Source: a virus (lineage: Duplodnaviria > Caudoviricetes). Taken from it: a stretch of 51,437 bases of DNA. A model generated the notes under the pieces. It worked only from the letters and a program-made list of their open reading frames with translations, had not been told where the DNA came from and did no database searches. This document shows, in pieces, positions 1 through 51,437 of this stretch; within the stretch, counting starts at the first letter, position 1; each line of letters opens with the position of its first letter. A program made the translations under genes and the position numbers. Location: the IMG/VR virus record IMGVR_UViG_3300021378_002534, positions 1 to 51,437 of that record, one strand, 5' to 3'.

Positions 1-2727
1 GAAAACGCATTTAGAACATGTGGAGTGAAAAGTTTAGTATTAAACGAAGGCTTATCTGAAATCTCATATCAAGCTTTTTATAATTGTGCATCTTTAAAAA
101 GTATAAGCTTTCCCGAAACTTTATTATATATAAATCCATATTGTTTTAGTTATAACTATAGGTTACAAAACCTTAATATACCAGACAATGTTTCTGGAAT
201 AGGGAATCACGCATTCTATACTTGTTACTCGACAGCTACTTCTCAGGAGTGTTTAGACGTTGTAAATTTTGGCAGTGGACTTAAGTTTATTGAGGAGCAA
301 GCTTTTTATGGCAACGAATCACTAAGATCAGCCGATTTGCCAGAAAACATAGAATCAATAGGAGATCAGTGTTTTAAAAATTGTGGTTTAAGCGGGTTTG
401 TTAACCTTCCCGATTCTTTGAATTCAATAGGAATCAACGCTTTTGATAGTAATAATTATATTGAAAGCATCAATATAGGTGCTGGATTAACAACTCTTTC
501 CAATAACTGTTTTGAAGAATGCACAAGCCTTTCAGGTGTGTTTATACCAGATTGGTTTGAAAGTCTTAATGACCGCGTATTTTTACGTTGCTATGATATA
601 ACTACAATAAGCCTGGGTAATGGTATAGAATATATAAATGACTATGCATTTGGTGACTGTAGATCACTGACAGGTATAGATATCCCTTCTCAAATTACTG
701 GTATTGGAAATAACGCTTTTCAAACTGGACTCAATATAACTAACGTTGGTTTCGTAGAAGGTTTGGAGTATATTGGTAACAGTGCTTTTGCAAATTGTTA
801 TTCTTTGACTGGGGTTTCATTCCCAAACACTTTGAGTGGTATTGGCTCGAGTTCGTTTTCTGCTTGTTATGATTTAAGTGGTCAAATAATTTATACTCCA
901 AACCTACAATCCGTAGGTATTGGCGCTTTTCTTGCCACAGATATATATGGTATAGTATTTAATGATCATCCATCCTACAATAAAATAGAAGACTCTACAT
1001 TCTCTAGTTGTACTAAATTAACTGGACTCAATTTAGTGCCAAATATTACAGAAATAGGAAGTAGCTCGTTTGCAAGTTGCAATATTTTAAGCGGAATTAA
1101 CTTTAACGAAACTATTACAACCATTGGTCTTTCAGCTTTTAGTAGTTGCGTAAACTTAAGCGGTGTTAGCTTTCCAGATAGTATAGAGGATATCGGAAAT
1201 AGTGCTTTTGCAAATTGTTATGATTTGAGTTTTATTAACTTTAGCCAAAATAGTAATTATGATACAATACAATCCTCTTGTTTTGAAAATTGCACATCTT
1301 TAACTAATGTTTTATTACCTGATAATGTAACTGCATTAGGCAGCAGTTCTTTCAAAGGCTGTAATAGTTTGGAATATATAGATTTAAATATTTCTGTGGA
1401 ATATATAGGAACCAGTGCTTTTAAGAATTGCAGTGTTCTTAACAACCTAGATCTGCCAAGTAGCTTACTCACTATAGGAGAGGATGCTTTCAATTTTTGC
1501 CATGAATTAAAGTCTATGAGTGTTTTCCCAGAAAACCTTGTATCTATAGGAAACGAAGCTTTCAATTCTTGTGATCTATCTGGATTCCAGTCAATTTTAA
1601 CTATACCAGACAGTGTAACCTATATGGGAGTAAGCGCTTTTGCCTCTAATTCAGATAATTTAAGTGGTGTAGTTCTAGGGTCTGGTTTAACTAATCTTCG
1701 GTCTAGCGTTTTCAAAAATTGCACTAATCTAAGGGAAATAAATTTAGAAAATATAACATCCATAGAAAGCAGCGCTTTCGTCAACTGCTTAAATTTAACT
1801 GGGGCTTTAATTCCTCCCACTATGCAGTCTATGGGAACCTCTGCTTTTCAAAATACAGCCATTGAAAATATAACAATACCAAACGCAATAACAATAACAA
1901 GCAATAGTTTGTGTTACTCTGCTTCGTTTTTAACTGGTATAATTTCAGGTTTAAACTTAACTGAAATAGGCGGTAATTCTTTTCAATTTTGCGGTGCGTT
2001 AACGGAATTTTACGCAGAAGATAATTTAGAAATAATTGGCACTAGTGCATTTCAAGGTTGTTCATCAATGAGTGGTTTAGATTTAAATCAAATAACAAAT
2101 CTGAAAACTGCTGCATTTAAAAATTGCGACTCTCTACCTGAGTTCATAGAAATTCCAGACACTGTAACCTTAATGGGAACAAACATTTTTGAGGGCTGCA
2201 CTAATACTACTGGTTTTTCTTGGAGTTCTGGTTACAATGAAATACCAGCTGGCACATTTAAAGGATGTAATAATATTCAAACTTTAGAAATACCAAGCTA
2301 CATAACAGTAGTAGATGCAGAAGCTTTCATGAATTGCACTTCTATAAGCGGAGTAAGTTTTCCACAAGGAATACAATATATAGGAGGATCGTTAAGAAAC
2401 TATAATGCACTCAATGGAGCTTTTAAAGGATGCCTAGGAATAAGTGGAGAAATAATACTTCCTTCTTCATTGGAACAATTGGGCCGTTACGCTTTCTATG
2501 ACAGTAACCTTATAAGTACTTTTAAGTTTTATAGTACTACTGCTCCTTTGACAAGAGTAGATGCTTTCCCTCTAAAGTTTATCAACGACCCAAATAATAA
2601 TCCAATACACGCTCCCGTTGGAGCGGAAGCCAGTTATGCTGGACAAAGTTATACTCCATCGTATAACGCTTACGGAGACAGAAATCCAGTTAATTGGGAT
2701 TCTTTAAATATCATTTTTGATTTATGA
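1..2727 (+). CDS. BspA-type (LRR_5) leucine-rich-repeat protein, 5'-truncated; putative virion adhesin/receptor-binding protein
   Basis: More than 30 repeats of the pattern LxxIxxPxxLxxIGxxAFxxC. The frame is open from base 1 (ENAFRTCGV...), so the true start lies upstream of the window. Ends in IIFDL, like the IKDL end of the LRR paralogs at the right end. Confidence 0.9.
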   Translation, partial: ENAFRTCGVKSLVLNEGLSEISYQAFYNCASLKSISFPETLLYINPYCFSYNYRLQNLNIPDNVSGIGNHAFYTCYSTATSQECLDVVNFGSGLKFIEEQAFYGNESLRSADLPENIESIGDQCFKNCGLSGFVNLPDSLNSIGINAFDSNNYIESINIGAGLTTLSNNCFEECTSLSGVFIPDWFESLNDRVFLRCYDITTISLGNGIEYINDYAFGDCRSLTGIDIPSQITGIGNNAFQTGLNITNVGFVEGLEYIGNSAFANCYSLTGVSFPNTLSGIGSSSFSACYDLSGQIIYTPNLQSVGIGAFLATDIYGIVFNDHPSYNKIEDSTFSSCTKLTGLNLVPNITEIGSSSFASCNILSGINFNETITTIGLSAFSSCVNLSGVSFPDSIEDIGNSAFANCYDLSFINFSQNSNYDTIQSSCFENCTSLTNVLLPDNVTALGSSSFKGCNSLEYIDLNISVEYIGTSAFKNCSVLNNLDLPSSLLTIGEDAFNFCHELKSMSVFPENLVSIGNEAFNSCDLSGFQSILTIPDSVTYMGVSAFASNSDNLSGVVLGSGLTNLRSSVFKNCTNLREINLENITSIESSAFVNCLNLTGALIPPTMQSMGTSAFQNTAIENITIPNAITITSNSLCYSASFLTGIISGLNLTEIGGNSFQFCGALTEFYAEDNLEIIGTSAFQGCSSMSGLDLNQITNLKTAAFKNCDSLPEFIEIPDTVTLMGTNIFEGCTNTTGFSWSSGYNEIPAGTFKGCNNIQTLEIPSYITVVDAEAFMNCTSISGVSFPQGIQYIGGSLRNYNALNGAFKGCLGISGEIILPSSLEQLGRYAFYDSNLISTFKFYSTTAPLTRVDAFPLKFINDPNNNPIHAPVGAEASYAGQSYTPSYNAYGDRNPVNWDSLNIIFDL

Positions 2728-2897
2728 ATATAAAACCATCTTTAAAACAAGATAAAGAAACTGGTATTTGGACGGCCTGTTACAGATCTGAATTTGGTCA
2801 AGAGTTTAAAACTATGGGCCATTCAGCTGGTGATGCCATTCAATCTTGGTATAAAAGATTTGGGAAAAAATTTGGAATAATAAAAGGCGGCGGATGA
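2724..2897 (+). CDS. Small 57-aa protein, possible HicB-N-like fold (below the ORF-track cutoff)
   Basis: ATGA overlap with the LRR stop. Hand translation: MNIKPSLKQDKETGIWTACYRSEFGQEFKTMGHSAGDAIQSWYKRFGKKFGIIKGGG. Confidence 0.6.
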   Translation: MNIKPSLKQDKETGIWTACYRSEFGQEFKTMGHSAGDAIQSWYKRFGKKFGIIKGGG

Positions 2898-2911
2898 TGC
2901 GGATCTAAATA

Positions 2912-2926
2912 AAGTCGGTCCGACTT
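2912..2926. repeat. Palindrome AAGTCGG-T-CCGACTT at a convergent gene junction (terminator or protein-binding site)
   Basis: Perfect 7-bp inverted repeat between converging ORFs. Confidence 0.5.
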
Positions 2927-2928
2927 AA

Positions 2929-3318
2929 TTAATCAAAATCAACATTTATATGACTATTCTTTTTAACTGCGTCTTTCATTTGGTCCATGTGTTTGGCTCC
3001 ATTTCTTTTGCTTGAATAGTCTTTGTAGTAATTCTCCTTTATAGGATCAATTCCTCCATTTTTTTCGGCTCTTTGATGACTTAAATCTTTACTGTAATCC
3101 ATAATATCTCCCATAGATCCTTTTTTGTTTGCAGTTTTGTTTACAAAGTCCTTAGAGCTATGAGGATCGATCTGAGAGTCTATTGAAGCGTTTGGTATAG
3201 TGAATATCCTTTTCCATTCAAGGCCGTCAGAATCAAAGTATACATGCTTATCGTTCATTCCTTGAACCTCTTCTATATACTTTTCTTTATCTGGGTGTTT
3301 GTAAATATAAATAGCCAC
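2929..3318 (-). CDS. FmdB-like regulatory protein lacking the zinc-ribbon cysteines
   Basis: The N-terminus MAIYIYKHP...WKRIFTIP resembles the FmdB pattern MPxYxYxCxxC...xRxxSxP. GTG start lies 9 nt after a GTGTA motif. Confidence 0.55.
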   Translation of the reverse strand: MAIYIYKHPDKEKYIEEVQGMNDKHVYFDSDGLEWKRIFTIPNASIDSQIDPHSSKDFVNKTANKKGSMGDIMDYSKDLSHQRAEKNGGIDPIKENYYKDYSSKRNGAKHMDQMKDAVKKNSHINVDFD

Positions 3319-3327
3319 AACATATAA

Positions 3328-3332
3328 TACAC
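3328..3332 (-). promoter_or_regulatory. GTGTA motif (putative phage-sigma late promoter)
   Basis: GTGTA-N9-GTG start at 3318; the same geometry recurs before several other genes. Confidence 0.55.
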
Positions 3333-3364
3333 AAACGAGCGTAGTTTTTCAACTACACCCGCTT
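3333..3364 (-). terminator. Intrinsic terminator downstream of hsp20
   Basis: Minus strand AAGCGGGTGTAGTT-GAAA-AACTACGCTCGTTT: stem with G-U pairs, GNRA loop, U-rich 3' end. Confidence 0.7.
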
Positions 3365-3389
3365 GATTTGTTTTTGATAATCAAAGATA

Positions 3390-3710
3390 CTAATCGACTT
3401 TGATACTTAAGGTTTTTTTGATTTCTTTTTTTGGCATTGTAATTGTTAACAAACCGTCGGACATTTTAGATGAAATGCCCTCTAAGGAAACCAAGTTATT
3501 AAGAGAAACACGATATGGAGGTTTCTTCTTTTCACCTTTCTCTGCTTTAATTGTTAATGTTTCGTCAGTAACTGTGATTTTTACATCTTCCTTGGAAAAT
3601 CCAGGGAGTTCAAATTCCACAGTATAAACGTCATCGCTGCTTTTGACCAAGTTAGTTTCTTTTTGGTAAGCCCTGTCAATATTCAATAGTTCATTAATGA
3701 TTGATGTCAT
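3390..3710 (-). CDS. hsp20: Small heat-shock protein Hsp20 (alpha-crystallin domain)
   Basis: Motifs ELPGFSKEDVKI and MSDGLLTITMPK. ATG at 3710 is preferred because the track's TTG at 3728 lies inside the sigma54 -12 element. Confidence 0.92.
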   Translation of the reverse strand: MTSIINELLNIDRAYQKETNLVKSSDDVYTVEFELPGFSKEDVKITVTDETLTIKAEKGEKKKPPYRVSLNNLVSLEGISSKMSDGLLTITMPKKEIKKTLSIKVD

Positions 3711-3723
3711 AATATATCTATAT

Positions 3724-3740
3724 TGCAAATGTCATGCCAA
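3724..3740 (-). promoter_or_regulatory. sigma54 (RpoN) -24/-12 promoter of hsp20
   Basis: TTGGCATGACATTTGCA: GG-N10-GC with TGGCA and TTGCA boxes, 13 nt upstream of the ATG. Confidence 0.75.
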
Positions 3741-4811
3741 CTAAGAATCCTTGGAAATACGGGATAAAATACCATCAACTGTTTTTGAATAGGTAAATTT
3801 GTCCGCTAATTTTTGTCCCTCTGAGTTAATTTGTCCCACTTTTGCTTCTGCTTTTTCCATAGCACTAATTACTTCATCGGGGTTCCAGTTATAAAAAATG
3901 CCTTGATTGAATGGAGTGCCTTTCATAAAGAACTTACCATCTTGTACATCCATGTAACCAGAAGACTCTACAAGAATTGAATTGTCTTTATTAGCCCAAT
4001 CTTTATGAGATGTTTCGTTGAGCACAATACTCCACTTGCCTAAGCAAGTAGCATTGAATGCTGGAAGATTCCAACCTTCACCGCCAGACAAACCAGTCAA
4101 ATCAATATCTACAGCATTAAGAAATTCATTAACTTCTTTATTAGTTTTAAGATAAGGTAAAAAATTAATGTTATTAATTCTATTTCCTCCTAGGGTATTA
4201 CTAATGATGTGGGCCATTTCATCTTCTTTGAAAAAAGGATTCGTTACACAACAGGTTAATTGATACTTGTTATTGTTTCCATATTTTTTAATCCATGTTT
4301 GAATTATCTTTGCTGTATGTTTTCTGTTTTCAAATTTTCCCATCAGTCCAAAATGAACAACATCTTCCAAATAACTTTTGTCAGTTTTTTTGAATTCTGG
4401 ATCTAAACCAAGGGGTACATATGTGCCGTCAAATTGATTTGCAGCGTAACTAGAACTAAAAATTGTTTCAGTTTGTGCATGGCAGAGAGACTTCTCAATA
4501 TCTGTTGGTTCGCTACATTCATAAAATGTATAAAGATATTGTTTTGCATTCTTTCTGTTTTCAGAACCATTCAAGTGCCATATCTTAAGGGATGGAATAT
4601 CGCTAGATAAAAAATCAAACCTCTTGTTTATGGAATCTTGAAAGAATGATTTGTCATCATTGCTAAGATCGTAGGCAGATAAATCGATACTCGATTCATT
4701 CATAGGCCAGATAGCAATATCATGACCCTTACTCCTGAGCTCCTTGATAATGTTTACGGAAACATTACCAAGGCTCAGTGAGTTTAGAGGTGCGTCTACT
4801 AAGATTTTCAT
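3741..4811 (-). CDS. GT-B fold glycosyltransferase (GT4-like)
   Basis: Motifs GKFENRKH and GEGWNLPAFNA (EGFGLP-like). Confidence 0.8.
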   Translation of the reverse strand: MKILVDAPLNSLSLGNVSVNIIKELRSKGHDIAIWPMNESSIDLSAYDLSNDDKSFFQDSINKRFDFLSSDIPSLKIWHLNGSENRKNAKQYLYTFYECSEPTDIEKSLCHAQTETIFSSSYAANQFDGTYVPLGLDPEFKKTDKSYLEDVVHFGLMGKFENRKHTAKIIQTWIKKYGNNNKYQLTCCVTNPFFKEDEMAHIISNTLGGNRINNINFLPYLKTNKEVNEFLNAVDIDLTGLSGGEGWNLPAFNATCLGKWSIVLNETSHKDWANKDNSILVESSGYMDVQDGKFFMKGTPFNQGIFYNWNPDEVISAMEKAEAKVGQINSEGQKLADKFTYSKTVDGILSRISKDS

Positions 4812-5183
4812 TTAAAACGGGATATCTTCGTCGACAGAACCTGCTGTTACAGCTTGTTTAGTTTCTGTTTTTGAGTCTGAGTCATTTGATCCCCCAATAA
4901 ATTGGAAGGTGGAGGCGGAAATAAACATCTTGTTGTATTTTTTGCCTTCGGATTCCCAAGACGAACTTTTCAATTCCCCTTGAATAATAATCGGTCGACC
5001 TTTAGTAAGGTACTGATTTGCTGTTTCGGCTTGCTTGTTCCAAAGCTCCGCGTCAATAAAACACGGTTCTTTGGCTCTTTTGCCTGAGACGCAAAGCCTG
5101 ATCTTGCAAACTTTGTTGTCTCCTACTTGTCTCATCTCTGGGTCTGATGCCAGGTGTCCTGCTGCTACTATTGTATTATACAT
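4812..5183 (-). CDS. ssb: Single-stranded DNA-binding protein
   Basis: GHLASDPEMR, YLTKG and QGEL...W motifs; acidic C-terminal tail DEDIPF. Confidence 0.95.
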   Translation of the reverse strand: MYNTIVAAGHLASDPEMRQVGDNKVCKIRLCVSGKRAKEPCFIDAELWNKQAETANQYLTKGRPIIIQGELKSSSWESEGKKYNKMFISASTFQFIGGSNDSDSKTETKQAVTAGSVDEDIPF

Positions 5184-5748
5184 GATTTTCGTCTAATTTG
5201 TTTTTTACTTTTTCAATAAATCTGTCGTGGATATTTATACAACCTTGTATACTAAGGTTAAGATCTTTGGCTGCAACTTTCCACGCCACTAACTTAGTAT
5301 TGCTTGTATTGTATCTTATGTCAATGATTTTTTTCACTCTTTTATCCTTTTCTTCTCTCAGCATTGAGTTGAATATGTCAAAGGCTTCTATTTTCGAAAG
5401 CTTAACAAGGGAATCGTCCTCGTCAGATAGATCTGAGTGTATGCTTTCTAACGGGACATTTCTCTTTTCTTTCCTGTTTATCTCGTTGAGACATTTCCAT
5501 TTAGTCTGGTTTGCCAAAAATGTAGAGAACTTGCTATTCCTACTTGGATCATAATCTAAAGCGGATTTATATATCATATAATCCTTATCGTCTATAATAG
5601 ACTTTTTATTAATATTTATTCGGTCGTTCTTTGAATATTGATCCACTATGTATACATAGATTCCAGAATGTCTATTTATTAACTCAGACAGGCTTTGACT
5701 GTCTTTTGATTCTTGTATTCTTTTTATGAGGGACAGGTCGCTTTCCAT
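5176..5748 (-). CDS. Phage sigma70-family sigma factor
   Basis: Region-2 motif IYKSALDYDPSRNSKFSTFL and a C-terminal HTH (WKVAAKDLNLSIQG). Confidence 0.85.
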   Translation of the reverse strand: MESDLSLIKRIQESKDSQSLSELINRHSGIYVYIVDQYSKNDRININKKSIIDDKDYMIYKSALDYDPSRNSKFSTFLANQTKWKCLNEINRKEKRNVPLESIHSDLSDEDDSLVKLSKIEAFDIFNSMLREEKDKRVKKIIDIRYNTSNTKLVAWKVAAKDLNLSIQGCINIHDRFIEKVKNKLDENHV

Positions 5749-6314
5749 AATTTAAGTGTGTCTTCGTTTATTAGTTTATCCAAAATTTCAACAGATGTCA
5801 ATCTTAAAATGTTTTTATCTTCAAAGTTACCAAATGTAAAGTTTAAGTCTACGGACTCTTTTAACAGGAGGTTATTGGTTTTTTCGTATTCATTTGCGGG
5901 TTCAATACCATCTCTCTCTATAAAAACAGATAGGCCTTTGTTTTTCTGAACCCATTTAAGTTCGTTTTCAAATCTCAAATCTGTAATTATATTAACTGAA
6001 TCACTACATAAGTTCTCTTCAAGCTTGTTTATCCATGTGTTATCATCTATTTTCCTGATGACGTCTGTACCCCAACAAACAAGGAAGGGTCTTATGATCT
6101 TCTTTTCTTCGTCGTCTTCTGTAAAAGCTGAAATTCCAGTTTGTTCTAAAAGGAACTCATTTACTGATTCTTTCAACTCATTGGCAAAGGATACAATTTT
6201 CGTTTTAATACCCACCTCTTCAAGGATGCTAGACATGTTTTTAGCTAGAGTATCTTTACCTGACCTAGCATTGCCAGATATAGAAATTATATTAAAATCG
6301 TGCTTTAAGCTCAT
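5724..6314 (-). CDS. Deoxynucleoside monophosphate kinase (T4 gp1-like)
   Basis: P-loop GNARSGKDT, plus SFANELK, RPFLVCWGTD and ITDLRFENE. Confidence 0.88.
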   Translation of the reverse strand: MSLKHDFNIISISGNARSGKDTLAKNMSSILEEVGIKTKIVSFANELKESVNEFLLEQTGISAFTEDDEEKKIIRPFLVCWGTDVIRKIDDNTWINKLEENLCSDSVNIITDLRFENELKWVQKNKGLSVFIERDGIEPANEYEKTNNLLLKESVDLNFTFGNFEDKNILRLTSVEILDKLINEDTLKLWKATCPS

Positions 6315-6323
6315 TGTTCCTGA

Positions 6324-6352
6324 AGTATAAGAGATATATAATTAAAAGTCAA
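6324..6352 (-). promoter_or_regulatory. sigma70-type promoter for the dNMP kinase-sigma-ssb-GT4 operon
   Basis: TTGACT-N17-TATACT, 9 nt before the ATG at 6314. Confidence 0.8.
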
Positions 6353-6398
6353 GAAGTTTTATTGAAAAACAAGGCATTTTTCAAATGCTTTGCTTTGA

Positions 6399-6600
6399 GA
6401 TATTTAAATATACTTTACCGTATAGTATATACTTTACGGTTAGTAAGATAACTTATCGGTAAGTATTTTAAATATCGAGAAGTAATCGGTTAACAATAGT
6501 CTTCGATTAAGATCGTAAACAATAACTTTATCGGAAGTGTTGTTGAATACGTTTTATTATACAAAGTCGTTCCATTTTTTTCTAGTTTTTTTTTCACTTT
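6399..6600. repeat. Cluster of direct and inverted repeats with T-tracts; candidate replication origin
   Basis: ATATACTTTAC twice (6408, 6427); ATAACTT(T)ATCGG twice (6448, 6522); imperfect inverted repeat 6399-6420/6457-6476; T-runs at about 6575-6600. Confidence 0.45.
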
Positions 6601-6645
6601 CTCAAAATTCAGATTTCAAATTAAAAAAAGAAGTATATTTTCTAG

Positions 6646-6676
6646 TTGACTCATACAAATTTCTAGCTAAAGTGTA
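6646..6676 (+). promoter_or_regulatory. Overlapping sigma70-type promoter and GTGTA motif upstream of nrdB
   Basis: TTGACT-N16-TAAAGT overlapping GTGTA at 6672-6676. Confidence 0.55.
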
Positions 6677-6756
6677 AATTACCACAGCGGGGAAAAAAGG
6701 GGTGAAAACCAAAAACCGACGTATCAATAAAACAATAAAAACAAAGAAAAACAAAG

Positions 6757-7734
6757 ATGAGCATATTCGAAGAACAGATATCAAGAAAACCTAACCATTA
6801 CCCGTGGGCAGAAGAATTTATTGAGGTGATGCATAATGGATTTTGGACTGATAAAGAGTTCAGTTTTTCTTCTGATGTTCAAGATTTCCATATTACAATG
6901 GACGATCAACAGAGAGAGATCGTAATAAGAACCCTTTCTGCTATTGGTCAAATCGAAGTTGCTGTCAAAAAATTCTGGGCTAAACTAGGAGACAACCTAC
7001 CTCACCCCTCCCTTACTGATCTTGGTTATGTCATGGCCAATACAGAGGTCATTCACAATAATGCTTATGAAAGACTACTTAAGGTTCTTGGTTTAGAGGA
7101 TGTATTCGAAGAAAATCTAAAGCTAGACTTTATTGAGGGTCGCGTTAACTATTTACGTAAATATACACACAGGTTTTACAAGGACTCTAAGAAGCAGTAT
7201 TTGTATGCTCTCATTTTGTTTACCTTGTTTGTCGAAAACGTCTCACTAATGAGTCAATTCTATGTTATCAATTGGTTTTCCAGAAATAAAAACGTACTTA
7301 AGGACACGGAACAACAAGTAAGGTATACAAGGAATGAAGAAAACATTCATGCCCAAGTAGGAATTAAAATCATCAATACAATAAGAGAAGAACATCCAGA
7401 ACTTTTTGATGCCGAACTAGAGGAAAGAATTCTTCAGGAAGCCGAGCAAGCTTATATTGCAGAAGCTAAAATTATTGATTGGATGGTTAATGGTATTGAT
7501 GAGAAGGGCCTCAGTGCTCCTGTTCTTAAAGAATTTATCAAAGCTAGAATAAATGAATCCCTAGAACAAATTTCATTTAAAAAGGCTTTTGATATTGACA
7601 ATGATCTAATTAAAGATACAATGTGGTTTGAAGAGGAGTTGATGGGTAACAACTCTACAGATTTCTTCCATTCTCGCCCCGTAGAGTATTCAAAAAAATC
7701 ACAAACATTTGACTTAGACAGCGTATTTGCATGA
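6757..7734 (+). CDS. nrdB: Ribonucleotide reductase beta subunit, class Id-type
   Basis: Ferritin-like ligands E67, E97-x2-H100 and EENIH; Y104 retained; K71 in QIEVAVK; C-terminal DFF...VEY. Confidence 0.93.
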   Translation: MSIFEEQISRKPNHYPWAEEFIEVMHNGFWTDKEFSFSSDVQDFHITMDDQQREIVIRTLSAIGQIEVAVKKFWAKLGDNLPHPSLTDLGYVMANTEVIHNNAYERLLKVLGLEDVFEENLKLDFIEGRVNYLRKYTHRFYKDSKKQYLYALILFTLFVENVSLMSQFYVINWFSRNKNVLKDTEQQVRYTRNEENIHAQVGIKIINTIREEHPELFDAELEERILQEAEQAYIAEAKIIDWMVNGIDEKGLSAPVLKEFIKARINESLEQISFKKAFDIDNDLIKDTMWFEEELMGNNSTDFFHSRPVEYSKKSQTFDLDSVFA

Positions 7735-9401
7735 AAAAATATTATTGGAACAACGAAACTTCGCAGAAGATCTTAAACAGAGGATATCTTGATGGTGAAA
7801 CTTTAATAGATAGAGTGCTCAGTGTTGGTGAAACTTTTCAAAAAGATTTTCAATCTAGGGCTCCAATCGAACATAAGGGCAAATTCTCTGATTTATGTGA
7901 GAAATTTGAGCACTACATGTCTCTTGGCTTCTTTTCTTTATCTAGTCCTGTCTGGGCTAACTATGGGAGAGATAGGGGCTTGCCTGTTTCCTGCAATGGT
8001 GTTTTTGTACCAGACACAATGGAAGGCATTCTAACGAAACAGTCTGAGGTAGGTATGCAAACCAAGCACGGCGCTGGAACTTCTGGTTATTTTGGTGAGC
8101 TTAGAGGCAGAGGCAAGTCAATTAGCACAGGAGGAAGCTCTTCTGGTTCTGTTCATTTTATGGAATTATTTGATAAGGTTACTTCTGTAGTATCTCAGAG
8201 TAGTGTGCGTAGGGGTTCTTTTGCTGCTTATCTTCCTGTCGACCATCCAGATATCGAAGAGTTTCTCCGTATCAGGTCTGATGGACACCCTATCCAGGAT
8301 CTATCGTTTGCTGTTACGATTACAGATGAATGGATGGAAGGTATGAAAGGTGGCGACATTGATAAGCGAAAGATCTGGGCAAAGATCGTTCAGAAGAAGT
8401 TTGAATCTGGCTATCCTTATTTATTTTTCCAAGATACAGCCAACAAAAACGCGCCTCAAGTTTATAAAGATAAAAACATGAAGATCTATGCTTCAAATCT
8501 TTGTAACGAAATTGCGCTACCTTCTTCACCAGAAGAATCCTTTGTCTGTTGTTTGTCTTCTCTTAATTTGGAGAGGTGGGATGAGATTGTTGAGACCGAT
8601 GCTATTGAAACAATGGTTTACTTTCTTGATTCGGTAATGGAAGAATATATTAATAAGACTGAGGATATCCCTTACATGGAATTTGATCACAACTTTGCGA
8701 AGCGTCACAGAGCTTTGGGAATGGGTGTTCTTGGCTGGCACTCCTATTTGCAAGAGAACATGATTTCTTTTGAAAGCATGGAAGCCAAGATGAAAAATGC
8801 AGAAATCTTCAGAACAATCAGAGAAAGAGCGGACAAAGCTACCGAAGAACTAGCGAAGGTCTTTGGAGAACCAGAGGTGTTGAAAGGTTATGGTCGCAGG
8901 AACACAACAACAATGGCTGTTGCTCCTACAACTACAAGTTCGCTTATACTAGGTCAAGTATCTCAGGGGATTGAGCCTACAGTTAATTACTATACAAAGA
9001 ATTCTGCAAAAGGAAAATTTACAATTAGAAGTCCTCACCTAGAGAGATTGCTTGAATCTAAAGGTAAAAATACGGAAGCTGTATGGAAATCTATTCTGGT
9101 TAAGGACGGATCAGTACAACACTTGGGCTTTCTCGATGAACACGAAAAGGATGTATTCAAAACATTTTCAGAAGTATCTCAGAAAGAGATTGTCATACAA
9201 GCCTCCCAACGCCAGAAATATATTGATCAAGGACAGTCGTTAAACTTAATGGTTCATCCTAAAGCATCGCCAAAGGAAGTCAGCGATCTTATGATTTTTG
9301 GTTGGGAAATGGGTCTTAAAGGATTTTATTATCAAAGAAGCACAAATCCAAGCCAAGCTCTGGCACAATCTATTATGGAATGTACATCTTGCGAAGGTTA
9401 A
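7731..9401 (+). CDS. nrdA: Ribonucleotide reductase alpha subunit without ATP-cone
   Basis: Motifs PVSC, SNLCNEI, VCCLSS, APTTTSS, QSLN and YY; C-terminal CTSC. Only 556 aa. Confidence 0.96.
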   Translation: MKKYYWNNETSQKILNRGYLDGETLIDRVLSVGETFQKDFQSRAPIEHKGKFSDLCEKFEHYMSLGFFSLSSPVWANYGRDRGLPVSCNGVFVPDTMEGILTKQSEVGMQTKHGAGTSGYFGELRGRGKSISTGGSSSGSVHFMELFDKVTSVVSQSSVRRGSFAAYLPVDHPDIEEFLRIRSDGHPIQDLSFAVTITDEWMEGMKGGDIDKRKIWAKIVQKKFESGYPYLFFQDTANKNAPQVYKDKNMKIYASNLCNEIALPSSPEESFVCCLSSLNLERWDEIVETDAIETMVYFLDSVMEEYINKTEDIPYMEFDHNFAKRHRALGMGVLGWHSYLQENMISFESMEAKMKNAEIFRTIRERADKATEELAKVFGEPEVLKGYGRRNTTTMAVAPTTTSSLILGQVSQGIEPTVNYYTKNSAKGKFTIRSPHLERLLESKGKNTEAVWKSILVKDGSVQHLGFLDEHEKDVFKTFSEVSQKEIVIQASQRQKYIDQGQSLNLMVHPKASPKEVSDLMIFGWEMGLKGFYYQRSTNPSQALAQSIMECTSCEG

Positions 9402-9424
9402 GATTTCATTATTTTAAAATTTTA

Positions 9425-9429
9425 GTGTA
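9425..9429 (+). promoter_or_regulatory. GTGTA motif (putative late promoter)
   Basis: GTGTA-N10-ATG at 9440. Confidence 0.55.
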
Positions 9430-9439
9430 AAGAATTACT

Positions 9440-10315
9440 ATGGAATACGACTTGTCTAAGCAAATTAAAAAATGGAAAGACAATCCTCTCGATCTATCTT
9501 TAGATTTGGATGATAAGTCAAATATTATACATTCTATTATAGCCAATAAAGTAGAAAAACATAATGATGAGTGCCAAGTCAAAGTGACTGAAGCTCAACT
9601 AAAAAAAGTTTACTATAGAGGTTCTGCTTCTTACGACAAATGTTTTGTTGCCAACAAAACAAGATGCCAATGGGCATTAGCTAGAGTCAATCTATTTCTT
9701 AAAATGAATAGAGGATATAGCGTTGATGAACAGTATAGCATTGCTGATAAAGATATATTTATAAGTGAGGAGGATTCAGACCCAAACAAAGACATTTATA
9801 GTTTTGATGAGTTCTCGGATATAGATTTAAACCTAGCTTGTTTAGATCTCATAAAAGCGGGGTTAGAAAAATGGGATCAGGACTTTAAATGCGAAGATCT
9901 TTTTTATTCTGAAGCTGAGAAAAAGACCCTGAACAAACCTTTTAGACTTAAAGGAGAGAAAAAGAAATTTGGCGTTTATGTTAAAAGCCCCAAAACAGGA
10001 AACGTTATTGTAGTTAAGTTTGGCGACCCAAATATGGAGATCAAAAGAGATGACCCTGATCGTCGCCGAAGCTTCAGGGCTAGACATAAGTGTGATACTG
10101 CAAAAGACAAAACCTCGCCTCGATACTGGTCTTGTAAGATGTGGAGTAAGAAGCCTGTGAACAAGTCTGTCTCTTCTGAGGCTATTGAGTGGGACGAAGA
10201 AGAGCTTGTAAGTGAGTGGGGCTGGGATGAATCATCAATCATCGAAGACGAAAACTATTTTGAAGGTTATGACCACCTAAAAGATTGTGAGGTAGTTGAA
10301 AAAGAGGGCATTTGA
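9440..10315 (+). CDS. Multi-domain viral protein of unknown function with two basic modules and an acidic tail
   Basis: Modules LKKVYYRG...QWALARVNLFL and VKFGDPNM...RRRSFRARHKC...YWSCKMW. Confidence 0.7.
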   Translation: MEYDLSKQIKKWKDNPLDLSLDLDDKSNIIHSIIANKVEKHNDECQVKVTEAQLKKVYYRGSASYDKCFVANKTRCQWALARVNLFLKMNRGYSVDEQYSIADKDIFISEEDSDPNKDIYSFDEFSDIDLNLACLDLIKAGLEKWDQDFKCEDLFYSEAEKKTLNKPFRLKGEKKKFGVYVKSPKTGNVIVVKFGDPNMEIKRDDPDRRRSFRARHKCDTAKDKTSPRYWSCKMWSKKPVNKSVSSEAIEWDEEELVSEWGWDESSIIEDENYFEGYDHLKDCEVVEKEGI

Positions 10316-10323
10316 TTTATGAT
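10296..10323 (+). promoter_or_regulatory. sigma70-type promoter of the glycan cluster
   Basis: TTGAAA-N16-TATGAT, 5 nt before the ATG at 10329. Confidence 0.55.
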
Positions 10324-10328
10324 CCTTT

Positions 10329-11081
10329 ATGGATCTAAAGCCCAAGATATCATTCTGCATTATCTCTAACGGGAAACGCCCTAGAGAACTAAGGCTTTCA
10401 GTTAAGTCTATAGAAAGCAACTTCTATATAAAAGACGACTATGAGATTATCATTGTTGGGGACAACATAGATCAATTTAAAGATCTTGGTGTTAAACTTG
10501 TAGAGGACAATAAATATAATAAATACCTAGGTGCTAGAAAAAACATAGGTACAAAAAACTCTAATGGAAACATCATAGTTCATTGTGATGATGATGTTCT
10601 CTTTCCTAAAGACTGGTTCTTTAAGCTAGAAGAATACCACAGCAAAAACCCAGAGTGGGAAGTTCTAGGCAACAAGATATTTCTTCCAGATGGCGGCAGG
10701 TATTATGACAGAGCTATATATTTACCGAGACACAAGATGGTGCCATACGATTTTGATGAGACTGTTGACCCACACACATTACTTTACCAGTGTGGAGCCT
10801 TCTCTGTGTGCAAAAAATCACTCCTTGATAAGGTAGAGTGGAGTAATGAGATTCCCTTCTATGGGAAACTAAATGGTTTCGATTACAACGAGGACGTAGA
10901 CTTCTCTGTTAAGCTTAAAGAAGCTGCAATCAGAATAAGCTTTGACGAAAACAATACTGTTTGGCATTATGATCACAGTTACTATTACAAAGACTGGTTT
11001 GCATATAAAAAGAAACCAGAAGAAATGAACGAAAACAAGTGTCTTGATTTCATAATGCTTTTAAACTTTTTAGACAAATGA
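10329..11081 (+). CDS. Glycosyltransferase family 2
   Basis: Motifs ISFCII, YEIIIV, GARKNIG, HCDDD and EDVDFS. Confidence 0.88.
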   Translation: MDLKPKISFCIISNGKRPRELRLSVKSIESNFYIKDDYEIIIVGDNIDQFKDLGVKLVEDNKYNKYLGARKNIGTKNSNGNIIVHCDDDVLFPKDWFFKLEEYHSKNPEWEVLGNKIFLPDGGRYYDRAIYLPRHKMVPYDFDETVDPHTLLYQCGAFSVCKKSLLDKVEWSNEIPFYGKLNGFDYNEDVDFSVKLKEAAIRISFDENNTVWHYDHSYYYKDWFAYKKKPEEMNENKCLDFIMLLNFLDK

Positions 11082-11770
11082 AAGAAAAACAAAAAATAGG
11101 CTTTCTTGTTTTAGCTACCAACAAGTATACAAGATTTATTCCTGACTTAATAAAGGGGGCGGACGAGTTTTTTTTAAGAGATTACGAAGTAGAGTACTTT
11201 ATATTTACTGATGACAAAAGCTTAGATGTTGATACAGAGCGTAAAGTTCACCTCATAAATACAGAACACAAGCCTTGGCCATACATGCCAATGGCCCAGT
11301 ATGGTATATTTCATTCAAACAAACAATCATTTGAAGATATGGATTATCTTTATTATTGTGATGCTGATATGCGGTTTTGCGATCATGTCGGACCAGAAAT
11401 ACTCAGTGACAGAGTAGCCACTCAACACCCAGGTCTTTATGGGAGAAGGGGGACTCCAGAAACAAACCCTAACTCAACTGCTTATGTTTCTATGTTTGAA
11501 AACATGCAGTATTTTGCTGGTGGATTCAATGGAGGTTCTCACGACGAATATATAAAGATGTGCAAGACATGCTATGAAAACATAGAGAAAGATTTCGAAA
11601 ATGAGATAACAGCGGTATGGCATGATGAAAGTCATATGAATAGGTATTTCATAGACAACCCTCCTACTAAAATACTAGACCCAGGATATTGTTATGGAGA
11701 GTCTTTGCGTCCACCATTCAAACCTAGGTTAATAGCTCTAGATAAAGACCACAAAGAAATAAGATCTTAA
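11078..11770 (+). CDS. Glycosyltransferase family 6 (ABO/alpha-1,3-GalNAc or Gal transferase-like)
   Basis: Motifs ATNKY, YFIFTD, CDADM (DXD), QHPG, YFAGGFNGG, WHDESHMNRY, KILDPGYC and ALDK. Confidence 0.93.
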   Translation: MKEKQKIGFLVLATNKYTRFIPDLIKGADEFFLRDYEVEYFIFTDDKSLDVDTERKVHLINTEHKPWPYMPMAQYGIFHSNKQSFEDMDYLYYCDADMRFCDHVGPEILSDRVATQHPGLYGRRGTPETNPNSTAYVSMFENMQYFAGGFNGGSHDEYIKMCKTCYENIEKDFENEITAVWHDESHMNRYFIDNPPTKILDPGYCYGESLRPPFKPRLIALDKDHKEIRS

Positions 11771-11771
11771 A

Positions 11772-12404
11772 ATGAAGGTAGGAGTTATATTTTTTCACAA
11801 GAACATAGAAAAAATTTATCAAAAAAAATGGATTGATAAGTGCATATCCTCTATAAGGAATCAGTCTTACAAAGATCTTTTCTTTTATGAAATTAACTAC
11901 GGCGACAATGCTGAACCAAGGCTACTTGACGATTCTGTATTTTTTCACGAAAAGAAAGAAAATTATGCAGACGCAATGAACTTTATAATTTCCAAAGCGT
12001 TTGAAGATGGTTGCGATTATATTTTTAATACAAATCTAGATGATTACTATAGCGAAAAAAGGATAGAGAAACAATTAGAGTATCTAGAAGACGGATATGA
12101 TTTAGTATCTTCTGATTTTTGTTATATAAATGAAGATGATGAAGTTTTTCACCAAATGAACATAACCAAGTATGGATCTATATTTTTAAATTTAAAAAAC
12201 AACCATAATGTTATAGCTCATCCCTCGGTAGGAATGAGCAAAGAGTTTTGGTTGGACAAAGATAACAGGTATGACATTAGTAAAGTTCCAGCTGAAGATT
12301 TAGATTTATGGAAAAGGTCTATTGATAAACATATGTTTTACATAGTTGACGAGGTTCTTCTTTTTTATAGGATACACAAACAACAAGAAAGTTCAAAAAA
12401 ATGA
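11772..12404 (+). CDS. Glycosyltransferase family 2
   Basis: Motifs CISSIRNQSY, NLDDY...RIEKQ, HPSV, AEDLDLW and YRIH. Confidence 0.85.
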   Translation: MKVGVIFFHKNIEKIYQKKWIDKCISSIRNQSYKDLFFYEINYGDNAEPRLLDDSVFFHEKKENYADAMNFIISKAFEDGCDYIFNTNLDDYYSEKRIEKQLEYLEDGYDLVSSDFCYINEDDEVFHQMNITKYGSIFLNLKNNHNVIAHPSVGMSKEFWLDKDNRYDISKVPAEDLDLWKRSIDKHMFYIVDEVLLFYRIHKQQESSKK

Positions 12405-13279
12405 GGTATGATATACTAATAATATGGGGGAACGGATTAAGTTTTATAGAAAACATAATTAGCGAGATAAGAGATGATACAAATTTCAAAATAGTAAGAC
12501 TCAAATATCATGAATACCAAAATACTGAGGTTTTCTTAAAGGATATTTACAGTTGCGATACGGCTCCTTGGGAACATTTAAAATCAAAATCAAATTATTT
12601 AACCAAAGAACCTAAAAATTGTATGGTTGTTCTTGTTAAAAATCTCAGGCCAAAAGAAAAAATTGTTGGTTCTGGTCAATTCACGCACAAACAATGTCAA
12701 AATTTAGTCGATTTAAAAACAAAAATAAGGTCCCTATATAACCCTAAATTTAAAGATAGAAACAAAAAAATAAACCCACTCCCAACGGGTGTTTCTCATG
12801 ATCACTGCATACATGCTACTGACTACGAAGAACAAACTGATTATTTATTAAATTATTTTGAGATGAATTCTGTTCAATACTATAATAGGTATGAGAACTT
12901 AAATTATAACATACCCTATCATTTAACACCTGAAAAATTTGAGTTAAAAGAATTAGAGCTGACCTCGTTAAGATGCAATATTATAGATTTTGGATTTACA
13001 GCTGTAAAAAATAGCCCTCATTATAAATATGTTACTGGAAACATAAGTGATTATTGTGATTATGTTAAAAAGAACATTGGATATAAATTACAAGAAGATC
13101 ATTTTATAGGCTCTTTCGATAAATTAATTAAAAACTTTAAAGAAGACTACTTGGATGAAAAAAACAGAAAACAATATATCCTGACTACTTCAGAAGGAAT
13201 CATCTTAGATGGGACTCACAGAGCATCAATATTAATCAGCAAAGGAATCAAAAAAGCAAAATGTTTACAAATAAAATAG
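12401..13279 (+). CDS. Hypothetical protein with an NDK-like His motif and a C-terminal ParB/Srx-like motif
   Basis: LKTKIR...IHATDYEEQ resembles NDK IHxSD; ILDGTHRAS resembles ParB/Srx DGxHR. Confidence 0.5.
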   Translation: MRYDILIIWGNGLSFIENIISEIRDDTNFKIVRLKYHEYQNTEVFLKDIYSCDTAPWEHLKSKSNYLTKEPKNCMVVLVKNLRPKEKIVGSGQFTHKQCQNLVDLKTKIRSLYNPKFKDRNKKINPLPTGVSHDHCIHATDYEEQTDYLLNYFEMNSVQYYNRYENLNYNIPYHLTPEKFELKELELTSLRCNIIDFGFTAVKNSPHYKYVTGNISDYCDYVKKNIGYKLQEDHFIGSFDKLIKNFKEDYLDEKNRKQYILTTSEGIILDGTHRASILISKGIKKAKCLQIK

Positions 13280-13773
13280 ATCTATTAGATGTATTCCAAA
13301 CTATGGATGGTTATTGTATATTAAAACTAGATGACAAATTTCCACTTTATAACGTTCCTTCCGATGTAGATATAATGTGTGCAAATAAATATTCATTTGC
13401 TAAAAAACTTAGTTCTTTTATTTTTGAAAAATACAAAATTAAAACCAAAAATCACTTAGAGGGAAATGGAAACTTTCAAGTGGACGTCATTATAGAAAAT
13501 AAACTTGATATAAAATTTGACATATCTGACGATTTTTCCTACCTATCTAAAATAAAAGTTAAAAAAACTTTTAGAGATATTGTTCTTGCTGACAAAATAA
13601 AAGAAAACGGCATATTTATACCAAGATTAGAGCACGACCTAGCAATAAGATATATGGAATACAAAGACAAAATAAGCGAAAGGCCAGACAAAATAAAACA
13701 TTTAAATTATTGCAAAAGACATAATATAGATTATATAGAAGTCATAAATAAATTTACCAACTTAAAAAAATGA
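13261..13773 (+). CDS. Putative pol-beta-like nucleotidyltransferase
   Basis: SDVDIM motif, with a later LDIKFDI strand. Confidence 0.5.
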   Translation: MFTNKIDLLDVFQTMDGYCILKLDDKFPLYNVPSDVDIMCANKYSFAKKLSSFIFEKYKIKTKNHLEGNGNFQVDVIIENKLDIKFDISDDFSYLSKIKVKKTFRDIVLADKIKENGIFIPRLEHDLAIRYMEYKDKISERPDKIKHLNYCKRHNIDYIEVINKFTNLKK

Positions 13774-14429
13774 AATTTCTATCTCAAAAAAATCAAGACA
13801 GATGGGTTATTAACGATGTTTATAAAGGAAGGCCTAACACTGGCTTTTTTGTGGATCTAGCATCTGCAGAAGGAGTCCACTGGAACAATACTTATTTACT
13901 AGAAAAGGAATATGGCTGGAGTGGTATATGTATAGAACCCAATCCAGACTTTTTTAAACAGCTTACAAAAAACAGGAAATGCATTACTGAAAACTCTGTT
14001 GTTAGCGATAACTATGATCCTGTTGTATTTAGATATGATAATAAAATGCTGGGAGGCATTGTGGCTAGTGATACCGACAACGGAAAACAAAACAGATTAA
14101 AAGAAAGGCAAAAAATATTCGAATCGAAACCGAAAACCTTGAATGACATACTTCTGTTTCATAATGCTCCTAAAAGAATAAACTACTTAAGCCTTGATGT
14201 AGAGGGCTCTGAAGAAAGAGTCTTATCGTCTTTGGATTTTTCTATATATAGCTTTGATTGTCTAACTGTAGAAAGGCCAACTGCAAAATGCAATGAAATA
14301 CTGTTTGATAATAATTATCTTTTCGTAAAAAACGATGCATTTGACACTTTCTATATAAACAAAGATTTCCATAAAGACAGCGGCGTTACTATAGAAAAAT
14401 TTCAGCAAGTTCCAATTAAAAATATTTAA
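13770..14429 (+). CDS. FkbM-family SAM-dependent methyltransferase
   Basis: Motifs SQKNQD, GFFVDLAS, NTYLLEKEYGWSGICIEPNP and YLSLDVEGSE. Confidence 0.92.
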   Translation: MKFLSQKNQDRWVINDVYKGRPNTGFFVDLASAEGVHWNNTYLLEKEYGWSGICIEPNPDFFKQLTKNRKCITENSVVSDNYDPVVFRYDNKMLGGIVASDTDNGKQNRLKERQKIFESKPKTLNDILLFHNAPKRINYLSLDVEGSEERVLSSLDFSIYSFDCLTVERPTAKCNEILFDNNYLFVKNDAFDTFYINKDFHKDSGVTIEKFQQVPIKNI

Positions 14430-15199
14430 TGATAATCATTAAAATACAGGCTGGGTTATGTAACCAGCTTTTTCAGTGGGCTTATGGATATGCTTTATCA
14501 AAAGAGCATGAGGTTTATTTTGACACATCGTTTTTTAATAGTCAAGATATAATGTCTTCGGTATCTATCCGTGATTATGAATTACCCAATATAATCAACA
14601 GAGAAATACCAATAGTTACAAAAGAAATCTTTGAGGAGTTTTCATCTAAGAGCGTACAAATGGTTCTTGATAACTTTTACTACTCAAACATAAAATTCGA
14701 AAAGAATAAAAATTATTATCTAAATGGATATTGGCAGTCGGAGTCGTTTTTTGACAATGTCAAGGACGAGATTATTAATTCATTTAAATTTCCAGAGCTT
14801 AACGATTTTGATTTTACAGATTCATGCTCAATACATATAAGAAGAGGCGACTACTTAAAGCTTCAAGGCATACACACGCATCAGACTTTAGACTATTATG
14901 AGAAAGCCCTTGAAGTTATTAATCCTAAGGGTAAAGTATTTGTTTTTTCTGATGATATAAAATGGTGCGAGAAAAACCTCAACTTCAAAAACCAGATATT
15001 CATGAAGGAAAATTCTAATATAGAAGATCTTAGATACATGAGCTTGTGCAGCAACAACATTATAGCTAACAGCAGCTTTAGTTGGTGGGGGGCTTATTTA
15101 AACAATAATCCAAACAAAATTGTTGTCTGTCCTAAAAATTGGTTTGGCAACAATACGAATGACTCCGACATTAAAATGAAAGATTGGCTGGAAATATAG
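14429..15199 (+). CDS. Alpha-1,2-fucosyltransferase, GT11
   Basis: Motifs GLCNQLFQ, GYWQSE, IHIRRGDY, VFSDD, ANSSFSWWGAYL and PKNWF. Confidence 0.95.
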   Translation: MIIIKIQAGLCNQLFQWAYGYALSKEHEVYFDTSFFNSQDIMSSVSIRDYELPNIINREIPIVTKEIFEEFSSKSVQMVLDNFYYSNIKFEKNKNYYLNGYWQSESFFDNVKDEIINSFKFPELNDFDFTDSCSIHIRRGDYLKLQGIHTHQTLDYYEKALEVINPKGKVFVFSDDIKWCEKNLNFKNQIFMKENSNIEDLRYMSLCSNNIIANSSFSWWGAYLNNNPNKIVVCPKNWFGNNTNDSDIKMKDWLEI

Positions 15200-15224
15200 A
15201 TCATTTATTGTATTATATTCCGAG

Positions 15225-16253
15225 ATGAAGAAAGTAATTATCACAGGAGTCACAGGTCAAGACGGTAGTCACATGGCAGATTATTTGTTGGCAAATACCG
15301 ACATCGATATAATTGCTGGAGTACGCCGACTTTCAGTAAAAAACCACGACAACATAAAACATCTGTCTGATAACCCAAGGTTCAAGTTAATCGATCTTGA
15401 TATCACAGATCAGTCAAATGTAGATCGTGTTATAGCTAAAGAAAAACCAGACTTCTTTATTAACTTTGCTGCCAATTCATTCGTAGGAGTTAGTTGGGAT
15501 ATGCCAGAAAACCACATGAATACAAATTGCATGGCGGTTCTTTATCAATTAGAAGCGATACGCAAGCACTGTCCAGATTGCCGTTATTACAACGCTGGCT
15601 CATCCGAAGAGTTTGGTGACGTAGTTACTGCCCCACAGGACGAGACGCACCCACTGCGCCCCAGAAGCCCTTATGGAGCATCTAAAGCGGCTGCAAGACA
15701 CCTAGTTAAAGTTTGGCGTGAAAGTTATAATTTATACGCCATTCAAGGTTGGCTTTTTAATCACGAAGGAATTCGTAGAGGTGAAGAATTTCTGACGAGA
15801 AAGGTTACTAAAGGCGTCGCAGATATTTTTAAAAAACTCAGAGTAGGAGAAAAATTTAAACCCTTACAATTAGGAAATCTAGAAGCTAAAAGAGATTGGT
15901 CTGACGCAGAAGATTTTGTAGATGGCATCTGGAAGATGTTGAACCAAGAAGAGCCAAAAGAATATGTACTGGCTTCTGGAGAAACCCACACCATTAGATC
16001 TTTTGTGGAGGCGGCTTTTTCTTATGCTGGATTTGGCGCGGAAGAGTGTAGGTGGGTTGGAGAAGGAATTAACGAGAAGTATTTTCATGGTAATGATGTG
16101 TTGGTTGAGATAAACTCTGAGTTCTATAGGCCAGCAGAAGTAGAACTTCTATTGGGAGATCCTTCTAGAGCAGAGAAAGAACTTGGGTGGGTAAGAAAAA
16201 CAGACTTTCCTGGTCTTGTTAAAAAGATGGTTGACAAAGATATTAATCTTTGA
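15225..16253 (+). CDS. gmd: GDP-mannose 4,6-dehydratase
   Basis: Motifs ITGVTGQDGS, PRSPYGASK, LFNHE, LGNLEAKRDW and YRPAEVELLLGD. Confidence 0.96.
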   Translation: MKKVIITGVTGQDGSHMADYLLANTDIDIIAGVRRLSVKNHDNIKHLSDNPRFKLIDLDITDQSNVDRVIAKEKPDFFINFAANSFVGVSWDMPENHMNTNCMAVLYQLEAIRKHCPDCRYYNAGSSEEFGDVVTAPQDETHPLRPRSPYGASKAAARHLVKVWRESYNLYAIQGWLFNHEGIRRGEEFLTRKVTKGVADIFKKLRVGEKFKPLQLGNLEAKRDWSDAEDFVDGIWKMLNQEEPKEYVLASGETHTIRSFVEAAFSYAGFGAEECRWVGEGINEKYFHGNDVLVEINSEFYRPAEVELLLGDPSRAEKELGWVRKTDFPGLVKKMVDKDINL

Positions 16254-16259
16254 TACTAT
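16231..16259 (+). promoter_or_regulatory. sigma70-type promoter of the recombination/replication operon
   Basis: TTGACA-N17-TACTAT, 6 nt before the ATG at 16266. Confidence 0.85.
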
Positions 16260-16265
16260 CTACCT

Positions 16266-16724
16266 ATGCCCAGAGGAAAGAAACAATGTCCCGAATGCTC
16301 TCTGGAGTTTGGGGCAAGAAAATCCGTGTGTGATTGCGGCTACATATTTTCTAAGCAGGTTAAAAAAACCATTAAAAGCAAGCCAGAGAAAAAAATAAAC
16401 AAGCGCGAAATACTTTTTCGCCTTGTGGAGAAGCCTAAGGAAAACAAAAGGTTTTTTTTCATGAGGGAAATGAAATTTCTCAACGACCTCAGTAGTCGTT
16501 ACTCTCTTGAGTTTCTTGGTGTTGTCACTTTTTCTAAAAAGTTTAAGTCCCTAGCTTACTTAGTTAGCCCCAAACTAAAAGGAACTATGGATATAAAGTG
16601 GAGGGCTTTCAATTACAGGGTTGACAAAAATAAATATCAAGAATATAATATAGGAGAAAAGACAGGGCAAGATATAGCCGTAAAAAAACAAACAAAAACA
16701 ACAAAAGACTTTTTAAATGAGTGA
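16266..16724 (+). CDS. Basic hypothetical protein with N-terminal zinc ribbon
   Basis: CPEC-x9-CDCG; Lys-rich. Confidence 0.7.
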   Translation: MPRGKKQCPECSLEFGARKSVCDCGYIFSKQVKKTIKSKPEKKINKREILFRLVEKPKENKRFFFMREMKFLNDLSSRYSLEFLGVVTFSKKFKSLAYLVSPKLKGTMDIKWRAFNYRVDKNKYQEYNIGEKTGQDIAVKKQTKTTKDFLNE

Positions 16725-17835
16725 TACAATAAATTCAAACAACCTACTAGAAAGCTTCTTAAAATCAAATAAAGAAGACCATTACAATTTCGAAGAAGAA
16801 ATTGATTATAAAATCTCCAGCGGATCACTTCAGTTTGACTTGCATCTTGGCGGAGGTTTCGGTCCAGGATTGCATAGATTTTGCGGCATGAATGAGGGAG
16901 GTAAAACCTCTGAAGCTTTAGAGGTAGCAAAGAACTTTTTGCTGACGCTTCCAAATTCAAAAGCTGTTTATTTTAAGGCTGAAGGAAGGCTTTCTCCAGA
17001 GATGAAAAAAAGATCTGGTGTCAAGTTTGTTACTAAAGCTGAAGAGTGGGTCGATGGCACTTGCTTTGTATTTGAGTCTAATATCTACGAAACGGTTGTT
17101 GATCTAATGAGACAACTAGTATCAAATAATAGCGACAAAACAAAGTATTGCTTCCTTCTCGATTCTGTAGATGGACTAATCTTAAAAAACGATATGGATA
17201 AACCTTTCGAGGACTCTGCCAAAATTGCTGGAGGAGCGGTTGTGGCTGGAACCTTCATGAAGAAAATGTCCATAGCTCTCGCTAAGAGAGGCCACATGGC
17301 TATCTTCATTTCTCAGGTTAGGGCGGACATCAAATTAGACCCATATAGTAAAGCTCCCATTAGACAAACAAGTGCTACAGGAGGAAACGCTCTACTGCAC
17401 TTTGCTAACTGGATCATTGAGTTTGAAGCCAGATACAATAAGGATATAATTTTAAAAAACCCATCTATAAAAAAGATGGATACTCAGAAGAACCCAGCGG
17501 TAGGTCATTTTGCTAGCGTTACAATTAAAAAATCCCCTAATGAAAAAACAAATACAAGGCTAACATACCCCGTAAGATACGGAAGGTCATCTGGCACATC
17601 TATTTGGATTGAGAAAGAAATTGTGGACTTATTGTTTGCTTGGGAATTTTTGTCTAAAAAAGGCTCTTGGATAAAGACTACAGAAGATTTCATAGAACTT
17701 CTCTCAGAGAATAATCTAGAGTTTCCAGAAAAGATTCAAGGTGAAGCTAATGTATTCAAAGCTATCGAGGATAGTAATGAGCTTTCAGAATTCCTTGTTG
17801 ACTATTTCAAAAAAGCTATCGGTGAATTAACATGA
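16717..17835 (+). CDS. recA: RecA/UvsX-like recombinase
   Basis: Motifs ISSGSLQFDLHLGGG, Walker A GMNEGGKT, LLDSV, IFISQVR and TGGNALLH. Confidence 0.88.
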   Translation: MSDTINSNNLLESFLKSNKEDHYNFEEEIDYKISSGSLQFDLHLGGGFGPGLHRFCGMNEGGKTSEALEVAKNFLLTLPNSKAVYFKAEGRLSPEMKKRSGVKFVTKAEEWVDGTCFVFESNIYETVVDLMRQLVSNNSDKTKYCFLLDSVDGLILKNDMDKPFEDSAKIAGGAVVAGTFMKKMSIALAKRGHMAIFISQVRADIKLDPYSKAPIRQTSATGGNALLHFANWIIEFEARYNKDIILKNPSIKKMDTQKNPAVGHFASVTIKKSPNEKTNTRLTYPVRYGRSSGTSIWIEKEIVDLLFAWEFLSKKGSWIKTTEDFIELLSENNLEFPEKIQGEANVFKAIEDSNELSEFLVDYFKKAIGELT

Positions 17836-18239
17836 AATTTTTAGACCCATTTGGGAAACAAAGAAACCTAAAAGGTGCTAAAAAATATTTAATTAATTGG
17901 GAAGAAAAAAGTAGGAGCAAATTTCAGAAAAATGTTAAAGATTTCTTAAAAGACTATTGGATTCATGATGTTGTCTTTGAGGAATTCAGGATTGTTGGTA
18001 CAAGGTTATCCTTGGACTTTTATAATGCTAATAAAAAAGTAGCAGTAGAAGTTCAAGGAGACCAGCACATTAGGTATGTAAAGCATTTTCATAAGAACAG
18101 ATTGAAATACTTAGAACAACTCAAAAGAGATCAAAAGAAGCTTGACTTCTGTCAGATCAATGATATAAAATTGGTAGAGGTCTACAGCACTGATGAGATA
18201 AACGCATCTCTATTTAAAGATCAAGATATATATTTATGA
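17832..18239 (+). CDS. Vsr/DUF559-like endonuclease
   Basis: LDFY...VAVEVQGDQH...RDQKK...C. Confidence 0.8.
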   Translation: MKFLDPFGKQRNLKGAKKYLINWEEKSRSKFQKNVKDFLKDYWIHDVVFEEFRIVGTRLSLDFYNANKKVAVEVQGDQHIRYVKHFHKNRLKYLEQLKRDQKKLDFCQINDIKLVEVYSTDEINASLFKDQDIYL

Positions 18240-18466
18240 ATGTCGACGACAATATGGAATTTGCAATACCACAAAACTTTCTAGATAAGCTTTATGAGTT
18301 AACAGGCTCTGCCGATAAATACAAAGGATTTCTCCTTGTCTACTCTAACGAGAAAGGTAACCCTATTATTTTTAATAAATGCGAATCTCATTTGATTGAG
18401 ATGGGTCTTATTAAAACTATTGAATCTTATTTAGAAGAACCGAAAACAAACAAACATGATTTATAA
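18236..18466 (+). CDS. Hypothetical protein
   Basis: 76-aa ORF overlapping both neighbours in the operon. Confidence 0.7.
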   Translation: MNVDDNMEFAIPQNFLDKLYELTGSADKYKGFLLVYSNEKGNPIIFNKCESHLIEMGLIKTIESYLEEPKTNKHDL

Positions 18467-19970
18467 TTTAGAATTAGAGAAACAACTCCTAGCTGCTCTT
18501 ATCAAAGAGCCAGAACTATTTTGTGAGATAGCTAACTTTATAAATCACGATGATTTTTATTCTGAAGAGTCTAATCTTCACAAGACTATTTTTACAATTG
18601 TTAAACAAGCTATAGAGTCAAGTGAGGATATAGACGAGGTTATCATTGCCCAGAGAATAGCTAGTATAGGTTTATCTTTTGAGGATAAGCTAAATCCATC
18701 TGACTACATCAAGTCTTTAGCACTAAGAAAGGTTCCTAAAGGAAACCTAATTAAGACAGCTAAAGAGTTGAAAAAAGTTTCGGTGAGGAGGGGAATCTAT
18801 AAAGCTGCTCAAGAAATGGCGAAGCAAATGAAAAATGTTTCTCCAGAGACACCTTACCATGAGATCATAGAAAAAGCGGATCATGTTTATAATTCCAGAA
18901 TAAATCTTTATGAGACTGGGGAAGATGAGCCTATCAATATATATGACGAAATGGAATATATGATTGAGGACAGGGGCAACAATCCTATTGAAGAGTTTGG
19001 TATGATGGGGCCTCATAAAAAAGTTAACGACATGTATGGTTCCATTTTAAGGCCAGGAAACATTACTGTTGTTGTGGCTAGATCTGGTGTTGGTAAAACT
19101 CAGTTTTGTATGCACTATGCTACCCAAGTTGCTTCGGTTTATGATGTGCCTGTTCTTCATTTTGATAATGGGGAGATGAGCAAAGAAGAACTTATAATGA
19201 GGCAGTGCGCTTCTATATCTGGTATATCCTCTCATCTTTTAGAAAGCGGTAAATGGAGGCAAGCTGGTGAAGAAGTAGTTACGAAAGTAAGAGAGACATG
19301 GGCTAAAGTTAAAGACTTGAAGTTTTACTATTATAATGTTGGTGGCATGGATGTTGACTCAATGGTCAACACACTCAAGAGGTTTTATTATTCAAAAGTA
19401 GGTAGAGGTAATCCTATGATTTTTTCTTTTGACTATATTAAAACAACAAGCGAAGCTTCTGATAATAAGAATGAGTGGCAGATTGTAGGGGAGATGGTAG
19501 ATAAGTTTAAGAAGTGTGTTCAGAAAGAGATCCTCCATGATGGAGAGCCTGTTATACCTATGATAACTTCAGTTCAGTCAAATAGATACGGAATAACTAA
19601 TAACAGAAATGCTCAAAACATTGTGGACGATGAAAGTATTGTTTCTCTTTCTGACAGGATTATTCAGTTCTGTTCTCATATGTTTATTCTTCGAAACAAG
19701 ACTGCTGATGAAATCGAGGTTGAGGGAGCAAATTTTGGCACTCATAAGCTAATCAATATTAAGTCAAGGCATCTTGGTAAAGATATTGCTGGTGCTTTAG
19801 AGCCTGTACAAATAGGAGATTCCCTAAGAAAGAACTCTGTTAATCTTGAGTTTAAAAACTTTAACATTACTGAGCGAGGAGATCTTCGAGATATAGCCAG
19901 GTCAATGGATGAGGGCGGTGAGATAGACAGTTCTGAGGTTGATTCTTTGCCTGATTTTCAAAATGTCTGA
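18456..19970 (+). CDS. dnaB: Replicative DnaB-like helicase
   Basis: N-terminal EKQLLAAL...DFY...HKTIF; motifs ARSGVGKT, GEMSKEEL, FDYIK, QSNR and KSRH. Confidence 0.93.
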   Translation: MIYNLELEKQLLAALIKEPELFCEIANFINHDDFYSEESNLHKTIFTIVKQAIESSEDIDEVIIAQRIASIGLSFEDKLNPSDYIKSLALRKVPKGNLIKTAKELKKVSVRRGIYKAAQEMAKQMKNVSPETPYHEIIEKADHVYNSRINLYETGEDEPINIYDEMEYMIEDRGNNPIEEFGMMGPHKKVNDMYGSILRPGNITVVVARSGVGKTQFCMHYATQVASVYDVPVLHFDNGEMSKEELIMRQCASISGISSHLLESGKWRQAGEEVVTKVRETWAKVKDLKFYYYNVGGMDVDSMVNTLKRFYYSKVGRGNPMIFSFDYIKTTSEASDNKNEWQIVGEMVDKFKKCVQKEILHDGEPVIPMITSVQSNRYGITNNRNAQNIVDDESIVSLSDRIIQFCSHMFILRNKTADEIEVEGANFGTHKLINIKSRHLGKDIAGALEPVQIGDSLRKNSVNLEFKNFNITERGDLRDIARSMDEGGEIDSSEVDSLPDFQNV

Positions 19971-21000
19971 TATGCATAAACAAATTTTAGAGGATATTGG
20001 TTATAAGCTTATTGATTGCGGTAATCATTGGAGAACCAGTGCTGTTTACAGAGACGGAAACAACTCGACTGCAGTTCAGATATACAAAGACACTGGTGTG
20101 TGGACTGACTACGTGGCAGAAAACGGGCATAAGCCTCTCAAACAATTAATTCAGCTTACCCTCAAAGGTAACCCTGACAAATTAAATTCAATACTTAAAT
20201 CATTAGATTCAAAGCCCGACAGCTTAAAAGAATATAAACCTAACACATTAATTGAAATGGAAAAAATTTACGAAGACTCTATTTTGGAAAAACTATTTCC
20301 TAATTATAATTTTTATAACAAGAGAAATATATCAGAACAAACTCAAAACCTATTTAAAGTTGGTTTAGCTGGTTCTGGCAACATGTACAGGAGGATGGTT
20401 TTTCCTGTGTATAACGAACACTCACAGATAATTGGTTTTTCTGGCAGAAGAGTTGATGATGGAAACTCAGCTAAGTGGAAACACATTGGAAAAAAGAATA
20501 ACTGGATTTATCCAGCCTATACTCCTAACGAAAAAACAATAGATAGTTTGATTACTGAATCAAAAGAGGTTTACCTTGTTGAAAGTATTGGGGATGCAAT
20601 GTCTCTATATGATCAAGGTATAAAAAACGTAATAGTTATATTCGGTTTGTCGGTTAGCTCTTCTATTGTAAGTTATTTAGCTGGCAAGGAAATCAATAAG
20701 ATAGTAATAGCTGGCAATAATGATTTTGAATCTGAAATTAACAGAGGTTTACTAGCATCTATAAAAAACTATTTAAAACTATCTAATTATTTTGACCTCG
20801 ATTTACTTTCAATTAAAGTGCCCCCAAAAGGCTTTAATGATTTAGGTGACGCTCATCAATCGGATGAGGATTTAAAGCGGTGGTCCAAACAAGAGGTCGA
20901 TTTCAAAAAACAAAGACAGTTTATATTTGACTTTGTATCTAAAAACGAGAATAAATTCTCTAAGTCTTACATTAAAAAAGCAAAAAAAATAAATGAGTGA
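19963..21000 (+). CDS. dnaG: DnaG-like primase (TOPRIM) with degenerate zinc-binding domain
   Basis: Motifs RMVFPV...IIGFSGR, KWKH, LVESIGDA and NDLGD. ATG at 19963 preferred over the track's TTG at 19939. Confidence 0.88.
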   Translation: MSDMHKQILEDIGYKLIDCGNHWRTSAVYRDGNNSTAVQIYKDTGVWTDYVAENGHKPLKQLIQLTLKGNPDKLNSILKSLDSKPDSLKEYKPNTLIEMEKIYEDSILEKLFPNYNFYNKRNISEQTQNLFKVGLAGSGNMYRRMVFPVYNEHSQIIGFSGRRVDDGNSAKWKHIGKKNNWIYPAYTPNEKTIDSLITESKEVYLVESIGDAMSLYDQGIKNVIVIFGLSVSSSIVSYLAGKEINKIVIAGNNDFESEINRGLLASIKNYLKLSNYFDLDLLSIKVPPKGFNDLGDAHQSDEDLKRWSKQEVDFKKQRQFIFDFVSKNENKFSKSYIKKAKKINE

Positions 21001-22018
21001 ACCAATAACAACATTATCAGCAAGTAGAATCAAAACTGCAGAAAGCTGCTCTTGGCTCTATTGGTGCAAGTATAAATTAAAACTTCCTGATCGTAGTAAT
21101 GATGGAGCCAGAAGAGGTTCTATTTGTCACTTAATCTTTGAACTTCTCGGGGATCCCAGAAGAAAAAAATACTTCAATAAGATTACGAAGACTTTAGATA
21201 TTTTCAGCGTACCTTCTATAGAGAGATTGGTTATGAAACACGCTATCAGGGAAGGCATCGATGACGAAACTAACGTTCAAATGATGAAAGAGATGACTCT
21301 TAATGGCTTGATGTATGATTTCTTCGGGGATACAGATCAAGAGCCTACAGAAGAGCATTCGGAAAAAGATTTTCATATAGTTGTCAATGATGGCACTGTA
21401 AAATATAAAATAAGAGGTTTTATTGACAAGCTTTTCCTTTATCATGATAAAAAATATGCTTTGATCAGAGACTTTAAAACAAGCAAAGACACCTTCAAAG
21501 GTAAGGATGCCGAAGATAACATGCAGGACTTAATGTATAGTCTTGCAGTCAAACATCTTTTCCCAGAATATAAAAACAAACAAAGTGAGTTTCTATTTCT
21601 AAAGTTTGAATTGGAACCTGACGTTAAGAAGAGTGGTATCGTAAAAATGGAGCCTCTAGACGAAGATGATCTTCATGGTTTTGAGCATCACTTGACAGAG
21701 ATTCAAAAATATTTAGATAATTTTACTGAAAAGTCGGCCACCAAAAACATGGCTGCATACAAAGGTTTTCCAGATGATGGGTCATTTAGTTGTAAGCTTT
21801 TATGCGGTTTTGCCAAAGAGAAGGGTCAGTTAAAGAAAGACGGTACTCCAATGTGGCATTGCGGAATGAAGTTTGATTTTTTCTATTATGACATCAAAGA
21901 CGCGGATGGTAACTTTTTTCGTTCGTGCTTTGACGATGAGTTTTCTAAAGATATGGTTCCTGATGGAGGTTCATATGAAATGAAATATTATCCTGGTTGT
22001 CCTGCTCATTGTTCTTGA
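20993..22018 (+). CDS. PD-(D/E)xK exonuclease (Cas4/RecB-like)
   Basis: Motifs LSASRI...C, RGSICH, IRGFIDKL, IRDFKTSK and QDLMY; C-terminal cysteines. Confidence 0.88.
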   Translation: MSEPITTLSASRIKTAESCSWLYWCKYKLKLPDRSNDGARRGSICHLIFELLGDPRRKKYFNKITKTLDIFSVPSIERLVMKHAIREGIDDETNVQMMKEMTLNGLMYDFFGDTDQEPTEEHSEKDFHIVVNDGTVKYKIRGFIDKLFLYHDKKYALIRDFKTSKDTFKGKDAEDNMQDLMYSLAVKHLFPEYKNKQSEFLFLKFELEPDVKKSGIVKMEPLDEDDLHGFEHHLTEIQKYLDNFTEKSATKNMAAYKGFPDDGSFSCKLLCGFAKEKGQLKKDGTPMWHCGMKFDFFYYDIKDADGNFFRSCFDDEFSKDMVPDGGSYEMKYYPGCPAHCS

Positions 22019-22042
22019 CAGATCTTATACCTGTGGTAGAAT
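22015..22042 (+). promoter_or_regulatory. sigma70-type promoter of the polymerase operon
   Basis: TTGACA-N16-TAGAAT with an extended TG, 6 nt before the GTG at 22049. Confidence 0.8.
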
Positions 22043-22048
22043 GAGGTT

Positions 22049-22762
22049 GTGATTAAACCTATTTTTAAGTCAACCTATTCGACAGGGAAAAGCATTTTGC
22101 GCATTGATGACATCATTCAGATATGTAAAGATAAAGATTATAAAACATTAACTCTAGTAGAGGATAACCTCACTAGTTTTATGAAAGCTTTTAATGCTTG
22201 CGTAAAAAATGATATAGACCTAACTTATGGGTTGAGAATTACTATGTGTAATTCGATTGATAGCAAAGACTCGGACCACAAGTCTGTTATATTTGCCTTA
22301 GATGACAATGGTTGCAAGTTGATGAATAAAATTTATTCTAAAGCTTTTGTCGATAATGATGGTCGCATCACTTATGAAGAGTTAAGGTCTTTGTGGGATA
22401 ACGATTCCCTCTCTCTTGTGGTCCCTTTTTACGATAGCTTCATACATCAGAACAACTTATTTCTTAAGAACTGCATACCAGAGCTCAAAGGTTTAAACCC
22501 TAGGTTCTGGATTGAGAAAAATAACCTGCCATACGATAGGTTAATAGAGCAGAAGGTTATTGAGTTTACCGATGGAAACTTTCCCATTAGTTTTGTAAAG
22601 TCTATTTATTACAAAAACAAGGAAGATGTAGAAGCTCTTCAAACATACAAAATTCTCTGCAACCGAAGCTTTGGTAGGCAAGCTACATTATCATGCCCCA
22701 ACTTAAATCACTTTTCTAGTGACGAGTTTTGTCTTGAATCCTACATAGAAAACACCAAGTAA
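22049..22762 (+). CDS. Stand-alone degenerate PHP domain of DNA polymerase III alpha
   Basis: PIFKSTYS...SIL, LTLVED, YGLRI and FALDDNGCKLMNKIYS follow the DnaE PHP layout (HLHxHSxYS, ITD, GxE, LAxNxxGYxNL), but the metal-binding histidines are absent. Confidence 0.8.
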   Translation: MIKPIFKSTYSTGKSILRIDDIIQICKDKDYKTLTLVEDNLTSFMKAFNACVKNDIDLTYGLRITMCNSIDSKDSDHKSVIFALDDNGCKLMNKIYSKAFVDNDGRITYEELRSLWDNDSLSLVVPFYDSFIHQNNLFLKNCIPELKGLNPRFWIEKNNLPYDRLIEQKVIEFTDGNFPISFVKSIYYKNKEDVEALQTYKILCNRSFGRQATLSCPNLNHFSSDEFCLESYIENTK

Positions 22763-23394
22763 TGAACAACAACTTATTAAGATACAATAGAAACCAAAAG
22801 TATATAATTTTTGATACCGAGACTGAGGGTTTAAACTTAGTGAAGTCAAAACCTTGGCAAGCCGCTTGGATTGTGGCTCAAGGTAACAAGATAATAAAAA
22901 AATACGACAAGCTAATTAAATGGGATGATCTAAATGTATCCAAAGATGCGGCGAGGATTACAGGGTTTAGCCAGTCGCACTACGAGAAAAACGCAGAAGA
23001 CCCAAGGAAGGTCTGGGATGAATTTTCAAAGTATCTGTATGACGATTCCTACAAGATTGTTGGTCAAAATCTTCTAGGCTTTGATGTATATATGATTGAT
23101 GTTTGGAGAAAGCTTATCGGTGAGCCTTTGAACCAAGATTACATTAACAGAATCATTGATACAAAAGCTATAGCTACAGCCATAGTAAAAGAATCTCCCG
23201 TGGATAAAAAAGATTTTATATATTGGCAGTATAGATGGCTCAATCACAGGGAAAGGGGATTAAAGACATCACAATTGACACTCCTTAAAAAATATGAGAT
23301 TGACTTTGACCCTAAAAGATTGCATGATGCTCTTTACGATATCGAAATGAACTTCGAAATATTCCACAAACAACTTTACGATATAGAACTATGA
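22762..23394 (+). CDS. DEDDh 3'-5' exonuclease (DnaQ/epsilon-like)
   Basis: Motifs FDTETEGL, GQNLLGFD, IDT and HDALYD. Confidence 0.92.
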   Translation: MNNNLLRYNRNQKYIIFDTETEGLNLVKSKPWQAAWIVAQGNKIIKKYDKLIKWDDLNVSKDAARITGFSQSHYEKNAEDPRKVWDEFSKYLYDDSYKIVGQNLLGFDVYMIDVWRKLIGEPLNQDYINRIIDTKAIATAIVKESPVDKKDFIYWQYRWLNHRERGLKTSQLTLLKKYEIDFDPKRLHDALYDIEMNFEIFHKQLYDIEL

Positions 23395-25934
23395 GATATA
23401 AAACCCCGTTTCCTGTAGGAGTTAAACTCCCAGAGATCAGCGTAACCGACTCAAAGCTACATGATCTAGGATTAAAGCATGGTGCTTCTTCGCTAGACAT
23501 CCTTAAACAGCTGTGTCGACAAGGCCTTAGAGATAAAGGTTTGGTTAAATCTGACAATAGAAAAGATTATTATGATCGTACTCAGATGGAGATTGACATT
23601 TTGGATGATCTTGGCTTCGTTGATTACATATTACTTAACTGGGACATCATGGACTTTTGTAAAGTCAATGAGATTCCAACTGGCGCTGGCAGGGGAAGTG
23701 CTGCTGGTAGCTTAGTACTTTTTCTTTTAGGTGTAACAAACATTGACCCAATTAAATATGAACTATTTTTCGAAAGATTCGTCTCCAAGAGTAGAGCAAA
23801 GAAAATATTTCACGATGGTGAAGTACTCCTTGACGGCTCTTTACTTGCTGATATTGATAATGACATCTCTTATGATAGGAGGATTGAAGTTATTAAGTAT
23901 ATTGAAGACAAATACGAAGGCAAAACCTCAAAAATCTTAACTCTCAACACGCTTAGTTCTAAGCTCTGTATGAAAGAGTGTTGCAAGATAGTTGGTGAGT
24001 TGTCTGAAATGGATGTTAATCAAATCAGCGACACAATACCTAAACACTTTGGCAAGGTTGCCAAGCTCGATGCGGCTTATGAGGAAAGCGAGGCTTTTAA
24101 AAACTTCGCTGATAAAAATATAAAGTCATACAAAATTGCAAAAAAGCTAGAAGGCTTAATTAAAAACACAGGAGTTCACCCTTCTGGTATATCAATTAGT
24201 TACTACAACCAAGGAGACATAATGCCATTGCAAAAGACTAATGATGGTGCTTTAGTTTCTGGTTATGATATGGATGACGTAGCCAGCCTTAGCGTTAAGT
24301 TCGATATACTTGGTCTGAGGACACTATCTGTAGTTAATGACACATGTAGTCAAATTGGAATCAAAGCCTCTGAGATCGATCCTGGTGATGAAAGCATCTA
24401 TGCTGCTTTAGCTTGTCTAGAACAACCAAAAGGTTTATTTCAGATTGAAGCTGATGTAAACTTCAAGGTGTGCAAACAAGTCGCTCCAAGAAACCTAGAA
24501 CAACTTTCGGCTGTTGTCGCTATTGCGAGACCTGGAGCGTTAGACTTCAAAGATATGTATGCTGACTATGTTAGAACTGGAGAGTTTAATTGTGTGCATG
24601 AGTTCTTTGATGATATACTTAGCTATACTGGAGGCATTCCTCTTTACCAAGAGCAGTTGATGAAGATGGCTGTTAAGGTTGGCTTTAGTTTGGACGAGTC
24701 AGAGCAGTTAAGACGTATCGTTGGTAAGAAGAAGGTCGAAGATATGCCAGCATGGAAGGCTAAGATCGAAGACAAAATCAAAGAAAAGAATTTAGACCCT
24801 GTCATTGGAGATGTTTTATGGAAAGTTGCAGAAGATTCAGCCAATTACTCATTCAACAAATCGCACAGTATCTCGTACGCTTACCTAGCGGCGATTACGG
24901 TATACCTTAAATTCAATCACCCCCAAGAGTTTTTCTTGAGCTTGCTTAAGATGTCTAGGTTTGAACCTAACGCTCATGAAGAAATAGCTAAAATATCTCA
25001 AGAGCTTTCTTTTTTTGGTATAAAGCTTCTCCCTCCAGATTTGAACCTATCTGATTTTGACTTTAAGATTGAAGGATCTAACATTCGTTATGGACTAAAT
25101 TCAATCAAAGGCGTTTCTGATAAAGTCATAGAGTCCCTTATAGACTTCAGAGAATCCAGCTTCGAAAATAAATATGATATATTTATTGCGGCTAAAGACT
25201 GCGGAGTAAATATTGGAACAATGTCAGCGTTCATTCAAGCAGGTTTACTAGACTCCTTTGTGTCGTCTGATCGTTGTCGGTTGGTCTTAGAGGCTCAGAG
25301 CTTTAATATCTTGACTGACAGAGAAAAGAGAAACGTCATAGAGCTTGGAGCTAAGTTTAATTTCGATATCTTAAAAACAATACACAGTTGTAGGTCTGAA
25401 GACACACCTGCTGACGATGGAAGAATTCTATTTCCTGATAGAAGATTTAATACCTTCAAGAAAAAGTATGATCCATACAAAAACATATACGAACAAAATT
25501 CTAGCCACATAAAGTTTGCTAATTGGTATTTTGAGACAAAGCTACTTGGCTATAGCTATTCGTACAATATCAGAGAGATATTTGTAAGTGGCGACGAGGC
25601 TTCTTTTAAAACATCAGAAGAGGTCAGAAACTCAGAAGAAAGAAAACGAGTCAAGTTTGTAGGCGATGTGACTGAAGTGACCAAAAGAACAAGCAGGAAC
25701 GGCAATAAATATGCTAGAGTCGAGCTTCAAGACGAACTAGGTTCTGTTTGTGGTTTATTTTTAGACTCAGACAGAGAAGAAAGGTTGACAGAATACCTAA
25801 ACTCTGGTAAAAAGTTACCTAAGAAGGGTGGCATTGCCATAATAACAGGTAGTGTCGGAGAAGATATAGTTTTCATTGATAAAATTGAAACTATAGAAGA
25901 AAAAATCTATATGAAACTTTCTGAAATAAAATGA
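23391..25934 (+). CDS. dnaE: DNA polymerase III alpha catalytic core (no PHP domain)
   Basis: Motifs GAGRGSAAGS, LFFERF, DIDND, GVHPSG, KFDILGL, YQEQLM, YSFNKSH and IRYGL; C-terminal OB fold. Confidence 0.96.
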   Translation: MRYKTPFPVGVKLPEISVTDSKLHDLGLKHGASSLDILKQLCRQGLRDKGLVKSDNRKDYYDRTQMEIDILDDLGFVDYILLNWDIMDFCKVNEIPTGAGRGSAAGSLVLFLLGVTNIDPIKYELFFERFVSKSRAKKIFHDGEVLLDGSLLADIDNDISYDRRIEVIKYIEDKYEGKTSKILTLNTLSSKLCMKECCKIVGELSEMDVNQISDTIPKHFGKVAKLDAAYEESEAFKNFADKNIKSYKIAKKLEGLIKNTGVHPSGISISYYNQGDIMPLQKTNDGALVSGYDMDDVASLSVKFDILGLRTLSVVNDTCSQIGIKASEIDPGDESIYAALACLEQPKGLFQIEADVNFKVCKQVAPRNLEQLSAVVAIARPGALDFKDMYADYVRTGEFNCVHEFFDDILSYTGGIPLYQEQLMKMAVKVGFSLDESEQLRRIVGKKKVEDMPAWKAKIEDKIKEKNLDPVIGDVLWKVAEDSANYSFNKSHSISYAYLAAITVYLKFNHPQEFFLSLLKMSRFEPNAHEEIAKISQELSFFGIKLLPPDLNLSDFDFKIEGSNIRYGLNSIKGVSDKVIESLIDFRESSFENKYDIFIAAKDCGVNIGTMSAFIQAGLLDSFVSSDRCRLVLEAQSFNILTDREKRNVIELGAKFNFDILKTIHSCRSEDTPADDGRILFPDRRFNTFKKKYDPYKNIYEQNSSHIKFANWYFETKLLGYSYSYNIREIFVSGDEASFKTSEEVRNSEERKRVKFVGDVTEVTKRTSRNGNKYARVELQDELGSVCGLFLDSDREERLTEYLNSGKKLPKKGGIAIITGSVGEDIVFIDKIETIEEKIYMKLSEIK

Positions 25935-28384
25935 GTGTATTTAATAACGTGATATTTAAAGAATTTAACCTAACACCAAGAGCGAAGAAAGCCTATAAAG
26001 ATGCTTTTAAACTTTCTAAAGACTTAGAACATAAAAACGTCAACAACCTTCATGTAATGTATGGTTGTATAAAGAATTCTTGTCCTAAATTTAGGAGGTT
26101 TTTGTTAAATAACGGGGTGGCAATAAAAAAGCAGGATGTTTTAGACTGTTTTTCTAAGGCGGAAACAGAACATCAAGACAAATTCTTTGCTAATAGTAAT
26201 TCAGACCCTTGGCATAAAGAGGTTTCTGTTACTATAAAAGACGCCAATCAAACAGCTTCTAATTTAGAGCAATATTATATAGGTATAGAGCATGTGTTCT
26301 TGTCCGTCATCAACAACTCTACTTACATTCTAGAATTGTTTGATGAGCATATATTGGATCTAGAAATGTTTAAAGAAGAGATGAATTCCTTTCTTAAGGA
26401 CGAGGAAGAGACCATCCTTCCATCTTTTATAGATGACTTTATAAACAACTCGGTTTCTTTCTCCGATGAAACGCAAGAAAATTCAAAATCTAATACATCT
26501 GTTGGCGATTCCTTGCCAGATTTTGCTACTAGTTTAAATGGACTTTATTACGAAGGCAAACTGCCTGATGTTTATGGAAGAGATAAAGAAATAGATATTC
26601 TTATAGAAACTATATCGAAGAAAAACAAATGCAATGCAATCTTAACAGGCTCTGCTGGTGTTGGTAAAACTTCTGTGGTAGAAGCTTTGGCTTCTAAAAT
26701 ATCGAAGCTGGATGTACCCTCTAATTTAATTGGCGTTGAGATACTTAGTGTCGATCTAGGTGCCATATTGGCTGGCACTCAATATAGAGGTCAATTCGAG
26801 CAAAGATTTAAGGGAATATTGGATCAAGCTAAAAATAATCCAGGATTAATTCTATTCTTCGACGAAATACACACACTCTTTGGTGCGGGAAGTAATCAAG
26901 AAGGAGGTCTCGACGCTGTAAATATGCTAAAGCCGCTCTTGGCTAGAGGAGATATAAAATGTATAGGATCCACAACTAAAGAAGAGTATTTAAAAATATT
27001 CAACAAGGATGCTGCAATGAAAAGAAGGTTTTTCGAAATAGAAATAGAAGAGCCTTCTAAAGAAGACACAAAAAGTATACTTTATAACTGTAAAAGTAAG
27101 TATGAGAAATTTCATAATGTTAAATTCTCAAAAAACATCATTGATTACATAGTTGATTCTTCTGATGTTCTACTGAGCAACAAAAAATTTCCAGATAAAG
27201 CTTTTGATGTTCTAGATCAGGTAGGTTCCAGGGTTAAGCTTAGAAACGGAAGGGGCAATAAAGAAGCTATAGAGCCTCACAAGCAGTTAGTAAGAACCAT
27301 GTTAGATGACTCATTATCAGAAGATCAATTTAGAGATAAGTTTAAAGAAGTAATGGGTAGTTTTCAAGAAATACTCGAGACCTCAAAAGAAAAACCTATA
27401 AAAATTAAAAAAAATGATGTTAGCGAAATCATATCTGAACACGGAAATGTCTCTATTGACCAAGTCAAGGATTGTTCTAGCGGTTTTAAATCTTTCTTCA
27501 GCAGGATTTCCAGCGAAGTTTTTGGTCAGGACGAAATCTTAACTAACATAGAAAAATCCCTCTCTTGTGCTAAAGCTGGCCTAGTCGATGACGATAAGCC
27601 TTTAGCTAGTATGTTTTTTGTCGGGCCTACAAGTGTAGGCAAGACGCACACAGCAAAAAAAATAGCTAAACATTTCTTTGGTAATGAGAAAGCTATACTT
27701 CAAATAAACATGAGTGAACTTCAAGATAAAACTGGAATCAATAAACTTATAGGTTCGAATGCTGGTTATGTTGGGTATGAAGAAGGAGGGTTGTTGACTA
27801 AGTTTCTTTCTGAGAACCCTAATTCGGTTATACTTTTTGACGAGATAGAAAAAGCAAGTCCAGACATTCTCAATATTTTATTACATATACTTGACGAAGG
27901 TTATGTTGAGGACAGCAAACACAACAAGATTAGTTTCGCAAGCTCTGTAGTAATACTAACGAGCAATATAGGACATAAACAAGCTAATAAAACTAGCATG
28001 GGTTTTGTTCAAGACGAAGAAGACAAAGATTCTTCTTATAAGAAATCCATAAATCAATATCTCAAACCTGAACTTGTTGCGCGGATAAACGATATATTTG
28101 TCTTTGACGATTTATCGGATAGAGAATTCAAGCTGATTATAAAACAGGAGCTAGACAAAATCAAAAACAAATTAGATAAGAATAGAAATATAAAGTTCAA
28201 GTTCAAGAAACAAACAATAGACTTTATTTTTAATATGATTAAATTAAAAAAACTACATGCAAGAGACATAAAAAAATTCATTAAAAATGAAGTTCAAGTT
28301 CCAGTCTCTACTTTTGTTCTTTCTGAGAAAGAAAACTCAGAAATATCAATAAAAGGTGTTGACAACTCAATCAAAGTGTTCTAA
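25931..28384 (+). CDS. clpC: ClpA/ClpC-type Hsp100 AAA+ ATPase
   Basis: Clp N domain (YIGIEH); NBD1 GSAGVGKT/FFDEIH; pore loop GTQYRG; NBD2 GPTSVGKT/LFDEIEK; GYVGY; MGF loop. Confidence 0.9.
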   Translation: MSVFNNVIFKEFNLTPRAKKAYKDAFKLSKDLEHKNVNNLHVMYGCIKNSCPKFRRFLLNNGVAIKKQDVLDCFSKAETEHQDKFFANSNSDPWHKEVSVTIKDANQTASNLEQYYIGIEHVFLSVINNSTYILELFDEHILDLEMFKEEMNSFLKDEEETILPSFIDDFINNSVSFSDETQENSKSNTSVGDSLPDFATSLNGLYYEGKLPDVYGRDKEIDILIETISKKNKCNAILTGSAGVGKTSVVEALASKISKLDVPSNLIGVEILSVDLGAILAGTQYRGQFEQRFKGILDQAKNNPGLILFFDEIHTLFGAGSNQEGGLDAVNMLKPLLARGDIKCIGSTTKEEYLKIFNKDAAMKRRFFEIEIEEPSKEDTKSILYNCKSKYEKFHNVKFSKNIIDYIVDSSDVLLSNKKFPDKAFDVLDQVGSRVKLRNGRGNKEAIEPHKQLVRTMLDDSLSEDQFRDKFKEVMGSFQEILETSKEKPIKIKKNDVSEIISEHGNVSIDQVKDCSSGFKSFFSRISSEVFGQDEILTNIEKSLSCAKAGLVDDDKPLASMFFVGPTSVGKTHTAKKIAKHFFGNEKAILQINMSELQDKTGINKLIGSNAGYVGYEEGGLLTKFLSENPNSVILFDEIEKASPDILNILLHILDEGYVEDSKHNKISFASSVVILTSNIGHKQANKTSMGFVQDEEDKDSSYKKSINQYLKPELVARINDIFVFDDLSDREFKLIIKQELDKIKNKLDKNRNIKFKFKKQTIDFIFNMIKLKKLHARDIKKFIKNEVQVPVSTFVLSEKENSEISIKGVDNSIKVF
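25935..25939 (+). promoter_or_regulatory. GTGTA motif before the clp gene
   Basis: GTGTA-N9-GTG (in-frame GTG at 25949), suggesting an alternative start. Confidence 0.5.
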
Positions 28385-28387
28385 TAT
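28359..28387 (+). promoter_or_regulatory. sigma70-type promoter
   Basis: TTGACA-N17-TAATAT, 9 nt before the ATG at 28397. Confidence 0.75.
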
Positions 28388-28396
28388 AAAGAAGAT

Positions 28397-28621
28397 ATGA
28401 CAAATACAAAACAAAACAAAATCATGAAAGCAATCCGCAACAGCAAAGGTCGTTTCTTCGGTCTTTATACAAAAGCTGGAGAGGCTCTTAATGCTCAGTT
28501 TGTTGCTGAGAGTCCTCAATATGTGACTGTTTTTGATCGCAATGCCAAAACAAAAAGAAAATTTGCAAAAACGAGCCTTAATGGGCTTCGTTTACAAGGT
28601 TCTAAAATTGGATCAGTATAG
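28397..28621 (+). CDS. Small basic hypothetical protein, monocistronic
   Basis: 74 aa, bracketed by its own promoter and terminator. Confidence 0.8.
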   Translation: MTNTKQNKIMKAIRNSKGRFFGLYTKAGEALNAQFVAESPQYVTVFDRNAKTKRKFAKTSLNGLRLQGSKIGSV

Positions 28622-28646
28622 ATTATTCTTTTACGAATCTGAACCC

Positions 28647-28677
28647 AAAAACCTAGGTAGAAATACCTAGGTTTTTT
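28647..28677. terminator. Intrinsic, probably bidirectional, terminator
   Basis: AAAAACCTAGGTA-GAAA-TACCTAGGTTTTTT: perfect stem, GNRA loop, A and U tracts on either side. Confidence 0.88.
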
Positions 28678-28692
28678 ATTATAATAACTGAG

Positions 28693-29766
28693 ATGATACC
28701 TAAAGAATTCTACAACAACGGTCTTTTTTGCTCGGAAATAGAGGGTTGCATGACTGACGATAGCAATTTATTTTACAGTTTAGCATCGCAGCTTTTTGAT
28801 AAAGAAAAAATAGAAGAACCTATATTAGATATAAAGCCAAATGTAGCTAACCTGGACTTCGATTCTTTTGATGTTTTTACAAAAGACCATTGTTATACTG
28901 TCAATGTTTCGTTCGATGATAAGAATTTCTTTTTAAATAATGAAGCTGAGTTTTTAAAAAACAACACGCACGATATTTTACCTGAGTATATTGGCTCTGG
29001 GATCCACAAAATAGGTGAAAATTTAAGTTACTTAATATTCAAAAGCGACAAGGGCTTTTCGATACATGATGTTGGGATCTCTTTTGTTTTCTTATCAAGA
29101 TTTAGATTTATTGAATGTTTGCAATTCTTAAAACCTTTTAATAGCAATGTTTCTTTCCTTGATTATAGTAAATTTATATTTAAACATTTTGACATAAGCT
29201 ACTCTATACCAGAGATTGCTGAAACTAGCATATACAAAGTTCACAAAAAACAAGACATAGAAAAAATAACAAAACCAATTAAAGATTACTTTTATTCATC
29301 TTTAGATTTAGATGTTTTTAAAGGCGACGATTTCTGTCATGGCAACTTAAATATCGACAACATATCTACTAATGGTGATCTTTTTAAGTTTAACGATTTT
29401 CACTGCAGTTTTTCTGGTAATAGATTTCTTGATTTATGTTTTATGTCTTTGAATTTCTCGTATGATAATTATATGTTTACCTGTTTAATAAGAGATTATT
29501 GTGAAATCAATAATTTAGACTACGAGAAATCAAAACCTATCTTCAGATCTTGCTTGCTTGCTGCTTGTTGTGTCTTTATGTATAAAAAAATAAACGAATT
29601 ATTGATAGAGCAGTGTTTATTCGAGAACAAAAGAGAAGACAAAATAACCTCTATACTTTATAGCTTTGACAAAGCCCAATGGTGCTTCAAGAGACTGCCG
29701 TTTTATGATTCAATAAGAAAAAACTTTGAAAAGATTTATCAAAGTCCCACGATGATCCTAGACTAA
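28693..29766 (+). CDS. APH/choline-kinase-like protein with HGNL in place of HGDL
   Basis: Motifs NEAEFL, FCHGNLNIDNI, FNDF and GNRFLDL; TATAAT at 28680-28685 upstream. Confidence 0.7.
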   Translation: MIPKEFYNNGLFCSEIEGCMTDDSNLFYSLASQLFDKEKIEEPILDIKPNVANLDFDSFDVFTKDHCYTVNVSFDDKNFFLNNEAEFLKNNTHDILPEYIGSGIHKIGENLSYLIFKSDKGFSIHDVGISFVFLSRFRFIECLQFLKPFNSNVSFLDYSKFIFKHFDISYSIPEIAETSIYKVHKKQDIEKITKPIKDYFYSSLDLDVFKGDDFCHGNLNIDNISTNGDLFKFNDFHCSFSGNRFLDLCFMSLNFSYDNYMFTCLIRDYCEINNLDYEKSKPIFRSCLLAACCVFMYKKINELLIEQCLFENKREDKITSILYSFDKAQWCFKRLPFYDSIRKNFEKIYQSPTMILD

Positions 29767-29821
29767 ACAAATAATTAGAAAAAACGATTTATTAGCTTAA
29801 TATAATCTAAAACACAACAGC

Positions 29822-30280
29822 ATGCAATTTTACAAACCAAACTCTCAGAATACAGGCACGGCATTCGGATTCAGGATTGGAACTCAAGGTAAGACAGAAA
29901 AACCTTGTCTTTATATGACTGCGGTCAAACAATTCTCCTGGGATTCCAACAAAAGAAGCGGCTCCTTTTCTGGCAACGCTAAAAATCCAGACAAGTGTGC
30001 TATCGTTAAATTTAACGAGTTCGAGATCGGAGGGTTTATCTATGCTATAGAAAACTACGATAAGTTTGGTGCTTTTCATAGCTTCGATGATAACAAAACA
30101 GGGATATCATTGAACCCTTACTCTAAGAAAGATGGCACAAAAGCTTATTCTTTTACCGTTACAAGAAATTCCTCTAATAAATTTGGGATGGGCATTGAGA
30201 TGTCAGAAGCTTATGCTTTATGTCAATACTTTAAATATGTTCTAAATGAAATATTTAAGTTTAACCCAATGTCAAAATAA
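29822..30280 (+). CDS. Putative Whirly/PC4-like ssDNA-binding protein
   Basis: FYK, VKFNEFEIGGFI, AFH, DG...YSFTV and IEMSEAYAL occur in the same order as Whirly motifs (by-eye alignment). Confidence 0.5.
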   Translation: MQFYKPNSQNTGTAFGFRIGTQGKTEKPCLYMTAVKQFSWDSNKRSGSFSGNAKNPDKCAIVKFNEFEIGGFIYAIENYDKFGAFHSFDDNKTGISLNPYSKKDGTKAYSFTVTRNSSNKFGMGIEMSEAYALCQYFKYVLNEIFKFNPMSK

Positions 30281-32139
30281 TGGAAAAGAAAAAAACCATA
30301 CTAATCCACTCAAATTTCTGTAAAGCCTTCACGGGTTTTGGCAAAAACAGCAAAAACATTTTAAAGTATCTCTACAAGACTGGCAAATACAATATTGTCG
30401 AAGCTGCTAACATGAAGAAGGTTGGAGATCCAGCCTTAAAAAAACTACCGTGGAAATGTTTTGGGACCGTCCCTAATAATGTAGAGGGTCTTCCAGAGGA
30501 GAGCAAGCGAGCGGCTGGCTATGGAGGATTGGAGATAGACAACATAATCCAAGAGGTTAGGCCAGACATATATCTAGGTGTAGAAGATATCTGGGCTTTC
30601 ACAGACTTCAATAAAAAACCTTGGTGGGGTAAGGTAACCCCAATGATTTGGACAACTCTCGACAGTCTTCCTATTTTACCTCAAGCTGTTGATTTTGCAC
30701 CGAAACTAGAACATTACTATGTCTGGTCTTCTTTTGCAGAAAAAGCTTTCAAAAAGCTGGGCTATGATAATGTGAAGACTCTTAGGGGTTCTCTAGATAC
30801 AGGAACCTTTAATAGGTTAAAAGAAGAAGACAGGTCTAGATTAAGAACTCAAAATGCAATCGGCAATGATGACTTTATTATTGGTTTTGTTTTTAGAAAT
30901 CAGTTAAGAAAATCTGTACCTAATCTCTTAGATGGATTCAAACTATTTAAAGAAGAACATAAAGAAGCGAAGCTTCTTTTGCACACTAACTGGTCTGAAG
31001 GTTGGGATATCACTAGGTTGATTGAAGAAAAAGGTATACTCAATGACGATATATTGACAACTTATTATTGCCCTTCTTGTAGAGGCTACGAAGTTAAGCC
31101 TTTTTCTGAGGGCAAACAAAGATGCAAACATTGCAACAAACAAGAATCAGAAACAACAAGTGTTTCGAAAGGTGTTTCGGAAACTCAGTTGAATGAAATA
31201 TATAATTTGATGGATGTTTATTGTCACCCATTTACAAGTGGTGGGCAAGAAATACCCGTCCAAGAGGCGAAGCTCACAGAACTGATAACCTTGGTCACGG
31301 ATTATTCTTGCGGCGAAGACAGTTGTTCTGAAGAGAGTGGGGGTTTACCTCTAAGTTGGCACGAATACAGAGAGCCTGGCACTCAATTTATTAAAGCTTC
31401 AACGGACGCTGACAGCATTAATCAAATGCTTAGTACTGTTTACAACATGCCTAAGGGTGAAAAAGAAGAGCAAGAAAAAAAATCCAGACAATGGGTTGTA
31501 GAAAACTTTTCTATTGAAGTTATTGGCAAAAAGCTAGAAGACCTATTTGATGCCATGCCTTACTTAGATCAGTCAGAAGATATAAAAAACCTCCAATACA
31601 ATGAGTTTTATGAAATGCCCGAAGGCCTATCTAATAAAGACTTCATTATAAATCTTTACAAAAACATCTTGAACGATGATGTAGATGAAAGGAATAAAGG
31701 TTACAAGATGTGGTACTCCAAACTAATGTATGGCCAAGTAGATCAGAATGGTCTGTATCATCATTTTATTAATGTTGCCAAAAGAGAAAATTTAAAAAAA
31801 CCAATTTCCTTCGAAGATCTACTTTCTAAAGATGATGCAGGAAGAAGAGTTGCTATCATTGCTCCTGGTTCTGCTACTGATTTATTGCTTATAAACTCTT
31901 TAATTAAAAACCTGCAGAAAAAACATGAAGGACACAATATATATGTATTCACTAAGCCTGAGTTTTTTGAGTATGTAGAGGACAACAGCTATGTTTATAA
32001 ATGTTTGCCCTATTCGAATGTTTTAGATAACCCTGTTTCTCTTGAAGGCTTTGGCGAACACGAAGGCTTCTTCGAGGCAGCTTACTACCCATGTTCTACA
32101 ACTCAAAACGTACCCTGTTACATTCACAACGGAAAATAA
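30280..32139 (+). CDS. Multidomain glycosyltransferase: GT4-like with zinc-ribbon insert, helical DUF4214-like segment, and GT9 N-terminal half
   Basis: TGFG, RNQLRKS, LLLHT, CPSC...CKHC, LNEIYNLMDV and IPVQEA; then FIINLYKNIL; C-terminal RVAII...TDLLLINSLIKNLQKKH...IYVFT. Confidence 0.8.
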   Translation: MEKKKTILIHSNFCKAFTGFGKNSKNILKYLYKTGKYNIVEAANMKKVGDPALKKLPWKCFGTVPNNVEGLPEESKRAAGYGGLEIDNIIQEVRPDIYLGVEDIWAFTDFNKKPWWGKVTPMIWTTLDSLPILPQAVDFAPKLEHYYVWSSFAEKAFKKLGYDNVKTLRGSLDTGTFNRLKEEDRSRLRTQNAIGNDDFIIGFVFRNQLRKSVPNLLDGFKLFKEEHKEAKLLLHTNWSEGWDITRLIEEKGILNDDILTTYYCPSCRGYEVKPFSEGKQRCKHCNKQESETTSVSKGVSETQLNEIYNLMDVYCHPFTSGGQEIPVQEAKLTELITLVTDYSCGEDSCSEESGGLPLSWHEYREPGTQFIKASTDADSINQMLSTVYNMPKGEKEEQEKKSRQWVVENFSIEVIGKKLEDLFDAMPYLDQSEDIKNLQYNEFYEMPEGLSNKDFIINLYKNILNDDVDERNKGYKMWYSKLMYGQVDQNGLYHHFINVAKRENLKKPISFEDLLSKDDAGRRVAIIAPGSATDLLLINSLIKNLQKKHEGHNIYVFTKPEFFEYVEDNSYVYKCLPYSNVLDNPVSLEGFGEHEGFFEAAYYPCSTTQNVPCYIHNGK

Positions 32140-32140
32140 A

Positions 32141-33301
32141 ATGCCACATCTATTAAAAGAATATTCAAAAAACCTAGGAGTTCAGCCAGTTATGCCCATG
32201 GTTAATAGGCATTTTTATCCTATTGAGCCTGATAAGTATATCGTTGTATATAACGAGCAAGATGTACAATCAAAAAATTACAATTACTATCAAATAGCCA
32301 TTAGCCTAATCAAAAATACCCTACAAGAAAGCGGTTATAAAGTTGTGGTTATAGGCTCTTCCAAAAAACTAATAGAAGGTGCTGATCATTACTACCCTAA
32401 TTTATCTTTCAGAAAGTATTGTTATATAATTTCTAAGGCGTCGGCGTTTATATCTGTGGACAATGCATTGACACAGTATGCAAGTTCCTGCAAAGTTCCA
32501 GTCGTTAATCTTTATGGCAATATATACCCCTCTATAACTACTCCTTATTGGGCTAGCAAAAAAAACAAAATAGACCTTGCTCCAGAGTGGGATAAAAAAC
32601 CCTGTTTGTCAGTTATTGACCCTAAAGAATCAATCAATAATATTAAGCCAGAAGTTGTAGCTGGTTCCATACTTAAAGCTTTGGGTTTTCCCGACGATAT
32701 TAAAATTGGTTTTAAAACAAAAAGAATAAATAAAACAAAGTATTTTCAGGTGGACGTAATTCCTACTCGATACGTCAGATCTCCCTTGTTCGATAATAAT
32801 GTTTTAAACATAAGGCTTGATGAAGGAGTAATGAACGAAGAAGCCTTGTTTCATTACTGTACAAATCACGCCTGTAATATAATTACTAAAGATTCATTGC
32901 TGGATTTAAAGTCATTGCAAAGAATTTCTAAGAACATAAAAAGAATTATATTTAAAGCCTCAGAAGTGCCATCTAAAATACCCGAAATATATTTTGAAGT
33001 TCTTAAAAAACTAGGCATAGATTTTATGTTCTTGGTTAGTAATCAAGATATATTAGACGAAATGAGACTGGAGTATTTTGATCAAGATGTAGAATTTATA
33101 GAGACATTGAAAGAGAAGCCTTCTGATTTAAACCTGTCTGATAAGTTCATTTCTTTTAAAACCGTTATAGATGGTGATAAGTCTTACAAATCTTTATCCC
33201 ATTGGAAAAAAAACCTTGACTCAGACAACAATATAATAGATAATCTTAACTACTGGGAAGAACTAGATTACTTTTATATTTATGAGCAAGAAAACAACTA
33301 A
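32141..33301 (+). CDS. Protein beginning with a GT9-like C-terminal half, plus an unknown domain
   Basis: KVVVIG...YCYIISKASAFISVDNALTQYASSCKVPVVNLYG...INNIKPEVV. ATG at 32141, one base after the upstream stop. Confidence 0.7.
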   Translation: MPHLLKEYSKNLGVQPVMPMVNRHFYPIEPDKYIVVYNEQDVQSKNYNYYQIAISLIKNTLQESGYKVVVIGSSKKLIEGADHYYPNLSFRKYCYIISKASAFISVDNALTQYASSCKVPVVNLYGNIYPSITTPYWASKKNKIDLAPEWDKKPCLSVIDPKESINNIKPEVVAGSILKALGFPDDIKIGFKTKRINKTKYFQVDVIPTRYVRSPLFDNNVLNIRLDEGVMNEEALFHYCTNHACNIITKDSLLDLKSLQRISKNIKRIIFKASEVPSKIPEIYFEVLKKLGIDFMFLVSNQDILDEMRLEYFDQDVEFIETLKEKPSDLNLSDKFISFKTVIDGDKSYKSLSHWKKNLDSDNNIIDNLNYWEELDYFYIYEQENN

Positions 33302-34106
33302 GAGAAAAGCCGCAAAGAAAACAACAACTAAGACACAACCAAAAGCTAAAAAGATTTTCGGTCCAGATGTTTACAAGAGAGATCAACATGGTCTTCTTGA
33401 CTGTGTGGATTACATTTTTAATGAGGACGGCTCTGTGAATTGGAGAGCTATGATTAAGCCAGAGTTTCTCTACCCCAACAAGGGTTGGTTTGACATGCGA
33501 GGACAGCAAGTTCCAAGCTCTACAGAGGGTCTTAGAGACAATCAACTTTTGATTATGTTGGGGGGTATCAAAGACCTAGCTAGGTTGAGAGGTTTTCATA
33601 CCGTAGGTTATGATGTAAGAAACGTAGAAGAAGGTTATGTTACCGCTCGTTGTGATATAGAGTGGATTGGCAATTATGAGTCGTCTAATAACAATGTTTG
33701 TTACGAAGATTATGCCAACGCATCTCTAGAAAACACGGATGCATTTTGCGAGAAGTTCTTAGAAACCATTGCTTGCAATAGAGCTTTTGTTCGTTGCGTT
33801 AGGAACTTCCTTAACATCCACATTGTAGGTGCAGATGAGATCGATAAGTCTGGCAATAGATCTTCTCAGGATCAAGACTCAACTCCTGCACAACCATCCA
33901 GCAATTCGCCTATAACGCCTTCTGAGCTTCTTGAAAAGACTTTGAGGGACAAACATAGCGTAGACTCCTTTGATTCGTTTAAAGAGAAACTGAGAGACTT
34001 CTGGAAGGACGGCAAGTATGTTAACGAAGAGGTTAAAAATTGGAGCTCTTTCAAGGATATTCCTGCTAAAGAGTCCAGGAAGCTAATCGGAATACTATCA
34101 AAATGA
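33282..34106 (+). CDS. Putative single-strand annealing protein (Rad52/Redbeta superfamily-like)
   Basis: IMLGGIKDLA...ARCDI...ANAS...ETIACNRAFVRCVRNFLNI...ADEI; basic N-terminal tail. Confidence 0.45.
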   Translation: MSKKTTKRKAAKKTTTKTQPKAKKIFGPDVYKRDQHGLLDCVDYIFNEDGSVNWRAMIKPEFLYPNKGWFDMRGQQVPSSTEGLRDNQLLIMLGGIKDLARLRGFHTVGYDVRNVEEGYVTARCDIEWIGNYESSNNNVCYEDYANASLENTDAFCEKFLETIACNRAFVRCVRNFLNIHIVGADEIDKSGNRSSQDQDSTPAQPSSNSPITPSELLEKTLRDKHSVDSFDSFKEKLRDFWKDGKYVNEEVKNWSSFKDIPAKESRKLIGILSK

Positions 34107-34564
34107 TAGAAAGAGTATTTACTGGTCCAAGATTCAAGGTCTTAATAGATGAAATCTATTCTTTGTTCGAGGAAGATAACAAGAACGAAGCCCATCAATG
34201 TGGTCTTCTTCACGACAAAGAATCTATAATCAGGAACCTTGGTCATGAAAGCCTTCTTCAGTGGGACGTATTTGTTTGGGCTAATAAAAATGAGGAGGGA
34301 AAGTATGACGCTATGATAATTTTCACTAATGACAAAAATGTAAAATTTAATAAGTTTATATTTTCTGAGTTTGTTTGGCTTTCAAAAAACCCTAAAGTTG
34401 GTTATGAATTATTAAAAACAGCTGTCGCTTACGCCAGAGAGAGAGGTTTTGAATATATATCTATCAGCAGCGTAGAGAAAACAAAAAAATCAGAAAGAAA
34501 TGAAAGGCTTTATAAAAAGCTAGGCTTCTTAAAAGATACCACAACATATATATCTAAATTATGA
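34103..34564 (+). CDS. GNAT-family acetyltransferase
   Basis: EFVW...VGYELLKTAVAYARERGFEYI...LYKKLGF. Confidence 0.75.
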   Translation: MIERVFTGPRFKVLIDEIYSLFEEDNKNEAHQCGLLHDKESIIRNLGHESLLQWDVFVWANKNEEGKYDAMIIFTNDKNVKFNKFIFSEFVWLSKNPKVGYELLKTAVAYARERGFEYISISSVEKTKKSERNERLYKKLGFLKDTTTYISKL

Positions 34565-34725
34565 ATAAACAAGCATCAAAAAGAATAAGAAAAATCATTA
34601 ACCCACAGGACGAGGTGACAAGGAGGGTTTATAGAAGAGCTAAAAAGCAATATGTTAAGGTACCTAAAGCTCTTAGGGAAGACTTCTTGAAATCTTTAGA
34701 CTCTATGATTAACGGTGATTCTTAA
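34561..34725 (+). CDS. Small basic 54-aa protein (below the ORF-track cutoff)
   Basis: ATGA overlap with the GNAT stop. Translation MNKQASKRIRKIINPQDEVTRRVYRRAKKQYVKVPKALREDFLKSLDSMINGDS. Its stop abuts the convergent gene. Confidence 0.7.
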   Translation: MNKQASKRIRKIINPQDEVTRRVYRRAKKQYVKVPKALREDFLKSLDSMINGDS

Positions 34726-36393
34726 TTAGATTGATGTTTTGTAGTATTTAAAAATGTCAAATTCATTTCCAGATATATTACACAAAAGCATTATGCCGCT
34801 GTCTAAGTAAGAAAGCTGGAAGTCTACAGCGTCATCTTGAGATTTGTTATCTATTATTTTAAATAAAGGATAACCAAAGTTTCCAGGCTCTTGTGAGGTT
34901 CCTGTCGGGACTATAGTTATCTTTCTGGATTCTACAGAATAAAAATCCTCCTCTTTTCTGAATTCAAAAGTATAATCAAAAGTTGTGTTTTCCCATTTTC
35001 CGTTTTCGTCTAAGACCATTGAGTTATATTCTGGAGTATCATTAGAGTATGATTCATATATAGGCTTTGTTGTTTGAGGATTATCCTTATCGACAAAGAT
35101 TTTATCTAGCACTCCAGATTCATAGTGTAATACAGAGTCTATTTTCTGTTCTCTAAATTTAATGCTGGCAGAAGATTCAGAGCTATCAATTTTAATTTCT
35201 GTAGAAGCGACTATGTTTTGAGAAGGCTCAATATATTTCTTCATATTTAATGGCCCTATTATATATTCTTCGCCTTCCCCTATAAGTGAATAGGGTTTAA
35301 ATTTCAACCATGTATTTTTGTTGTATTCTAAGCCTAAATCTTCGGCATAACTTTCATAGAAGAGGCTATCTTTTATTTCCGATATCTTTTTTACAAAGGT
35401 AAAACCTTCTAAATCTAAATTGTCTCCCTTGTATTGATAAAGATCAATATGAGAATATTCGGTATATTCAGTTGTATTTAATAAATTAACTTCTAGCTGT
35501 ATTTCTTCTTCTGGTAGTTGTCCAGTTGAATAAGGCAACTTAACTATACCTTTGTTTGTTCTAGCTGGTTCTTTTAAGTGGTCTAGTATGTAGCCGCTAC
35601 CCATGCTGTCCGAATATGTTCCGAAAGGATTACTAAAGTTTTCAGATCCAGATGATATCAAGAACGATCCGTTAGGGCTGTAGTCCATTATGACTAATGA
35701 CCACGCGCCTTCGTTGGAAAAACCTGAAAATTCTGAAGAAAAATCATCGTAACTTACGTATCCAGATAATTCATCAGGATCAAACTCCCACGTTAAATAA
35801 CCTTCCCAAGGGTAGTAAACCCCTTCGTGCAATACTTCTCCAGATGTAGTGTATTTGGATGATGTATTATAGCCAGCAGATTTATACATCTTGCCAGTAT
35901 ATGAGTATCCAGAGGGTTGAAGATTCCCGCTAAAAAATACACCTAAAGACTCTTCGTAGTTCGATGTTCCATTACTATCTGCTGCCTTTATGCCGCTTAT
36001 TTCTAAATTATTTGCATATAAAGACACATATCCAGAAGGGCTATAAACACTTGTTTCGTCTATAACTGTGCCGATAACTCCAAAATCTTTTTTATAATTT
36101 CCAAAAATTAATTCATTACTCCTCTCTGTGAATAACAACTTATTGCTTTGTCCGCTTTGGAAATTTTTTTCTACTATGTTGCCATTTTCATCTGTTATAT
36201 CAAAGATGATTCCATCACAAAAAGAACTTTTCATTATATTTTCTTTGTTGTATAAAATTTCTCCATCTCTATCCATAACATTAAATGTTATTTCTACGTC
36301 TTTTTTTGTATGAACGCCGCTTCCAGATCCTAAAGAAGTTAAATCTTGAGAGTCGTAATCAAAACCTGCTTGGAATTCTTTTATATCTTTCAT
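34726..36393 (-). CDS. Putative tail-associated structural protein, acidic and Ser/Thr-Gly rich
   Basis: Last gene of the tail-tip operon, starting 4 nt after the J stop. Confidence 0.6.
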   Translation of the reverse strand: MKDIKEFQAGFDYDSQDLTSLGSGSGVHTKKDVEITFNVMDRDGEILYNKENIMKSSFCDGIIFDITDENGNIVEKNFQSGQSNKLLFTERSNELIFGNYKKDFGVIGTVIDETSVYSPSGYVSLYANNLEISGIKAADSNGTSNYEESLGVFFSGNLQPSGYSYTGKMYKSAGYNTSSKYTTSGEVLHEGVYYPWEGYLTWEFDPDELSGYVSYDDFSSEFSGFSNEGAWSLVIMDYSPNGSFLISSGSENFSNPFGTYSDSMGSGYILDHLKEPARTNKGIVKLPYSTGQLPEEEIQLEVNLLNTTEYTEYSHIDLYQYKGDNLDLEGFTFVKKISEIKDSLFYESYAEDLGLEYNKNTWLKFKPYSLIGEGEEYIIGPLNMKKYIEPSQNIVASTEIKIDSSESSASIKFREQKIDSVLHYESGVLDKIFVDKDNPQTTKPIYESYSNDTPEYNSMVLDENGKWENTTFDYTFEFRKEEDFYSVESRKITIVPTGTSQEPGNFGYPLFKIIDNKSQDDAVDFQLSYLDSGIMLLCNISGNEFDIFKYYKTSI

Positions 36394-36397
36394 AAAA

Positions 36398-39300
36398 TTA
36401 ATTTATTGTTATTCCGTCTAAAACCGCACCGTCTATTACGGTGTCTTCAGCTATACCTTCTATATTTATAGACGTATAATATATTGGAGAGTCTAGATAA
36501 TGGGTGTAATAATCATCATTATCATACTCGGCTCCAAGTGCTTGCAATGACAATCTATATTGGCCGTTGTTAATTATTTCTTCAAAATCGTAAGATCTTT
36601 CTTGTGTCTCATAATATTCGTATTCCGCCTCAAAGGCAGGTCTAATACCTAATCTATATCCAGTTGCATTTTTTACATTTCTCCAAGTACCTTCTATAGT
36701 TATACTTCCGCCACCTCCAAGAATATTTATCTTTCTAGCCGTCCATGTTACGCCTTCTGGTGTTGCTAATGGAAAGTACCTAGAGCCGTCCACTTCGTAA
36801 TCGCTTGAATAAGGGTCTACAAAAACGCTTTCATCCGAATAGTTTGTTTCTTCTATTTCTCTATACTTCCCGCTTTTGAATTGACTTGCTATAACCTCAT
36901 ATGAGTTATTTTCATTCTCGTTTATTGTTGAAACTTTGTAAACCCTGTCTGCCGTATTTTTTGTTTTAAATCTATATATAGACCCCTTTGGAATCAAAGG
37001 TGTTAATATCGAGCTTTCGTCGTTTTGGTCTACGTATAATGTGTAGCCGATACTTTCTTCGTTGGAGGCTTGTCCAGAAGCTATTTTTATATTTCTTATT
37101 TGTTTTGATTCATTTATTTGAATATCGGCGTCTATTATTGCTCCTTGTGTTTCCCTAAGGTCAAACCATGAATCTGCTAAGTAAACTGCCTCTGAACCTC
37201 TCCCGTTTCCATTTATTTGAAAGTTATACCAGCCATAATTAAGCTCGCTATTGTCGAAATTAGCGAAGTCTTCCGTCCATTCTCCATTTGTTTCCCCGCT
37301 AAAAGCTGATATATATTTATCGTAAGTCTCGGTGTGCGTAAAAGCCTCCCCTGTAGAGAATACCCAACCAGTGTATATGGTAGAATACCACAGGAAGTGC
37401 TTTGTTCCGTTTTCTTCCCCAGTGTAAAAAGCGTACTCATCTCTCAATACTTTTTGATTCAAGCCTTGAAGCTTTTTTTCTCTGAATCCTTCTTTGTAAG
37501 AATCAAATGAATATTTACCTGATAGATTCTTATTGGCAAAGCTTGCTGTACTGTTCCTTATTGTGAAGAAGTCGTGCCTTGATCTATCTTGCAATAATAT
37601 CTCCTCGATATCTTCTATTTGCTGCGAGCCAGTTGGGATATAAACAGTCAAATAACCTTCAAAGTTTTCTTTATCGTAAACATCAGATATCCTTATTGTT
37701 TTATCTTCTTTGTTTACCGATAAAACTTTACCAAAATTACTGGTTAGCGTTTTTAGTTCGTCTTCAATAACAATTAAATCTCCTGGTCTTACAAGTATTC
37801 CTTCTAGACCTGTAGAAAACGAAACATCTTCGTTCTCTTTTGTGGCTTTATAAAGAAGATGGTTTCCGAATCTCCTAGCTTGTGCTCTAGATGTCGTTCC
37901 AAAAGCGTCAACTTTTGTTTTAATTATACCTCTTTCTCTTATGTCTTTTTCGTTTTCTATATATTCTATCTTGGGTTCGTAATCATCTTGAGAATCATTA
38001 TATGCTACTTCTATAGCATTGTATTGCTGATCTTTTAAGGAAGATGAATAATTAAACACACCTTCAATTACGTTAGTGTTAGTAAAAACCATTACTGGTT
38101 CCTTTATTCTGTCGTCAGAAAAAGAAACAACTGAATCTGTAAAATAAAATAGCCCTTTAAAGTTACTTGCTACGAGATTTAGAGCATCATAAATTGTTAT
38201 GTCTCTTTGAAACAAAGTGTTGCATGTGTACCTTGGTTGTCTGCCTCCTTTTTCGGCATTGGCTTGCACTATATTGTCAGACACTCCTTCAAAATACCCC
38301 TTATTGTCTACAGCATCACAGAACCTTGCAATTTTATATAATTGCCATTTATTTACTTGTTCTTCTTCTATTATATCCCCTAAGCCTATTAAAGGATCTG
38401 TTAAAAGGTCGTAGATTATCCAAGCTGGGTTATCTGTCCAGCCTAATTTAAATGTTCCATCCCAATCTCCATCGTAAATCCTTGTCTGATCAGTTTCTGC
38501 TGCTTCTTCTAGGTCAGAAGCACTAAGCCAAAATCTTTTATCTGTTCCTCCAGGATTTAAAGGCGTGTAATTAGACGGTATTTTAACCTTCTTCATTCTA
38601 ACATCGTATGATCTTGATGGTATTTCTCCGAAAGTTCTGGAATCTAATTTTGTTCCTATTACGGCCGAAAAAGGATAATTTAAAGATCTAGGAACAATTT
38701 CCGTAACCTTAGCAACGTTTACTGTTTTTGATATAAGTGTAGAGTTAGACTCTGTGGAGAGCTTTGTTATCCTTACATATCTTTCTTGATAAATCTCTTC
38801 AAATCCATAGTCTTCACTTACTTTTGGGTTGGGTAATTCAAAAGGCTGAATAACAGAACCAGTGAATTCAGACTCTTTGCCTTCTTTGTCTTTGTATAAC
38901 TGTTTAACATAGCTTAATTGAGTTTTGTTATTGATGTTGTCTGGGTTGCCTATATCTACTGCTGCACCTCCTTCAATTAAAGATAGCACTCTGAAAAAAC
39001 GATCATATTCTTTTATAAATTGACCTTTAGAATCCTTGTTTTGTGGCGCTATGTAACCCACTTCCACCCTAAAGTTAACTATAGCTGGCATCTTTGTTCC
39101 TACAATCTTACTTTTATCTAATTTTTTCTCGTCAAGATGTACAGTGTCCCATAAACCTTCTACATTTAATGTAATATAAAAAGATTCGACGTTTGGATTG
39201 TATATAACATGAGTTACTGGTTGTGCTCTTTCGTTATAGTCTTGTTTGTAACTGTTCCAATCTGAAAAGTTAAAATTTCTAAATCCAAGATGCTTAGGGC

Positions 39301-41242
39301 TAGAAGGTCTTTTGTCGCTGCTTCCCTCTTCGACAGATTCAAGCCAGTCATTCTGACCAGTCTCTATATTGATTGCCATCTTTGGTATTGTATTTGGAGC
39401 TGGAATTCCTGTTCGTCCATCTGTATTACTTCTTGAGTTTTGCTCGCTTACAATTAAAGATCTTTGTCTTGGGTAGCCATTTTCATCTACTTTATTACCT
39501 TCTTCGGTGAAGTTCCATAAAGATTGCATTCTTTTAGTTAGATCGACATTAAAAGGTCCTAATAATCTTTTTTGTATATCTCTATCTAAATATATATTTT
39601 TAAAGAAACTCAAAGGTGTTTGTTGTCTAGGCCCTGAGCCGTCTCTATATTCGGCTAACACATTTAAGAAATTGTATTTTGATGCTCCCGCTCCACCGCT
39701 TATTTGAGGCATCTTAAAAATACCAAGATTCTTTGCTTTTTTATAAAATTCAATTTCAGAATTAAGCATTCCAAAACATTTAATTTGTCCCTCTACTATA
39801 ACTACTGTATTTGAATTTACTGATTCTCTTGAGAGTTCTCCTACTTTACTTTTAACTTCTACTCCAATTGAATTTAAATAGAATCCTTTTAATTTTCCAT
39901 TCCATGCGCCTGTAACACTATCCAATACAGGTATTAGCATGTTGATAGTACTTCTGTCTCTTGAGTACCAGTCATAATTGCCATTATAATCTTCCAATAC
40001 AAAATCAAGTTCATTTGATAAAATGGAATCATCTAGTTTGTTTATAAAATCGAATTCATTATCGGAAGTGTAACCATTTAATACATAACTAGGCTTATAT
40101 CTAAAGGCTACGTATGGTTTTGCGAGTTCTTCTTGTGAGGTGGCTGATGAATTGGCTGTTTCAAAGTCTGTAGCTCTACCAAATTTGGATTTTACTTGGG
40201 TAATAAAATTCGTTGAATTAAAACCGCCAGAAGAAATTTTAAATCCATAAGCCTCTAGTTTTTTCTTTAAATATTCCCATTCAAAAGGATTTGAAAGTTT
40301 GTTTACTGATATATCGACAAGATCGTTCAGACCTTTTCTTGCTACCGAATTAGTTTGAGTTTCCTCCCCTGACTCTGTATATATTTTTGTACAGTCAACA
40401 CTCGTATAAGGTGATGGGCAAATTCCTAGGTTGTAAAACTTACTGTAAGTTCTAAACATCTCGTTTTCAATATTGGCCCATGAAGGCGAGTACTCAAGAA
40501 TTAAGTCTTCACCCTCTATTGATTGATTTATTATAGCTCTGTAAGGTGTGCTTTCGTTATAAAACTTTTTGTTTCCAAACATAGGCCACTGATACTTACC
40601 TCCAACCGATGACTCCTTGGTCCATCTTTGGTCTCCAAATTTTTTAGCACCAATGTTTTTAACTTTTTCTCTTCTACCTTTGTGGTAATTAGCTAAACTA
40701 AATTTAGTCCAATACGACATAGGTTTTGAGTTAGAAAAAGATAAGCCAGAGTCAGCTAATACATTGCTTTTAAAATAATATGTTGTGTATTCTAATACAT
40801 CGTTACGCTTACCATATCGATTTTTAACAACACTCATATTTGTTTCAAATGGTTGTTGTCTTCTTGGGTTGTCGAAATTTAAATTTGTTATTGTTGCTAT
40901 TTCTTTCAACCTCGCTAAAGCATCTGTTTCTGCGCCGTGCCCTTCAAAAGCAGAATCTCCAACCTGTATCTTCTCTGTCGAAACCGACTGTTCTATTGGT
41001 GTGCCATTTAAATAAATGCCTTGTAGTAATTGGCTGTTATCAAGCCTAGACCCGAACCTATTACAAAGTCCGTCTATCGGACCTTGACACAACAAATCTA
41101 CAGATTCTGCAAATTGATAAGAAGCCCCAAGTTTATAAGAGCCAACTCTTGGAGGTTTTAATACTGGCGGCTTAGGAGGAGGTGGTTTGCCCCCTCCTTT
41201 TTTTGATCCAGCGTAAGTAAACTTTCTATTTAAATGTTTCAT
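36398..41242 (-). CDS. Tail tip attachment protein/central fibre (lambda gpJ-like)
   Basis: Motifs DLLCQGPIDGL, IYLNGTPI, YPFSA, WDGTFK.GWTDNPAWIIYDLL, PRYTCN, QARRFG and RPGDLI; FnIII-like C-terminus. Confidence 0.93.
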   Translation of the reverse strand: MKHLNRKFTYAGSKKGGGKPPPPKPPVLKPPRVGSYKLGASYQFAESVDLLCQGPIDGLCNRFGSRLDNSQLLQGIYLNGTPIEQSVSTEKIQVGDSAFEGHGAETDALARLKEIATITNLNFDNPRRQQPFETNMSVVKNRYGKRNDVLEYTTYYFKSNVLADSGLSFSNSKPMSYWTKFSLANYHKGRREKVKNIGAKKFGDQRWTKESSVGGKYQWPMFGNKKFYNESTPYRAIINQSIEGEDLILEYSPSWANIENEMFRTYSKFYNLGICPSPYTSVDCTKIYTESGEETQTNSVARKGLNDLVDISVNKLSNPFEWEYLKKKLEAYGFKISSGGFNSTNFITQVKSKFGRATDFETANSSATSQEELAKPYVAFRYKPSYVLNGYTSDNEFDFINKLDDSILSNELDFVLEDYNGNYDWYSRDRSTINMLIPVLDSVTGAWNGKLKGFYLNSIGVEVKSKVGELSRESVNSNTVVIVEGQIKCFGMLNSEIEFYKKAKNLGIFKMPQISGGAGASKYNFLNVLAEYRDGSGPRQQTPLSFFKNIYLDRDIQKRLLGPFNVDLTKRMQSLWNFTEEGNKVDENGYPRQRSLIVSEQNSRSNTDGRTGIPAPNTIPKMAINIETGQNDWLESVEEGSSDKRPSSPKHLGFRNFNFSDWNSYKQDYNERAQPVTHVIYNPNVESFYITLNVEGLWDTVHLDEKKLDKSKIVGTKMPAIVNFRVEVGYIAPQNKDSKGQFIKEYDRFFRVLSLIEGGAAVDIGNPDNINNKTQLSYVKQLYKDKEGKESEFTGSVIQPFELPNPKVSEDYGFEEIYQERYVRITKLSTESNSTLISKTVNVAKVTEIVPRSLNYPFSAVIGTKLDSRTFGEIPSRSYDVRMKKVKIPSNYTPLNPGGTDKRFWLSASDLEEAAETDQTRIYDGDWDGTFKLGWTDNPAWIIYDLLTDPLIGLGDIIEEEQVNKWQLYKIARFCDAVDNKGYFEGVSDNIVQANAEKGGRQPRYTCNTLFQRDITIYDALNLVASNFKGLFYFTDSVVSFSDDRIKEPVMVFTNTNVIEGVFNYSSSLKDQQYNAIEVAYNDSQDDYEPKIEYIENEKDIRERGIIKTKVDAFGTTSRAQARRFGNHLLYKATKENEDVSFSTGLEGILVRPGDLIVIEDELKTLTSNFGKVLSVNKEDKTIRISDVYDKENFEGYLTVYIPTGSQQIEDIEEILLQDRSRHDFFTIRNSTASFANKNLSGKYSFDSYKEGFREKKLQGLNQKVLRDEYAFYTGEENGTKHFLWYSTIYTGWVFSTGEAFTHTETYDKYISAFSGETNGEWTEDFANFDNSELNYGWYNFQINGNGRGSEAVYLADSWFDLRETQGAIIDADIQINESKQIRNIKIASGQASNEESIGYTLYVDQNDESSILTPLIPKGSIYRFKTKNTADRVYKVSTINENENNSYEVIASQFKSGKYREIEETNYSDESVFVDPYSSDYEVDGSRYFPLATPEGVTWTARKINILGGGGSITIEGTWRNVKNATGYRLGIRPAFEAEYEYYETQERSYDFEEIINNGQYRLSLQALGAEYDNDDYYTHYLDSPIYYTSINIEGIAEDTVIDGAVLDGITIN

Positions 41243-41245
41243 TTT

Positions 41246-41905
41246 TTATTGAGGCAGAGAAGCTTCGGATGGTGCTTCAGACTTAGTGTTGTCATTCCTG
41301 AAAGCATTATTTTGCATTGCTTGTAAAGGCAGCACGTTTTGAGGGTATGTTTTTACAGTCCCTTGGATAACTTGAGACCCAACCCTTAACCGACCATAAC
41401 CAATTGGCACAGAAACTCCTTGAGATGCTATGTTTGCCCTGTTTGCAAAAGCAAAAGACTTAGAAAGTGCGTTGACTGTAGATTCGGCTGCTACTGAATC
41501 TGGAAACTCTTGTTTTGGTGCTAACAATAAAGACAATCCAGTTGAAAGGAAAATGCCTCCACCTATAGTTAGGGCTGTTGCCAAAAGTCCTGCTGGGATG
41601 GCAGCTCCAGCTATCAACCCAGCTATACCTACCACAGCAGCGACAACACCTTGACCACAAATCATAGGAACGAAGTCTATTCTTTTAGGTTTCTTGTTTG
41701 ATAGGCTTTTTTTGTCCATTACCGTTTCTCCATCTATGACTAAGCAATAGTTCAAGCCCATCTGAGACAGGCTATTTAATTTTTTTTGAAATCCAGATCT
41801 ATTACATTCTATAGCATCAATAAGCGTATTTATGTTGTCTAAATTTAATTTTAATTCCCCTCCAAATTCCTTGGCTAAAATTCCATGTAATTTTATATTA
41901 GTCAT
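41246..41905 (-). CDS. Tail assembly protein (lambda gpI-like, ubiquitin-like N domain)
   Basis: IKLHGILAKEFG, IDFVPMICG, a hydrophobic Gly/Ala segment, and QGVSVPIGYGRLRVGS. Confidence 0.9.
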   Translation of the reverse strand: MTNIKLHGILAKEFGGELKLNLDNINTLIDAIECNRSGFQKKLNSLSQMGLNYCLVIDGETVMDKKSLSNKKPKRIDFVPMICGQGVVAAVVGIAGLIAGAAIPAGLLATALTIGGGIFLSTGLSLLLAPKQEFPDSVAAESTVNALSKSFAFANRANIASQGVSVPIGYGRLRVGSQVIQGTVKTYPQNVLPLQAMQNNAFRNDNTKSEAPSEASLPQ

Positions 41906-42323
41906 TTATAGAAATGTTGTGTTTTTTTATTTTATTTTCGAACTCTTCAAGTAAATCTAAGTTTGTTTCTGGTTCGTTAGGTCTGTGAATGTAGTATTTT
42001 TTTGTGTTTAATGAATAGATAGAGAACGGTACACAACTATTTTCAGACATTAAAATGTCAAAATCTGAAGGTTCCTCATCTCCTATTAGGTGACTATGAA
42101 AAATAGTTATTACTTCATATTTGTTTTTAAACATTAAATATTGCAAAGGGTCTAAAACAAAGTTATGTCTAGGATCAACAGCTATATTTTTACCTTCTTG
42201 AAATATATATTCTTCATTATGGAAACCTACCAATCCACAAACTTCATTTATAAGAGAACCTTCGCAAAAATTGGCTATATTTTCCAAGGCTTCTTTTATT
42301 GTTTTAAGTTTTTTAGTTTTCAT
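41898..42323 (-). CDS. JAB/MPN metalloprotease (lambda gpK-like, no NlpC/P60 domain)
   Basis: EVCGLV...IFHSH...PSDFD. Confidence 0.9.
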   Translation of the reverse strand: MKTKKLKTIKEALENIANFCEGSLINEVCGLVGFHNEEYIFQEGKNIAVDPRHNFVLDPLQYLMFKNKYEVITIFHSHLIGDEEPSDFDILMSENSCVPFSIYSLNTKKYYIHRPNEPETNLDLLEEFENKIKKHNISIND

Positions 42324-42336
42324 TTTTGTTTATTAA

Positions 42337-44778
42337 CTAAGAGCTAAATCTGTATCCATCAGTTCCAGGAAAACCTCCGAAAGGCAGAGTTCCGAATTCA
42401 CCCTCCACAAGTGTCTCTGCACCTATGTTGGGTGATCTTGGTGTTAAATACTGTAAATCTGCAAAGTCGTAATTAGCTCTTGTAAAAGGAGCTGTGGAAC
42501 TTCCTCCTGCAAAAGGATAATTTTTATCTCTGTAAAGCAAATCGTTTCCATTTTTGTGATCCTTCACATAAAAATCTCCATCTTGCTCAAATGGTTCTTG
42601 CCAAAAATGATAACAGGATTCTAAGATTTTAGTCTCTCTACCTTCTTCTTCTTTAATTAGCGTGTCCCATGTCTTAACTACCTCTACCGCATAATCAGCT
42701 CCCTCTGAAGTTGTATTTTGTTCTGATTTAAGGTTTCCAAGCTGCCCGTTGGTTAAAGATTTTCCCCAAATCCCTACGCTAGCAACCCGCATATCTTGTT
42801 GAGACCACTTAGTCTCATAGTTAGAGGGTACGTCATTAAAACGATCTATATCAACCAAAGAAAAATATTCCCCAGAGCTATCACTTACAGGCATATTAGT
42901 AGTGCCACCAAAAAACACAAATCTATCAGTGTCGGTTGTGATCATGTTTTTAATATAAAAAGTGCTTTGAGATTCTATAAAAACAGATTCTGTTTCTTCA
43001 TTATCGGGGTATGTTAAACAAGACCAATTAGCTCTAAATCTATTTTGGCCATTATGATAATCCTTCCTTAATGAAAATACAAAGTTTTTACTATTCTTTA
43101 TATCATAACCCCCCGAAGGAAGATTTGGCAAACCATTTCTATCCGAAATCCTAAAATAATCATCTGGCTCATTAACCCCTGCGAGTTTGACTCTATGCGT
43201 TTTCTCTGCGCATGTTGTTTCTTCGGCATACGGAGCGAAAGTATTGAACTCCATATATGGAGCTTTTTGTATTCCTATAACAAACTGACGGTGATCTGTT
43301 CCATAACCTACATCTTCTTTCGATGTTTTAAATATAATTTGATCTACATCTTCTTGTATATTTTGCTGGACAGCTTCTTCTGAAATCCCCGACCCTGAAA
43401 TCGCTAGAGGGTACAATTCGTAACGTTGGGGAGGTCCTAAATACTCCACATCCACCAAAACTGTAAACTCTTTAAGTGAATCATTAAGCGTTGACTGTGA
43501 CCATGCATCAGATGAAGAAGCTGTACATGAATTTTGGTTTGACTGGTTCAAATAGAAAGCATTATCATATGTTTCGGAAGCATAGCTTATCGACTCCCCT
43601 GCTAATTGCCTATAGCCCCAACCATTTAAGTTGTATCTAAAAAGACTTTTAGTTAACTCAGCCGAGTCGCTATAATTATCCTTTAATTTAAGATAGCTTT
43701 GGTGGGTAGACTCTTCATAGTTTTGCAGATTCCACATTTGCTGCTCGTAAAAGTCGGTCTCCAAAAATATTCTCTGAGACGAACTCTTAGCAAACCTTTT
43801 CTTACATTGGTTTAATTTCTTACCGCACCCATCTCTGTCCCAAAATTCTGGATTAGTTCTTGGGTCTATGCCCGCCCTCGCAAATTTTCTACATACAAAA
43901 TAAGTTAAAGAAGACCTAAATATACTTGGGTTATTTACGTCTTGTATTCTTACTCTATCGTTTACAATATAAACAAGATGTCCTGGGTTGTAAAATTTTT
44001 GTGGGTCATAAAGGTCTTTCGCATTAGAAAAAATAAAATCTTCTCCGAAATTTTCCATTCCTAGAAAGCTTCTGCCCTCGGCCGTAGCTCTATCTCTACT
44101 GCCTTTGGCTACCTCTACAATCTCCTTGTTTGTTAAGTTGCCTTGATTGCCAACGTCTTTACCATAAGTAAAAGGTTTTCCGTCATCTCTTTCTACTGCT
44201 GTTCCCCTGTAATCACACCCAGATCCTCTATAGTTCCATGGGCAATACTTGGCCAGTACTTTTCTATTAGTGAGGTTTCTTGATTCTATATCTAATGGAG
44301 AAGTTAATTCTAACTCTACAAAAGCTTTATTTTCTTGCCTTTTTTGAGATACAAAATAAATATCGACGGAAATTTCCGCCTTAGGGTCCGACTCTCCCCA
44401 AGGATTACCTAGATCAAAATTATCATCATCAAGAAACTTTAAGAAAGTCCTGCGTCTCTCTACCTTTGCGTTCCTAAAATCTTCGTTATTAGATAGCAGG
44501 TTTGTTAATAGCAAATCTTTATTAGAGATTCTTATTATAGGTCTATTAGGTTTTCCGCTAGAGTTTATTGAAAAACCTTCTGCCTCCATTGGTATAGGGC
44601 TATATAATTCCCCCTGCCAATAAACACCTCCACCAAATACAGAACCATTATGTACGTTTAAATAACTCTTTGGTTTGGTTACCGTATTCGGATATATTCT
44701 GTAAAAATCTATCACAGCTGTAGGCTCCATATCGAAGACAGCTTTCGTTATTTTATCCCTAGACCTTTCTAATCCCAT
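42337..44778 (-). CDS. Minor tail protein (lambda gpL-like) with large insertion
   Basis: Motifs WQGELYSPIP, RRRTFLKFLD, ELTSPLD, CPWNYRGSGC and CGKKLNQCKKRF; terminal LPFGGFPG. Confidence 0.92.
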   Translation of the reverse strand: MGLERSRDKITKAVFDMEPTAVIDFYRIYPNTVTKPKSYLNVHNGSVFGGGVYWQGELYSPIPMEAEGFSINSSGKPNRPIIRISNKDLLLTNLLSNNEDFRNAKVERRRTFLKFLDDDNFDLGNPWGESDPKAEISVDIYFVSQKRQENKAFVELELTSPLDIESRNLTNRKVLAKYCPWNYRGSGCDYRGTAVERDDGKPFTYGKDVGNQGNLTNKEIVEVAKGSRDRATAEGRSFLGMENFGEDFIFSNAKDLYDPQKFYNPGHLVYIVNDRVRIQDVNNPSIFRSSLTYFVCRKFARAGIDPRTNPEFWDRDGCGKKLNQCKKRFAKSSSQRIFLETDFYEQQMWNLQNYEESTHQSYLKLKDNYSDSAELTKSLFRYNLNGWGYRQLAGESISYASETYDNAFYLNQSNQNSCTASSSDAWSQSTLNDSLKEFTVLVDVEYLGPPQRYELYPLAISGSGISEEAVQQNIQEDVDQIIFKTSKEDVGYGTDHRQFVIGIQKAPYMEFNTFAPYAEETTCAEKTHRVKLAGVNEPDDYFRISDRNGLPNLPSGGYDIKNSKNFVFSLRKDYHNGQNRFRANWSCLTYPDNEETESVFIESQSTFYIKNMITTDTDRFVFFGGTTNMPVSDSSGEYFSLVDIDRFNDVPSNYETKWSQQDMRVASVGIWGKSLTNGQLGNLKSEQNTTSEGADYAVEVVKTWDTLIKEEEGRETKILESCYHFWQEPFEQDGDFYVKDHKNGNDLLYRDKNYPFAGGSSTAPFTRANYDFADLQYLTPRSPNIGAETLVEGEFGTLPFGGFPGTDGYRFSS

Positions 44779-44789
44779 ACCATATACCT

Positions 44790-44794
44790 TACAC
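44790..44794 (-). promoter_or_regulatory. GTGTA motif heading the tail-tip operon
   Basis: GTGTA-N11-ATG at 44778. Confidence 0.55.
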
Positions 44795-44877
44795 TAATTT
44801 TTATATACTACAGTTTAAAAGGCATTTTTAAAAAAAATAAATAGATTTTGTATGTTTTTTTCTTACTATAATCTGAA

Positions 44878-45081
44878 ATGAAAAATATCATCTACAGAGT
44901 TAAAGACAAAAAAGGTAAATATCAGCAAAGTTATTCAGCTTCGCTTCCTGATTCATATTCTTGGGCGAAATCCTGTGCGGAATTAACCAGAGGCGAGGTT
45001 TATGAGGATAAGTTAAATGATTTTGGTCTTACTGAGTCTTCTGTTAAAATTTACCCTAAAAAGAGAGATGAAAATCAATAA
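44878..45081 (+). CDS. Hypothetical protein
   Basis: 67 aa; TATAAT at 44867-44872, 5 nt before the ATG. Confidence 0.7.
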   Translation: MKNIIYRVKDKKGKYQQSYSASLPDSYSWAKSCAELTRGEVYEDKLNDFGLTESSVKIYPKKRDENQ

Positions 45082-45619
45082 AGTTGACTTTCAAGATAAA
45101 AAATTCAAAGAAACTTTAAAGTCGTACTTACTGGAATCTCAGCCTTACGAGGGTTATTCTTCTGATTTTTCTAATATTTATATAAATGATCGTGTAGAAA
45201 ACTTTATTAAAAGCGACCTCTCAAGAAGCGACTTCTCTTCTTCTTTTGTTTCTAACAAAGGAGACTCTCTATTTTTTCTTTTTTGCAAAAAAGATATACA
45301 AAACAACAGCTTACAGATTATATTTCCATTTCCAAATACTAAACTGGTTAACATTACATCCTTCACAAGATGGCCTTTTGCATTTTGTCATTTGATGTTG
45401 GATCAGCTTGAAAGGGCTGGTTTAGATAGAGCTTACGGAACCATAGAGAGAAAAAATAAAAAATCTAACTACGAGAAAGCTCTTATAAGGTTTGGGCATA
45501 AAATGTTTGAAATTCAGGACGAAGAAGGACAAAGGTTTAAAAAAGTTGTGATTAAAAAAGAAAACTTGATAAAAGCTCACAAAAAACTTTCACGTTTATA
45601 TAAAAAATATGAAAGATGA
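45068..45619 (+). CDS. Hypothetical protein, paralog of the next gene, possible GNAT-like fold
   Basis: Shares several motifs with 45616..46158. ATG at 45068 preferred over 45017. Confidence 0.65.
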   Translation: MKINKVDFQDKKFKETLKSYLLESQPYEGYSSDFSNIYINDRVENFIKSDLSRSDFSSSFVSNKGDSLFFLFCKKDIQNNSLQIIFPFPNTKLVNITSFTRWPFAFCHLMLDQLERAGLDRAYGTIERKNKKSNYEKALIRFGHKMFEIQDEEGQRFKKVVIKKENLIKAHKKLSRLYKKYER

Positions 45620-46158
45620 AGCATTTAGACCTGCATATAAAAAATATAAATTTTGAAGACAAGGAGTTTCAAAGACTTTTTTCTTTTTATTATTTAAAAT
45701 CTTTCCCTTATGGAGATTCAAGCTCGATGAAAACCATTTCCTCTAGGATGAAGGGTGCAAATGATCTTTTGGATGATCTAAGAGGTGGTGATTTAAGTTT
45801 ATGCGTTCTTAATGAAGATGATTATATGTTTTTTACTTTCTTTAAAAAAGAAAATGATGGAATAAATCTTAGCTATGGTTTTCCCAACCAATCAACAAGA
45901 AGGCTTGGTACTCTGCATCTTGGTCTTTGTATTTACAAACAAATGCTAGAAGCCTTTGATTTTTTTGGTGTAAATGAAATATACGGAGAGATAGAGAGGG
46001 TTTTTAAAAAAGCCAACTACAGAAATTGGCTTAAAAGACACCTAAAAGTAAGATATTGTGACAGTCAAGACGGCGGCATAGATAGGGTTTACTTTCCAAA
46101 AGATGAAATAAAAAAACACTATGAAGAGTTGCAAATTAAAAATAATAGGAACAAATAG
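45616..46158 (+). CDS. Hypothetical protein, paralog of the previous gene
   Basis: FPN and YG.IER..KK.NY motifs shared with the previous gene. Confidence 0.65.
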   Translation: MKHLDLHIKNINFEDKEFQRLFSFYYLKSFPYGDSSSMKTISSRMKGANDLLDDLRGGDLSLCVLNEDDYMFFTFFKKENDGINLSYGFPNQSTRRLGTLHLGLCIYKQMLEAFDFFGVNEIYGEIERVFKKANYRNWLKRHLKVRYCDSQDGGIDRVYFPKDEIKKHYEELQIKNNRNK

Positions 46159-46378
46159 CTCAACAAAACACCTGGACGGCAAGATAATGTCTGGTGATTG
46201 CGGTTTTTTAATAAAGACTGGCTTCTTAAAAGAGCTGATTCTTGATGATCAGAAGTTCATTTTTGATGTTAAATCTATAGAGTTTATTGATTCTAATGTT
46301 TTCCTGAAGGGTTTTATTTCTGACGAAAAGAAAAATGTTGGTAGGGTTGTCATGAAATATTTGTCAAAAACAGATTAG
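46121..46378 (+). CDS. Hypothetical protein
   Basis: 85-aa ORF ending just before the GTGTA motif. Confidence 0.6.
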   Translation: MKSCKLKIIGTNSSTKHLDGKIMSGDCGFLIKTGFLKELILDDQKFIFDVKSIEFIDSNVFLKGFISDEKKNVGRVVMKYLSKTD

Positions 46379-46380
46379 TT

Positions 46381-46385
46381 GTGTA
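46381..46385 (+). promoter_or_regulatory. GTGTA motif heading the fibre/adhesin operon
   Basis: GTGTA-N9-ATG at 46395. Confidence 0.6.
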
Positions 46386-46394
46386 TGTATTTGT

Positions 46395-46646
46395 ATGTCG
46401 ACATCAACACAATCTACCCTTTTAAAACAAGTAGGTCACTACGGCGGAGAGCGTCTCGTAGGTGACCAAACAGTGTCTGGCAAATTCATGGCTATACATG
46501 CCCTTGCTGATACAACAGTACAGGCTGGCACTGAAGGAAGCATAGGCAATTTCGTTGGAGCTACAATCGTCCTTGGTGACGTTATCGTAGGTCAATGGAC
46601 AACATTACACCTTTCAGGGGACGCTATAGTATATTACGCAGACTAA
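46395..46646 (+). CDS. Small putative virion protein
   Basis: Gly/Thr/Val-rich, beta-strand-like 83 aa; first gene of the fibre operon. Confidence 0.65.
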   Translation: MSTSTQSTLLKQVGHYGGERLVGDQTVSGKFMAIHALADTTVQAGTEGSIGNFVGATIVLGDVIVGQWTTLHLSGDAIVYYAD

Positions 46647-46847
46647 ATGAGAACCCTAAGACTACTCAGCAATACAATAAGAAGACGGTTTGTAGCCGTA
46701 GTCTTAGCTACTGGTTGTTGTCTTGAATTATGGAAAGACAGCGAAGAGTGGGATGATGATTGCACTTGGGTTGATAACTGCGACGACAAATGGTATAGCT
46801 TAGAAGTCTGGAACAGCAATGAAATTTGGCCTATCTGTGATTACTAA
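46647..46847 (+). CDS. Small protein with basic N-terminus and Trp/acidic periodic C-terminus
   Basis: WKDSEEWDDDCTW and WYSLEVWNSNEIW, with Trp every 6 residues. Confidence 0.6.
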   Translation: MRTLRLLSNTIRRRFVAVVLATGCCLELWKDSEEWDDDCTWVDNCDDKWYSLEVWNSNEIWPICDY

Positions 46848-46871
46848 CAATTTAAAGAAAATATATAAAAA

Positions 46872-47294
46872 ATGGCACAAAACACTTTTACCCCTACTGG
46901 GACAGAAACCCATCTAAATGCGAGACTAGTATGGAATGGAAACGCAACTGATGCAGAGTCAAGACTCGGCGCACTTGAACTTGTAACGCCTCAGGTGGTC
47001 ACTTCTTCTGGTGGGGTTTTGTCTTTCGACAATTCCCTCGGAAGTAATCTTTCGGTAGAACTTTTTGAAGATATTACTGATATTTCTTTTACAAATGTCA
47101 GCAATGGAGACTCTGGTTTGATTGAGGTTACACAAGACTCTCTTGGTTCTTGGACTTGGTCCGCAGGATCTCATATAGTTTTGTCAGGAGACTTGGCTGA
47201 TCTAGTTCTTATAACACCAACGACTGGAGTAGCTACGGTGGCATGGTATTACAATGACTCAATACTGTATCTGTATGTCAGTGGAGTAGTATAA
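46872..47294 (+). CDS. Short fibre-like virion protein
   Basis: N-terminal NATDAESRL shared with 48143..49429; C-terminal beta domain (ISFTN...G.I.VTQD..G). Confidence 0.65.
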   Translation: MAQNTFTPTGTETHLNARLVWNGNATDAESRLGALELVTPQVVTSSGGVLSFDNSLGSNLSVELFEDITDISFTNVSNGDSGLIEVTQDSLGSWTWSAGSHIVLSGDLADLVLITPTTGVATVAWYYNDSILYLYVSGVV

Positions 47295-47308
47295 AAATTT
47301 ATCTTAAA

Positions 47309-47800
47309 ATGAAAACTTATCAATTAATTAAACTAAGCCCATTAAAGCTTCAATACTCAAGTGTTAATGGTCTGCCATCATCCTTGACAAGGGATGCTGC
47401 CGCACCATCTACGCCAGATGGTTACGAATATGTCGAGAACCTGCCTAGCCCTGAAGAAGCAGCTCCAGAAGGACAATATTACGTTAGAGAACTGACGACG
47501 GAATCATATGGCTGGAAACTAGAGACTATTATTGAACCGCCTATAGAAGAAGTTACAAACATCCAAATGAGAGATGCCTTGATTGACGAGGGTCTTCATG
47601 ATACAGTTGACGATATTATTGCGGCAATGCCTGAAACTACAGATCAGGAAATTATCGATAAAAAGAAAATGTATGATTGGTGGCAACACGCTGCTATTTT
47701 TAGGCGTGACAATGCCCGTATAGCAACAATGCAAGCAGCGTTAGGTCTTACGGATGAGGAAGTTGACGCTATATTTTTAAATGCTTCATTAGTAGATTAA
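47309..47800 (+). CDS. Tail-fibre assembly/chaperone-like protein
   Basis: VTNIQMRDAL...W..A..FRRD...LGLTDEEVDAIF, a pattern typical of fibre-adjacent phage proteins. Confidence 0.65.
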   Translation: MKTYQLIKLSPLKLQYSSVNGLPSSLTRDAAAPSTPDGYEYVENLPSPEEAAPEGQYYVRELTTESYGWKLETIIEPPIEEVTNIQMRDALIDEGLHDTVDDIIAAMPETTDQEIIDKKKMYDWWQHAAIFRRDNARIATMQAALGLTDEEVDAIFLNASLVD

Positions 47801-47805
47801 TAATA

Positions 47806-48138
47806 ATGAGTTTGCTAAATGAAATATCAAATCCAGATGCCGACTTAAAAAAGAAAGTATCTAGAATTAGGTATATAAACCTCACAATAATAAAAGAAAT
47901 AATAAGATTCTGGAATGAAAGCAACGATTCTATATGGAATGGCTCAAATACTCAACAGATTCTTGACGAATTAGGAGAAGACGCTGAAGAAGTTTTAGAG
48001 ATAGACAAAGAAATATTAAATCTACTTTCAAACATACTAGGTGGTCGCCGTCAATCAGAGCTTGATTCAATAATTGCTAAGATATCAACTAGACCACAAA
48101 TATCAACAGATAGCAACGGAAACACAAAAATAATTTAA
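47806..48138 (+). CDS. Hypothetical protein in the fibre operon
   Basis: 110-aa helical ORF, tightly packed with neighbours. Confidence 0.65.
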   Translation: MSLLNEISNPDADLKKKVSRIRYINLTIIKEIIRFWNESNDSIWNGSNTQQILDELGEDAEEVLEIDKEILNLLSNILGGRRQSELDSIIAKISTRPQISTDSNGNTKII

Positions 48139-48142
48139 AACA

Positions 48143-49429
48143 ATGGCCCAAACACCTTTTAATCCGACCCCTGGAGTATCTACGCATCAAGATTGCGTGG
48201 ATACAATTAATGCAAACGTCACTGACGCAGAGAGTAGGCTCGAATCGCTTGAGTCTGCGCCTCCAGCTCACACCCACACGGTTTCAGAGATCACAGATAT
48301 CGCCGCTAACACAACTCTAGATTCTGTTACAGCAAACGGAGCAACTACAACAAACGATATTAGTGTAGGCAAGATTGTAACATTACATCCAACTAATTCA
48401 GTCAACGACAACACAGCCGCTGGCAACCAAGCCTGTTCTATTGGAGGAGTTGCAAACGTAGTAAACGGGAATCGGTCAGTAAGTTATGGAGGGCGTGAGA
48501 ACCAAGTGCCAGGCAACGACAGTTCTGCAATCGGAGGCTTCGGTCAAGTTGTGATTGGGCAAGAAGCGGAAGGATTAGGTTCAACAGACACAACCCTTAA
48601 CACAAAATACACAAGCGCGATTGGAACAATCAACAGCGTTGTCGGACTAGCTGGAGAGGGAACGTCATCAACATCCGCAGCACATTCTGCGGTTCTTGGA
48701 GGCAACACAAACATAATCGAAAGCGCAACTCAAGCGGTAATAATTGGTGGTTCTACAAACACAATACAATCTACCCACCATCGCTCAACTATCTTAGGTG
48801 GTCAGAATATCACAACCGATGCAGCGGATACAGCATACGTTCCAAACCTTAATGTTGGTGCAGGATTCAAAATGCCAACAGGAGCAACTGATGGGTATGT
48901 CCTCACGACTGACGCAGGTGGTGTTGGAACGTGGCAACCTTCAGCTGGAGGGCAAATAACTGTTTCTGATATTGATTCTGCGACAGCCGTAAGCGGTTAC
49001 GTTATCACTGCAGATGGTGGCGGAAATGCAACTTGGGAAGAAGCACAAGGAGGCGGAGGAGGCGGATTCAGTCTTGCTACGGTTACTACTCCTACATATA
49101 CTCAAATACCGCAACACACTCATCATCTTTATGACGACACTGATTTAGGAGGCGGTGAAAGTGGCAGTGGCAGTGGCAGTGGCAGTGGCAGTGGCAGCGG
49201 CGGTTCAGGTCCGTGCATGACTGTAGAGCTACTTGACCCAACTTTACATGATGGAGTTACAACTCACAAAAAAATAGGTTCTTCATGCGATGTGCTTTTG
49301 TTACCTCCTAGCGGATGCACTATAGATGGCGTTGTTAGTGATGGTAGTGTTAGCGGTTATGTTTTGACATCACAATATGAATCTGTATCAATATTTAGTG
49401 ACGGAGTTAGCGGTTACTACATACAATAA
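48143..49429 (+). CDS. Tail fibre/spike with beta-helical GG-x-N repeats and an (SG)7 tract
   Basis: TLDSVTANGATT; repeated S.I.GG..N; GYVLTTDAGGVGTW twice; SG repeat. Confidence 0.8.
   Translation: MAQTPFNPTPGVSTHQDCVDTINANVTDAESRLESLESAPPAHTHTVSEITDIAANTTLDSVTANGATTTNDISVGKIVTLHPTNSVNDNTAAGNQACSIGGVANVVNGNRSVSYGGRENQVPGNDSSAIGGFGQVVIGQEAEGLGSTDTTLNTKYTSAIGTINSVVGLAGEGTSSTSAAHSAVLGGNTNIIESATQAVIIGGSTNTIQSTHHRSTILGGQNITTDAADTAYVPNLNVGAGFKMPTGATDGYVLTTDAGGVGTWQPSAGGQITVSDIDSATAVSGYVITADGGGNATWEEAQGGGGGGFSLATVTTPTYTQIPQHTHHLYDDTDLGGGESGSGSGSGSGSGSGGSGPCMTVELLDPTLHDGVTTHKKIGSSCDVLLLPPSGCTIDGVVSDGSVSGYVLTSQYESVSIFSDGVSGYYIQ
49160..49201 (+). repeat. Coding hexanucleotide microsatellite (AGTGGC)6 AGCGGC, encoding (Ser-Gly)7
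   Basis: Read directly from the sequence. Confidence 0.95.
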
Positions 49430-50130
49430 TGTCCCATTCAACTAAAATACCATCAATTTCGAAAACAACATCTCAACTGCCAACCAATGTTGAAGATGGT
49501 ACTACTGCTTTCGATACAGATCAAAACGCTTTAGTAGTTAGAGTTGCTGGTGCTTGGGAAAAAGCTGGCGGTTCAGGAGGAGAAACCCCAACCGTTGTGT
49601 ATGATGATGGCGCTGCAGTTGGAAATACAGACCAAATCCAAGGAGATATCCCTGATAATTGGAAGGATACTGATACAAGCTTAAAAGGTTTAGTGATTGG
49701 AACTTCATGCACATCTATTGGTAACAGGGCATTCTCCAATTGCAACCTCTTAACTGGCTCGTTAATTATTCCAGATAGTGTTACGAGTATCGGGGTAAGT
49801 GCTTTTGGTAGTTGCTCTGGCTTAACCAGCTTAAATCTTGGGAATGGTCTTGTAACTATTGAAAGATATGCTTTTCTAAACACGACCAATTTGACTGGTA
49901 CGTTAACGATTCCCAATAGCGTCAAAACCATAGGTCAGTCTGCCCTTGGCGTGGGTGACGGTGTAACAAATATGCATTGTTATGTTGAAAAAAGCGTTTT
50001 AGGGACAGATACTATCAATAACACTCAAATTGCAACCATTCATGCTAGAGCGACTGATTCAACATGGACAGCTGGTTCGGGGCAAACAATTGGAGGGAAA
50101 ATAGGTATAACCGTAATCAAAGATTTATAA
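49429..50130 (+). CDS. Short BspA-type LRR protein, array member 1
   Basis: LVIGTSCTSIGNRAF and IPDSVTSIG repeats; conserved caps MSH.TK.P and WTAG.GQTIGGK.GI.VIKDL. Confidence 0.9.
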   Translation: MSHSTKIPSISKTTSQLPTNVEDGTTAFDTDQNALVVRVAGAWEKAGGSGGETPTVVYDDGAAVGNTDQIQGDIPDNWKDTDTSLKGLVIGTSCTSIGNRAFSNCNLLTGSLIIPDSVTSIGVSAFGSCSGLTSLNLGNGLVTIERYAFLNTTNLTGTLTIPNSVKTIGQSALGVGDGVTNMHCYVEKSVLGTDTINNTQIATIHARATDSTWTAGSGQTIGGKIGITVIKDL

Positions 50131-50147
50131 ATTAAAAAAATAAAAAA

Positions 50148-50723
50148 ATGAAATATTTAATAACAGATCCACAAGGTGGAGTAATTAGAGTGTCAGAAAC
50201 AATTCCTACTGATGAGGAACTTGGGGGCTTTCTTGTTTATCATGAAATTTCAGATGAGGACGCAGCAACAGTTGAGGCGAGTCAAGAGCGTCTTTATTAT
50301 ATCGATGGAAGCTTAACTGATTTTGATGGTTACATTCAAAATGCAAAACACCAAAAATATCTATCTTCACTTGACCAAAACGATCTTGAAAAAAGTAAGG
50401 AACTTTCTCGGGATTATTATGCCGAAAAAAGATACGACTATGAGGTTTCAGGAACTTCGGTTGGGGGTCTTGCTGTAAGAACAGATAGGTTTACTGTTGA
50501 TAGAATCTATCAAGCAAGAGTGTTAGCAAAAGAAGATGCTGCATTTACTACTGATTGGAAGCTTGGCGACGGCACATTTGTAACCCTCGATGCTGCAACA
50601 GTTATAGTTATTGGTGATGCAGTTACAGTTCATCTGAAAGATGCATTTTCAAAAGAAAAGGTTGCCAATCAATCTATTGATGCGGCTACAACTATCGCTG
50701 AATTAGAGTCAATCATCTGGTAA
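50148..50723 (+). CDS. DUF4376-like tail-fibre-associated protein
   Basis: RYDYEVSG...TD...WKLGDGTFVTLDA...H...F.KE...IAELESIIW. Confidence 0.75.
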   Translation: MKYLITDPQGGVIRVSETIPTDEELGGFLVYHEISDEDAATVEASQERLYYIDGSLTDFDGYIQNAKHQKYLSSLDQNDLEKSKELSRDYYAEKRYDYEVSGTSVGGLAVRTDRFTVDRIYQARVLAKEDAAFTTDWKLGDGTFVTLDAATVIVIGDAVTVHLKDAFSKEKVANQSIDAATTIAELESIIW

Positions 50724-50724
50724 T

Positions 50725-51414
50725 ATGAGTCATACCCCAAAAACCCCAACACCATCTTACACAACGGCGAATCTTCCGACTGATTTGCCAGAGGGTTCTG
50801 TGGTTTTTGATTCAAGTCTTCAGAAACTCGTAAGCTTTAAGCTTGGTTCATGGGGTACTCTTGGTGGTGTAGGATCTACCACTTACGTTAGAGATAATGT
50901 AGCTGGAGTTATTGACCAAATCCAAGGTGATATACCAGAAGACTGGAAAAACAACGACTCATTTTTAAAAGGATTAGTAATTGGCACAAGTTGCACAAGT
51001 ATTGGGAATAGTGCTTTTATAAATTGCTTTGGCTTCACTGGTTTGTTAGTTATTCCAGATAGTGTTACGACTATTGGGGATTATGCTTTTTACTTTTGTA
51101 ACTTTGGTGGCGCATTAACTATTGGAAGTAGTGTTACAAGTATTGGTGATGGTGCTTTTGGTACTTGTGCCTTTAGTGGTTCATTAACCATTCCAAATAG
51201 CGTTACAAGTATTGGTGATGGTGCTTTTGGGTATAACGCTGCTTTAACGAACGTTGATTGTTACGTCGAGAAAAGTTTATTGGATGTTCCAAGTTGTCTT
51301 TTAGGCACTGGCGTCACGACAATCCACGTTCGCTCAACTGATTCAACTTGGACAGCTGGTGCTGGTCAAACCATTGGGGGAAAGACAGGCATCGAGGTAA
51401 TTAAAGATTTATAA
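50725..51414 (+). CDS. Short BspA-type LRR protein, array member 2
   Basis: Paralog of 49429..50130 with the same caps. Confidence 0.9.
   Translation: MSHTPKTPTPSYTTANLPTDLPEGSVVFDSSLQKLVSFKLGSWGTLGGVGSTTYVRDNVAGVIDQIQGDIPEDWKNNDSFLKGLVIGTSCTSIGNSAFINCFGFTGLLVIPDSVTTIGDYAFYFCNFGGALTIGSSVTSIGDGAFGTCAFSGSLTIPNSVTSIGDGAFGYNAALTNVDCYVEKSLLDVPSCLLGTGVTTIHVRSTDSTWTAGAGQTIGGKTGIEVIKDL
51133..51230 (+). repeat. Exact 29-bp direct repeat, copies 69 nt (one LRR unit) apart
   Basis: GTTACAAGTATTGGTGATGGTGCTTTTGG at 51133 and 51202. Confidence 0.9.
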
Positions 51415-51415
51415 A

Positions 51416-51437
51416 ATGTCACACACAAGAAAAACAC
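51416..51437 (+). CDS. Start of a probable third array member (3'-truncated)
   Basis: MSHTRKT matches the MSHSTKI and MSHTPKT starts of the two paralogs. Confidence 0.6.

Follow-up and report, generated by a model that had tools for sequence, protein, structure and literature searches.

A hydrophobic-[Ser/Thr]-Gly motif and a glycosyltransferase trio in uncultured aquatic phages: a candidate sequon for virion O-glycosylation

Across a clade of uncultured tailed phages, Ser or Thr preceded by a hydrophobic residue and followed by Gly occurs far more often than protein composition predicts, and every genome bearing this motif excess also carries the same three glycosyltransferase (GT) genes, two of GT4 type and one GT9-like. 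Because a sub-lineage without this trio lacks the excess too, the motif is a probable sugar-coating address; from sequence comparison, hydrophobic-[Ser/Thr]-Gly is probably a sequon at which phage enzymes O-glycosylate the virion. The initial annotation of one such phage had proposed [S/T]-G as an O-glycosylation sequon served by at least seven GTs. The comparative data partly support this proposal: a putative GT-linked sequon fits a motif that is clade-wide, in-frame, present in predicted helices and absent together with the trio in one lineage.

Results

The window, meaning the whole 51,437-nucleotide stretch analysed, is IMG/VR record IMGVR_UViG_3300021378_002534, from a large uncultured phage of aquatic origin; relatives were taken from IMG/VR, and DnaE identified no cultured relative of the clade (best match 28%). 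Candidate substrates and glycan genes are listed in Table 1.

Table 1. Candidate substrates and glycan-related genes in the window
Feature	Position	Strand	Basis or reading
LRR protein, C-terminal 900 of 1569 aa, truncated at the window start	25..2727	+	likely substrate
GT4a, GT-B/GT4-type transferase, soluble	3741..4811	-	phrog_2170 E 2e-16
Accessory glycan island: GT2a (10329), GT6 (11078), GT2b (11772), two unassigned ORFs, FkbM (13770), GT11 (14429)	10329..15199	+	Pfam
GMD (GDP-mannose 4,6-dehydratase) family	15225..16253	+	PF16363 E 8e-104
GT4b, N-terminal GT4 domain and C-terminal lobe	30280..32139	+	PF00534, phrog_2170
GT9-like ORF, linker and C-lobe of split GT9	32141..33301	+	PF01075 E 9e-8
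p555, tail-operon protein immediately after gpJ, 555 aa	34726..36393	-	likely substrate
Lambda-like tail tip genes gpJ (36398), gpI (41246), gpK (41898), gpL (42337)	36398..44778	-	Pfam/PHROGs
Fibre-like protein, acidic stretch and (SG)7 at 49160-49201	48143..49429	+	unenriched overall

Composition-preserving shuffles of all 52 window ORFs identified two that beat their composition, p555 and the LRR ORF. The original hand count for p555 was correct at 18 [ST]G among 45 Gly, against 7.9 expected (p 2e-4; about 0.01 after correction for 52 tests), and 12 of the 18 sites fall in residues 120-291. The sequence DYDSQDLTSLGSGSG, described as the beginning of this protein, is present but lies at residues 12-26. 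Among nine close homologues, SG was gained or lost as a unit (9-row alignment); the AlphaFold model was of low confidence (pLDDT 47.8), too poor for site placement. The LRR protein, credited with about 20 sites, has 24 against 14.6 expected (p 0.004, by itself nonsignificant once corrected), and its ORF falls outside the interval 34726..49429 to which the annotation had been attached. In this protein a tube-like family-10 domain is fused to a BspA LRR solenoid, the family-10 profile matching residues 1-368 of P0013 (E 1e-105). Its [ST]G sites are located at two variable repeat positions: in 14 phage orthologues these read [ST]G in 30/233 and 74/181 repeats, and Gly there was preceded by S/T in 30/31 and 74/77 cases. 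In 106 other BspA proteins, used as controls, the counts were 29/2215 and 41/2313.

Other structural proteins were unenriched after composition correction: gpJ had 19 [ST]G vs 17.3 expected, gpL 6 vs 8.3 and the fibre 13 (12 of them SG) vs 15.7. Two small LRR fibres were likewise unenriched (5 vs 7.0 and 4 vs 7.1). The individual motifs were present as reported, ISGSG at residues 460-464 of gpL and, in the fibre, VSGY three times (residues 284, 404 and 423) and (SG)7 at residues 340-353. Pooled, the structural ORFs had 100 [ST]G vs 90 expected and the other ORFs 66 vs 65. DnaE, in which the count of 9 [ST]G among 53 Gly was confirmed, also weakly exceeded expectation for hydrophobic-[ST]-G (6 vs 2.4, p 0.03). 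That most structural proteins of the window are unenriched weakens the glycosylation reading. Unlike in the window, enrichment was seen for orthologues of gpJ or gpL from two relatives (G034 and G039), and the SG run is retained in the fibre homologue of G001.

At the level of the clade the excess was clear. In 282 S/T/G-rich proteins from 14 trio genomes, hydrophobic-[ST]-G occurred 1662 times vs 852 expected (1.95x, range 1.46-2.64), compared to 1.31x in 106 proteins from 12 records of the trio-less lineage and 1.30x in 73 proteins from seven cultured phages. A 59-kb fragment (G013) with one S/T/G-rich protein and no trio loci was excluded from these group counts, and those for the complete trio-less genome G003 include spurious antisense repeat ORFs, whose removal gives 1.32x. 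Without LRR proteins the trio genomes still reached 1.88x. Single proteins passed p<0.002 in 36/1549 cases with the trio, 0/516 in the trio-less lineage and 0/274 in the cultured phages. Among all dipeptides SG ranked first and TG third in enrichment, and the motif was found across LRR, LamG-like, propeller-like, heptad-repeat and helical proteins. The major capsid protein (MCP) had [ST]G at 0.58x expected (motif counts, 11 trio genomes). A DNA-level motif was rejected, the excess being confined to reading frame 0. The Ser excess fell mostly on AGY codons (1.95x); TCN codons reached 1.31x vs 1.22-1.24x in controls, a point against the glycosylation reading.

Comparison of genome pairs pointed in the same direction. 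With the trio, the hydroxyl was retained at 0.70 before Gly vs 0.59, and in the trio-less lineage at 0.58 vs 0.58; S and T exchanged before Gly, and S and G were lost jointly at 150/362 lost sites vs 39/149. Against the glycosylation reading, S/T retention was also higher ahead of Gly in enzymes (0.73 vs 0.64). In three orthologous neck/tail families the motif followed the trio, falling from 3.3x to 0.74x in family 8, from 2.1x to 0.54x in family 10 and from 2.62x to 0.88x in family 11 once the trio was absent. Others did not follow it: family 12 (2.08x vs 1.81x), family 5 (1.54x vs 1.15x), family 7 (1.43x vs 3.51x) and the MCP (0.83x vs 1.58x).

Family 8 indicated where such sites may lie. 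Its model places S10-G11 in helix H4-17 and S30-G31 in helix H26-35 (pLDDT about 90), predicting that motif sites can sit inside helices, and positions 30-31 read SG in 25/45 rows and EA, EC, LS, SA and others elsewhere. Judged from these polar replacements, the sites are probably exposed. The labels "neck" and "tube-like" for such proteins come from gene order alone, and profile searches of PHROGs and PDB with them returned no match.

These data bear on a structural explanation of the excess, in which S/T-G would be preferred as a turn, cap or close-packing pair by fibres, solenoids and neck proteins, folds in heavy use in this clade. The trio would then act on something else, such as LPS or other surface glycans of the host, and would have been lost at the same time as the tail was remodelled. 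We consider this unlikely, although it draws on several observations: SG is already at 1.25x in the seven unrelated cultured phages, families 5, 7 and 12 retain SG without the trio, the trio-less lineage has other tail-tip families and stems from just one loss event, and the GT9-like part is nearer the LPS enzyme WaaF (1psw, E 1.9e-5 by profile against PDB) than the protein-acting TibC (4rb4, E 0.53). Against it, the motif is not a turn in family 8, because the SG sites are inside predicted helices and homologues carry EA or SA there. TG was raised only with the trio (1.31x, vs 0.92x in the trio-less lineage and 1.01x in controls) while DG, NG and AG were flat, the two LRR positions read TS, KS or ES in the 106 controls, and the motif spans unrelated folds.

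The c16 gene matches 425 loci, 160 of which were examined; GT4b lies next to the GT9-like gene in 148 of 155 informative loci, and in the other seven the junction is empty of both, with no GT4a near SSB. GT4a itself is present in 14/14 motif-bearing genomes and 0/12 trio-less records, the empty junction having been seen directly in six of these 12 and the other six assigned by tree. Twenty-three families occur in at least 12 of the 14 trio genomes, and G003 is without four of them: the three trio GTs, which occupy two loci 26 kb apart in the window, and a 152-aa protein. The only families in 14/14 trio genomes and no trio-less record are the three GTs. MCP and portal trees unite the trio-less records in one clade (support 100/100). 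The contrast therefore reflects one event only, and trio and motif loss could have coincided with a host or tail change; tail-tip families do differ in that lineage.

It is also conceivable, though distinctly improbable, that the sequon is real and receives other chemistry (phosphoryl, acyl or phosphoglycerol) or is read by a host enzyme, a host switch having made trio loss a side effect. The sequence statistics speak for a selected hydroxyl in front of Gly and not for any particular adduct. A search of GTDB genomes with GT4b pointed to no host, its matches being 11 MAG contigs from mixed phyla, most likely misbinned phage, and it found no cellular copy. However, no kinase or other modifying family shared the presence pattern of the trio across the 14 trio genomes and the trio-less records. 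Protein glycosylation in bacterial hosts is mostly extracytoplasmic, whereas virions assemble in the cytoplasm, which argues against a host enzyme.

Pfam and PHROGs confirmed all seven annotated GT ORFs, GMD and FkbM, with GT4a matched by phrog_2170 alone and the GT9 match spanning the C-lobe. Relatives of GT4a fall in GT4 clusters dominated by viruses, and neither GT4a nor GT4b found a relevant structure when searched as a profile against PDB. GT4b contains a CxxC...CxxC insertion (C264, C267, C282 and C285) invariant across 77 sequences, and its C-terminal lobe (residues ~505-619) is likely, from modelling, the N-lobe of a split GT9; the GT9-like protein, which likely starts at M34 of the listed ORF 32042-33301, shows zero invariant Cys in its alignment. 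The two GT9 halves are predicted to pair: their complex model scored 0.75 (best control 0.00), with contacts agreeing at 81% or more and partner pLDDT of at least 75, although the score, whose mark is reached by 116/157 solved pairs vs 2/215 mismatched pairs, may pass through likeness to solved GT9 structures. The window GTs are soluble by hydropathy (19-residue maximum 0.61-1.66). In tblastn against 50,697 phage records, GT4a and GT4b matched only three cyanophages and no mycobacteriophages; cultured cyanophages S-CBS4 and S-EIVl, with a distant GT4b homologue, had motif values of 1.56x and 1.47x, inside the control range.

The location of GT4a and GT4b among replication genes raises the idea that the trio glycosylates phage DNA in the manner of the T4 glucosyltransferases and has nothing to do with the protein motif. 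Phage GT-B enzymes that modify DNA have been described (PMC12619734, PMC9614988), and a GT4-conflict family occurs in some Atlas neighbours. We find this very unlikely: 136 of the 158 ORFs of the complete trio genome G034 included no hydroxymethylase-type thymidylate synthase, TET/JBP or C5-methyltransferase (E 1e-4), only Thy1, the single C5-methyltransferase seen sits in trio-less G003, and the motif pattern would be left unexplained.

The accessory glycan genes behaved differently from the trio. GT2a, GT6, GT2b, FkbM and GT11 occur in 4, 5, 7, 2 and 7 of the 14 motif-bearing genomes, respectively, a variable set whose presence does not follow the motif. The epimerase/dehydratase cluster that includes GMD is in 14/14 trio genomes and also in six trio-less records, and does not follow it either. 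The number of GTs was rejected as the driver of the motif because motif-poor G003 keeps at least seven other GT-family ORFs and GMD; the proposal that seven or more GTs act as one system fails on the same grounds and on the patchy accessory genes. The island possibly extends or caps chains.

Discussion

Together, these data can be set beside known systems. Mycobacteriophages Che8, Corndog and Myrna glycosylate their virions (PMC12363180, PMC12619734), with capsid and tail tube described as modified at C-termini (PMC12619734). They resemble the phages studied here as tailed phages with their own GTs, and their glycans on structural proteins and small essential GT set match what is proposed here. 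By contrast, in the present clade the MCP is motif-depleted, neck, tail and fibre proteins have numerous internal sites, and the enzymes are of GT4 type plus a split GT9. Moraphages were set aside as another clade, described with a contractile tail and a family B polymerase (PMC12619734). TibC, of the bacterial autotransporter heptosyltransferase family (BAHT; TibC/AAH), is reported as a soluble WaaC relative of GT-B type that acts on Ser but not Thr, at many positions in a single substrate; one of two named TibA sites, Ser-313, precedes Gly (PMC4358343). It is a single chain with a beta-barrel, forms a dodecamer and has an inserted four-cysteine metal (iron) finger (PMC4358343). A four-cysteine insertion is shared, but here it lies in the GT4 domain of GT4b rather than in the GT9-like C-lobe. 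Moreover, TG is enriched too, the GT9 is split across two genes, the TibC profile match is nonsignificant (E 0.53) and the window showed no ADP-heptose pathway. In chloroviruses, giant viruses of eukaryotes, particle glycans are found at a short non-canonical sequon, although these are Asn-linked and carried by the major capsid protein (PMC9614988).

The animal glycosaminoglycan signal (serglycin), which requires Ser, Gly and acidic neighbours and operates in the secretory pathway (PMC2063922), had inspired the "proteoglycan-like" label, and it shares Gly directly after the acceptor. A coat of xylose-primed glycosaminoglycan chains at Ser-Gly beside acidic residues is nonetheless hardly credible, despite the (SG)7 behind an acidic stretch in the fibre, a Serglycin Pfam match there below the family cut-off (E 0.005) and sulfotransferases in relatives (trio-less G003): the analogy fails because flanks are hydrophobic and acid-poor (D/E within 6 residues: for p555, 0.125 vs 0.162 background; for the whole clade, 0.101 vs 0.112), Thr-Gly belongs to the signal, and the 52 window ORFs and 136 G034 ORFs include no xylosyltransferase or glycosaminoglycan polymerase family.

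Hydrophobic-[Ser/Thr]-Gly is likely the acceptor site of an O-glycosylation system that the phage encodes and that is built on the trio. More tentatively, we propose that the GT4/GT4/split-GT9 enzymes read the sequon on unfolded virion proteins and place hundreds of glycans on neck, tail and fibres, with swappable accessory caps. One trio enzyme would add the first sugar to the Ser/Thr hydroxyl in the host cytoplasm, where Gly at +1 would give access to the backbone. Since some sites are helical, modification probably takes place on nascent chains or before assembly. Chain extension would fall to the remaining two enzymes, and the variable GT2/GT6/GT11/FkbM island would give each phage its own cap, leaving tail, neck and fibres sugar-coated and the major capsid protein spared. 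Such a coat might serve shielding, solubility or adhesion.

Virion glycosylation in tailed phages is already documented in a few mycobacteriophages, and our literature search found no [S/T]-G sequon in phage virions; the text and supplements of Freeman et al. 2023, the study of Che8, Corndog and Myrna, outside that search, may list sites. Three genes and short substrates, such as a helical neck protein of 160 aa that occurs naturally with and without SG, can now be named for a direct test. For glycoengineering, three soluble enzymes that read a two-residue sequon would be useful. If the proposal is correct, these phages would encode a complete cytoplasmic, sequon-addressed glycosylation machine, portable as a three-gene tool, and abundant aquatic phages (about 1000 IMG/VR stretches match the capsid pattern) would carry a sugar coat placed at a readable address, which bears on how stable the particles are and on how they adhere and are recognised in water.

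Ser/Thr-Gly pairs in the window

The phage of the window is large, AT-rich and tailed. In these 51 kb it encodes NrdAB, RecA, DnaB, primase, DnaE and a ClpA-like ATPase, along with an island of glycan genes and the lambda-like operon gpL-K-I-J for the tail tip. A DnaE search of IMG/VR recovered 79 loci (identity 54-95%, contigs up to 206 kb), and no cultured relative was found by DnaE, the best match having 28% identity. Eleven MAG hits of GT4b included two Verrucomicrobia bins (loci L515, L524) and three Flavobacteriaceae bins; the former, together with a DUF1501 gene in relatives, hint weakly at a PVC host.

The initial annotation had proposed a proteoglycan-like virion, and the counts behind it held: Ser or Thr preceded 18 of 45 Gly in p555 and 9 of 53 in DnaE, the LRR ORF contained 24 [ST]G pairs, the fibre carried three VSGY and (SG)7, gpL contained ISGSG, and the seven glycosyltransferase (GT) ORFs, GMD and FkbM were all present. 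When 52 ORFs were shuffled at fixed composition, two were enriched, p555 (18 [ST]G against 7.9 expected, p 2e-4) and the LRR ORF (24 against 14.6, p 0.004). The description of the structural proteins as Ser/Thr-Gly-rich thus stood for these two, but not for gpJ, gpL, the fibre and two small LRR fibres, which showed no enrichment after shuffling. The pooled structural ORFs had 100 pairs against 90 expected, and from the window alone the case for the motif is thin.

Features of the window and of related IMG/VR genomes
Feature	Genome	Position	Strand	Remark
LRR ORF	window	25..2727	+	BspA-type, cut by window start; probable tail component fused to a very long LRR solenoid, as in G001
GT4a	window	3741..4811	-	core GT
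Glycan island	window	10329..15199	+	
Two glycan island ORFs	window	12401-13773		292 and 170 aa; without Pfam or PHROG match
CxxC...CxC protein	window	16266-16724		152 aa
PHP domain, 3'-5' exonuclease, DnaE core	window	22049-25934		three separate adjoining ORFs
Conserved gene upstream of GT4b	window	29822-30280		no match in Pfam scan or PDB profile search
GT4b	window	30280..32139	+	core GT
GT9-like ORF	window	32141..33301	+	core GT
p555	window	34726..36393	-	555-aa tail-operon protein
Fibre	window	48143..49429	+	
gpM-like minor tail protein + LRR, then tube-like domains + LRR	G001	28640-48383 (L081-L082)		615 aa, then 4393 and 1569 aa
Core GTs in one cluster with four proteins among the richest in the motif	G004	119731-139802 (L095-L096)		
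Huge Thr/Gln/Glu dipeptide-repeat frames	G003	~145000-165000 (L107-L108)		lacks the core GTs
DUF1501 gene	G003	L105:3-1088		
GT4b in two pieces	G030	25085-26969		assembly error or true split
GT4b in two pieces	G047	31061-32737		assembly error or true split

A clade-wide excess of the motif

At clade level the motif is real. The analysis drew on 26 related records, complete or almost so; genes were called, low complexity was masked, and proteins rich in S/T/G and poor in K/R were selected under a rule that ignored the motif; G013 was excluded from group counts as uninformative. In the S/T/G-rich proteins of 14 genomes carrying the trio of core GTs, the window among them, SG occurred at 1.53x and TG at 1.31x expectation, and a hydrophobic residue followed by [ST]G at 1.95x (1662 against 852). 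Structural regions of 7 cultured phages gave 1.25x, 1.01x and 1.30x, indicating that the SG excess is partly universal, whereas the TG excess and the hydrophobic context at -1 are not. Individually, 36 of 1549 proteins in trio genomes passed p<0.002 (about 3 expected by chance), against 0 of 274 controls; the strongest (2-5.7x) included LRR solenoids and LamG-like, propeller-like and heptad-repeat proteins, all fold labels except LRR being read from sequence. The excess was confined to reading frame 0, persisted at 1.88x once LRR proteins were removed, and favored C, L, I, V or F at -1, with Pro and Gly avoided at +2. In the S/T/G-rich genes of the 14 trio genomes, Ser before Gly was enriched more strongly on AGY (1.95x) than on TCN codons (1.31x), the pattern predicted when a single step turns Asn-Gly, Gly-Gly or Thr-Gly into a new site. 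In two cyanophages in culture that encode a remote homologue of GT4b, SG was the top dipeptide (1.5x) and the TG excess negligible.

Loss of three glycosyltransferases and of the motif

GT4a, GT4b and the GT9-like ORF were each found in 14/14 motif-bearing genomes, while accessory genes were patchy (GT2a 4, GT6 5, GT2b 7, FkbM 2, GT11 7). Among 160 loci around the gene upstream of GT4b, 148 held GT4b and the GT9-like ORF, 5 were incomplete, and in 7 the flanking genes were joined across a gap of 35-140 nt, without GT4a near SSB. These seven formed one clade (support 100/100 in the trees of MCP and portal, and 100/98 in that of the flanking gene), and three of the four midpoint-drawn trees placed this trio-less clade among genomes that carry the trio. 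Its complete member, G003, lacked 4 of 23 core families: GT4a, GT4b, the GT9-like family and one protein of 152 aa. Of 48 ORFs scanned in G003, at least seven still belonged to GT families, and nucleotide-sugar enzymes were present as well. The 152-aa family, the sole non-GT core family absent there, occurred in 12/14 trio genomes and may have diverged in G003 rather than been lost. In the trio-less lineage (12 records), TG stood at 0.92x and hydrophobic-[ST]-G at 1.31x, the control level (1.36x in the six records where the empty junction was directly seen), and 0/516 proteins passed p<0.002. One natural loss thus ties the motif to three named genes.

Orthologue comparisons were mixed, though mostly in line with loss of the motif alongside the trio. 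The motif fell from 3.3x to 0.74x in family 8, 2.1x to 0.54x in family 10 and 2.62x to 0.88x in family 11, changed little in families 5 (1.54x to 1.15x) and 12 (2.08x to 1.81x), rose in family 7 (1.43x to 3.51x) and the major capsid protein (0.83x to 1.58x), and was low in both groups for the portal and family 13. Across seven trio genome pairs, Ser/Thr before Gly was kept as a hydroxyl residue more often than elsewhere (0.70 against 0.59), and in four trio-less pairs equally often (0.58 against 0.58); enzymes show the same bias (0.73 against 0.64), so only the lineage contrast counts. Ser and Gly were lost jointly at 150 of 362 lost sites in trio genomes, compared with 63/220 for D/N-G and 39/149 in the trio-less lineage (p ~0.002 and 0.001).

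The trio-less lineage also showed huge Thr/Gln/Glu dipeptide-repeat frames and a Thr-Pro/Pro-Thr excess (TP 218 against 103), noted in G003 and in family-8 tails in L449. A switch of this lineage to a different, mucin-like acceptor, served by other transferases, is possible.

Enzymes and possible targets

GT4a and GT4b are soluble, GT4-type and lie in virus-dominated clusters; GT4b has four invariant cysteines as two CxxC pairs. Its last 115 residues and the following ORF look like two lobes of a GT9, the latter matching PF01075 and WaaF (E 1.9e-5; TibC weakly, E 0.53). The modeled GT4b/GT9-like complex scored 0.75 (best of 3 controls 0.00), against a mark that 116/157 solved and 2/215 mismatched pairs reached, with at least 81% of contacts agreeing between runs and partner pLDDT of at least 75. 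The model supports pairing of the two halves, with the proviso that the halves of a split gene can reach such a score because they resemble solved structures. Action of the trio on LPS is possible; action on DNA is weakened, since no hydroxymethyl-base pathway was found in the 136 of 158 ORFs scanned in complete G034.

Positions of the sites

Family 8, encoded two genes after the capsid gene, gave a confident predicted fold (pLDDT 78.9, ~90 over residues 1-50) that places S10-G11 in helix H4-17 and S30-G31 in helix H26-35; the p555 model was too weak for placing sites. Positions 30-31 read SG in 25/45 rows; most of the remaining rows, the three trio-less ones among them, have EA, EC, LS or SA. 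Glycine is unfavourable mid-helix, so a factor outside folding seems to select it at these modeled sites. That SG and TG merely mark turns was rejected for the sites that could be modeled.

The LRR ORF forms the last part of a protein of 1569 aa. That protein resembles tube-like family 10 over its first 370 residues, which makes it a probable tail component. At the first variable repeat position, [ST]G occupied 30/233 repeats in 14 mutually dependent phage orthologues against 29/2215 in 106 other BspA proteins, and at the second 74/181 against 41/2313; solved BspA proteins carry mixed, mostly polar residues there. This comparison addressed the earlier caution that LTG already occurs in BspA variants.

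Relation to known glycosylation systems

In the animal glycosaminoglycan (GAG) attachment signal, Ser precedes Gly with acidic residues near (PMC2063922). The proteoglycan-like reading does not hold for the clade: acidic residues are slightly depleted around its sites (0.101 against 0.112), -1 is hydrophobic and Thr takes part. In the fibre, (SG)7 is one local resemblance. Other known systems are mycobacteriophages Che8, Corndog and Myrna, whose own transferases glycosylate capsid and tail tube (PMC12363180, PMC12619734), TibC, which resembles WaaC and modifies many serines of an autotransporter (PMC4358343), and chloroviruses, which use atypical sequons (PMC9614988). Literature searching found no paper on an [S/T]-G sequon in phage virions.

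The proposal that [S/T]-G is an O-glycosylation sequon gains from the clade-wide excess and from its absence along with the trio in one lineage; glycosylation itself we infer from these sequence patterns. Together, they favor, with moderate confidence, sequon-directed O-glycosylation of the virion as the most likely reading. The proposed system would work like the known ones above, yet belong neither to BAHT nor to GAG attachment.
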